A stretch of 64,000 nt of DNA from Chrysemys picta bellii (taxonomy: Eukaryota), in the NCBI RefSeq assembly GCF_011386835.1, contig NC_088808.1, forward strand, positions 24,366,001 through 24,430,000, given 5' to 3'. Below the pieces are notes generated by a model. The model was not told the DNA's origin, did no database searches, and saw nothing but the letters and a program-made list of their open reading frames with translations. Both the position numbers and the translations under genes were made by a program. Positions within the stretch are counted from its first letter, which is position 1. Every line of letters begins with the position of its first letter. Of this stretch, positions 1-64,000 are shown piece after piece.

Positions 1-278
1 TCCTCCTTCACCAGTGCACTCAGTGGGGTTGGCACTTTTGGCCATCTGGAGGGATTAGGAGTGTTTTAGTATCCAGAGAATTTTATTTAAAACCCAATAC
101 CAATTGCCAACCTTTCAGTCTTTTTTTCAGAAGATTTGAGACTGAATATAACATTGAGCTTTTAAAGGAAACCTTATCTCACCAAATCCACTTAGCAGTG
201 TGTCTGTTTTAACTAGAGATTTTGTGTGGCATATATAGCCCTGGTTTCATACCAGCCCTGGTTTCATACCAACCCTTC

Positions 279-1153
279 TGTCACAGGGTGACACTGGCCT
301 TTTAGAGACAAGAGGCCAGTTGAACACCTCCTCCCCACCCCCCAGTTTTGATAAAAGATGGCACCTAGCCCTAGACCCTTCTAGGTCCCTGAAGGAAGAT
401 GGGAAGGGGCCTGTGAGCGCCTCCTTCCCACAGGGGAGAGAGCAGTCGAGAGTTGTCTGAAGGAAAGAGCTTCAGGAAACCAGAAGGAGAGCAGTAACGG
501 TGAGCTGCAGGTGATGCGTTCTGAGGAAAACCGTTGAAGGACTGACTGGAGCTGGGGAACCGTGCCACAGTTCAGGAAGGCTTGTACAGTAGTCCCTAGG
601 AAGAGCGCAAGAACCAGAGTGGTCAGCATAAGCCTGGCCCAGAAGCAAGAGGCTAACTCTGGAGGGTGGCCCCGAGGAGCCGGCAAGGAAGCCTGGGGAG
701 TGTAACGCTGCAGTGAGCACTGTGGTGGGCTGTGGAAAGTGCCCAGGAAAAAGGGGTTGGTCCTGGAGGGAGGTTCCCCTGAGCAGGGGTGGGGCTGACT
801 CTGGGCTCCAGGAAGAGACTTGTGGGAGAAAAGTGCGTCTTGAAACTCTTGGAAACGGAGGCCCTGGAATGGGGATAACAGAGTTCTGACAGAGTGGTTA
901 ATGGCAACCAGTGACCTTTCACTGGGATCAAAGAGCTCTTGTATTGTAACCAAGTTTTACTTTCGGGGTTGGGAGGAACTGTTTTTACTACCAGGTACCT
1001 GTGGACTTGGCATTTTATATGAATAAGCGTTTGAATTTGTCATTGAGACAACATTCCTTTGCATGGATGAATAAAGGACAGACGAAGCAGGTGCACTTGT
1101 CATGCCACAGCCAGCCGCTGGAGGGTGCTGGCGGCAGGGGCCATGGCATGACA
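279..1153 (+). mobile_element. Probable solo LTR in a GOLGA1 intron
   Basis: begins TGTCACA, ends ATGACA, internal AATAAA near 1069, GC-richer than flanks; TSD unclear. Confidence 0.5.
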
Positions 1154-1197
1154 TATTCCCTTATCTAATTTATTTACATTTCGATTCCTATTTCTAG

Positions 1198-1293
1198 GTC
1201 ACTAAACTGAACAGCAAAGTAACTGAAGCACAGGGATTGCTCTGTGAGAGAGACGAGTTTCTGAAGAATTTTAAAGAAAGCAACATGTGCCAG
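1198..1293 (+). CDS. GOLGA1: GOLGA1 coding exon (VTKLNSKV...NMCQ)
   Basis: tttctag|GTC...CAG|gtaggc, 96 nt, open, phase 0/0; no counterpart in the human protein as recalled. Confidence 0.7.
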
Positions 1294-4200
1294 GTAGGCC
1301 CTTTCCTGAAAGGTGTCGTCTAAGGATTTCTGTGTTTAGCCTCCTCTGCTACTTCCTTTCCTACCCCATATTACTATTTTGTGTGCTGCTCTCCAGTAAT
1401 ATCGATCTTTATGGACAAGGGAGTAACTCACTCTCCTGTTTTAGCTGAAAGAACTTGACCAAGCTCTACAGCTCGCTAACGGGGCGCTAGACAGGAGCAA
1501 AGAAGAAATCGGTGAGAGGGATCTACAGATCCAAAAGCTGGTGAGAATCCTCTAATCACTCAGGCGACTCCTGCTAAAGCGTCTCCACCATTTTCCGTTT
1601 CATTATTGATAAGGCTGCAGTTGTCAGAATTCTTCCTGCTAATACTGCAGCAATGGCTCCAAGATGAGTAAATGTATTTGTATGTGAGGGTAGGCGCCCG
1701 ATCACCACAGAAATAAAGCATAGCATTGCCATTCGTTGGCGATAAGAATGGGAATAAGCAGTATGAAGTTATGCCTGACTCTGGCTGCAAGCTCCACGTA
1801 CTCTGCCCTCCAGTAACCATAGGGTTAATACAGTGTTAACTTACAGTAATGTTTTTTCCTGAAGCAAACAGATCTAGAGGCTGAGAGCAGCAAGTTACAA
1901 CAGCATATCTCAACGGTAAAGCATCAGTGCGCAGAACGGGTTAGCAGGCTGGAGGCTCAAATAGCTGCCCTTGAAACAGCTCGAGAGTTTGATAAAACAA
2001 CTTCCCAACATAAGATAGTAAGTATAGAAACTGTTCTGTAGAGGGATATTGAGTCCTCAGATGCTGCCTCTGGCATCACCTGTAACCCTTCTGTGTATTG
2101 TCTGAAAATACTAAATTCATATGTAACTGCATGTTCAAAGCTGTTCATACTGTGGTGGTTTGAAATTGAGGGTGAAGATCTTTCTCCAAGCAACAACGTT
2201 CAGAGGCACTGAATATGCATAAAGCAACATCTCTTTGGGGGTGGGGTTGTGGATCTTTACTTGTACTGTAAATGTCAACACACTGGTTCTTGGCACACAA
2301 GATATTTCCATTTTACAGAGCCAGTTGGAACAGGAAAATGAAGATTTTAATGAAAGCAGACAAGAATATGAAAGTTCTTTAAAGAAACAAGAGTCTGAAC
2401 TGGAAAGACTAAAGGTATGGGCCTAACTCTGTTGATGACTATGCTTAAGTAAAGAACTAAGTTTGAGAAACAGCTAATGGCAAACTGTACCCTCTTGTCC
2501 ATACTTAAAGCTCATTAGGTTCAGATCATGGTTAATTACTGCCATACACCTTCCTTTTTGGAATTAAAATACCTACACAATACAAACCATTCAAGATTCA
2601 TTACAAATGGCTGGTACTTTCTTGACACACAATGCTTAGGTTTTACTAAATACTGGCATAAACAGTACATTCCAGGACTTAAAGGGATCCTGTCAAGTAA
2701 GAATAGCTTTGAAATCCGCTGAGGAAGAAAAGCACTAATAAAAGCACAGAATATCATCAGCAATACATCATTTCATTCCTTTAACAGCTATTGCTGTCTA
2801 AATTAGAGGACTACTAAATAAAACACTGTTCAGTCATTTAAAGCCTCAGCCTTCTCTCCTTTAAGATTATAATCTCCTAGAAAGCTCTCAACATTCTAAA
2901 TATCAGCCCTCTGGTGTGTGATGTAGAATTTAAGACTTGGCCACTGGAGGGAGTCATTTCCTTGTTAGTGTCTTTTAAATTGGAAAAAGCAAAAGTGAAA
3001 GTGGCAGGTATGAAGCCTTTCATGTGGTGGTCAGGTTTGACTTTGCATACCAGAACTATTCACCTGTCAACAGTGCCAATGCAAAAATGGTGCCAGTATC
3101 AATCCTCTTGTCCACATATATTTTAAAAAGAATCCCAAACCACTACAGCCAATGCTTGGGGATCACTCACCCATCCCTGAAATGCAGCTCTCTCTGGAGT
3201 GGGATGTGGCAACAGTTCTTCAGCAGAAGAGCAGTGAAGACTGACTGACTACTTCAATAGAAACCAAAAAAGTGTTCCATTTTAGGTAAGCTGAATGCAA
3301 TTGCCTGGGTTTGTGAAAAGTTCCAAGAAATGGGCTCTCTGCCAGCCTTAAGTTAGCATTGATTTAACAAGAAGTCTGATTTGAGGGACGAGATTGTTGT
3401 CTGCTAATCACCTATACATTCCATTTGTTAATGGATTTGGATCTTAGAGTTGAGAAACCACTGGCTTTTAGTCTTGTTCCTGTGAAAGCTTCATACTGAA
3501 TTTTCTCCTCTTGAGTAATTATTGAATTATCACTGGCTTGCAGAAGGAATTAAGCAGCAGAGAAACAGTCAATGTTGAAATTGCCAAAGCACTGGAAGAA
3601 ACACGGAAACAAAGGGAGGAATTACAGCAGCAGGTACGTTTATTGCTTGAACCCTTGGATTGCCCTAATCCATACAGAGCAAGCTTGAACCTGATTCCGT
3701 AATTATCCCAGTAACCAGGGGCCCAAATCAGGATTAGGCCCCAAACATCCAGGAAGAGTCTCTGCCCCCAAAAGTTTCCAGTCTAAGGCCTTCCTGTTAA
3801 TGCTTACACAGGAGTGTAACTTTACCCATGTGAGATGTTCCACCGATGTCAATAGAACTGTGCCTGTGCTCAAAGTTAGGTATGTGCCTAAGTGTGTGTT
3901 TGCAGGATCAGAGATTAAGGCAGGATGCAGCAGGTGGGTGTAATAAACAGTTGAAGAGGAGAGGGAGGGCTAGGTGCCAGTGATAGGAACACATGGCTTG
4001 CAGGCTAGCTGAGAGCCCAGTGCTAAGGTTCTCCATCATTTTGACAATTTTCCATAAGCATCACACTACACTTCTTGCATTCTTTTTTCTACTGGATCAC
4101 AGCCTTGTTTGTGCTGTTAGAAAGTGGTCCCAAATTAACCCCAGAAATGTTTGCTGTGTTCTGACAACTTGGCATTCAAGGACCCACTGTCAAATCCAAG

Positions 4201-7200
4201 TTATTTTGTCTAGAAAAGTGTTCCTGGACAACATAAACCAATGCTTGTTTGTTGCTGGGAACTGTGTGTGTTGTCAGCCAAGCAATAGTGCAGGTCTCAC
4301 TGAATCCAGCCTTCAGTACTACCTCTTTAGGTTTTTTTGCTCTTGGGAGTGAGTTGCAGATCTGACTCTTGAGGAATCAGTTCGATGGTCTCCAGGGTCA
4401 CATAGGATGCCTAGGTTCTGGGTGGAAGTGATGCTTTCTGTTGCTTTTTACATGCCTATGTCCTGGAATGCAAACAGACAGGATTTTGAATGGGTTTGTG
4501 TTGACATATGGGATTATAAACCAAGTGTGCGGACATAGAATATTACATTATGTTTTCCTTTCCTGGATGGTGAGTATCTGCAGCTTAAATAGTGATTGAA
4601 GAACAGCAGCATATATTGCACATCCATAGCTGTTCTCTCCTAACGAAAGACTTGGTTTGCTGTAATCCAAAGTGAGCCCTGTTCTGTCCTCTGAAAAAGT
4701 GATGGTCAGAAGACTTCAGCAGTCTCAATGTGACTTCGATCAATTTTGGCCATTAGTTGTATTATTTTGCTAGGCATTGTAGTAATTAGCTGTGTAAACT
4801 AATCCGTACTCCCAGACCTCTAACCCGCATTCTGTGTGGCCTGGAACTAGTATATGTGTCTTAAAATTTTATTTGGGGGCAAAGAGGCACTGGCAGCTAC
4901 AGCCAACAGCAAACTCCTCTGCTTACCCCAAGATGCATCTCAAGCAGCCAGTGAACGTACTGGAGCCAGCCCAGTAACCTGCCCTTGTTCTAGGCAATCA
5001 CTGTAAACGCACAGTGGTGCTGATCAGTATTCATCCTCCTGCTTCCTAGGTCCACCCACTGCAGAGCATTTTAAGCTGCAGTCCTGTATGGGTTTAAATT
5101 GGTAATTATTTCATAGCTGCCATCTGCTGGCCATGACAGAAGTTGCAATTCCAGTGTAGAGTTCACCCAAAGCAGTATCTTTTTTTCATTGAAGTTCTCG
5201 CCTGCTTTCAAACCCTCTCTCTCTTAATGAGGGACCAGCATTGGCTGAGGTAGTGATACTCTGTAACCCTTTGGCTAAGTCGCAGAAAGATTTTGGCATA
5301 TGTGGGTTCTACATATTAACTGTTCCTGTCTACCTTCTTTTGTCTGTCTTCAAGGTTACAGATCTGATCTTACTGATAAAGGAAAAGGACCAGTTGATCA
5401 ATGAAAAAACTGATGTGATTCTAAAAAAAGAGGAGGAGCTAAACCAACTCAGTCAAGGTTAGACCAAAGGAGTCTCCTCATCCCAAACTGCTTCACTTTG
5501 GTAAAGTCTCTGTAGCTCAGGGATTGCTTGACTCTAGTTTCTAACAATGCTAGTATTTTTAATTGGAAAAGGTGCAGAGAAGAGCATCCAGAATGACTTG
5601 GGGTTCCAAATAGCTTCCATACGAGGAGAGTTTAAAAAGACTGGGACTGTCTTAGTAAAGAGATGACTGGGGTGGGGGATATGAGAGGTCTATAAAATCA
5701 TGACTGGTGTGGAGAAAGTGAGTAAGGACGTGTTATTTACCCCTTCTCAACACAAGAACTAGGAGTCACCTGGTTAAAGCTCTGAGGCAGCTTGCATTGA
5801 TGTTCAGTCCACATTGTATTTGCCTCCTGCATCACTGGAGAGGGGAAATAGGCCTGACGCTCTCCCGCTTGCCTTCCGTGCAACTCACTCTGTTTACAGA
5901 AAATTAACAGAAGCTCCATTTTCTTCTCTGGAATGGCACTAACCATGTCTGTCCTGACCAAGGTCATGAAGCTCTCGTGCTGCAAACGCACCTGTTGCAG
6001 TCTGACATAGAAGCATGCAAGAGCCAAGCGGCAGAGAGGGAAGAAACAGCAGGAAAGCAGATCAGTGCTTTGAGGTTGAAGATGCAGGAGCAGCAGGAGC
6101 AGCTGCTGGCCAGCGAGAGAAATGTGAGTGAAGTTGCAGGGCAGCTTCCTCTAGTCTTGTCAGGAAAACCAAAATGTGCAGAGACTTCAGCTCACCCTGC
6201 TGTGCCTGAAAGCAAACAAAACCTCTCCGTGGGATGTGACAGGTCACCTCATCAACCTACCTGCTGCCTTGAAACCTCGCCAGAGCTGTCTGTATCTGTC
6301 ACTGTGCACTTGGCCTAGAGGAACCCAATCCCCTTCAGGTTTTTTTAAGTGTCCTCTGAAAAGCAGCACCTCCATTAGACAGCTAGAGTGTCCCTTTGGG
6401 TGTCTGTCTCGGGTAGTTTCACAAATGAGAGATTGTCCTGCCCAAACTTACCATTTAAAAACACAGTGGAGCTTTATCTTGGGCAGGGGCCCCTGGCTGC
6501 CAAAGTTGTGGTCTCTGAGATTTGCTTTGCTCTTTACCTTTGAAGGTTTTGGCATTAGAAGCAGCAAGAGCCTTTAATAAGCACTTGTATCCTCCAGAAG
6601 ACAGTGAGGTGGAACAAAACGGAGAGGTGGCAGCTGCAGACATCCTTCAACTTCAGAAAGACAATAGAGACTTGGAGCAGCAAATTTCTGAGAAAAACAA
6701 GGTAACTGAAATACAGTGAAAATGGCTTTTCCCCATTTGGCTCATGTGGCTTGTATTCCCGATTTGTCAGGCCTGCAAAAAAGCATGAAACTACAGGTAA
6801 TATGTGACCCTAGGTACTAATGTCCTGCCCTCCCCCTGCAAAACCTGCTGCTGCCAAAGGATTTCCTGTCCCCTCCTACCTCTGGAACAGCTTCCCACAC
6901 CATGGTTCACTGCTCTGCCTTCTTTCTTTAGACCCACTTCTTCTAAGAAGCCTCATTATTAAGTGATGACAATATGCTCGGTGTTGTACAAGATATGAAG
7001 TCAAGGCAGAGCCTTCCATGGAAAGATTCGTCTAGAATACAGTCCTGGAAAGACAAGATCTATGGGGGAAGAAGTTACCTTATATTAGAATAAGGGATTA
7101 AAAAAATGTTCATTTAGTGTGTGCCTTAAGGAAGAAGTGGGGATTGACCCACTGGCTTTAAGGGGATCGTTCCAGGCCTAGGACATGTCTCCTTGTGCAT

Positions 7201-10200
7201 GCACAGTTATCCATTGTAGCTGAGCTCTCTGCAGTCTTATGGAGCCATATAAATAACCGAAAATCCTGCTTCAGTGTCAGAAAAGATTCAGAATCTGATG
7301 CAGTATCTTTCCCCTTGTGGCAGCCATGTTCCCTTTGTTTTCTGTTAACCTCACATTTTATCGCTATAATGTTGTCACGTTAATCTGCACCAGGAATTAA
7401 AGTATAGTCTCCTCATCCCATTCCTGCTGCACTGTGTGGCTGAAAGAGCAGAGTATTCAGGCTTGTCAGATTACCCTTCTCCAGAGCCATTAACTTTGTT
7501 CAATGTCTGCCCCATTAGCTAAACTTTAATTGTGGGGGTTTTTCCATTTGAAAGTTGTAGGTCTGAGCGTGTTCAAATATGAAGCTTCCATGCTGTTAAG
7601 TTAATATCAGTTTCTGTCTTTTGTGTGTGTAGATGATAAAACAGTTACAGCAGAGAATGGCAGAGCTCAAAAAGACCCTGCAGAAAGAGCTGGTAAGTCT
7701 TTAGCCTTTCCAGCCCCCTGACATTGACAAGGTACTCATGCTGCCAGTTTTTAAAAACTTGCTGCCATCTGGATTGTAAACCCTTTGGGGTAGGGACTGT
7801 CTTCATATGTTTACAGAGTGCCCAGCAAAACAAATCCCCAGTCTGGGGATATAAATATTCATTAATCCCACAGATGCTCTGTCAGTCAAGAACTTCAGCA
7901 CAAGTAAATAATTATGCCAGCCCTGATCTTTTCTTTTGCACCTAGGGGAAATCCAAGATAGCAGCCAGAGCTGGTGTGGCCAGGTCACTGCAGCTCCTCT
8001 GATGTAAGGGCTAAGGGTTGGTTCACTGTATTTTGCGGTAATCAAGGGTTACTTTGTTCATCTCTGGAAACCTGCACTAAAAACAAGAGATGATGTATTT
8101 CTTCATAGACTCTTCCTTGCTCTCACTTCACAGTGAATAAAAGGAGGTAGAACAGGGTTTGGGCACATCTTGGTTTTTTCTTTTGCTTGATAGTTACTGT
8201 GGGTTATAAAAGCCCTGGCTCCAGGGTGACTCAGGATACCCTGAGGCTTCTCCTTGGAGAGGGAAGCATTGAGATTTAATTGCTATTTAGCTGCCTTTGC
8301 AGGTCAATCTCACAGCCTTAGTGGTGTCCATCTTTGGGAAAGACTCTCCCCTGCAATCCTAGATAGAGGGGATGGAATGGTGAGCCGTCTTGATCAGCAT
8401 TAGACCACTTGGTGCAGTCATCTAAGAAGTCATTTTTATTAAATTTTGTAACATACCCACCTTGAAAGTTTTTAAACGTCCTTTTGTTAGGCTTGGATGG
8501 CTCTGGAGTTGATAATGGGATACAGAGCCTTCCCCTCTACAATACCAATGCGAATCCTGCTCAGGTTAGAGGCAACACTCGTTGGCTTAGGTCCAGTTCC
8601 AGAAGTGGTTTGTGTGATGTAGACACCATTAGTAGCGTCTGTACTGGCAGTCTGGGTAGAGGGACCAAGGATCTAATGGATGTGGAGACAATCACCATCT
8701 TCTCCCTACAAGTGGCTCTTTCAGGGTAAGGTGAGGAGAAGCTTTTGCTTGAGTGTTCCTGCCTGGCTATACCTGTCCTGTGGATAGAGGACTTCAGTCT
8801 CCAGTGCCATCAGGATAGCACCTTCCTCTGGGACTAAATTCATACCACGTTTAAGTATAAAATGCAGTTTTTCCTTTTCAGAAAATAAGGCCTGACAACG
8901 AGATCCCTGAAGTACGTGAGAAACCAAATTCTGAAGTGCCTAATGCTGCAATGACGGTCACAAACAACTCTGATTTAAACGATTCACGGGAGATCAACTT
9001 TGAATACCTTAAACATGTTGTACTAAAGTTCATGTCCTGCCGGGAAGCTGAGGTAAAGACTTGTTCTCACATCTAAGTTTGACTCACTCATGCTTACTAA
9101 TAAACAAAAACTCCAACTGTAATTAAGATCTAGAAAGAGATCTGCAACTGCAGTGTTGTTTAACTGCTTTAGTGTTTGAAGCACCAGCTGCATTCTGGTG
9201 TCCTGGTAAGATTCATCCATTTAAAATATTAGTAGAGGGTTTGAACAGACACTCAACACTAAAGATACATTAGGATATTGTATGTCTCCATCCTGCCTAT
9301 ACACCAGCCTGGTTAATCCTAGGAACTACTCAGGGTTACCATGGGAACCAAGTGCATTTTTCATTCAAATAAACCAGGTAAATTAAGTGCTTCCCCCAGA
9401 CTATGCAAACCACAACAGAGACTGGAGAATCAAGAAAAGCGACCTGCCAAACGCACAGGAAGTGAGCTAACACAATCCACACCTGTGAATGGGATAGGAT
9501 ACAGAGGCTTCATACCAAACCTGCACAGATCCTCAGTGCTACCCCATAATCCCAGAGTGGACCTAGAGAGCTGGGAGTCTTGTAAAATGTCAACAAATCT
9601 GTTTTTATTTCAGGCATTCCACCTAATTAAAGCTGTGTCCGTGTTACTTAACTTTTCACAAGAGGAAGAAAATATGCTCAAAGAAACGTTGGAATACAAG
9701 GTAAGATTTGTTTTTATTTGTGTCCTCTCCTAGATGTCCCAGCACAAAACAGTGAGGATGTTCAGCAACATATTTCCCAAATTTTAGGTTCTGTATCTGA
9801 CAATCACTGTTTTCATGCAGTTAGCAGACCAGTGTGTTTACAAACATTTAAACATGTTTAGAGCAGATAAATTACGTTGATTAAACAAGAACATACCTTT
9901 TGAGTAGTTTGCCATTTCATCCTCTTGCTGACAATTGTCATTTTTATTTTCTATCAGCCGAGCCCCAGTCAGCTTCCTGTTTTGTGCCTGAATCTCATTT
10001 AATAATGACCCACTACCACCCCACAGATGATTTGTGCTCTTTAATCTCTGTTTATTTAAGGCTTGGTCTACACTACCCCCCTAATTCGAACTAAGGTACG
10101 CAACTTCAGCTACGTGAATAACGTAGCTGAAGTCGAAGTACCTTAGTTCGAACTTACCTTGGTCCACACTGGGCAGGCAGGCTCCCCCGTCGACTCCGCG

Positions 10201-11403
10201 GTACTCCTGTCGCCGAGCTGGAGTACCGCAGTCGACGGCGAGCACTTCCGGGTTCGACTTATCGCGTCCAGACTAGACGCGATAAGTCGAACCCAGAACT
10301 TCGATTTCCAGCCGTCAAACTAGCTGGTAAGTGTAGCCAAGGCCTTAGTTTCTGCTCTTTTTCTCATGTGGTAGTGATCACTGGCTGCTGTACCCCAGGG
10401 CATAGCGAGCTGCACTTTGCATTACATGGTTATTCGTGATTCATACTCACTCCATTTCTGCTCACAATGATAAATTCTTCTCTGTAGTGTTGCTGGAAGT
10501 GATGTATAAGACAGCAAAGGCAAGTACAGGACAACTTTCCCATGCACCAGAAAAGTACTAAGGGTAGCAGTGTGGGCTAATAGACTGTCTTGGGTAGGAC
10601 GCTAGTAGCTCCTTAGTTCTAATCCTGGCTCCCAGAGGAAATGCTTAAGTGTTCAGAGCAGGGAGCAGAGTCAGAATTCTTGCGTTCTACTCTTCCCTTT
10701 ACCACCGATTTGCTGTGTGACCATGGAAGTCGCATAACCTGTTTCTGCTTGTTTCCCATTATGTAAAATGAGAATTTTCACAGGGGGCATAAGGGAGATT
10801 CTACTAATGGATGTTTGTAAAGGGCTAGGTGGTGTTACCCCAAGCCCACTGTTCTGTCATTGTCTCTTCCTACTTGGATCAACAGAGTTAAGTTACCTAT
10901 GTTCAGACTAGATATCTGAGTATACAAGAGGGATACGGGGTGCTGTTTCACAGTGGGTATTTTACATTTGACTTTAATCAGGGTTCTGTGATTACAAATT
11001 AAACTGTATGAAGTTAAAGGAACATTCAGTTGAAATAATGTAAATAAATAATCCTGTTATACATAATCAGCTAAATTTATGAAAACAGAAGGAATATGTG
11101 CTGTTTAGACAATGAAAATCAGTGAAACCAGTTTCAATTTGATTCTTAGTTCTGAGGTGTGTGGGACGCAAATACTTTTCTGTTGCTTATGTTGTATAAA
11201 TGCTTGTTTGTTTTGTTTTTTAACCAAATCATGGAGGCCCCCATGGGCTGATGTCCCTTGTTAAATCCTCATGATTTAAAAGAAGAGTCTAGGTTAATGT
11301 GTGTTGTGCTTTCCCATGCCAGATGTCGTGGTTTGGGTCAAAGCCATCTCCCAAAGGCAGTATCCGGCCATCCATCTCGAATCCCAGGACAGCATGGTCT
11401 TAA
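1198..11403 (+). CDS. GOLGA1: Golgin-97 (golgin subfamily A member 1), 3' part; 5' exons lie before the window
   Basis: join(1198-1293,1445-1540,1865-2017,2319-2414,3544-3633,5355-5457,5963-6123,6546-6701,7633-7692,8882-9052,9614-9700,11323-11403); all AG/GT bounded, 1350 nt in frame; coiled coil then GRIP domain ([40 protein letters not shown]) and C-terminus [26 protein letters not shown]. Confidence 0.96.
1445..1540 (+). CDS. GOLGA1: GOLGA1 coding exon (LKELDQAL...IQKL)
   Basis: ttttag|CTG...CTG|gtgaga, 96 nt; aligns with human VRELEQTLQ...QIQEL. Confidence 0.9.
1865..2017 (+). CDS. GOLGA1: GOLGA1 coding exon (QTDLEAES...QHKI)
   Basis: cctgaag|CAA...ATA|gtaagt, 153 nt; LEAQIAALE motif. 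Confidence 0.9.
2319..2414 (+). CDS. GOLGA1: GOLGA1 coding exon (SQLEQENE...ERLK)
   Basis: ttttacag|AGC...AAG|gtatgg, 96 nt. Confidence 0.92.
3544..3633 (+). CDS. GOLGA1: GOLGA1 coding exon (KELSSRET...LQQQ)
   Basis: ttgcag|AAG...CAG|gtacgt, 90 nt; [11 protein letters not shown]. Confidence 0.92.
5355..5457 (+). CDS. GOLGA1: GOLGA1 coding exon (VTDLILLI...LSQG)
   Basis: cttcaag|GTT...CAAG|gttaga, 103 nt, phase 0/1. Confidence 0.9.
5555..5770 (+). mobile_element. CR1 LINE fragment
   Basis: TTGGAAAAGGTGCAGAGAAG...GAGGTCTATAAAATCATGACTGGTGTGG...CACAAGAACTAGG; similar to 34676-34760. Confidence 0.8.
5963..6123 (+). CDS. GOLGA1: GOLGA1 coding exon (HEALVLQ...SERN)
   Basis: gaccaag|GT CAT...AAT|gtgagt, 161 nt, phase 1/0. 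Confidence 0.88.
6546..6701 (+). CDS. GOLGA1: GOLGA1 coding exon (VLALEAAR...EKNK)
   Basis: tttgaag|GTT...AAG|gtaact, 156 nt; NGEV...[17 protein letters not shown]. Confidence 0.92.
7633..7692 (+). CDS. GOLGA1: GOLGA1 coding exon ([20 protein letters not shown])
   Basis: gtgtag|ATG...CTG|gtaagt, 60 nt. Confidence 0.95.
8882..9052 (+). CDS. GOLGA1: GOLGA1 coding exon, GRIP domain start
   Basis: ttttcag|AAA...GAG|gtaaag, 171 nt. Confidence 0.96.
9614..9700 (+). CDS. GOLGA1: GOLGA1 coding exon, GRIP domain end
   Basis: tttcag|GCA...AAG|gtaaga, 87 nt. Confidence 0.96.
10060..10345. mobile_element. Non-autonomous Harbinger-like MITE
   Basis: termini GGCTTGGTCTACACT...AGTGTAGCCAAGGCC; internal palindromes; TA-rich target. 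Confidence 0.75.
10563..10830 (+). mobile_element. MIR/CORE-SINE-like remnant
   Basis: tRNA-like head, then GCTGTGTGACC...TTTCCC..TGTAAAATG core. Confidence 0.5.
11323..11403 (+). CDS. GOLGA1: GOLGA1 last coding exon
   Basis: atgccag|ATG TCG TGG...TCT TAA. Confidence 0.96.
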
Positions 11404-14400
11404 GGGAACTGGAAAATGGGCAATCAGCATCTAGCCTCTTTTTTTCTGTGAAAAGGACTCTTCACACACTAGTTCAGGTGTGTCTTAATCACTGTCATTG
11501 CAGTATTTTGTACAAGAATTTTGACTAATTGTTTACAAAGATATACTGTCCAAGCAGCATCCTTCACTGCAAATTGAAATTTTCTCTCTGGGGTGGATTC
11601 AGGGACTCTGTCTCAATGGCCTGTTAGCTGTGTAACAGCTATCTCCTTATGCTCATAAATCCCGTGTCTTGGCACCAAAGGGTTATATTAATTTCACTAA
11701 ACATTGGTGGCGGTTCAGGATTTTGACATTTTACATTTGTCATGAAATACTAGAGTTATGGACCTTTAGGTACATACGGTAAAGCTTCCCTTTCTCATTG
11801 GGCACAGGTGGCAATGAAGGGGTGTTTGCTGGTGGTCCTGTGTTCAATTCCTGACCGTTCTAAAAGCTTTTTGGAGAACACAAACAAGGGGTATAACCAA
11901 AAACAAAGTCTTGCCTTGTTATACTGACCTAACTTGTTAGCATTTGTTCATATCACTGTGTAAATTTTACAGTGCATATATCCTGGCCTGCGGTCATGAA
12001 AACTGCACAGATGACATTTATTTAATTTTCAGAGAGAGCACAACTTTATAGTTGTCTGATTTTTACTTTTCTTAAAGAAAAAATTAATATTTAAAATGGT
12101 CTTAATTATAGTACCTAATACTCAGTTGCCTTTTAAACTAATGTACTAGTCTGTATCATAGGTTTAGTGTTGGGAAGAGAGGTAGTAAACCATTTTAAAT
12201 ACTTTTTAAAACTGAATTTCAGTTTATTGTAAACATCATTAAAAAAAGAGTTCCAGAGTTCTTATTGAAAGGAAAAAAATCTTAGTGATACAAAGGGCAA
12301 AGAACGTCAATATAATACCTTTTTGGTTTTTTTTCTTTACAAGTTTGCTAGCAGCAGACTTCTATAACTAACATCTGCTTCCCTCTAAAGCAGTATTGAC
12401 TGGATCTGTTTCAGACTTTACATTTACCTGCAACTAAATTTGCTTTGATTTTAAGGTAGTGGGCTTATTAGCTCTTTCCTGTCATACTATTCTTTAGTTG
12501 GAGCATGTTAGTCTTTTTAATGTAAAGGCAGAATTCAGCTTGTACGCAGCAGATTGTGGCTTGAATACTACGAACTTCCCTGGAGAGGAAGGACAGACTA
12601 AGCCCTGATCTGCCATACAGAGCTGGAGTAGAATTTTGCCCTTAGTCACTAACCACAAACTACCTTAAAAATGGGAAGCAGCAATTTGTCTGGCTTTGTT
12701 TAAAAAAACCTGAAGTTTATAAAAACTACATAGAAGATATAGAACTTAAACAGGCAGCAAGTTGCACAAAGGCTCTTGGCTATTGCTGAATAACAGTATT
12801 TTTATCAAATACATCTTGTTAATGAAAATTCAACATATACATAAGAGAATTTTAGACCAAATGCTTATGAATGTCTTACCGTAAAGAATCACTAGTATTT
12901 TAACCTTACTGAGGGTGTAGGAGTTGGCCAGTGCTAGTAGGAGTAATGTTAAAAGGAGTTTTATAAATCTTGTGGAATGAATCACGTTACCCTTCTATTG
13001 GGGAAGAATAGCAACAAGATTTTCAGTAAACAGGCTCTGTCCTTATACCTAAGTAAACACCTTTAATAGCTTTAGCTTCATCTACAACATTACTCTCAAT
13101 GGAGGGGCTCAAGGGCTGCCTTTACCCCAGTTAACTTACAATAACATACAAATGTAATGTGCTTTCATATTAGAAAATTTAATGAATCTTAAGGGGCAGA
13201 GACTTTCATCCATTATTCTTCCCTCTCCAAATGGAGTAATGAGGGCTATGCCTGTGTGTACTTAAATCTAAAGCGTTCATTTTACTGTGATTATAAAAAT
13301 TACATTAGGATGAATGGCACCTTTCCATAAGATATCAAAGGAATTCAGACACTCAATTGCAATAGAGACCCTTGCTAATGTCTCTTGATGACAGTGGATC
13401 TAGGGCAGCTAGATGCCTATCCTACTGTTCTTGTCAACCAGTGACTACCAGCATGCTGCCCAAGGACTTGTTTAGAAGCTGGTTTGAGTTGTTCCTTAAT
13501 CTGCTATGGGTTGCTGTTTAACATGAAGGAAAGCAGTCTCCCCAACTGGTTAGGGGATCAGGGTAAAGGGAACAAGGTAAGCTGTATGCTAGAGAAATTT
13601 ACAGTATCTGTTGAATAGCATAACTTCAGTTTGATCCTAAAGGTCCTTAATTTACCATGAGTTAGTTTTCCTGTGTTGAATTTTCTTTAACTATCACAGC
13701 AAGAATAATCTATGGTGTGTATATATTAACAATTAATGTACTTTTCCTTCTATAGAAGCTCCTGGGGTGTGTATATAATCCTTTCTATGAATAGCTGCCT
13801 GTGGATTTTAATCTATTCCTTTGGTGTTGTAAATATGGATTGTATTATAGAACTCTGAAACAATTGAACTAATTTGTGGTGCAATATTTTTGATTAAAAC
13901 TCTGGCCTTCTTTCTAATCATCTTATTGGGCTAGCTCCATGGTATTCTAGTGTCAATGTACCAGGTACTTAACATGTAAAGGAGCTAACTGACCTTTGGG
14001 GAGGGGAGAACTGTTATACTTAACTCATGAACCCTACTTTCTTATCAAGGGTAAGTGCGTGCTTTTTCTTTTCCTACCTTCTGTGGCTAGTATCTCTGAC
14101 AAGCCTGTGCATCAAGTAAGGGGAGGGTAACACCTACTGCAGGAGACCAAATTTCACTGAAGGTTGTAAGGTCCATTTATAAAGCCCAAGTTCAACTGCT
14201 GCCCTGTAGTTACAATCAAGTACCCTTTCATCCCTGCATGCCTTCTTTAGCCTGAAAAGTACCTGATTAAAAAGCCATCTTCCAGGAGTTTAGGGGTGGT
14301 TCTTGAAGCAGTGCTGTAATGCCTCTTCAGTACATAGAACCCAGGAGCTGAGCCTTCAAGCTCTTATTTCTTAAGTTCAGTTAACCTTAAGAGGGGTGGG

Positions 14401-15399
14401 AGAGGGAGGTCTTTACCCAAAAGACAGCATGTTGTGCACTGATAACTTACCCTAAAGCCTTTGTCCCAGGTGCTTTCATGTGACAAGTTCCTCCAACCTT
14501 AACCCCCTGCATCTTAAGTCATAGTCCTTAGAGAAAGCAGGATCTACATAAGATGTTTGTAGTTAAACCCAGCCACTTTATAGGCTAAGTTTAATTTTTA
14601 ATCATACAGCAGGACCCATTACTAGAGTAACAGATCCTATCCATACCATACTGGTTCTGGTCTTTTTCTAAAGATAACTGCAGTGCATCAGTGAGTTTCA
14701 AGTTTGTTTGTTTTTTTCACCTGAAGCTAAACTCCACTCCCCTGCTTTTGAGTGGTGCTATATGATCCATAGCATTAACACAACATGCCAGGGTCTTCTC
14801 TCACACAGATGACTATGCAGCTTCATACATTAAAGATGTGCTGATAGTTTATTAGCTGGATACTATTCAGAAAAGGTCCACTTTAAAGGGAGTGAATGTA
14901 CTTCGCTTTAAAGATTAACATATCAGAGAGCTCCTATTCAGAAGATGAGCAAGCACTCACTGTACTTAAATGCATAAAAGGCAAGGACACACTTTCCATA
15001 ACAGCATTAGTTATACATGAAGCAGTTCCTTGCTCAGCTGGCATGAAGAGAAAAACTGAGCCCTCCCTTAATAACACCATATATTATATTTGGCACTTAA
15101 CTTAATTGTCTGTTTATACATACAGATTAAATCAGGGCTAGAAAGAAAACATTCAAGTAAACACAGAGTGAGGCAAAGGTACAGTTAGAGGTGCTCATTC
15201 AGTCCATTTAAGAAAAGGTGCCCTAGTTTAAAGCATGTCCTTTAGAGACAGTCAAGGTGGTGTAGATGTAAACAGGAGCACAATACAATGTGGAGGTGGG
15301 ATCCTACACCAGGACTATTTCAGTACTAATTTGCCTTTGAATCAAGGGCATTTATCTAAATTGTAAAATTAAGTTATTTGACTCTTACAATCCAAGAGC

Positions 15400-15405
15400 T
15401 TTATT
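15400..15405 (-). terminator. ARPC5L: Likely ARPC5L poly(A) signal AATAAA
   Basis: tttatt on +, about 440 nt after the stop codon. Confidence 0.65.
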
Positions 15406-15846
15406 GATGCAGCAGGCACTTTACAATGAAACCAAACCAGTAGTCCAGCTCGTCCTGTGATTGTATGTACAAAGTCCCCTTTCAAATAAACATTTCCCCC
15501 CACCCAGAAACCAGTCAATTGTGTCTACTGAAGCCACAGCACCTCTTCTTTTAAATAAGCAATACACACAGGATTTAATTACCTCTCCCCTTACCGTAAT
15601 GAGAGCAGAATTTCTGCCTTCTGCTTTACCTTTAAACAAGGGATCAGAATGTCTCAGCTCCTATATTTGATAGTCAGAAAACACAGTAATATTTAATCTT
15701 TTCCCCAACCTTTAAAATTAGAAGCATTCCAGAGGTTTCCAAAGTTTCAGTAGATTGCAATGTCTAGAAAGATGGACCAGTGTCGCTTCCGCTAATTCTT
15801 TCTTCGGAGTCCAAAACTGTTCATCTTGGTTCAAGTTAATAGTCTT

Positions 15847-15909
15847 TTAAACAGTCTTTCTTGCTGTAAGAACTCTTACTATGGAACCTAGTCCACCTAC
15901 CGCTAGTGC
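15847..15909 (-). CDS. ARPC5L: ARPC5L coding exon 4 (last)
   Basis: ttacag|GCA...GTT TAA, 63 nt. Confidence 0.97.
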   Translation of the reverse strand, partial: ALAVGGLGSIVRVLTARKTV

Positions 15910-18900
15910 CTGTAAGGGTGGGAAAAGGAGATAGATATTACACATCAAATCACACCATTACACACACAAGGCATCTCAAACATAACAGCAGATATTAGCT
16001 AACCTCATTTCTGTACTTAATTGTAACACCAAGCAGTATATAGTTCACTTTTCCATGTGTTGCTAGAGCTCCTGAAATTCAGACATTATTCACTATTTAA
16101 GCATTTACTTCTTACTTTACATTTTCTTGCTCTTAAATCTTTGAAGTAGTTTAAAAAAGGTTCCTTAATGAAAAATATATTTCCTTAATAGGTGCTGGAA
16201 TTAACATTACTGCTTAAGTTAATTCTTCTGAAAATGATAGGGTAACAAATCTGCAAATGAACATGAAGCAGAAACAGCAGTTTTCGTTTTGTGGAATCTC
16301 ACTTTCAGACACACTAGAAAGGAAATATGCCCACAGGGTCTAGTATTAGTGTTACCAAGGAAGCAGAACAGTTTGGCATTATGCTACTGGTTCAAGAGTT
16401 GAACATTGGGTCAGCAGCAACTGCAGCCATTTTTGGAAAAGACACTCTAAAGCCAAACATTGGGAACATATTACTGGACGTTTATCACAACTTCTTAACA
16501 ACATTAGTAGAAACAGGAAATTATTTAACCCTAATAGAACTATTTAAGTTACATTAAGCTTTCACCTAAAGTCTGTGCAGGTACCTCCTGCAGTTGTGAT
16601 CTTACAGAACAATTTAACTTCTGGTGGTAACAAGCATTATGTTTATACTCTTTAGGCCCTGGTACAACTTATTCCCCAAATCACCAAGGAGAGATGAGCT
16701 AGTGGTTAGGGTGCTAAACTGGGATTTTTGACCTGGATTCAATTCCCAAATCTGCCCTGACTTCCTTCAGGACCTTGGGCAAATCTTTAGTCTCTATGCC
16801 TCAGTTCCCCCATCTGTACCATGGGGATAATAATCTCACTCTTCACAAGAGTGTTGTGATAGGTAGAATGAAGACTGCGAGGTTCTCAAGTATCTGAGGC
16901 AGCCTGGTTCTGTAAGACAAGCTATTGTATTATCAGAGAGCCCAAGGACACTTAAGGGAGACATTACTGTCAGACAGTAACCTAGTGACATCCTGTAAAC
17001 CATTCAAATTTAAGGGGATGGTGCAGAAAGACTCTAGGACAGACAACAAAGCTATCACCAATTCCACTGGACATATTAATAAAACTTTGTATGACATTAC
17101 CACAACTACAGAATCTGTCACCTGCCATAGTTCTGACTGGAAACAAGGTTCTTTTGTTTTTAGTCTAAGTTCCATACCCTGTGTACAAACAAACCAAAAT
17201 GTACCTACATTAGGGTCTAAAAGGTAGATATACTAGTGATTGGGAGAAACAGCTATATATGTATGTAATTAAGACTAGCAGACTAAATTGACAGATGCAA
17301 TAAAAATGCAGCCTATGAAGTATTACAACCTAAGAACCTGGAGCAGGGAGTACTAGTGTCAAACATCTGCTGCTCTTAGAAAGTGCAATGTTATAATTGA
17401 GGCATCTATCTAAGAGAGGTGTGGGAGAGCCTGTGTGTAATGCACAAGCTGGGTGTGTAAGAATTCATACGTTTTTACCCACTTGAACCCAAGTCACAAC
17501 GGAGAATGGTTTCTATATCTATTGCTAAAGCTGGGCTGACACGAATGTGAAAGGTACTGAAAGGGAGTGCTAGATCTCAAAGGACTAGACAGATGACTCC
17601 TCTCACCATGAATGAATAACTCTTCATACCAGTAGTACCATAAAGTAAAATGCAAGCAAAGCTTCAGTTTGGAAACAGGGCCAAGTCTACTTCAGAACTG
17701 CCTCATTCCTTTCGAAGTCTGGTGCTGTGTGTAGGCTGTTTTTACATTTGGCTGCATACTCTGCGTGGTAACAGTTCCCCAGCCAAGGCAGTATGCTGGG
17801 TAATTTCATACACCGTGGGCCACCAATCCATAATAGCCAGAAACCATCATTTTCATTGGAAACAAAAAGCAAGCAGAAATATGTTCTTTGACATGTTCTC
17901 ATGACAGCATCTCCTCCCACCCCCACATTTGACATTCTGCAAAGCAAGTGGCAGCTGCAGAAGTCTTCAGTGCAGTTACGAAGTATCACTGCTGTGTTGG
18001 TATCAGCAAATGTGTGTGTCCATGCCCAAAGGGCAAAGCCTTCAAGGTCTGAACACATCCCTTGTGCGGTTGTAGATGTACCCTGAATTTAAAGAGATTC
18101 CTTTCTTTAAATAGACTTTTCAAGACAGTTGTTCCACACTCAGACCTACACTCTACCCTTGGGAGAGGGGCTGAACAATCATTCCATACAGACCTATACC
18201 TGCTCAAACATGCACCCTACCCAGGGGTGGCAGGAAGGAAAGTGTCAAAACAGTCTGTTGGCAGCAAGGCCCTCACCACACCCTTGTAGGATCACAGAAC
18301 AGCCATTCCATAGGGGATCTTTGCCTCAGGATAGTACACGTCAGAGCAGTCATTCCATACTTGAACTCTAAGGTGGAGTGTGGATCCAAGTAGGAGCTTT
18401 TCTGTTGCAAGACTTCACAAGAGTTTCTCTTGCAAGTTAGAATTGTGCAACGATCACTGCTCAGTCTTGTGCATCCAGATGCCAATTTATGGGAGTACGA
18501 CAGGTGAAAGCTCTGACAGGTGTGTATTTCTCTAGCACATATCCAGAGGCCTATGCACCTCGCACTACATAGACACCGGATTAGAAAAATCACTTTCCCA
18601 GTCTAATACTTTGAATAATCAAGTCTCCGTTTACAAGTTCCTAGTTGGTAGATTCTACCACAAAGAAAAATATACCACTCTACCCAACTACATCTACATC
18701 ATAATACTTCCACCTTATTCCTCCTTCCATGGACTCCCAACCTTCCTAAATGGCTGCAAGAAAAGATGGACTTTGAAGCCTACTAAGAGTTAATGAATCC
18801 AAGCTCTGGCAGACCAGTAGGGAAATGAATTCCCAAACAGTGTAGCCCTGTCATCAGATTCCTCCTCCAGCACCTCCACTGACCACAATTATATTATATG

Positions 18901-21900
18901 ATTCTGCATAGGTACTGTTTCATAGAGCATTTAGAAACTCAGAAGATTTCCACCAATGATCCTACTGAACTGTGACTTCATGTTTAGGCAGCACTGAAAA
19001 AGAGACATACCTTTTCATGCCATTGAAGTAATATTGCACTGCTATTTTCTGTTGGCTTTTCAAATCCTTTATAAACGTACTTCATTAACAAGTCAATACC
19101 ATTTCTGTCTAACGAGTTTACTGCCTGTTCTATCTCACTGCTTTTAAAGGATGTCAGGACCTTAAGCACCACTCCCTGGGCCCGTTCCTGCAACAACAAG
19201 AGAAGTAAAATGACATCAGAACCTATTGACCCAAAGAGCAAAAACAGCAAAATCTTAACTGTATCCAAAATGCACATTTACTCAGCTAATGACTTCTGCC
19301 TAACAGATAACATGCAATGGAACTGTCAGCTGGATATAAAAGGCTATGTCAGTTTGTGAACCATCAGGCTTTAGTTTTACCATTTTAAATTTCAGTAGTT
19401 AGGAGCATTTAAGAACCAACTTCTTTAAACATTAAGGATTGAAAAGGGTCAGTATTTCCTTCTGAGAAAACATGATGGGATTTGGTGGGTCAGTGGACCA
19501 GACTTGTAAGTATCTTAGCAGCAAGTTTCTCCCACTTGCTATGCCCTAGCATAAACTTGCTATCCCACTCCATCCAGCCAGGTGTGTGCACCAAGGTGGA
19601 GAAGCCACATATATTGGATAGCTTCTAATATTCTTCTCCTAGAATTTGCATAGTAAAGGTCCAGCCACCGAACAGAAGCAGTCACTAATCAAGGGTGTCT
19701 AAGTACAAATATACAGCATATACATTTTACAAGTGGTTCACATAATAGGTTATTAATGATCAGCTATTTATATTTTCAGAGAAATGTTATTTTAAAGTGT
19801 ACTAATACTCCATAGCCAGGTCTATAAGGATCAGTGTGTCGGCACCTAAGGTGAACTAACAGTCACACAATTAGAAACCCAGAGGCTCCATTTACCTTTA
19901 TTGCTTGGTTCTTCGTGTTCAAGGGAGAATTCCTTAAGGCTGTGTGGAAAGCTTGGAGCATATCACCTGTGCAGCACAGCAAGTCAAGGACCCAAATTGT
20001 TTAGATATTTTAAAGATGATTAATAAGCATTCTATAAAGGACAGTTCAGAGCATTGGATATTCCAACACACCTAACTCGAGATAGTGGAAACAGGAAGCA
20101 AGGATCAACTGTAGCAACATACCACACCTTCTGATAAGGCTGTCATATCCCTCATTTTTAATATAGCTAAGACTATTGTGAATAGCCTTTTGAGAATTCT
20201 AAAGATCACCACAATTTGCTTTGTAATACAAAATACTTGATTTCAAAAAGACGTTGTAGTAGCAAAGTAGAGTGTCAAAGTGTGCACATCAAAAGGAAAC
20301 TCAGTTCACGGTCAACAGATCTTTACTCTTACCACTGTTTCTAAATACTATCCATACTGTACACAATAATGGCTGAGCATCACCATGAACTCAGAGATAT
20401 CCCAGCTTGCCACAGAAATTACATTACTTAGAAAGAGCACAGTGGATACTGTGTAGACACTGAAATTCCAAAATAGCGTTATGGAGCTCAGGGTCCATGT
20501 AAACTGAACACACACGCACACAATCTAAAAAGGGTCTTACCCTGTCTTCAGTCAGAAAGCATTCCCAATTCTTTCAACAGGGTTTTGCTGAGAAAGGGCA
20601 TGCAGGATTTTCACAGCTCCTAAAGCTAGAATTCACAAAGTAGGTGGGTAAGAGCTCAGCGTCCAGAAGGAAGCCATGTTAGATTAGCTGTAAAAATAAA
20701 AACATGTCCACTGGGGATATCCAGAAGAAAATGTCATAAATTGGCAAGATGGCAGCTGCATTTACCAGCTTAAACAAGATTTAGTCTTTTCAAAACCAAA
20801 CTACAACTTTAACTCAAATGTCATTTTTACCTTGCATATGGTTCTGGAGGCGGAAATCCACCAAAGCTACAGACAAATATCTAAATGCCTTTGAAAACAA
20901 ATGCCCCAGGAAAATACTAAATATTAAATGGAATGAATTTATTACAAATGACAAGATTAATCAGAGTTGAACTACTCCTTATCTACAAAGTTACCCATAG
21001 AAGAAGATGAAAATATCGAACATGTGTTAAGAATGAAGCCTGAGCATCTGCTATGGGCAACTCAAGAAACATTAAGAGGAATCAACCAAAAGAATCCCTC
21101 CATTGAACAGTATGTAGAAAGAAAATTATGGGATTTAACAACATAGAAGACATGCAAGAAGCAGACCAGGCTAGACAGAGATAGTAGAGCCTTGGTTGTA
21201 TCCTAAGCAATATTTGACAGCATGGGAAAGATTCAGATTACACAGATCTATTTATGAAAGGGAATGCATGCATACCTCATCTGGGAGGCATCCAATCCGG
21301 TCTCCTGCAAATCCTAAACGTAGCTATAGATGCACAGGAAAAGATACTGAAATGCAGTAGAGAATCTCAGGAAACAGCATTAAAAAGTTTATCCTCCCCC
21401 AGGAGGAGAGTATGGAAACCTGAGCTTTGCCAATGAAGAGATGTTATCTTTTCTACATAAGTCAAATTACGGTAATGGAGCTGGGTAGTTTAGGGAATTC
21501 TATACTGTACAGTAAGAAGTCGCAAGTATCAGGCAATTAAATAGAAATTTGAAAATGAATAAAAGATTCCAAAGAAATCAGCACCAGATTTATGTTCACA
21601 ATGATTTTAATTAACTTTGTGATCCCAAGCCCTGAAACTACACCGCAAGAGTAAGACTGTTAAAGCCCGACAGCACAGCATGAAGGATTGCAAACAAATG
21701 CTCATTTTGCTTCAAGGTCAATTTCCTCTTCACTTATCATTTTTAAAGCAATAGTTCACATCTGAGGTGACAGGAAATCCTTTGTAAGTTAAACTAAAGC
21801 CGACAAGACTTCACTGTTATAAAAACAGAAACCTCCTCATTCACCACACAAAACCTAAAACCTTGCAAATCAGCAAAGCCTTGTTCTCAGTTATTCAAAC

Positions 21901-24867
21901 TGAGCTATGGAACCATCTGACCTTACAATCCAACATTCTCATTTGCTCAGTTCCAGGGATGCCAAGTAACAAGAATGGCATCCAGGGGGACAAGTCACCT
22001 AAAAAGTAACTTGGTATACTGGCAACTATAACTGGAAAACTCAAATAATTTGCTATTCATTTCTATCATGCTTATAAATACACGTAACAGCAGGATGTTA
22101 ATGAATTAATCTACTTAATTAATAGCAGAGCCCCTCTCTGAAATACATGCCAGTCCTGTGTTAAACCCAAATATGAAGTTGGGGGTAAGAAATAATGCTG
22201 CCATAAAATAGTTAATTCAGTCATTCCCAACACTTGTTCAGATAGAAAAGTGCATCTTGGAGGACTTCATGAACGATCTTATTTGGTGAGGAAGAGCAGC
22301 CCAAGTGACAGCTGCCACTCAGGAAGAATTCTGATCAATATAAAGGGATCAGCACATAGTTACTAATCAAATTATACAACATAGAATAGTTTATTGGCCT
22401 GCTGCCTAATTTAATTTTTACAGCGACAGAATCTTAACTACATAATATGGATACAAGATAGCTCAGAGGATTGGTAATGAGATACAAATCCTGGCATCTT
22501 TAGATGACAGACTAGAATCCAGCCCAGGTCTGATGGCTGTTCAGACCAATCTGAAATGATTTGGTGGGGCTTAGTCCAGCCCCCTAATGAAGAGAAGTCC
22601 CACATCACAGAAACCACCACAATTATCATCTTTTAACAGGTTGAGCAGTGAATGGGGAGAATGAACTTTGTCATCTCCACATGTGGTAAAGCAGTCACTA
22701 ATTAGTGATGGGTGCAAGCCTGTGGGTGGAAGACATAAGCCTCCCAGGCTATCAAGCACTTTACTCTGGGTTACACTGTGAAAAAAGATCTGCACAACTC
22801 CAACTGGTATTTTCTAAGATGCACAGACAAACTACAACTACTATTTCTCCTCCCAGTCAGAGGCCATCCTGCTCTCTCTCCCCCCTACACTTGTTGTAGG
22901 CTTCATTTTAAAAACATATTGTGTCAAGGAGCCTCCTTGCTTTCATCTTCTGAACAGGAACCTTAATAAAAGGAATAATCTGGGTTAGGTCCCAGTGTGG
23001 CTGGTGGCAGAGTTATTTTAAGCACATTTACATCCATTTGGCTCAATTAACTCACTTCAAAACACACTGTCCTACTTGAAAAATTATTTCAGAAATGGGA
23101 TGAGGCAATGGAACATTCTCCTTCTATATAAGGCTCTCTGTCCACTTCTGTCTGCAGCCCCTAATTAGGTAACTTAATTTGCTTCCAATGTTTCTATCAA
23201 CAATTCAATATAAACTATGAATTACAACCAACTGATACAAAAATTGAGATCAGATCTCACATAATCCCCTTTCATAAACTGCTAAAAATGACAGAATTGT
23301 TGGTGTTGCAATATGCAAAGCTAGTACCCGCAACTATAAATCAGGTTCTTTCAGATTTCAGGATCTGGTTAGAATTCCACAGGCAAAGAGATACCAATCT
23401 TAATCAAAGTTAAAGCATAATCTAGGGCTTGCTTTCATTTCCCAGGTTTGCTGCTTTCTTTTCTTTATCAGCCAAGTGGAGTTTTCAATTTTGCAAACTG
23501 TATCATATAAAGATGAGCAAAATAATTATTTATTGTAAACAGAAAGTGCGATGGATATTAGAACTCATGAAACTGGCCAGAAAAAGGCAAAGATTAAAAA
23601 AAGGAGAAATGGGTTAAGATAACATTTTGGGGAGCCAAGCATTTTTAGCTTTAAACAGATGTTATAAGGGAATTATGTAAATGAGTCATACCTAGGAACA
23701 TTAAGGAATACCTCAGAACAGATCAAAAATTATACTTTTAACACTTCTCCAATTATAGGTATTTTCAGTTGTGCACAGCTACTTAATCTCACCAAATTTA
23801 TATTCATGACTAAATTTACAAAGCACTTTGGGAAATGCATGTTTCACACTCAATTTTGAAAGATGAGACCCTCACCCCCTTTAAGGCTATAAAGGCAATA
23901 ATGCCCACACTGCAACCATGGACTGTGTGGTGTTAAAAGACATATGCAATATAAACTGTTGCTAAAGGAGAGATTTTCAACAGTACAAATGGTAGTTAGG
24001 CATCCTATACTTATGGAAAGTCAACTGTGAGTTAGCTAACTTTCTGCCAAGTGTTCCTTTGAAAATCCCCCTCAGAGTAACAGTAAATCTTCATAACAGG
24101 ATACACATTCTAATACATGCTTTTCTGAGCAAAGTAACAGCTAATAATATTGACTTTTAAAGTATCATCAGCGTCATCTGAGTAGGACCCAGTGAAAGGA
24201 ATGCTTCAGTTCACACATCAGAGCTATTGTTTCAGGCTTTCTGCAACCTCAGGCAGACATCACTGCTGGGATTACACTTTGGATGGGTTTACAGTTTTCT
24301 TTGCAACTACAAAAAAAAATGAACATTGAATCTCTGTCCGGCCTCCCCTTCACCAGCTTGTTCTCTGCACCCTCCCAGGGGCTCCCCCGGGACACTGCTA
24401 GAACAGACGCCGTGTCACACTCCAGACTAAGAGGCCGGACAGTTTTCTAGCCCCAGCAGCAGCACAGACCACAACGGCCTGGCGCGGATTCGATTCAGCG
24501 AGGCGGCGACATGCCGTGAAACCCCATTTCCTGCACGAGCTCTGCAGAGACAGGTGTTGTCAAACCGCCGCCCCGGAGCAGCCCCGCACATGGCTCGCTC
24601 CGCTCCCCGACCCTCCCCCGCAGCCCCCCGCAGCCTGGGCCCGGCGCCCCACTCCCCGGAAGCGGGGCCCTGCAGCCTGTGGGGCCGCCGGGCGCGGCGC
24701 CGGGCCCGGGGCTCCCCAGAAGGATATTGCCTCAGCAGCGCCTCCACCTCGGGAACCGGGTCCGGCTCGGCCGCCGCCGCCTCGTCCGGCTCCTCCACGA
24801 ACTTGTTCTCGTCGTACTCGTCGATGTCCAGGCGGCGGAAGCGCGAGGAGAGCGTGTTCCGGGCCAT
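15847..24867 (-). CDS. ARPC5L: Actin-related protein 2/3 complex subunit 5-like, 150 aa, complete
   Basis: complement(join(15847-15909,19011-19187,19896-19968,24728-24867)); [23 protein letters not shown]...[15 protein letters not shown]...[11 protein letters not shown]...[20 protein letters not shown]. Confidence 0.97.
16695..16885 (+). mobile_element. MIR/CORE-SINE-like element
   Basis: CTAGTGGTTAG...GATTCAATTCC...GACCTTGGGCAAAT...CCTCAGTTCCCCATCTGTA. Confidence 0.7.
19011..19187 (-). CDS. ARPC5L: ARPC5L coding exon 3
   Basis: ttgcag|GAA...AAG|gtatgt, 177 nt. Confidence 0.97.
19896..19968 (-). CDS. ARPC5L: ARPC5L coding exon 2
   Basis: ctgcac|A GGT GAT ATG...AAG|gtaaat, 73 nt. Confidence 0.95.
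19969..24727 (-). other. ARPC5L: U12-type (minor spliceosome) AT-AC intron, ARPC5L intron 1
   Basis: donor ATATCCTT; branch site TCCTTGAC (19983-19990) 12 nt before terminal AC; the join restores CAA GGT (Q-G). Confidence 0.93.
24728..24867 (-). CDS. ARPC5L: ARPC5L coding exon 1
   Basis: ATG at 24867; ends AGG CA|ATATCCTT (U12 donor), 140 nt. Confidence 0.95.
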
Positions 24868-25019
24868 GCCGGCGGAGAGGCCGCTTCGCTTCGCCTCGCA
24901 GCCTCGAGCGTCCGCGAGCCCCGCGCGCCGCTTCCGGGAAGGGGCGGAACCGGAAACCCCGCCCGCCCGTGGAGGAGCGGGAAGGGCGGAGGCGGAGCTT
25001 GGCTGTGAGGCGAGACTGG

Positions 25020-25272
25020 CAGGGCCTCGGAGAGGCGGGGCACAGCGGGCGTGGGGGAGGGGCAGGGACTCTGGGGAGGCGGGGCTGAGCGGACGGGGGG
25101 AGGGGCAGGGACTCTGGGGAGGCGGGGCACAGCGGGCGTGGGGGAGGGGCGCTGGGGAGGCGGGGCTGAGTGGACGTGGGGGAGGGGCAGGGACTCTGGG
25201 GAGGCGGGGCACAGCGGGCGTGGGGGAGGGGCGCTGGGGAGACGGGGCTGAGTGGACGCTGGGGAGGACTCG
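25020..25272. repeat. G-rich imperfect tandem repeat upstream of ARPC5L
   Basis: repeated GGGGAGGCGGGGCACAGCGGGCGTGGGGGAGGGGC(AGGGACTCT) and GGGGCTGAGTGGACG modules. Confidence 0.85.
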
Positions 25273-25742
25273 CCCCGCCAGCTCCACATTGGGGGGCCTG
25301 TCAGGGATGGGGCCCTAGGGGAGTTCTCAGTTTTGTGTTCCTGGAGGTTTCATTACTTGACAATCTTTAATTGAAGATTAATCTTTAATTGCTGGAAGCT
25401 CCAGGATGATCCTGGAGGGTTGGCAAGCCTACCAGAAGCAGGTGCTGTTTGCCCCACTCTGGGAGCTGTGTAGCCCCCAGCACCAGAGCCCTGCCTATAA
25501 ATACAGGCAACTGGGGCAAGCAGCTACCTGGCCCTGGGGCAGCCCGGAGCTAGGCCTCCCCACCGCTGCTGCAGTTGCAACTGGTAGAGAAGCGCCCAGA
25601 GGAGTGAGGTCAAGGCTTGGCTGGGTGCAGTGCATTGCACAGCCACAGTGAACTCCAGACCTTACCCTTCGTGTCATCAATGGAAGGAGAAGTTGGCTAA
25701 AAGCTGCTGTAAGGAGGTGAGTGCTGTCACTTTGTTCTAAAT

Positions 25743-26359
25743 CAGCAGTTCTCAACCAGGAGCCCGGGGGACCCATGAGCAGGTTTCAGGGGCTCCACCA
25801 AGCAGAGCTGGCATTGGACTCACTGGGGCCCAAGGGCAGAAAGATGAAGCCCCGCCACCAAGGGCTGAAGCCATAGGTGCTGACTTCCCCTGTTTCTTGT
25901 AGGTGCTCGACCCCGCCCCCCCTCCTCACCTTCCATGAGGACCCGCCCCCAAAGTCCCCATCCCAACTCTGACCCCTCCCTGCCACTATTCCAACTCTTT
26001 CCCCAAATCCCTGCCCTGGCCTCGCCTCTTCCCCCAAGCGCCATCCCCCCCAAGCGTGCTAACGCTGCCAAATAGCTGGGAAGCGCTGGGAGATAGGCAG
26101 AGGAGTGCGGAAGCAGCATGCTCAGCGGGGGAGGGGAGCTGGGCTGCCAGTGGATGCAGAGCACCCACAGAGTCGGTGTCTATGACTGAAGCCAAAGCCT
26201 GAGCAGCTTGGCATGGAGCCCCATGCCATTGCCCTGCTTGCTATCACTAATGTAGGCCTTGGCTTTTATATGCAGAAAAACAGTTGTGCACACGTGGGCT
26301 GTGGTGTTTTTAGATCATGTTGGCGGTAGGCTCAGAAAGAAAAAGGTTGCAAACCCCTA
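25743..26359. mobile_element. hAT-type non-autonomous DNA transposon
   Basis: TIRs CAGCAGTTCTCAACC / GGTTGCAAACCCCTA; 8-bp TSD TTCTAAAT/TTCTAAAC. Confidence 0.75.
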
Positions 26360-28206
26360 TTCTAAACCATAATAAATCTAGGACTAGGGTAGCCCAGCCC
26401 CTTACATACCAGGTCCACATACCCAATATTTTACTTGCATGACAAATTATTTTTACTCCCCCCCTCCTCTTAAAGTTACGATACTAGGTTCAACCATCTC
26501 ATGAACCAGCATTTCATATTCAGATGTGGAAGGAGGAGGTCTGATTTCCTACAGCTAGAATTATGCTGTTCCCCATTGCTTAGCTTCAGTTCCAGTAAAG
26601 CTTCTCCACATGCCTCCTTTCAGGCATTTCAGTTTGCTGCTTCTGCGTCCTGACGGAATTCTGTGCCAAAAAATAAAATCTGCAAATTTTATTTGTCAAT
26701 AAATAAATGTGAAGGCTCCAGCATGGCAATGGGGAGTACAGGCCACTGACTACAGAGGTGTGAGATCACCTTGTGCGCCCCCCCCCCCCGCCAATCTAGA
26801 TATAGACTCAGCGCTAAAGTTGCACCCAACCCAGACACAGCACAAGGACCAGGCCTGTCCCAGAAACACCCTGGGGCCCTGCCCCTCTATGCCAAGCATA
26901 CTAGATGTAGGCAGGCAGGTTCAGCCCAGCAGGATCCAAGTGTGAAGGGGCTTAGTGTGAGGAGATCCAGGTGTGGGGTGATAGGGTTCTGTGTGGGGCA
27001 ATCTGGGTGCAGGCAGCTTGGTGGGGGGAGGTGTGACAGGTTGGATCACAGAAACCCCCTTGGGAATGGCCAACTGATGTGCCAAGACTACTTCTGCCCC
27101 CTGCTTTCCTGCCCCGTCAGCTTAGGACTTCAGTGCCCTGCCTGGTTGGAGCCAGACCCGCTAGCCTGCTGCAAACCCAGACCCAGGGTCTGAACCACAT
27201 CCTCTAACAGCTGTAGGCTTAACTGAAAGCAACTTACAGAAATGTTCCTGTCTTTAACACTCAGATGTCCAACTTCCAATGGGGTCCAAACCCCAAATAA
27301 ATCCATTTTACCCTGTATAAAGCTTATACAGGGCAAACTCATAAATTGTTTGCCCTCTATAACACTGATAGAGAGATATGCACAGCTGTTTGCCCCCCCT
27401 GTATTAATACATACTCAGAGTTAATTAACAAATAAAAAGTGATTTTATTAAATACAGAAAGTAGGATTTAAATGGTTCCAAGTAATAGCAGACAGAACAA
27501 AGTGAATTACCAGGTGAAATGAAATAAAACACGCTAATCTAAGACTAATTCAGTAATATAACTGAGTACAGATAAAATCTCACCCTGAGAGATGTTTCAA
27601 TAAGTCTCTTTCACAGACTGGACACCTTCCTAGTCTGGGCACAGTCCTTTCCCCTGGTACAGCCCTTGTTCCAGCTCAAGTGGTAGCTAGGGGATTCCTC
27701 ATGATGGCTGCTCCCTTTGTTCTGTTCCACCCATTTGTATATCTTTTGCATAAGGCGGAAATCCTTTGTCCCTCTCTGGGTTTCCACCCCCTCCTTCTCA
27801 ATGGAAAAGCACCAGGTTAAAGATGGATTCCAGTTCAGGTGACATGATCACGTCACTGTAAGACTTCATTACCCACTTGCCAGCACACGTGTATACAGGC
27901 AGACTTACAAGTAAAACAGAACCATCTGCAGACAATTGTCCTGGTTAATGGGAGTCATCCAGATTCCAAACCACCATTAATGGCCCACACTTTGCATAAT
28001 TACAATAGGCCCTCAGAATTATATTTCATATTTCTAGTTTCATATACAAGAGTGATACATTTATACAAATAGGATGACCACACTCAACAGAAACTTTGTA
28101 ATGATACCTTACAAGAGACCTTTTGCATGAAGCATATTCTAGTTAAATCATATTTAAACTCATTAGCGTATTTTCATAAAATCATATAGAGTACAACATC
28201 ACAGGA

Positions 28207-28296
28207 TGCATCCGAAGAAGTGAGGTTTTTACTCACGAAAGCTTATGCCCAAATAAATCTGTTAGTCTTTAAGGTGCCACCAGACTCCTTGTTGTT
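28207..28296 (+). mobile_element. 90-bp Penelope-like element 3' terminus
   Basis: 12-bp TSD AACATCACAGGA (28195-28206, 28297-28308); tail GTTAGTCTTTAAGGTGCCAC related to the copies at 36693 and 60698. Confidence 0.85.
28208..28248 (+). ncRNA. Minimal hammerhead ribozyme motif (U4C core variant)
   Basis: GCAT CCGAAGA A GTGAG-GTTTTTA-CTCAC GAAA GC TT ATGC. Confidence 0.65.
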
Positions 28297-31200
28297 AACA
28301 TCACAGGAAGATCTGGATGAACAGGGGTGCAGACATAATGCGACTCTGCAGGGAAGTCCAGGTGAATGTGGTTGGGGCTCAGCTGGGGGGGTCTGGTTGT
28401 GGAATGCTCAGGAGGAGTCCAGGGGCTGGTTGGGTGGGGATCTGGGTGTGGTGAGCTAGTCAGGGTGGTGCAGGTGGGGTGAGGTTTGTTGGGGTGGGGG
28501 TTTGAGTGTGGGGGGTGGTCTCAGTGCAGGGCTGGGATCCAGATGCAGGGAGGTGGGGCTTGTTGTGGGGGTCTGGGTGCAGTGGGACTCCAGATGCAGA
28601 GAGTGAGGCATGTTAAGGTGTGTGTTCAGGTTCTGGGTGCAGCAGGTGAGGCTTGGTAGGGTGATCTGGCTATGAGGTGGGTCCAGATGCATGGGGGTTG
28701 GGAGGATGGGTGAGCAGCTCTCTGTACACTGGCCCCTTCCTCCCCACAGCTGAGGAGCAATAGGGGCAGGAAGAGGGGGGATGATGCAGAGCTTCCTGCA
28801 ATCAGAGAGGTTTCTGGGGGTGGGTCTGACCCAGCCCTGGCTGCTCCTTGCGGGGGAAGAGGAAGTCCTGTCCTCCCCAGCCCAGCCAGGACTAGCAGCC
28901 TAGCCTAGCATAGGCTAGGAGCCACTGGTTGGGGCAACCCCAGCTCCACCCCCAGTGATTTACCTCTCCAGTGGCTGCTCCTGGCATGCAAAACAATTTA
29001 CTCGCACTGCTGGGGAGCAGCGCATGACCATTCTTGCAACTTCCCCATCAGAAAGTCATTTTTCTGCAGAGAAGCAAAGAAAGCTGCAGGGGATATGAAT
29101 TCTGTGCACGTACAGTTGCGCAGAATTCTCCCAGGAGTATCAGTTCGTAAGAGGAGAATAAGATGTCTTTTGGAGCTATGAGGGAACAGTTAAGTTCATG
29201 TCAGTCTAAGGGATAACATTTATCAATGCAATCAAGATGAATTGTTTTTCCAACATTTTTTCATGCAAACTTTTTTTTTGTAATAGAAAAGGCATAGTTG
29301 GACACTGCAGGGAAATAAGAGCAGCTACCAGTCAGTACAATTTTAATCAAGATTTGAAAGCTGTGATTTTAATGCAACTACTGCACAATAAAAAAAGAAC
29401 CTGCTGTAAATGAAGTGTATCTACTAGATTAATGGATTGGTTAGTATGATACTACACATAAGTGCTAGGACAGCGCCCTGAATAATCACACCACCACTTC
29501 CTTCCACCAAGCTGAGTTTACAGAAATACTGTTAGAGTTGTGCACTACAAAATGTTGAGGGGTTGATCTAGGAGCAAAGTTCCATGGTTGAATGGCTGCT
29601 CCATACTAGTGGAGTGGATCCTTAAAAGGGAAAGATTGTCTAGTGATACCCAAGTGAACATATTTGTATTTCCAGCTCTATCAGATTTAGCACAACTTCA
29701 GTTGTCATTTAGTTTCTTTATGCCTGTTACAACCCCTTCCTCCATCTAAAAATGGGGATATTTCCCTACCTCAGAAAGGAGCTATAAAACTTGATTCATT
29801 AGTCATAGAAAAACACTTAAGTTCCTTGATAGAAAAAGGCAACCAAATATTTTGGTAGGATTAATCCTATTATGTGACAATAAGGGTTTGATACAGAGAA
29901 TGCCTTACTATCCCCAAATTAGTTTATAACAGGTCAGACTATTTGATTTATTCTCTATCCCAGCCATTAAACTAATGCATAGAACTACGTATTTCAGGAT
30001 TGCTTTTCCTCCATAATATAATATTCAATTGTAATTGACAGGGATGATAGCCTCTTTGTTTATAGTACTACACTTCACAAAGGTAGGAAGAGTTTATTTA
30101 AAATAAATAAGCACATTGTCACGTGTAACATTTTCTATTACTATATTGGATTTTCATCAAAGGTGTCCTTCAACCAGACACAAAAACAAGGTAAGTATTA
30201 TGAGGGGGAACAGCCACCACTGAAACAACATCAAAATACGCTATATAGCATGAGAGGGGAGTTAAAGGGTTTTTGATATTACGTAGGTAATCTGTACACT
30301 CAAAAGCATTAAAGACAGTAATTAAATACACAATGTAAGATAAAATGGAAGAATTGCTGCAAGAGGAGTTTTGAAGTAAATGAAGTGAATTATTTTAATC
30401 ACATAACAAGAATTAAATGAATTTCCAGTGTTCCACAATTACATTAGTAATTAGATTCACATTCTTGTAAAACAAAAATCCTCCTCCCCCTGCCAAATTA
30501 TTCCAGGTTCAAGACATGGATATTTCAGCTGTTGACTGAATAGAGCTCAAAAATGTCTGCAGAGAAGTGAGTGTGCTTCTCCTATTTCAGTTTATACCAT
30601 TTAAAAAAAAAAAAAAAAACCCCAAGGTCCAGATCCCAGTAAAAACTGCACCTGTTGGTCGCTGTACCAGCACTGAAGTCAATAGGAGGCCAATGAGTCT
30701 CTCTGCTCAGTGCTCTTTGCCAGATCTAGTCATAAATTAGTATCTTGCTCTTCATTTTACATGAAGTCAAAAAACAGAAAATTTAATAGGAAGCAGTTTA
30801 ACTTTTATTACATTTCCAGAAGCCAGAAAGTTTTATCCTATAAAAATAATTTATTGGATGTTCAAAACTACATTAAAAAACTAAAGTGCTTTATTGTTGA
30901 CTGGCTTCACCAGAATATTTTTGGAATGTTAAGAAAGTAGTTGAAGTGAAAGGGAAATCAGATTGCTAAATCCCAGTTAAATTGTTAACTAGAGTCATTA
31001 GAGATGCTATTAGTCTTTAGTATAGAAACTAAACAGAATAAAAATGCAACAGAACCCATTGGTGCTGCCTGGATGTGTTATGCAGACACAACGGCCACAG
31101 TGGTGATTTTTTTTTTTAAATCACTTATCCAAAAAATGGGCAGATTGTTTCAAGACACAAGTCTTGGATTCAGAAATGTTTTTACTTGCACTCAAGAATT

Positions 31201-31936
31201 AAATGTCTACTACATTAAAATAAAATCTCAAGTTTTCTTTGGTAGGTACCAGGTTATCTACTGCCAACTGTGTATCACTTTCCTCCTGTCGAATCGGTGC
31301 TGACACAATTACAGATATTTAACACTACAATTTTATTACAGAGGCTTTTACCAAAATTTTGATATGTAATTAGGTATTTTAAGCACAAACAGTTTGATTC
31401 TCTGATAAGTAACTGTAAAAGTGGATTTGTGGACTTCTGTTTCTCATTGACTTCTACGTCAAATCCACGTGGTTTACAAATATCCCTACACCTTCCAGCC
31501 ATCTACAAGTCAAGATTGGTGTTATATCCAGAAATAGATATTACAGTCAGAACATGGTTTAACAATTTTGTTGATTTGCAAGCAAGAACTGGACCAAGCT
31601 CAAGTCTCCTGCAGCTGTATTGACTCTGCAACTACTAACAAGAATGACAAGCAGTAATTTATTTTAGTGAGTAAATGACTTATATACACACAAGGAGCAG
31701 ATGTACTGAATCATGTCATTTCTACACAGTCACTTTTCAGAAGAGAACCTCTCTCTTAAGGATTGCTTCCAAAAAACACTATTGTTAAAACTAATGTCAG
31801 TTCTATACTTGATAGCCAAAGGGTTAAGTAGTTCTTACTGCGTAGGGAAAAAAAAAAAAAGACATGCTCACATCAACAAAGTAGGATTTTTATTTGCAAT
31901 ATTTAACCTAGAGGTGGGTTTTATTTAAGATATGAC

Positions 31937-31942
31937 TTTATT
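31937..31942 (-). terminator. PPP6C: Candidate proximal PPP6C poly(A) signal; a distal AATAAA lies at 30093-30098
   Basis: tttatt on +; which signal is used cannot be determined from sequence. Confidence 0.45.
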
Positions 31943-32569
31943 AAAAATACAAGGTATCTGAAAAATCAGAACAATTATTATAATGTACAAATTCAATAGC
32001 TGTAGCAGTTTTTTGTATTTTTATTGGAATCCTAAAAAAAGGTGGGGGGGAAAGGAAGAGACAGCCCTTTAGACCACTTTTATTTTCACTTAAAACAAGA
32101 TCTAACAAGGACGATTCAATTTTACATCTCAGACATGTGTACACAACACAATGCATTTACAGTCCCATCGTGCACACTAGGTAATAACTTTGCTGCTGAA
32201 ATTTCTTAAAACTTACCAAACAAAAAGTTGAATGATATAATGGGGCCAAAATAGTTCCAATGTATTATGATTTTTTTTTGTAAAGGGAAAATGTTTAACC
32301 TAAAAACAGACATATGCAAGAACTACATGCAGCAGGATAAATAAATGTCAAAGACATTTCACAAGCATTCTCAAATGAGGGAAGGCATGTGGGGGGGGGG
32401 AGGGGAGGGAGGAAATCGAGACACTGCTACAGACACCATAATACACAATACATTTAGATAATTTAAAAATAAAAAAGGCAAGAGGCAGCATTTCAGCAGC
32501 AAAGTGCTCAATAAAAAGTATAGAGGGATAGTACAAGGAAATGGGGAAACAGCAGGATGGGAAAAGATC

Positions 32570-32818
32570 TCAAAGGAAATACGGTGTAGTTGTTCTAGGA
32601 GGAATTACGCGTTCTGAGTCTGGAACTGCACGGAATAACTTTGGTTCTCTTGTATTTACATCTTTAAAGACCATGATTGATGCAATATTTCCACAACGGT
32701 AACAATAATTTGGAGCAGACCATACTGTTACCAGCTTCTCATCAAACATGAATTTATAGCCTTCGTGCACTAGCTGATGTGCTCTGCAGATGAGTTTTAA
32801 GTTGTTGATATGAACAAA
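32570..32818 (-). CDS. PPP6C: PPP6C exon 7 (last coding)
   Basis: ttacag|[21 protein letters not shown]...PYFL TGA. Confidence 0.97.
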
Positions 32819-35800
32819 CTGTAATTTAAAAAATATAAATATTTACAGTAAATAGTTACATATGCTTAGTACATAACAGCTCTTTACTACTTAGAACATT
32901 GCTGAGTCTCAAGTTTTCAGTATTTTATTCAAGAAGAGGTCTGCTGGGTAAACCTGCAGACAAAAGCCTTCTACAGGAATCACCACTGAGTTTAACTGCA
33001 GATAAGATACCATTCATTTCAGACCCCTGGCTTTTGCCTCTCACTCCTGAGACCTACCAAATTGAGATAGTTGTTCTCTTTCACAGCAGAAAATCTAGTC
33101 CGTCAGAAGCTTAGAAACTAGTCAACCAGTCAAGAATGTGTCAACACAACCAGTGGTGCCATAAATGGACAGGGAGATTCCCCCCCCCCAAAAAAAAAAC
33201 AAGTTGAGTGCCATCAACCCAAATAAGTAAAATGGCTACACAAGCACCACCTCTATTTGCATATTTTTAAGGCTCATACAACATGTAATATGTTCAGGCT
33301 TTTTGGATTATGACACTACAACAGCTCCAAAGGCCAGGTTATGCTACAAATCATACACTACTAGTTCTGGTATTTCAATAATCTGAAAAAGGATGACATG
33401 TTTTAGTGAATGGGTTTTCCCAGAGTTACTGAAGCTTTTGTTCAATGGAAGACTAAAGTGGGAGCTTTGGTGAGAAAGAGAAATGAAAAATGTTTCCATC
33501 CAAGTATTCTCCCAAAGCCAATCACCTCCTGTACTAGGATAACCACCTGCTAGAAAGATTGATCACCATCTCACCTCAAGAACAAAATAGGGAGTTCACA
33601 AACAAAACAGATGTGCAGGTTGTTGTAGAAGTTGAAATGGCTTGTTACTAAGATTATCTTGAGATCTTTTATTATGGATTAGTATTAAAAGCAATCATCC
33701 CAGCTTACTCTACTGGTCTCCCTTGTAAAACGATTGCACTGTGCACAGTCAAACCACACAATGTTATTTCTGTTGTGCCATCAAACTTAAAGCTAAGCAA
33801 TGGTTTAGTTCATTTGGTTCCTCAATAATTTTACATTATCTATGATGATGATTTTACCTCATTTGTGACCTTCGCACCAAACAGCCAGCCTGCTCCTCGG
33901 GGACTAATTGCCCAAGTATCAACATCCTCTGGATCAGACCAGACAAGGTCACAAAAGGCTCCTTTGTGGGGAATTTCTTGATTGCGTTCAATGGTTCGAA
34001 TTTGATCCAGTGTCTTGATGTCAGGAGATAGGCCACCATGTACACAGAGAATCTGCTCATCTATTAACTGAGAGAAAGAATAGAATCATAGAAATGTAGG
34101 GCTGGAAGGAACTTAGAGGTCATCTAGTCCATCCACCCAGGACTAAGCCTACCTAGACCATCCCTGATAGGTGTTGACTAACATTTTAAGAATGTGACAC
34201 TGATTCTACAGTGACACTGATTCTACAGCTTCCATTGGAAGCTAACTATCCTCAAAATTAGGACATTTTCTCTAATATCTAACCTAAATCTTCCTTGCTG
34301 CAAATTAACCCCCAATACTTCTTGTCCTACCTTCAATGGACATGGAGAACAGTTGATCACCATCCTCCTTATAACAGCCCTTAACAAAATTGAAGGCTTA
34401 TGTCCTCTTTCAATCTTCTTTTCTCAAGAAGAAACATTCCTGGGTTTTTTTTAGCCCTTCCTAATGGGTCAGGTTTTCTAAGCCTTTTGTTTTGCTGCTC
34501 TCCTCTGGACTCTCCAGTTTCTCCACATTTTTCTTAAAACGTGGTGCCCAGAACTAGTCAGAACTCCAGGTGAGGCCTCACCAGTGCCAAGCAGAACAGG
34601 ACAATACCTCCTGTATCTTACATATGACACTCCTGTTAATATAATTCTGGGGTGCATTAGCCTTTTTCACATTGATAGTGGTCTATAAAATCATGACCGG
34701 TGTGGAAAAAATAAATAAGGAAGTATTATTTATGCCTTCTCATAACACAAGAACTAGGGGGTCACCAAATGAAATTAATAGGTAGCAGGTTTGAAATAAA
34801 CAAAAGGAAAAAAAAATTTCCTCACACAAAACACCGTCAACCTGTGGAACTCTTTGCCAGAGGAGGTTGGAAAGGCCAAGACTATAACTAGGTAAGTTCA
34901 TGGAGGATAGGTCCATCAATGGCTATTAGCCAGGATGGACAAGGATGGTGTCTCTAGCCTATTTGCCAGAAGCTGGGAATGGGCGACAGGGATCACTTGA
35001 TTATCTGTTCTGTTCATTCCCGTGGGGGCACCTGGTATTGGCCATTGTCAAAAGACAGGATACTGGGCTAGGTGGACCTTTGGTCTGACCCAGTATGGCT
35101 GTTCTTATGCTGACTCATTCAATTTGCAATCCACTATAACCCCCAAATCCTTTTCAACAGTATGACTGCCTAGCCAATTATTCCCCCTTTTATAGGTGTG
35201 TATTTCACTTTTTCCTTTGAGTACTTGCACTTGTCTTTATTGAATTTCATCTTGTTGAATTCAGACCAATTCAACAATTTATCAAGTTCATTTTGAATTC
35301 TAATCCTATCCTCCAGTTGCTTGTACCCTATACCAGCTTGGTGTCATCTGCAAGCTGTAGAAGCACACGCTTCCCTCTATTATTCAAGTCACTAATGAAA
35401 ATATTGACTAGTACTGGACCCAGGACAAACTCCCTGCAGGACCACTGTAGATCCTCCTCCCCGCCCCTTCCCCCCCCTCCCCTGATACCAAACCATTGAT
35501 AACTACTCTGAGTACAGTCTTTCAATCACTTGTTTACCCACCTTATAGTAATTTCATCTAGACCATATTTTCCTAGTCTGCTTATGAGAATGTTATGCAG
35601 GAGTGTATAAAAATACTTTCTAAAAGTCATGATACATCAGGTCTACTTCTCCCCCACCCACTAGTCCAGGATTCATGTGTAAAGCCTGGAATATTTTTAC
35701 TTTTCATTTCAGTTTGTCTCTAGACACTATGTGACAAAGGCCTCTTAGACATGTGCCTAGTGAAACAATGATGCAAAATAATCTGCTCTATATGTTTTTA

Positions 35801-38800
35801 AAGTGAGTTTAAAAAACTTACAGCTGCTACTGTGAGCATATCAAAGACTTTGGTACAGTATCTCCAGGCATTTGCATTTCCGTATTTGGTTTGGCACTCA
35901 TCTGTTAAATAGAGAAATCATTTTATTGTTTGACATTTCCCCCCCCACACCCAATTCTGTTAAGGAAAAAACCCTTAAATAATTACCCTAGAACTTGAAA
36001 TCTCAATAACTAGATGAGCAAAGAAATATGCTGGGCCACCAGTTAGGAACACTGACCGTAGTACAATGAGAGAGGATTTTTCTTATGGTCATCTGTCCAT
36101 TCCACTGGCAGTGGTTCTCTCATTTCTTGCATATTCAAGCAATATTTTGGCACAGGTTTCCTCCCATCTGAATGTGACTGAAGGTGCTGCCTCCATAAAA
36201 AGCATCTTCACGCCCTTCACAACTCAAATCTCAATTTAGTTCACCATGAACAAGTCCTTGGTTCAATTCTTGTGGTATGAAAATAAGTCAGATGCTACTA
36301 GGATGATTAAATAAGACAGATGCTTCTGAAAATGCTCTTACCAAAGGAGAGGAAGAGAGCTACAGTTGCTTTGTTTGGTTTAGAAAATCAACCTGGTCCA
36401 AATTATGCTATAGGAACTAATACTCCCATTAGGCCACTAAGGAAACTGAACAGACAAATCTTAGGGTTTTTTTTTAAATAAAGAAGTTATTTCCACGTTT
36501 GAGTTGCTGAAGATCGTACTGTGAGACACAAAGAAAAGCCCTCACAAATAGGCTCTGCTAGCTACTGCCCCTAAAGCAGTCACAGTGGCACAGCATGGCC
36601 CTATCTATACAGGCAGAACCAAACCATGCAATACATTTTTGGGTCAAAGAAGACAGAGCCTCAATGTAGTCGTAAGTAACTAGGTTCTAATAAAAGGCAA
36701 CAGAGGGTCCTGTGGCACCTTTAAGACTAACAGAAGTATTGGGAGCATAAGCTTTCGTGGGTAAGAACCTCACTTCTTCAGATGCAAGAAATGGAAATTT
36801 CCAAAGGCAGGTATAAATCAGTATGGAGATAACGAGGTTAGTTCAATCAGGGAGGGTGAGGTGCTCTGCTAGCAGTTGAGGTGTGAACACCAAGGGAGGA
36901 GAAACTGCTTCTGTAGTTGGCTAGCCATTCAGTCTTTGTTTAATCCTGATCTGATGGTGTCAAATTTGCAAATGAACTGGAGCTCAGCAGTTTCTCTTTG
37001 GAGTCTGGTCCTGAAGTTTTTTTGCTGTAAGATGGCTACCTTTACATCTGCTATTGTGTGGCCAGGGAGGGTGAAGTGTTCTACAGGTTTTTGTATATTG
37101 CCATTCCTGATATCTGACTTGTGTCCATTTATCCTCTTGCGTGTGACTGTCCAGTTTGGCCAATGTACATAGCCGAGGGGCACATGATGGCATATATAAC
37201 ATTGGTGGACATGCAGGTGAATGAGCCGGTGATGTTGTAGCTGATCTGGTTAGGTCCTGTGATGGTGTTGCTGGTGTAGATATGTGGGCAGAGTTGGCAT
37301 CGAGGTTTGTTGCATGAGTTGATTCCTGAGAAAACTACAATGCATTGGTGACCGCCCAGAAAACACCATCCTAGCCACCATGGATGTAGAGGCTCTCTAC
37401 ACAAACATCCCACACACAGATGGAATACAAGCTATCAGGAACAGTATCCCTGATGACGACACAGCACAACTTGTTGCTGAGCTCTGTTGCTTTTTACAGA
37501 TTCAGACTAACACGGCTACCCCTCTGATACTAGGTTCTAATAGATCTGGATAAGTCAGACCTAGCAAGCAAGGATTCCTTAGGCATAATAGATTAAGATA
37601 TCAAGATTTATACCCGTTTCTCCTCATTTCCAGAGGGATCCAAAATCAAGTCCATTTTTCATTACATATTTTTTGAGGCAACTATTAGATCCTTGAAAGA
37701 TTTCCTCAGGTCTTGTCATAACTTAATTGTAGTTCCAAAGCTTTCAGGCAAACCCACTCCCTCAGTTTATATTATTTGTGTTATTGACTAATACTAATCT
37801 TGTTTTCATTCACTAATATTGCCTCCTCTACTGCACCAGCAGTGACTTACCAGATAAGCCATCTTTGTTACCAAGTTGGTATAATTAGAATTAAAACCTA
37901 TTATGTCCTAAGCCATAAAGAGAATTCTCTATATTTTGTTTTTTTACAGCACTTTTCAGACAATCCCAAAACACTTCAAATATTAAACCTCAACTCCCAT
38001 ATTAAGCTCTTATCTGTGAAATTGGGATAAGGAAGTCTGAGGCATAGAGGTGAAGACCTATGGTCTTACTGCAAGTCAGTGACAGACCTGGAAATAGAAT
38101 TCTACCCAGTAGATTAGAACATAGTCCTTTTCAAGACTATAATTACTGTTCCCCATACTATGCTACATTACTTCACTATTTGACAGTGTATACATTCAGA
38201 TTGGCTTATTTCTCTGATGAATCCTATTTCACGATCCACTTGGGCTCTAGAAAAGCCATACACATTGTATTCAAAATCAAATTTACCAAAGAAAGGACAG
38301 AGAATCAGTTCACTGCATTTTTAGGTTAGTTAACCACAATTCAGAAACAGTTTATAAAGACTTACCATAAAATCCATATACTTGTGTTATCTGCCTGCTC
38401 TCATGATTCCCTCGCAAGAGTGTGATACGATCAGGCCATTTAGCTTTTAGTGCAAGAAGGTAGGTGAAAGTCTCAAGACTATAGTAACCTCGGTCTACAA
38501 AGTCACCCTGCAAATTAAAAATATTTTTACATAATAAATGGAAAAGTGGTTTCAGAAGTGCACACAGTAACATATCTATTTCTAATTCCTCAATTCGTAA
38601 AGAGGCCCAACACCACGAGGCATCGTAGCACCATTAAATATGTTTTCAGAATTCAAATAGTAAAAAACAAAAAACATTTAAATGGATATTTGAAATTTCA
38701 CATTTAAAACTGAAGCATTACTTCTGTGATTCTTATGTTCCCATTCATCCAAGAAACATTTCGGGGGGTCCTTTATTAGCCACTCAAATATTCTACTTCC

Positions 38801-41558
38801 CTTCTACTGCCAATGTAAGCTAGAGCTTTTAGATAGCAGGCTATAAAATGCATTTCCTTTCATGTGAACCAGCATTACCTATTTCAAATTTTAGGTAGAC
38901 AAAATAAAAGCCACACACATTAACCAAGTGAAAGAGTAAATTTGGGAGTGGAAAATATGTTTACAAGCAAGAGAGTTAAAATGGAAACTAAAACCAAAGA
39001 AGTCTGAAATTTGTTTTAAATCAACAGTGTAATTGTAGAAGTGCTTTCCTTACACCTTTTTTTGAATGACCAACTAACATCTAATATGTACATACCATAA
39101 ATATGTAGTTTGTGTCAGGAACCTGACCTCCAGTTCTGAACAGTTCACATAAGTCATAAAACTGCAAAAAAGAGTTTGTCCATATTAAGGGTTCTGTTAT
39201 CATTGTTAGTTAAGAGTGTGTTAGCACAAGTAATTGGAATTTATCTAGGTTTAGAGAGAAATAATCATTATTTTCAAGAACAAGATAAAAGTAGGTCTGA
39301 AAAAGTTCAGCTGAACAATTATGGCCTCAACGGACAGATTTCCCATTCATCCACTTGGTGTTCAAAAGCCACATGTAAACTGCTGAAATACTGATTAGGT
39401 CTTACTTCACCAGCGCAGCTTTACAGTGTGCAAGCCCGTCATATGCATAACGCCCATCGACTTCAAATGGAGTTCCCTCCTTCTAGGATGAGGCCCCTCT
39501 TTACATTGAGCAGCTCAACAACTGCAGTTTAAGTGAGTGAGGATAATTCAGCAATGCTTCTTAATCTGTGAGGCTGACTTCCCCAAAGCACACTCTGGGA
39601 AAGTTAAAAACAGTACGTTTTTCTTCCACTGCACAAAAGCAGCTCATACAAAATATTGCAAATTACTGAACATTCAGCAGATGGTTCTGCTTCCCCGAAC
39701 TATGCTTCCCCAACCATATATTTATATTCACCATTAAGCTTTATAGACATGTTTGCAAGTGACAGACTCTGCTTGCTCTCTAGGGGTATAACATGCAAGT
39801 ATTCATGCCGTTTTACCTGTCCATGTATATCTCCACAAACTGTAACTGGTGTAGATACTGGCTGCACATTTGACTCTTCCAGCAGTAGGTCACACACATA
39901 ATCACATAAGCGCTACAGAGAAAAAGTTTACACTGATCAGCCTGTGGGTTTTGTGCATTGTAATATCAAGTATTAACAGATTTATAAACTAATGAACTAA
40001 ATTATTTGCTTTAGGATTTATTCAGGTACCAAATTCTCTAGACATCAATGAGAAACCATGCTGACATGACTTGGGATGATAAACGTGTGAGAAAGTTTGG
40101 TTACATTTGAATTAATGTTTTAAAGCGCCACTACAGACTCATACAGTTTAACTATAGTCTCAATGAGGCTCAGAGCAACAGTTCACAGAATCAGTGTAAA
40201 TTATATTATTTAAATGCTACATTAAATTGCAGTTTTGCTCTAAAAAATTAAACAGATTACCTCTGTGGTTATTTCATGTTTATTGTATCAATGATTTCTA
40301 TATTAGATATGCTCAGTTTACAAGGAAAGGAGTTAATTTCCAACTACAAACCCTAAAAACTTATCCTGGAATGAAAGACTCAGACTGGATTCTGTCCTTC
40401 TCACTCATCAACAACTAAGGTCTCAGTTACACCTGTGCAACCCCATGTTCTTCACTGCAGGTACATAGATACAGTTCACTGGAACTTAGAAAACAATTCC
40501 ATTGATGATGTACAAGAAAAGAATAGAATCCTACTCACATACTCAGGCACATTGACTCCACTGAGTCATAGAAGCAGAGTACCACATTTATTGTTGCATG
40601 ACTCTCCATATACAATAGTTAATGGACCACTTCTCTTTTAATGGTCTCACAATGTGAGAGAACTACTTATGTTAAACAAGCTGTTCCAATTTCCTATTTA
40701 GCTGAGACACTCTGGGCTTGTACACACTACCACTTCTGTTGGTATAACTTATGTCACTCGGGGTATGAATTAGACTGTAAGTGGCAGTGTGGTTTTCTTA
40801 TGCCAGCTCTCCCACTGACATAGAGCGTCTTCACAATGGCACAGCTATGCCCCTGCGGTGATTCTCGTGTAGACTACGCTCTGAGTAGCTCTCCATAATG
40901 GAAAACGAGCTCAGTAACACAAAAGTTGGTCTCTTTCACCAAAGTTGGCCCAATAAGAGATATTAGCTTACACTAGCTTATCTCTCTAAGGTACAATAGT
41001 GTGAGGTCTGCAGCATTAGAAGAGGCCAGTCACTTTTCAGACTAGAACCACACAGACAAGGATATTTCTTCCAGCTTGTACCTAGTCAAAGCAATCTGCA
41101 GAATAGCCTGTGCTGCAGGTCTGGCACTGTGCACAAGGTTGCAGACAACGTCCCAGCCCTGAGGAGCTGACACTAGCAACATGCCGGGCTACCTTAGCAA
41201 CAACCCTGTTTCTAGAAGGGACCTCCGGGCAGGGCGCCTGACCGAACAGCCGCTCGCTGAGGCGGGGATCGCTCGCACCTGTCTCCGCTTCTCCCGGGCC
41301 AGGCCACTGCCGGCGCCAGGGGAGCGAGCACAGGCCGGGAACAGCGCTGCTGCCGCACCCCAGTGCGGCGGGGCCCCAGCGCCCGGAGCCCGGTCTGCGC
41401 TGGGCAGGGGCCAAGCCGCCCCCCGGGCTCTCTCCCGCTACCTTCCGCCCGCCCCGGCCCGGCCCCGCGCCGCCGCCCCTCACCTTGAGGTCGTTCTCGG
41501 GCAGGTACTTGCAGAGCCGCGCAATCTCAACGTACTTATCCAGGTCCAGAGGCGCCAT
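32570..41558 (-). CDS. PPP6C: Serine/threonine-protein phosphatase 6 catalytic subunit, 305 aa, complete
   Basis: complement(join(32570-32818,33858-34067,35822-35901,38366-38507,39096-39161,39817-39912,41484-41558)), 918 nt; GDIHG, GDFVDRG, RGNHE motifs; ends TTTPYFL*. Confidence 0.98.
33858..34067 (-). CDS. PPP6C: PPP6C exon 6
   Basis: ctcag|[15 protein letters not shown]...GAKVTNE|gtaaaa. Confidence 0.97.
34077..35660 (-). mobile_element. CR1 LINE (3' end at 34077) interrupted by a second CR1
   Basis: AGAATCATAGAA = reverse complement of the CR1 3' tail; antisense RT-coding remnants 35110-35660. Confidence 0.8.
34676..35108 (+). mobile_element. CR1 LINE 3' fragment nested in the opposite orientation
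   Basis: CTATAAAATCATGACCGG...GGTCTGACCCAGTATGGCTGTTCTTATG. Confidence 0.8.
35822..35901 (-). CDS. PPP6C: PPP6C exon 5
   Basis: aacag|[28 protein letters not shown]|gtaagt. Confidence 0.97.
36693..37528 (-). mobile_element. Truncated, internally inverted Penelope-like element in PPP6C intron 4
   Basis: GIY-YIG remnant on - ([28 protein letters not shown]; frameshifted); RT motif remnant on + ([12 protein letters not shown]); 14-bp TSD ACTAGGTTCTAATA (36679-36692, 37529-37542). Confidence 0.92.
36745..36785 (-). ncRNA. Minimal hammerhead ribozyme motif, canonical CUGANGA/GAAA core
   Basis: GCAT CTGAAGA A GTGAGGTTCTTACCCAC GAAA GC TT ATGC. Confidence 0.75.
37945..38110 (-). mobile_element. 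MIR-like SINE remnant
   Basis: GTCTGAGGCATAGAGGTGAAG...GCAAGTCAGTGACAGACCTGGAAATAGAA, antisense core. Confidence 0.5.
38366..38507 (-). CDS. PPP6C: PPP6C exon 4
   Basis: ttgcag|GDFVDRGYY...QVYGFY G|gtaagt. Confidence 0.97.
39096..39161 (-). CDS. PPP6C: PPP6C exon 3
   Basis: ttgcag|[22 protein letters not shown]|gtatgt. Confidence 0.97.
39817..39912 (-). CDS. PPP6C: PPP6C exon 2
   Basis: ctgtag|[10 protein letters not shown]...GDIHGQ|gtaaaa. Confidence 0.97.
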
Positions 41559-42300
41559 CTTAGCAGAGCAGCTGTGGGGGGCCGGCAACTTCCGGGGGCG
41601 GTAAAGCCCCTCTGCCGCGGCCACAAGCCGGAAACAAGGGGCACTTCCGGGGCGCCCCCTAAGTTCGGGGAGGAAGCCGGAACTCAGTCAGTCCGTTCTA
41701 CCCAGGGACAGGAAACGGAGGCGCCCCCCACAGACCTCCACCAGGGGGGTGCATCCGCCTCACCTCCCAGCGTGCTCTGCGTCAGCCCTTGGCGCGCTGC
41801 GCAATGCATGCTGGGAGCCATGGCTGCCCGGGCTGCGGTGCATGCTGGGCAGTGTAGTCTCTGTGGGGCCCTCCATATTCGAGGTGGGCAGCAAGGAGAG
41901 AGGCTTGACCCCGCCCCGCCCTGTGGAGCGAGGCTCGGGCCGGCGGGGCGGGGCGGGCTGGGCGGAGGGGAGCGAGGGCCCGGGCCGGGCGCTGTAGCCG
42001 GGGCAGCCCGCGAGGCGCGGTCACTTCTCCCAGCTCGCGGGTTCTCCGCCCCCCCGGGGGCAGCGGCGGTGAGCGGGGACGGCTGGGCCGGGGCCTGGCT
42101 GCGCTGTCCCCGGGGGCCGAACGGGCCGGGACTGGAGCCGGGCAGTGCCCAGCGGGTCGCCCGGTCCTCCAGCCCGCCGGCGCGGCCGCTCCTCCGCCTG
42201 GGCAGCGCCGGGCACCCGCGTGGGGCCGCGCGATCAGCGGCCTTGTGGAGACGATGGGACCGGTCCTGCCTGCGGGGGAGGGACTCCGGGGGGGGGATTT
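41200..42300. promoter_or_regulatory. Bidirectional CpG-island promoter of PPP6C/RABEPK
   Basis: divergent genes; CCGGAAGT ETS sites on - near 41587-41594 and 41643-41650; ZNF143/Staf-type sites at 41800-41816 and 41835-41859 (-). Confidence 0.85.
41484..41558 (-). CDS. PPP6C: PPP6C exon 1
   Basis: [25 protein letters not shown]|gtgagg. Confidence 0.97.
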
Positions 42301-42545
42301 CCCCGCAGGCGCTGGGGTGGGGGCTCGGGGGGGGGATTTCCCCACAGGCACTGGAGGGGTTTGGGGGGCTCGGGGGGGATTTCCCCACAGGTGTTGGGAG
42401 GGTTTGGGGGGGTTCCCCGCAGGCACTGGGGGGAATTTCCCCACAGGCGCTGGAGGGGTTTGGGGGTCTCGGGTGGGGATGTGCCCACAGGCACTGGAGG
42501 GGTTTGGGGGGCCTGCAGGGAGAGAGACTCTAGGGGGATTTCCAT
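42290..42545. repeat. Imperfect tandem repeat of about 40 bp in RABEPK 5' UTR intron
   Basis: units GGGGGGATTTCCCCACAGGCACTGGAGGGGTTTGGGGGGCTC, about 6 copies. Confidence 0.88.
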
Positions 42546-42578
42546 GACTCTGGCTTTGCCTTCCTCTGCTCAAGATTC

Positions 42579-42637
42579 ATGAGGCCGAAGCTGCTGCCGG
42601 TTCTGGAGCCTGGAGCTGTCCCCCAAAGGGCCACATG
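42579..42637 (+). CDS. RABEPK: RABEPK first coding exon
   Basis: ctcaag|ATTC ATG; MRPKLLPVLEPGAVPQRAT TG|gtcagt. Confidence 0.9.
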
Positions 42638-45600
42638 GTCAGTGCACCCCAACATTCCCCATCCATCCTCAGTCCCCCCACCATGGCTATCATGTGTTAG
42701 AGTGGCATCAAATTCCCCTATTAAAGCCCAATAAAGCACCAGTTTCTTTGATGACTATATGGGGTTCATATTAGAATGTGGGGGGTGTTTTTTACATTCT
42801 TCCCATCAATAAATTGACACAATCTTTTCACTTAATCTGTATTCTAAACTTTCACTTTTCCCCTCATTTCACTGTTCCAGGAGTGGTTTACACCCTTCTT
42901 CTCTGGCACAGCACTTCCCCATTGAAGGCACTACAAATATCCCTGTCCTTCCCTCCCCAAACCTTTGTGTGCACGCCAGGCCTGATTCATGCCTATATTT
43001 CCCTATTCTAGGTACACACTTGTTCCCCTTGGAGAAAGCCCTAGTGCACGCGTTGGCCATAACTGCTTATATTTGCCTCCAGTCCCAACCGCTGGGAAAG
43101 GCAAAGTGGTCATCGTCGGGGGAGCAGACCCCAATGGCAGCTTCTCCGATGCCCACATCATAGATCTGGGTAAGAACAGGAAGTGTTTAGCAGTTTTGTT
43201 GCCTGTTACACTGTCTGTCCTTGGAAACCAAAAGTCTGTTCAATCTTCGCTGTACTTGGGGAGATCAGGCCAGATCCATGCAAAAACCTCAATGGGACAG
43301 TAAAAACTGTGATGATAAGGCCTAGAAACAGTGAGACAGCTTCTTACAGCAGGTGTACACTACAAATTTACATCAGCACAGCTGCACCGTGTCTGGTGAA
43401 GATGCTCAGCCTAAGCCAATGGGGGCAGCTCTCCCATCAGCTTAATAACTTCACCTCTGCGAGAGGTGGTAGCTGTGTCGGCAGGAAAAGCTCGCCCACT
43501 GACGTAGCACTGTCTACACCCGAGGCGACGGTCAGCATAACAACGTTGCTGTAGGGTGTGGATTTTTCATACCCCTGAGCGATGTAGTTCTATTAAAGTA
43601 AGGATGTAGTGTAGACCAAGCCTTAGTCTTGAGTGTTACAATCTGTCCAGATGGATGAAGGACCCAATCCTGCAGCCACATAGGTCTGAATATGGCTGTG
43701 GATGTCATTGAAAGATCAGAGCCTAGAAGGAAATAGGGTTTCAAGTTTCTTTATATTCTGGACTTGAATCTCATGTCTGTGTCCTGAGGTATGGACATCC
43801 ATGGTCATTTTGTTGGGGGTTGGGAGAGGTGAGCTAAGAAAGATATTGGGTGATCTGTCATATGCGTCTGTGCTGGAGTGCGTTTATGGGGACGCTTTCA
43901 AGTATTAGACTCCACGCTCTTGTCAAAATTAGAATATGGGCTAACATCAAGGGGCAGTGTTGACAGACTAAAGTAGCTCATCTCAGTTGAATTATTTTGT
44001 CTTATATTGAAAGGACTAACTGCCCTGAGACTTACCCCTTGAGGAGGTGGCCATCAGCCATCTATCTATGTCTGATTGTCCTCAAGTAGCATTTGTATTT
44101 AGCTGAAATTTGTTCATGGATTACACTATGCCTCAGTCAGCCTAAGGTAACTGTAGCAGTACTGGAAACACCAGTCTTGTTGCAAATGGAACTCTGCACT
44201 TACTCCCTCCATTGCAGATAGACACCAGTGGGCAATGCCTGGTTGGGTGGGCCTGTTGCCTCGATATGAACATGCCACCTTCATTCCCACAAGCAGCCCC
44301 ACTAGCCTCTGGGTGTTTGGAGGGGCTGACCAGTCTGGAAATAGAAACTGTGTTCAAGTGCTGAATCTAGGTAAGTGTGTGGTAGAATCTACCTATCCCA
44401 GCCTTCTCTTTCTTTGTCGGACAATTGGATATGCACCTGTTATCCATGTGAGAAACTGTTTGAATTACTTTGTTAGATTTGTAAAGTACAGGTTACAACT
44501 TCAAAAGCTGTATTTACAGGAAAACGATTTCCTTTATCTCCTCCTAGGAGCGTTAAAGACTAGGTAGAATCAAATCTACGACTTTCTAAAATGCTGTGGT
44601 GACTTTTGCAGTGTGACCCTCAGGTTCCTTGCCGCAGGGAATGCACTGTACACTAGTGCTTCACAGCAACGAATCCCATGCTTGGCATTAACAGGAGCAT
44701 TTTTGTGCCCAATGAGTGGGTCCTAACAGAGCCGTATCAGCCCACCATGCAGTTCAATGTGTGTGGGCCATTTGATGGTCTGCTCTGTATGGATATTAAA
44801 GATTCTTAAGAAACTAGGCGTTTGCCCTGGAGTTGTTAACCAAAAATTACTCTCCCTTCTCTGTTGTCTTATGTGCCTGTTTTTTACCTGTCTGTTGTCC
44901 TCCACTACACAGGTGACAGCATTTCAGTGGTGCTGCATATATATTGCTTGTAAAGAGCGTTTTTTAAAAGTCTCAACTTATGTAATGACAGATTCCCTGT
45001 AAAAATCTCTAGGTGTGGAATAAATACAGGAGTTTTGTAGCATTAGTGGGAAATCCTGGGAACCATGTTTGATTTCAGCATACAAATACATTCCACAAAA
45101 TCCTATGTGGCTAATGTAGAATGGACATAGCACTTTGTCAGGTGGTGTAAACAAACCTGAATTAGAAACATGAAGCTGACCAACCTTTCACTTGCAACTT
45201 GGATTTTTCACTCATTTCCCAAAAGTCATTTTTTGCCACTTTTGACGTTTTTTTTTTTCCTGACACTGTTTTGTGTGTTTAATAACTCCCTAGTCAAGTC
45301 AATCTCAGCTCTGAAGAATTCATATAAATAAGGTAACTTCTTGTTATTTATTTGTGAATAATTATCATTTCATCTTTTAATTAGAAACAGGAATCTGGGA
45401 AAGTCCTAAAGTGACTGGGACTCAACCACTCCCTAGGACATTCCACACGTCATCAGCGGCTATAGGAGACCGGCTTTATGTTCTTGGAGGGGGAGATAAA
45501 GGAGCAGAGCCCGTTAAAGATCCACAACTTCACGTGTTTGACACAGGTACCTCTAAATAACTAATATTTTGTTACACTGAGTTAAATGATTCATTGTCAA

Positions 45601-48573
45601 GCTTGTGTGGGGCAGAGATGAATAAAGGCCTGGAAATGCAAATAATACATAAAGAATTAGGTAAAGTGGTATAGTGTATTATTAGACACTGGTTTTTGGC
45701 TACAGGTTTAAATTAGATGGATGAGCTGTACACCCTACCTGAAGCTTATCAACACCACACAGTCACTGGGGAACTGGGTAGTATCTTCAGAGGAAAGTAT
45801 CATTGGCATTGCGGGACGGGATTGAGGTGTATTGTCAGAATCCTCCAACTTCTACTACAATTTGCTGCTAGTAGCCATTCTCTTTCAGAAGTGGGAACAT
45901 ATGCTGCTCACTTCACTATGAAAGGACAATATGTAGAGCAAGGACAATGATTTTTTTCTGCTACACCAACAGTGTGTAATTACTTCTAGATGAGATGTAC
46001 AAATAGCTGCATTTCTTTGCTGAGTATGTATTTGAATTGCCTTTTGCAACAATCCCAGAAACTAGACGCTTGAGGCTTTTGTTATTTATTTAAAAATCAT
46101 CTTGTCAGACTTGGTCTAGAGGTCTTTAGACAAGTGTTTCTGGTTTAATGTCTTTACAGAACTCCAACAATGCACCACATAATCATATGTATTCCCATTT
46201 CTAGCCACTTTGACTTGGTCGCAGCCAGAAGTACATGGTAATCCTCCCTCACCTCGGCATGGCCATGTGGTGGTTGCAGTTGGGACCAAGCTTTTCATAC
46301 ATGGTGGGTTATCTGGTGATAAATTTTACAATGATCTGTTCTGCATTGATACAAGTAAGTATATAAAGTAGCTATAGCTGCATTAATAAGTAGTGTGATG
46401 TGGGCTGCTTTGAAAGAGACCATCTCTTACAGAACCACTAAAATAACTATTGGATAGGTGCAGTAAATAGGCTCCAGGGTGGCTGGTTGGTGCTGGGGCA
46501 TGTTGCTTTTGTTGTTTGTCATGCTGATCCTCAGTTCTTAAGCAGGCAGAAATCCTATTGGCTTCAGTGAGAGATTTGTCTACAGGTCTAATGGACTGGG
46601 ATTGGTGGTGACAATGCAAAAGTGTGTGTGCGGGGCCTCCCCTCTGTCAAAGCCAACTGCTGGTTACAAGCTGAGAAATATGGGCATTTCTGTAATATGG
46701 CTATGGAGATAATTACTATTTGACGTATCCAAGAGCTGAATGTATGTTGCTGTTGGGGTTCTTTTGACTGCTGAAAAACTCCTTGACAGTGATTAATTAC
46801 CACAAAGTATCTGAAAGACTGGCACCCCATGTTTCTTTCATAAATGGCTGCAGTAGCATATTCTGTAAATATTAATTAAAACAATGCTCTGTCTTTACTG
46901 TGTAAGGCACTCTCATGAGTCAGAATGGCAGTGAAAGCTCTATCCATTCTATTGATGTTCTATACAAGTAGAACCTCAGAGTTACCAACACCTCGAGACT
47001 GGAACTTGTTCATAACTCTGAACAAAACGTTATGGTTGTTCTTTCAAAAGTTTACAACATTGACTTAATACAGCTTTGAAACTTTACTATGTAGAAGAAA
47101 TATGCTGCTTTTAATCATAATTTAAATGAAACAAGCACAGAAAAAGTTTCCTTACCTTGTCAAGTCTCTTTTAAATTTCCCCTTTATTTTTTTAGTAGTT
47201 TACATTTAACACAGTACTGTACAGTATTCGCTTTTTTAAAAAATCTCTGCTTCTGCCTAATTGCGTACTTCCAGTTCCAAATGAGATGCCTGGTTGACTG
47301 GTCAGTTCGTAACTCCGAAGTTCTACTATAGTTGCTCCCCTATTATATATGGGAGGGAGAACATCATCAACCAAGTGTACTCCTGCTGCTTGATGGTTGT
47401 TGGTACCACCAGGAACTCCCATGCAATGGAAAGAAGAAATCTAGCACATCCCCATAGAAGGAAAATCTTTGTGCTTCCCCCAATGCCACCTCCCCAGAAG
47501 GACAGTACCTCTGATGCAGGAAAGTGCGAAGTACCTGCAATTGTTGTTCACATCCAAAAAGAACAGCAGTCTTGTTACTAGCCTGAGCTCTTACAAGCAA
47601 AGCCCAAGTGTGACTGCTTTAAAACAAAAGCAAACTCAAAGATGGGGCTGATTCAGAGGATTTCAGACCCTGCCCAACTGTTGGCCTTTTAATGCTAATA
47701 AATAGCCGTTTATTTCATTCTATACAATATAGCCACGGATTTATTTTTCTGCCTATAGATGATATGAGATGGGAAAAGTTACCAGCTGCTGGTGATGTCC
47801 CAGGAGGACGGGCAGCTCACTCAGCTGCTGCCTTTGGAGACCATCTGTACATTTTTGGTGGAATGGACCCAACTGGGGCACTGGATACAATGTATAAATA
47901 CCACATAGGTGGGAAGTTTTTTTTCATAAAATTCTACAAAGGTTTTTACCCTTAATTACTGTATGAAAAATATATTTTTATCATAGGAATTATTATTACA
48001 TCTTCCCTAGAAACTCCAAACCCAATTCCCTTCTTGGTTACCACAACTTTACACCAGTGTGTGTCTATTGAAATCAGTGGCATTACTCCAATTCTACACT
48101 GGTATAATGTTATGGTTAATCAGCATGACCTCCCCACCCCACCCTTTTTTTTTTTAAGGCGTTATAACATTGCAGACTAGTCCATAATTTGATGATGCCA
48201 CTATCCTTGTTGTTCTTTCCAAACTGATTTCACAGTGAGTTTTGTCTTTTTTTGAACTGCAGAAAACCGACAATGGACGCTATTAGAATTTGATTCTCCT
48301 TTGCCCCCTGGAAGGTTGGACCATTCCATGTGCATCGTTCCATGGCAAGTATGTGTCAATGTTAAGAACAGAGATTCAGAAGCTGTAACCAGCAGAAATA
48401 CAATCGGGAAGGAAGCAACTGAAACAGTCAGTGATGAGGGGGACTCTGATCAGAAAAAACGAATAGGAAAAGACTGCACAGAAGACAAATTGATGTATTT
48501 GTTTTTAATATTTGGTGGGATGGATACTCAAGGGGAGATTCACAGGGACTGTATTGTGAATCTGATTAAGTAA
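42579..48573 (+). CDS. RABEPK: Rab9 effector protein with kelch motifs (p40), 380 aa, complete
   Basis: join(42579-42637,43012-43169,44218-44370,45385-45546,46205-46354,47759-47908,48263-48573), 1143 nt in frame; kelch repeats (ARVGH, PRYEH, PRTFH, PRHGH, GRAAH, GRLDH; FGG/HGG); probable non-coding exon 1 ending at donor 42068|gtgagc. Confidence 0.96.
43012..43169 (+). CDS. RABEPK: RABEPK coding exon 2
   Basis: ttctag|G YTLVPLGESPSARVGH...IIDL G|gtaaga. Confidence 0.96.
43345..43623. mobile_element. Harbinger-like MITE with termini resembling 10060-10345
   Basis: GGTGTACACTAC...GTAGTGTAGACCAAGCC|TTA. Confidence 0.65.
44218..44370 (+). CDS. RABEPK: RABEPK coding exon 3
   Basis: ttgcag|AT RHQW...LLPRYEHATF...QVLNL G|gtaagt. 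Confidence 0.96.
45385..45546 (+). CDS. RABEPK: RABEPK coding exon 4
   Basis: aattag|AA TGIWESP...PRTFHTSSAAIG...VFDT G|gtacct. Confidence 0.96.
46205..46354 (+). CDS. RABEPK: RABEPK coding exon 5
   Basis: ttctag|CC TLTWSQPE...PRHGH...CIDT A|gtaagt. Confidence 0.96.
46965..47328. mobile_element. Tc1/mariner (Tigger-like) MITE
   Basis: TA|CAAGTAGAACCTCAGAG...CTCCGAAGTTCTACTA|TA; paralogous to 49189-49453. Confidence 0.75.
47759..47908 (+). CDS. RABEPK: RABEPK coding exon 6
   Basis: ctatag|AT DMRWEKL...AAHSA...YKYHI G|gtggga. Confidence 0.96.
48263..48573 (+). CDS. RABEPK: RABEPK last coding exon
   Basis: ctgcag|AA NRQWTLLEF...PPGRLDHSMC...FGGMDTQGEIHRDCIVNLIK TAA. Confidence 0.96.
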
Positions 48574-48577
48574 TAAA
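48572..48577 (+). terminator. RABEPK: AATAAA overlapping the RABEPK stop codon
   Basis: AAG TAA TAAAAG. Confidence 0.55.
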
Positions 48578-49188
48578 AGCAGAGTACTCAAACTGTCCAC
48601 TTGTATAAATCTATAATAATTCTTTTTTCAGTGTTTATAACTGATAAGATCACTCCAAGAAATGAAATTCTGGCATGAACTGAGTGTTGTGCTAAGAAAA
48701 TCTTATTTATTAAAATTCTCTTGTTATAGATGACTCTATTTATTACTTTACCTTCCTGGGCTGCTGTGTAGATTTACATGTATGTAATGTCCTTCACCTT
48801 AAAGGGTCACAAACTCCAGAAATGTGTACAGCTACCTTTTATAGTCTCCTTCAGAGGATATGCAACTAAGAGGTAGATTTAATGCATATTTTGCTATTGG
48901 CAAGAGTGGAGCTGAAGCCCAGGTGGCTGGCTGTGGAATCTGCCTTGTGATCAAGATGAGCTGATGGAATGTGCTTTGAAGGAAAAACAATTTCATCTGT
49001 TTGAGGTAATCTTTCCATAGCAGCCTTCTGGTTAGCAAGTCCTCTCCATCATTCATTTCTCAGGACTGGTCTCCATGGAGAAAGTTTGGCATAAATATGT
49101 CAGCATAGTTAAAACTCTCTTGCTGTATTGGTCTAATCCCTACCTTGCCTCTTATTCCAATTTTTCTTATCAGTTTGGAAGTAGTATA

Positions 49189-49453
49189 CAGTAGAACCTC
49201 AGTTATGAACATTTCAAGAATGGAAGTTGTTTAACTCTGCACAAAACAATTCTTTCAAAAGTTTACAACTGTACATTGCCTTAATACAGCTTTGAAACTT
49301 TACTATGCAAAAGAAAAATGCATTCCTTTTATTGTACATTTTAAGAGTACTGTATTTGCTTTTATTTTTTGATCTCTGCTGGTGTGTGATTGAGTACTTC
49401 TGGTTCCAAATGAGGTGTGGTTGACAGATCAATTTGTAACTGAGGTTCTACTG
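49189..49453. mobile_element. Tc1/mariner (Tigger-like) MITE
   Basis: TA|CAGTAGAACCTCAGTT...AACTGAGGTTCTACTG|TA, perfect 16-bp TIRs. Confidence 0.85.
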
Positions 49454-51773
49454 TATAAATTAAACTTGAAAGAAACATAAGGGTGTTCCACAGTGGTATA
49501 ACTAACACTAAAATTGGCTGTGTAGATAAGCCCCTAAACATAGCTCCCCTCCGGTGTGACCAGGGGGTAGCTATAATCCTCTCACAATACTGAAGTGTAA
49601 AGGTCCTGGATTTAACTTGATACTAGTGATGGGCATAGTATCCATAGAGGCAGTCACCTTATTTTTAATCTACTGCTCAATTACATTTAAACCTCAGCAG
49701 CATAAAACTAGTGGGTGGGATTTTAATTATTCCAAATCTAATTCTTATGCCAGTGAGCCTTTCATTTAGTATCTTAAAAGTTAACTTCAAGGATGAGGAA
49801 GGTTTGTCATTTAAAAAAATTGAAGTGTATTCCTAGATAAGCCAAAGATGAAATTGTAAACTAGCAATGGGGACTGAGATCTGCCCTCTGTGAAATCAAT
49901 TTTTGGTGGTTTTCTCCCTGTAAGATCAATGTTAAAGTGAAACTTGGCAAAGCCTATTCAGCTATGAGTGGTTGCTAGGTCTATGGAAGGTGGGACATTT
50001 TAATACTACTAGGAAATGGATAGTGAAGTGGAAATATTAGTTAACATAATTGGACAGTGATGGCAAATAAATTTATTCTGAATCAAAAGGTACTATGCAC
50101 TGCCCAAATAGTTCTTAGAGTGGCTCTGTCAAGTGAATGAAGGGGGAAGGCAAGTTCATTACTCATGAAGCTTTTTCCCCATGGTTCAGCAAATAAAGGA
50201 ACTGGATGAGTGGATGCATTAAGGGATTACAAATATGGTATTATGCTGAACAAAGTAACCATACCTTATTTTACAGTACTGTGTCCAGGTTTGACTTACC
50301 CCATTAGTGTGTTAAAGGCCAAGAAGTGGTTGTTCAATTGAATGGAGTTTAGTGTGGAAATAAGAGGGTATGTGACTAGGGCATCAAAAACTCAGGATCT
50401 AGTAAAAGCTACATACAGCCTTTTCACACTAATGGAGGTTATTCCATTGAAGTACTCACACTTAAAGAGGAAAATCCCTGTAGTGTAGAATGAGATTGCT
50501 TTTTAGTGCAGTACTTCTGCATCTTTAAATAGTCTCTCTACCCAGCTGAAAACACTGCATATAAAACATTTAACTTTCTCTTCAGGTCATACCACTGCTT
50601 TCCAGTGACATTTGTAGGATTGGGTAAGGAAACTAATTCTGGGTAAGTGCCATACAGAACACTGGAGCTAAATCAGTACTGCCAGAGCCTAGGAGTGCAT
50701 GATAATTAGCTGCATGGTTCAGCCAGGCATTTCCTATGCTATACTGTTTGCTAAGCCTCTGCTCCACCACACACACTAATCACATTTCTGTGCCTCAAAG
50801 CTGCACATATCCAACAGCTCTTAAGAGGCTACAAAGTCAAAGGACACTGGGAGTGTCACGTCACCACTTTGAAAGGTGGAAATCAGCTTTGGCATTAGAA
50901 AATAGAAATCCTGTCAAAGCCAAGATACATGAACAGTATGTTTAGCACAGGCTGGGATATACCTCTACCTACACCAGGTTTAGAATGTGATATCCAAAAC
51001 AGCAACAAGGAAAGTACAGAACAAAGCACATTAAACAGGTGGGTTGATGTTAGTAATGTGGCAGAGTTTTGTAAAACCATACTATAAATATTAGCAAAAA
51101 TGCATATCGAAGCACAACTTTAGGAGAATATGCCAAAACAAGTAGTTTGCAGAAGGCAGGCATATATGTTTTGTATTGTACTATTGTCTCTCTCAATGAG
51201 ACCAAGCTTGTGCTGAATCACAAGTGCAGCCAATTGTTCAACTATACCTCTGTTGATCTGTCCAGCTGAACACAACAGCTCTGCTGCTCCATAGTAGGTC
51301 CCTTTCCTGCTAATGGGAGGAAAAGGACCAGCTGGCTAGGTACACAGAACCCCTGCAAAAGTACCTTGTACCTATGGGTGCTTTACATGTGCTTCAGGGA
51401 CACTAAACTTGAGTAGGCTGTAGGCACTAATCTTATCACTTGGAGTAGTAAATATCATCCAGCCTTCTTGAGGCTGACTTGGTCCTCCCACCCCTTGGTT
51501 ACCTAGAGAAGCACTGATTTAGACTTTAACTGCTCACTGAACCTTAAGGGAGGTAGGTCCTTTTTCTAGCAAGTTAGGCATGACAGCTGTCCAGTTACTA
51601 ACAGCACTTCAGGTTAAATGCTTACACTGAAGTGCTTGTGGGACTATTTGCAGGATGAACAGAACTTTAGTTGAAAAGAGCATTTTAAGGAAGTGAACTG
51701 CACCCCGTGAGTGTGGTAGTCTAAGCAGACATGCCAGGAAATAAGTTAAGCTAGATCCAGTGTAAGTAACAAA

Positions 51774-51779
51774 TTTATT
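51774..51779 (-). terminator. HSPA5: HSPA5 poly(A) signal AATAAA
   Basis: tttatt on +, about 310 nt after the stop codon. Confidence 0.7.
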
Positions 51780-52085
51780 GTGGTCACTTGGGTAGAAAAA
51801 AGTTCTACACACAATGCACATGACCAGTTAGGATGTTTTCCACATGAACACTTCTAAACCCCAACTCATTTTACAGTCCCACCCCACTACCCTTCCCTCC
51901 CGCCTCCCCCACAGACATCAAGCAACTGCTAATGAAAAGCAGTAAACAGCCACTTTGGGCTAACATTTCCATCTCCACTCAGAAGTGAAGATTCCAATTA
52001 CATTCCAGATTAGAGTTCAATATTATCTTAACAGAAGAGTTCCTGAGTCCAGTATTTACAAGTTAACATTCAGAGATCCCAAGAT

Positions 52086-56543
<4,458 letters not shown>

Positions 56544-56557
56544 GCTGAACCGGGGAC

Positions 56558-56649
56558 CTGCGGAGCCAAGCGAGAGGAGAGCGGCTCAGCCCCGCCGCGC
56601 CAGCGGCCGGGCCCCCAGCCCCACGCCCTAGGCCGCACGCCACACTCAC
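56558..56649 (-). other. HSPA5: Probable 92-nt intron in the HSPA5 5' UTR
   Basis: donor ACGG|GTGAGT at 56649; acceptor CTCCGCAG|G at 56558, 14 nt before ATG; TATA box upstream. Confidence 0.7.
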
Positions 56650-56724
56650 CGTCACCGCGCCTCGCACGCACCCGCTCCGCTCGCTACTGCCGCCGCTATG
56701 CCCAGGCCGCCCCGGCCGCCTACC

Positions 56725-56732
56725 CTTATATA
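56725..56732 (-). promoter_or_regulatory. HSPA5: HSPA5 TATA box (TATATAAG)
   Basis: cttatata on +, 17 nt downstream of ERSE1. Confidence 0.85.
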
Positions 56733-56748
56733 CCCTCCCTCACGGCTT

Positions 56749-56767
56749 CGTGGAGGCCAACTATTGG
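56749..56767 (-). promoter_or_regulatory. HSPA5: ERSE1 (CCAAT-N9-CCACG)
   Basis: CCAAT AGTTGGCCT CCACG, exact consensus for NF-Y plus ATF6/XBP1. Confidence 0.95.
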
Positions 56768-56780
56768 CTGCGGAACCCGC

Positions 56781-56799
56781 GCTGGAACCTTTCCATTGG
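56781..56799 (-). promoter_or_regulatory. HSPA5: ERSE2-like
   Basis: CCAAT GGAAAGGTT CCAGC. Confidence 0.8.
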
Positions 56800-56813
56800 T
56801 TGGCACCGACTAA

Positions 56814-56832
56814 GCTGGCCACTGTTGATTGG
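56814..56832 (-). promoter_or_regulatory. HSPA5: ERSE3-like
   Basis: CCAAT CAACAGTGG CCAGC. Confidence 0.8.
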
Positions 56833-56853
56833 CGGAGATCAAGCTCTCCGCAG

Positions 56854-56861
56854 TGACGTGT
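56854..56861 (+). promoter_or_regulatory. HSPA5: ATF/CRE-like site upstream of the ERSEs
   Basis: TGACGTGT; further CCAAT boxes near 56889, 56915 and 56954. Confidence 0.6.
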
Positions 56862-57155
56862 GGCGTCGCACCCCTCCGTCATCGTTCCATTGGCCCGTTT
56901 TACCCGTGTCGCGGACCAATCAGCTTCGAAGGGACAGCCAAGCGGAGTGAGCCCATTGGCTGGGAGCAGTCGTCACGTTGCAGGAAGAGAGAGGCGGTGC
57001 TGGTCCATTCTGGAAGTTTCTATGGTTACCAGCCCCTGGGGAGGGAGTCGGGAACGGGGGAAATGGGGGCGAGGGGTTGCCAGGAGAGACCAAGGAGCGA
57101 ACGGCCCCGGGGTCACAGCTCCTGTCCCCACTGCCACACGGGGCCTGGGGCTCTG

Positions 57156-57605
57156 TGACGCTCCCCCCACAGGGGCCTCGATGGGCCAGAGGACATGGTG
57201 ACGTCCCACCGAGGGGTCACGGCGGGCCTGGAGACTGTGTGACCTCCCCACATGGCAGCCTCAACGGAGCAGGGGATGGCCTGACGCTCCCCACACAGGG
57301 GCCTCGATGGGCCAGAGGACATGGTGATGTCCCACTGAGGGGTCACGGCGGGCCTGGAGACTGTGTGACCTCCCCACATGGCAGCCTCAGTGGAGCAGGG
57401 AACGGCCTGACGCTCCCCACACAGGGGCCTCGATGGGCCAGAGGACATGGTGACGTCCCACTGAGGGGTCACGGCGGGCCTGGAGACTGTGTGACCTCCC
57501 CACATGGCAGCTTCAGTGGAGCAGGGAACGGCCTGACGCTCCCCACACAGGGGCCTCAATGGGCCAGAGGACGGCGTGATGTCCCACATCGAGGCCACGA
57601 CTGGT
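57156..57605. repeat. 126-bp minisatellite, about 3.6 copies
   Basis: unit starts TGACGCTCCCC at 57156, 57282, 57408, 57534. Confidence 0.95.
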
Positions 57606-58988
57606 GACAGCATGACATCTCTCATGCAGGCCATGACGAGAAGCCCTGCACGGAAGGCACCGCAGAGCAACTTGACTACCCACGTGGGAGCTAGGATGTG
57701 GTGATATGATGTCTCCATGCACATTATGTCACACTACAAATTCTCTGATGTTATTGTATGCATCCCATAGAGAAAGTTAGAGAGAGTCAGGTGATAGTGT
57801 GTTACCTGCATTGTAGATTGACATAGAGTAAAACAAAACACTCAAATCCATGTAAAACTGCCTTATAAGCATTAACTTGTCAAGAACTGGGTTTTAATTC
57901 TCATCTTCAGGTCTTTCTGAACAGAAAAAAGAGGTCTGTTTGCTGATATAATCACACCCTTTTGGTTTTTGCTGCCCCGTTCAAACTGGAAAATGAACAG
58001 GTCCTTCCTATTAGGTTTGGCACTTTTTAGGCTTTGTTATTGAGTCACAATGGCTTGTTATTGCACCACCACATCCTGACACAAATATCACTCACTCCCT
58101 CGCATTACATCAGCCTCAAGATATCACAGGATAGGTGGAAATTCAATAGTTAATCATAAAATAAACTGTCACTACACATTTAACTCCCCTAAATTACCCC
58201 TGAGCTACCAATAGAGTAGATTTTTGTGCCCTCCTATCTAATCTATATATGTAGCTAAACTTTAAACAAAATCACATTCAGGCAAAATCTATGTCTGTCA
58301 AGTTTCAGCTGAAAGAAGAAAGTTTTCAGGAAGTTAAAAGTGACAAAATAAAAGGCTAGAATGAAAACTGTTATGCATCCTTTAAAAGGCATTAAGTTCG
58401 GAACCTAATAAGTTTGGAAACCTAAGTTAAAAGAAGTTTCAGGGATTGTACCAATTCTCAAGTCGTCCTGTCATTTTTTGCAGTTTTACAATCACATTTT
58501 CTGATATTGTTTGTCTTTCTCCTGTAGTTGTGTTGAAGACCCAAGCAAACAATGCCCAAGAAAGCAACATTTTAGAACAATTAAACCGTTGACTTGTGAG
58601 GAGACAAACCTTTCAGAGGAGCTGGACTGAGACTAGACTAAATACAAAACTCATTTCTTCCATTTATCTTTCCCTTAATAAATTCTTTACACGGACATTC
58701 AACATTCTCTCTCTCTCTCTGTTTCTCACACACACAAGAAAAAATCCAAAAATACATACGAAAGAAGCTATTCTCACAAGTTAAAGAAGAGAGGGATTGT
58801 TATTATATTTAAAAAAAAATAACTGAGAAGCGCTCACAGTGCAGGAAGCCATATAAGTACATATACAGATAGATTAGATTTATACAAAGAGAATGTTTGT
58901 ACATTGTTCTAAACATAAAAATGCTATATCCAGACTGGTTATTGTTGCATGAGCTGCACTCTGCTTAAGTGGACAGCTTTCTTAACAC

Positions 58989-59304
58989 CAAGGGTTCTCA
59001 AACTTCATTGCACTGCGACCCAAAAATTACTACAGGACCCCAGGAGGGGGACTGAACCCGCCCAAGTCCCATCACCCCAGGCGGAGGGGCCAAAGCTGAA
59101 GCTCAAGGTTGCAGCCCCAGGCAGGGGGCCTATAACCTGAGCCCCGCCACCCAGGGCTGAAGCCCTCGGGCTGCCCCAGGCGGTGGGGCTCAGGCTTTGG
59201 CTTCAGCCCCGGAGCCCAAAAAGTGTAACAGCAGCCCTGGCAACCCCATTAAAACAGGGTCAAGACCCACTTTGGAGTCCCGACCCACAGTTTGAAAACA
59301 ACTG
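58989..59304. mobile_element. hAT-type MITE
   Basis: exact 8-bp TSD CTTAACAC; termini CAAGGGTTCTCAAACT / AGTTTGAAAACAACTG. Confidence 0.85.
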
Positions 59305-59486
59305 CTTAACACCATTAAGTGAACTACACAGGTTCAAACAGTGCCAGGAGACCATCAGGAGAGACAAAGAGGCCAAATCTACAGTATGTTGTGCTGTCCC
59401 TACTCCCTACATGTGTAAGTCACTGCCATTTTTATTTCCCCACTCACCTTTTTTTCAAATATCTTCTTTTAACCTTTACATTATAT

Positions 59487-59833
59487 CAGTGATGGGCAAC
59501 CTGCAGCCTGTGGGCTGCATGCAGCCCGTCAGGGTAATCTGCTGGCGGGTCACGAGACAGTTTGTTTACATTGACCGTCCGCTGGCACGGCCGCCCGCAG
59601 CTCCCAGTGGACGCGGTTTGCCGTTCCCGGCCTTTGGGAGCTGCGGGAAGCAGTGCAGGCTGGCCACCGCTTTCCGCAGCTCCTATTGGCCTGGTATGGC
59701 AAACTGCGGCCATTGGGACCTGCGGGCGGCCGTGCCTGCGGACGATCAATGTAAACAAACTGTCTTGCGGCTCGCCAGCGGATTACCCTGACAGGCCGCG
59801 TTTGGTCCGCCGGCCACAGGTTGCCCACCACTG
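59487..59833. mobile_element. Palindromic hAT-type MITE
   Basis: TIRs CAGTGATGGGCAACCTG / CAGGTTGCCCACCACTG; TSD CATTATAT/CATTATAC. Confidence 0.88.
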
Positions 59834-60697
59834 CATTATACAATCTTTGACTTTGGAGGATTTGGGTAGTTTATATATATGCACTTTATTTATTTTTTTC
59901 TTTGCCATTATTTCTACTTTGTGTTGACACAGTATTGTTATTTAATTTCCTTCTTTTAAGGGACCTTAAGTTACTGATTCAAATACTGTACTTACTCTTC
60001 AGAAGAGGACTCTCTCCTGGCAGATATCTATGCTTCCTGGGAGTTGGATGTAGTCTGGATACTCTATTTCTCCTCAGCAAAACTTGTGTATATAAGGGGA
60101 ATGTTTTTCTCTTCCTAGCTGAGAACATGTTTATTGATGTTTGTTTAGCTCTAGAGGAAGCAATCTCATAATACTAGCAAATGTTCTGGGTTTCTTTTTG
60201 GATATAAGGTGGCAGCTGACTGTATTGTACCCAACCTTAACAGTGTGTAATATGCTGTATGTTTTTGCTTGACTGCCATTATTGGGCATATTTCAATTTG
60301 CCACATTTATCATCATTGTTTCTAAAATGTTATTAAAAACGAATACCGTTTTTTTAAAGATTCATTTGATCAGAGAAGGAGGCCTGAAGGAGTTAGGGTG
60401 TGATGATTCACAAAAAGACTGGTGAATAGAGCTTTGGAGGTGTTAGATAGGCACATTTTTCATGTTACATCATGAAAGGTTGCTTGGAAGGGAAATCTCC
60501 AAGGATAACTCTGGTGCTGCAGGAAAATGGTGCTGATGATTCAGTAAAAGCTTCTCTCCCTCAATCAGTACTGACCCCAACGCTCAATCATGATGCTAGA
60601 GGATACCATACTAATATTTGTAAAAAGGTTTGAGGTCCTGGAATGGAATGTTCTTAGTGTTAGGTAGCATTATTAATTAATTTATTATTATTACTAG

Positions 60698-60853
60698 TTT
60701 CAGAGTAGCAGCCGTGTTAGTCTGTATCCGCAAAAAGAACAGGAGTACTTGTGGCACCTTAGAGACTAACAAATTTATTAGAGCATAAGCTTTCGTGGAC
60801 TACAGCCACGGGACTAATAAATTTGTTAGTCTCTAAGGTGCCACAAGTACTCC
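60698..60853. mobile_element. Penelope-like terminus arranged as a fold-back
   Basis: 12-bp TSD TATTATTACTAG; 41-bp perfect inverted repeat 60741-60781 / 60814-60854. Confidence 0.88.
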
Positions 60854-61074
60854 TATTATTACTAGAGCTTCCAAATGTAAATGAGAAATTAAATAGAGTT
60901 ACCGACAACATTTGGTTATTACAAATACTTTAGCATTTTTCAGAAGAGTAAATGTGTTAAACCTGCTGTCCTGATAACATTTTGTGCGAGTAATTACATT
61001 CCACCCCACTGAATTCTCCCTGCTGTGTCAATTGGATACAAGATTCTCCTTCATCAGTGATGATTGTCAGGGAG

Positions 61075-61260
61075 TTGGTTGAGAGTCAGGAGCTCTGGGT
61101 TCTATTCCTAGCTCTGCAACTAACTCACTTTGTGACCTTTAGCAAATTATTTAATCTTTCTGTGCCTTAGTTTCCTTATCTGTTAAATGTTGATAATACT
61201 TCTCTATCTCACAGGGTAGTTGTGAAGATAAATTAATGTCTGTAAAGTTCTTTGAGTTGA
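61075..61260 (+). mobile_element. MIR/CORE-SINE-like element
   Basis: GAGTCAGGAGCTCTGGGTTCTATTCCTAGCTCTGC...TGTGACCTTTAGCAA...GTGCCTTAGTTTCCTTATCTGT. Confidence 0.7.
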
Positions 61261-62379
61261 AAGGTTCTAAAGAAGGGCTAAGTAACATTATTACTATGAT
61301 AGTATGATTATTATTAATTTCCTATCCTAAACTGTTGTGTAACGTAGCTGTTAACTGTTAATCAACTGCTTTGTTCCATCCTAGAGGTGGCTGCACTGAG
61401 CAATCCTGCCCTGCTCTGCTCTGGATCACATTCCATATACAGTACAGGGAGACAGTGTTCAGAATAGGCAGGTTAGCAGGTGCTGTATAAAGAAAGTGTT
61501 ATTGGTGCCATTTAAAAATCATCACAGTTGGGGAAGGAGAGGGACTATAAACCCACTGATTTGGAGGTGAGGGGATATGTGTCAGAGGAAGCACAAGATA
61601 TGCAGTTGCAGTATGTGATTGAGTTCAAAAATATTTGTTACTCTCAGTCGCCACAAGGTGGGTTGTTAGTCGTGGATTCAATTATAATAGGACAAGTTTC
61701 CATATCCTCAACTCCTTCAAATGGGGAAGGAATAACTAGTTCTTGGTCTGATGGGTCTTTTAGACTCAAGCTATCAGAAGCTGAGCAGTTATAATTTATT
61801 TAAACATATCCAAATCAGACTGCATCTTGAGAAATGGGAAGGTATTGGATGAAAAGACACAAAGCATATAGCTACAGGAACAATGACTTCAAACATCATC
61901 AGTCATGTGATCTGACTGGCCTAAATCTTGCACTTTACTATATGTCAAGATTTAAACTACTCCAGTCCATGCCACTTGCTTACCTGAACTGAAGATGCTG
62001 TTTCTGTGCTCTACATCACTTACCCTAGCTTGGCAACTCTGCATCTTAGTAAAATGTCTGTTATCCAAATATACAGTGTAGTTGTAGCTCTGTCGGTCCC
62101 AGGATATTAGAGGATATTATCCAAATAGTGGTTAATCAAAAAAGGACAGGTCACTGGTGAAATTTCATTCCCCCTGGAGACTTGGTAATCACAGATTTAT
62201 ATTCTCTGGAGATGCATAAAATTTAGCAACCACTGAAATGTAAAATAATAAAAAATGAAAGGCCGTAAAACCCCCTTGTCCCCGGCCCCTCTTTACTGAC
62301 TCAGTCACTGAATCCATCCGCTCCACTCTTTCCACCACCCTCCACTTCTCTGCCCCCTCTCCTATTTCAGAATCCATCC

Positions 62380-63225
62380 TAATTGGATAACTTTCCCTCC
62401 CCATCCTCTTTCTTTGCTCCTTCTCCCACTTTGCTGAATGCTTCTGGATAAAGACCCATGATCATCTGGACTTTCTTCACTGCAAAGTTACCCTCTTTCA
62501 GTTCTTTCATCTTCTTGGTCAAGCCACACTACTTCTCCATTCTCCTTGACTACATAATTCCAGCTGCCTATGCACCACCTTTGATTCCCTCCTCAAATCC
62601 TCCTTTATCTCTGCCTCCTCCATCTCCATACCAAATCTTGCCTACTTTTTAAAGAGAAGATGGACTACCTCCACCATCACGTACCTTGTCTCTCCTTCTT
62701 CCTGTTATTACCCTTCTCTTTCTCTACAATCACCAACACTATAGTCTTTTGCCTGCTATCCCACATCAGCTCAGCATCATTTCCTTTACCTCCAATCTCA
62801 TCCTTAATCTCTCTCTCTGTTTTTATGGTCCTCATCCTCATGCAGAACGCAAGTACACCGTAGCGTCTCCATCCTAAAACAAGCACCCCTGACCCCACCC
62901 ACCAGCCTCCCCAAATACTGCCCCAGCTTCCTTCTTCCCAGCTCCTCCCAGTTCACCATCTAACATTTCTTTCTTCCACTTCCATCCTGGATCCTTTCCA
63001 AGCTGGGTTTGATCCTCTCCACCACACTGAAACTGCTCTCACCAGGACCTCTAGTGATCTCTTCATGGGCAAATCTCAGGGCCTCTGCCCCAAACCACTG
63101 TGTGTGAAAGAAACTGGAAACCAGATGAGACAGGTGGGTCAAGTTAAATTTGGAGAAGATGAGGCTGACAGTAGGAATGAGAAAGGATTTTGAGGGCAAA
63201 GTCACAAAGTAGTGCATAGTCCTGA
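62380..63225. mobile_element. Old L2-type LINE remnant
   Basis: pyrimidine-rich + strand with CACTGAAACTGCTCTCACCAGG; composition flips to purine-rich after about 63100. Confidence 0.5.
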
Positions 63226-64000
63226 AGTCCTAAGATGTTAGTTTTGATCTTTAAAGCCTTTGATGGGTTAAGTCCAAACTATCTCAGAGACTCTCTCTCC
63301 CTCTGTTCTCTGCTGTGACAGCTAGATTGACCAGGGCAGTCTCCTGTAGTAAAACAATCAGAGATTGGAATCACAACATATAGCCTGTGGAGTTTCCTGA
63401 AGTAGAAATCAGGATGAGACAAAGCCTTTATATATTTAGATAACAATGCATGACTCGTCTCTTTGCACAGGCTTTTCTCCAATCGTGAAGCAATGGGAGA
63501 GCGCAGCAACAGTCTCCTGGATAACAGTCACCAATGGCTAAGAGAGGAGGGAAGTGAAGCAGTTAGGTCCTACTTCAAACATGATTCATTATGAATTTCA
63601 ATTATGTAAATAGTGTCTAGATACCACCCTCAGTTAGAAATTGAAGGGAGAATTGCTTTAATTCAATAATTATTTTTATATGAATAAAAAGGTAAAATGC
63701 AAAATTTGTATATGTAAGATCCATAACGGGCTTAATGTGTAAACTCCATTTTTTTTCTTGTAGTTTCAGCTACTCTTCACATTTTCCAATTTTCAGATAA
63801 ACTGATCTATTTGTAGGCTGCAATAAGTAACAGAACAGTAGCATGGCTATTTTTGCATACAAACAACTGGAGTTTAGTGTTTTACTTCGTGTATCTAAAC
63901 ATAGTTTGTTGCTTGACTTGGTATATCCTGAGCAATAGCGTATACTGATGGTTGGTAAAATGTCCTGCTGCTACAAGTGTCATACATAGTAAGACATCTT

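What the first reader, a model, noticed from the sequence alone, without database searches (positions are those of the whole stretch)
36745..36785. Intact hammerhead core in sense orientation within the PPP6C pre-mRNA
Seen: CUGAAGA...GAAA core with helix I GCAU/AUGC on the same (-) strand as PPP6C, in intron 4; predicted cut after GCUU (between 36749 and 36748). Established: such minimal hammerheads are weak as monomers and activated by dimerisation through the AGCU palindrome. Inference: nascent transcripts could self- or trans-cleave, affecting splicing or output of PP6. Helix II has one mismatch or bulge.
Basis: partly seen in the sequence, partly recalled or inferred. Interest (0 to 1): 0.7.

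Follow-up and report, generated by a model that had tools for sequence, protein, structure and literature searches.

The report
Dead Penelope retroelement hammerhead in intron
The motif is a real minimal hammerhead-ribozyme sequence, but it is the inherited tail of a broken Penelope-like retrotransposon in PPP6C intron 4, a known and abundant kind of repeat that very probably neither cuts the pre-mRNA nor affects the gene.

Summary
Window 36745-36785 (- strand) carries a complete minimal type-I hammerhead. It lies sense to PPP6C in intron 4, and the predicted cut falls between 36749 and 36748. A full descriptor finds it once in the window and never in 300 shuffles.

It is not a gene-specific element. 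It sits in the 3' region of an 836-bp, 5'-truncated Penelope-like element (PLE) at 36693-37528. That insertion has a perfect 14-bp target-site duplication, broken GIY-YIG endonuclease remnants and an inverted tail fragment at its 5' end. PLE minimal hammerheads were described in 2014, in turtles among others.

Cleavage looks very unlikely:
- The copy is solo, and helix III can form only between two molecules.
- Predicted dimer Kd is about 20 mM.
- Helix I pairing probability falls to 0.04 or less in intron context.
- One helix II pair is broken (A·C).
- Published solo PLE motifs show no detectable cleavage, and slow intronic hammerhead cleavage does not block splicing.

This scan already holds 182 notes on Penelope hammerheads in this genome. 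The earlier follow-ups returned here called them known and dead. The finding is ordinary and of low interest.

The parts
36745..36785 (-). Minimal type-I hammerhead motif: helix I 4 bp, canonical core, helix II 5 bp with a bulge or A·C mismatch, no helix III, AGCU palindrome.
36748..36749 (-). Predicted scissile bond, 3' of U17, between 36749 and 36748.
   Evidence: Standard hammerhead numbering applied to the sequence. No experimental or RNA-seq support was obtained.
36693..36744 (-). Post-hammerhead 3' region of the PLE, short form. It ends inside the loop of the stem-loop that the optional 'tail' would close.
   Evidence: About 85% identical to the same region of copy B over the shared ~95 bp. 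The conserved GTTAGTCT..AAGGTGCCAC block occurs 4 times in the window.
36786..37413 (-). PLE 3' UTR and broken C-terminal ORF. It holds the CxxC linker and GIY..YIG motifs (ORF piece 37132-37413) and the rest of the endonuclease (36932-37183), interrupted by a frameshift and small deletions.
   Evidence: the best hit is named GIY-YIG domain-containing protein, Chrysemys picta, 75% identity, E 1e-17; 84% mean column identity to the ENA contig L001 of the same family.
37380..37528 (+). Inverted 5' fragment of the composite insertion. It has a short RT-like piece ([11 protein letters not shown]..) joined to the terminal 47 nt of the PLE 3' end (37482-37528), including the optional ~32-nt tail.
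   Evidence: (inverted repeat I3, direct repeat D5). The RT assignment is an inference from the motif; Pfam gave no hit.
36679..36692 (.). Target-site duplication, copy 1 (ACTAGGTTCTAATA).
   Evidence: family D2, 100% identical 14-mers 850 bp apart.
37529..37542 (.). Target-site duplication, copy 2.
   Evidence: family D2.
38366..38507 (-). PPP6C exon 4 (GDFVDRG...GNHES...QVYGFY), with AG/GT splice sites.
35822..35901 (-). PPP6C exon 5 ([16 protein letters not shown]...), with AG/GT splice sites.

Best explanation
The 41-nt motif is the minimal hammerhead that Penelope-like retrotransposons (PLEs) carry downstream of their RT-endonuclease ORF. A 5'-truncated PLE copy was inserted by target-primed reverse transcription into PPP6C intron 4, in the sense orientation. 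The result is an 836-bp composite: an inverted tail fragment, then endonuclease remnants, hammerhead and 3' region, all bounded by a 14-bp target-site duplication.

The copy was dead on arrival and has since decayed. Its ORF carries a frameshift and deletions, and one helix II pair is now A·C.

In the PPP6C pre-mRNA it is a passive passenger. The monomer cannot form helix III, there is no second copy in cis, intermolecular dimerisation is far too weak at cellular RNA concentrations, and flanking intron sequence competes with helix I. It is therefore spliced out and degraded with the intron, without measurable self-cleavage or effect on PP6.

Shown: the motif, its PLE context, the gene context and the absence of a partner. 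Inferred: the lack of cleavage in vivo.
For: PLE context:
- TSD and inverted tail fragment.
- GIY-YIG remnants and a same-family contig, L001.
- Other copies in the window are truncated at different points, each with its own TSD: B at 28207-28296 and C near 60.7-60.86 kb.
- The architecture matches published PLE insertions: 5' truncation, an adjacent inverted copy, and a 30-40 bp tail at one end only (PMC8557442, PMC11167929).

Motif features match the published min-HHR consensus, described for turtles and snakes among others (PMC4209133): the extra nucleotide after A9, the G10.1-C11.1 pair, palindromic 15.2-16.2, short helix I and long helix II.

Inactivity:
- Single motifs give no detectable cleavage, and dimers cleave weakly (PMC4209133, PMC6765202).
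- The Anolis PLE hammerhead was protein-dependent and no RNA-seq ends were found at its site (PMC11167929).
- Computed any-dimer dG is -2.35 kcal/mol, Kd about 20 mM.
- Helix I pair probability is 0.04 or less with 50-nt flanks or more, and about 0.01 with 100 nt or more.
- In 141-nt context the MFE sequesters the core and the 3' strand of helix I, z = -0.04.
- No other sense-strand copy lies in the gene.
Against: - The catalytic core and H17 are fully canonical, and helix II still forms 5 bp, so the RNA is not formally disabled.
- Nearest-neighbour thermodynamics ignore tertiary contacts, chaperones and the PLE protein, which stimulated an Anolis hammerhead.
- Thousands of other PLE-hammerhead RNAs sharing the AGCU palindrome could act as trans partners.
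Absence of cleavage in vivo is therefore inferred, not shown.
Confidence: 0.87

Rival explanations
1. One reading: the sense-strand hammerhead self-cleaves or trans-cleaves nascent PPP6C transcripts after dimerising, and this changes splicing or PP6 output.
For: Canonical core, sense orientation, and a palindrome available for dimerisation. Domesticated intronic hammerheads exist in amniotes, in RECK, CTCL and DTNB (PMC6155905).
Against: - The copy is solo, with no cis partner.
- Predicted Kd is about 20 mM.
- Helix I is lost in context, and helix II carries a mismatch.
- Single PLE motifs are inactive in vitro (PMC4209133).
- Cleavage by a slower hammerhead inside an intron leaves splicing efficiency unchanged; only a fast ribozyme aborts it (PMC2995048).
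- It does not match any Rfam hammerhead model.
- By the scan's unchecked notes, similar sense copies lie in other genes' introns.
Confidence: 0.03
2. Low-level cleavage does occur in vivo, helped by PLE-encoded protein, chaperones or heterodimers with other PLE RNAs, but it has no consequence for PPP6C because the intron is discarded anyway.
For: Protein-assisted cleavage of the Anolis PLE hammerhead (PMC11167929). Weak dimer activity (PMC4209133). Intact core.
Against: The same thermodynamic and context arguments apply. The Anolis study saw no RNA-seq ends at its site. It is not known whether any PLE protein is expressed in this species.
Confidence: 0.08
3. The PLE fragment has been co-opted for something other than cleavage, such as an intronic promoter, a splicing element or a protein-binding site.
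For: PLE terminal repeats can contain promoters (PMC6765202). The fragment makes up a third of intron 4.
Against: Nothing in the sequence suggests constraint. The ORF is decayed, CpG o/e is 0.21, a helix II pair is broken and the fold z-score is unremarkable. No conservation data are available.
Confidence: 0.02

Closest known systems
Minimal hammerhead ribozymes (min-HHR) of Penelope-like elements (Cervera & de la Pena 2014, PMC4209133; Lunse, Weinberg & Breaker 2017, cited in PMC6765202)
   Same: - Type-I topology with a 4-bp helix I and a canonical CUGANGA...GAAA core.
- An extra unpaired nucleotide after A9 and a G10.1-C11.1 pair.
- A long helix II, no helix III, and a palindromic AGCU that forms helix III only in a dimer.
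- Located downstream of the RT/GIY-YIG ORF of a PLE.
- Reported in turtles and snakes.
   Different: Nothing of kind. This copy is solo, sits in a truncated dead insertion and has one broken helix II pair. Activity of this particular sequence is untested.
Poseidon PLE of Anolis carolinensis (PAc), with its hammerhead and 'tail' (PMC11167929)
   Same: - A PLE hammerhead that cleaves only with PLE protein in vitro, with no RNA-seq ends at its site.
- An optional 30-40 bp tail set by two reverse-transcription start sites.

Here the main copy ends at the short form and the inverted fragment carries the long form.
   Different: A different PLE family and host. In PAc the hammerhead overlaps the ORF start in the pLTR. 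Here only the 3' copy downstream of the endonuclease is present.
Conserved intronic hammerheads of amniotes: HH9 and HH10 in RECK, CTCL and DTNB (de la Pena & Garcia-Robles 2010, summarised in PMC6155905)
   Same: Type-I hammerhead, sense strand, inside an intron of a protein-coding gene. Thought to derive from retroelement hammerheads.
   Different: Those have canonical helices with loop-loop tertiary contacts and are conserved at orthologous positions across many species. This motif lacks helix III and tertiary loops, matches no Rfam hammerhead model, and is a recent-looking repeat copy still flanked by its TSD.

Membership tests
PLE minimal hammerhead (min-HHR) | Conserved core CUGANGA ... 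GAAA with H17 before helix I | tested here: met
   sequence. Descriptor hit: 1 in the window, 0 in 300 shuffles.
PLE minimal hammerhead (min-HHR) | [quoted passage not shown] | tested here: met
   An A follows CUGAAGA, and helix II starts with G and ends with C before GAAA.
PLE minimal hammerhead (min-HHR) | No helix III; palindromic 15.1-16.1 (AGCU) that allows helix III only in a dimer | tested here: met
   AGCU follows GAA directly. Only 2 nt lie between A15.1 and U16.1, so a monomer hairpin is impossible.
PLE minimal hammerhead (min-HHR) | Short helix I (4-5 bp) and extended helix II (6-8 bp) | tested here: inconclusive
   Helix I is 4 bp (GCAU/AUGC). Helix II is only 5 bp with a bulged A or A·C mismatch. 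Relatives have a perfect 5 bp (copy B) or 6 bp (L001), with A-U against G-C at the position broken here.
PLE minimal hammerhead (min-HHR) | Located in the terminal repeat or 3' region of a Penelope-like element | tested here: met
   GIY-YIG remnants lie about 145 nt upstream. TSD and inverted tail fragment are present.
PLE minimal hammerhead (min-HHR) | Self-cleavage as a dimer | not testable with these tools
   Only thermodynamic estimates were possible.
Penelope-like element insertion | GIY-YIG endonuclease C-terminal to the RT | tested here: met
   the hit is named GIY-YIG domain-containing protein (Chrysemys picta), E 1e-17. GIY/YIG motifs are visible in the ORF 37132-37413. Pfam itself gave no hit on the short pieces.
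Penelope-like element insertion | Reverse transcriptase domain | tested here: inconclusive
   Only a ~34-aa RT-like piece lies on the + strand at 37380-37481. There is no Pfam hit. The copy is 5'-truncated, so the RT is not expected.
Penelope-like element insertion | 5' truncation, adjacent inverted 5'-truncated copy, optional 30-40 bp tail at one end, TSD | tested here: met
   D2 14-bp TSD, I3 inverted arms; tail motif at 37503-37520 only. Matches the descriptions in PMC8557442 and PMC11167929.
Rfam hammerhead families (Hammerhead_1, HH9, HH10 and others) | Match to the covariance model | tested here: not met
   No hit at gathering score in the window. No hammerhead hit at E up to 10 in 36600-36950.
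Domesticated intronic hammerheads of amniotes | Conservation at the orthologous intron across species | not testable with these tools
   No related vertebrate genomes are available in the collections. Metagenome and viral scans were blank.

The most novel reading that the evidence does not exclude
Solo, sense-oriented PLE hammerheads with canonical cores, like this one, are cleaved in vivo with the help of PLE protein or heterodimers with other PLE RNAs. They would then create a class of ribozyme-generated breaks in the introns of housekeeping genes of this reptile, PPP6C among them.
Probability: 0.03. Interest if true: 0.5.

Novelty: already known. Interest (0 to 1): 0.1.

Why it matters
It matters little for this locus. 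The report shows that a ribozyme-looking motif in a conserved phosphatase gene is an ordinary retrotransposon relic. That guards against over-reading the many similar motifs in this genome.

One general question stays open in the field: whether PLE minimal hammerheads cleave at all in vivo, and whether intronic sense copies are selected against. It needs genome-wide and RNA-end data, not this single copy.

Tried and rejected
- **Rfam.** The whole window at gathering score and the local region at E up to 10 gave no hammerhead family. This is expected for motifs without helix III.
- **First pattern search.** A fixed-spacing pattern missed the motif through my own spacing error. It was corrected.
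- **Pfam.** No hits on the three short ORF pieces. The word-based protein search was needed to name the GIY-YIG domain.
- **Ancestral core state.** I tried to collect more family copies, to decide whether the ancestral core was CUGA or the U4-to-C form CCGA. The latter could turn into CUGA by CpG decay.
  - P0001 is not on record.
  - P0002 gave one 532-bp contig.
  - Two metagenome scans and one viral scan were blank.
  - The supplement of PMC4209133 is not held, and Lunse et al. is not held.
  - With two CUGA copies (this one and L001) and one CCGA copy (B), the question stays open.
- **Chance motif.** Rejected.
- **Joined coding sequence.** Exons were located one by one, with short motif searches in a local six-frame translation.

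Full report
**Observation**

On the - strand, window 36745-36785 reads as follows:
- helix I 5' strand GCAU;
- core CUGAAGA;
- one unpaired A;
- helix II, GUGAGG / 6-nt loop / CCCAC;
- GAAA, with its last A starting the palindrome AGCU;
- U17;
- helix I 3' strand AUGC.

Every invariant hammerhead position is canonical.

Helix II forms G-C, U-A and G-C, then either an A·C mismatch or a bulged A followed by two G-C pairs. The isolated 41-mer folds into helices I and II at -9.6 kcal/mol, with an unremarkable z of -1.56.

A full minimal-hammerhead descriptor finds exactly this site in the 64-kb window. It required a 4-bp helix I, the core, a helix II closed by G-C, GAAA, palindromic 15.2/16.2, U16.1 and H17. 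It found nothing in 300 dinucleotide shuffles. The simpler core pattern alone is expected 0.10 times.

**Gene context**

PPP6C exon peptides were located one by one in a local six-frame translation. All exons are on the - strand:

| Exon | Coordinates | Note |
|---|---|---|
| 1 | from the ATG at 41558 | |
| 2 | ends 39817 | GDIHGQ |
| 3 | about 39161-39096 | |
| 4 | 38507-38366 | |
| 5 | 35901-35822 | |
| 6 | about 34060-33900 | |
| 7 | ends with the stop after 32573 | |

The motif is therefore sense to PPP6C, inside intron 4 (38365-35902, 2464 nt).

**What it is**

The motif is not free-standing. A perfect 14-bp direct repeat, ACTAGGTTCTAATA, lies at 36679-36692 and 37529-37542 and brackets an 836-bp insertion at 36693-37528.

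Reading the - strand upstream of the motif gives two ORF pieces:
- 37132-37413 holds a CxxC linker and the GIY and YIG motifs.
- 36932-37183 holds the remainder of the endonuclease.

A frameshift separates the two pieces. Pfam does not score such short pieces. The word-based protein search gives a best hit named GIY-YIG domain-containing protein from the turtle Chrysemys picta, at 75% identity and E 1e-17. A second hit lies on an ENA contig, L001, which is the same element family at 84% mean column identity. Its own CUGAAGA core sits in the same place. Relative to L001, the window copy has several small deletions, including frame-breaking ones.

At the 5' end of the insertion, the + strand carries a short RT-like piece at 37380-37481. 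It is joined to the last 47 nt of the element's 3' end at 37482-37528. This 3' end includes a ~32-nt extension that the main copy lacks.

This is the published architecture of Penelope-like element (PLE) insertions. It combines strong 5' truncation, an adjacent inverted truncated copy, a 30-40 bp 'tail' at only one end, and a hammerhead in the terminal region (PMC8557442). The tail is set by two alternative reverse-transcription start sites in a stem-loop (PMC11167929). GTTAGTCT in the post-hammerhead region and AGACTAAC in the tail can form such a stem (D5, 28).

**Other copies in the window**

- Copy B (28207-28296, + strand) is a 90-bp insertion made only of hammerhead plus 3' region. It has its own 12-bp TSD, AACATCACAGGA. 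Its core has U4 changed to C, and its helix II is a perfect 5 bp.
- Locus C (about 60700-60852) is a head-to-head pair of a sister family. Its hammerhead is cut off inside helix II, and it has an ATTATTACTAG duplication.

At the helix II position that is A·C in the finding, copy B has A-U and L001 has G-C. That is a covariation between relatives, and it shows the finding's copy has lost a pair.

**Comparison with the literature**

Cervera and de la Pena (PMC4209133) described these minimal hammerheads in the terminal repeats of all PLEs examined. They reported thousands of mostly solo, truncated copies per genome, in turtles and snakes among others. [quoted passage not shown]

Rfam has no model that captures the motif. 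There was no hit at gathering score, and no hammerhead hit at E up to 10. It is therefore not a member of the canonical type-I or HH9/HH10 families found conserved in amniote introns (PMC6155905).

**How it most likely behaves**

A monomer cannot make helix III, because only two nucleotides separate A15.1 from U16.1. Activity needs a second motif. Several results argue against cleavage here:
- There is no other sense-strand copy anywhere in the PPP6C transcription unit. Copy B is on the other strand and 4.3 kb beyond the stop codon, and locus C is 19 kb upstream of the gene.
- The partition-function estimate for any homodimer is -2.35 kcal/mol relative to two monomers. That is a Kd near 20 mM, and about 1e-4 of strands would be dimeric even at 1 µM.
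- In natural flanking sequence, the pairing probability of the 4-bp helix I falls from 0.95-0.99 in isolation to about 0.17 (20-nt flanks), 0.04 (50 nt) and 0.01 or less (100-400 nt).
- In the 141-nt MFE, upstream UUCUU pairs with the AAGAA of the core, and a small hairpin occupies AGC..GCU. The z-score is -0.04.

Published results agree:
- A single PLE motif gave no detectable cleavage. Dimers and trimers cleaved weakly, mostly at non-physiological Mg2+ (PMC4209133, PMC6765202).
- The Anolis PLE hammerhead cleaved only when the PLE protein was added. No RNA-seq reads began or ended at its site (PMC11167929).
- Even if some cleavage occurred, an intron cut co-transcriptionally by a hammerhead is spliced as efficiently as an intact one. 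Only a fast ribozyme aborts processing (PMC2995048, summarising Dye et al. 2006 and Fong et al. 2009).

The best-supported account is a passive, decaying retrotransposon relic that is removed with the intron.

**What could not be done**

The lack of cleavage in vivo is an inference.

I also could not gather enough family copies to decide whether CUGA is ancestral here or arose from a CCGA (U4-to-C) master by CpG decay. There are two CUGA copies (this one and L001) and one CCGA copy (B). The database scans were blank.

**Earlier notes of this scan**

The index holds 182 notes on Penelope hammerheads in this genome. The earlier follow-ups returned here judged them known and dead, and one noted a U4-to-C lineage. 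Other notes report sense copies in introns of GRB2, RAB11FIP3 and an RSPH3-like gene. Those notes are unchecked. Copy B in this window does confirm that U4-to-C copies transposed, since its TSD is intact.

**Verdict**

The identification as a minimal hammerhead is correct. The proposed effect on PPP6C is unsupported and improbable. The feature is an already-known kind and of low interest.

Noticed in passing
window 28207-28296 (+): A 90-bp PLE insertion made only of the hammerhead plus the 3' region, flanked by a 12-bp TSD (AACATCACAGGA at 28195-28206 and 28297-28308). Its core reads CCGAAGA (U4 to C) while helix II is a perfect 5 bp. It lies 4.3 kb beyond the PPP6C stop codon, on the opposite strand.
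   Followed up: partly
window about 60700-60852: A head-to-head pair of a sister PLE family, flanked by an ATTATTACTAG duplication. The - strand arm starts inside hammerhead helix II and carries the long tail. The + strand arm holds only the post-hammerhead block.
   Followed up: partly
L001:1-532: An ENA metagenome-assembly contig (ERZ27277084) is a reptile-type PLE fragment, presumably host DNA in a metagenome. It ends in a perfect fold-back centred on the hammerhead helix II loop. This is either a palindromic head-to-head insertion or an assembly artefact.
   Followed up: no
window 36712-36731 with 37503-37520, and 60707-60770: GTTAGTCT in the post-hammerhead region and AGACTAAC in the optional tail are complementary. 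They would close a stem-loop at the PLE 3' end. Short-form copies end inside its loop, which fits the two reverse-transcription start sites reported for an Anolis PLE.
   Followed up: partly
window 24001-26000, 40001-44000, 56001-58000: GC-rich blocks (0.53-0.63 GC) that look like CpG islands. The middle one covers PPP6C exon 1 and its promoter. The others probably mark neighbouring genes' promoters.
   Followed up: no
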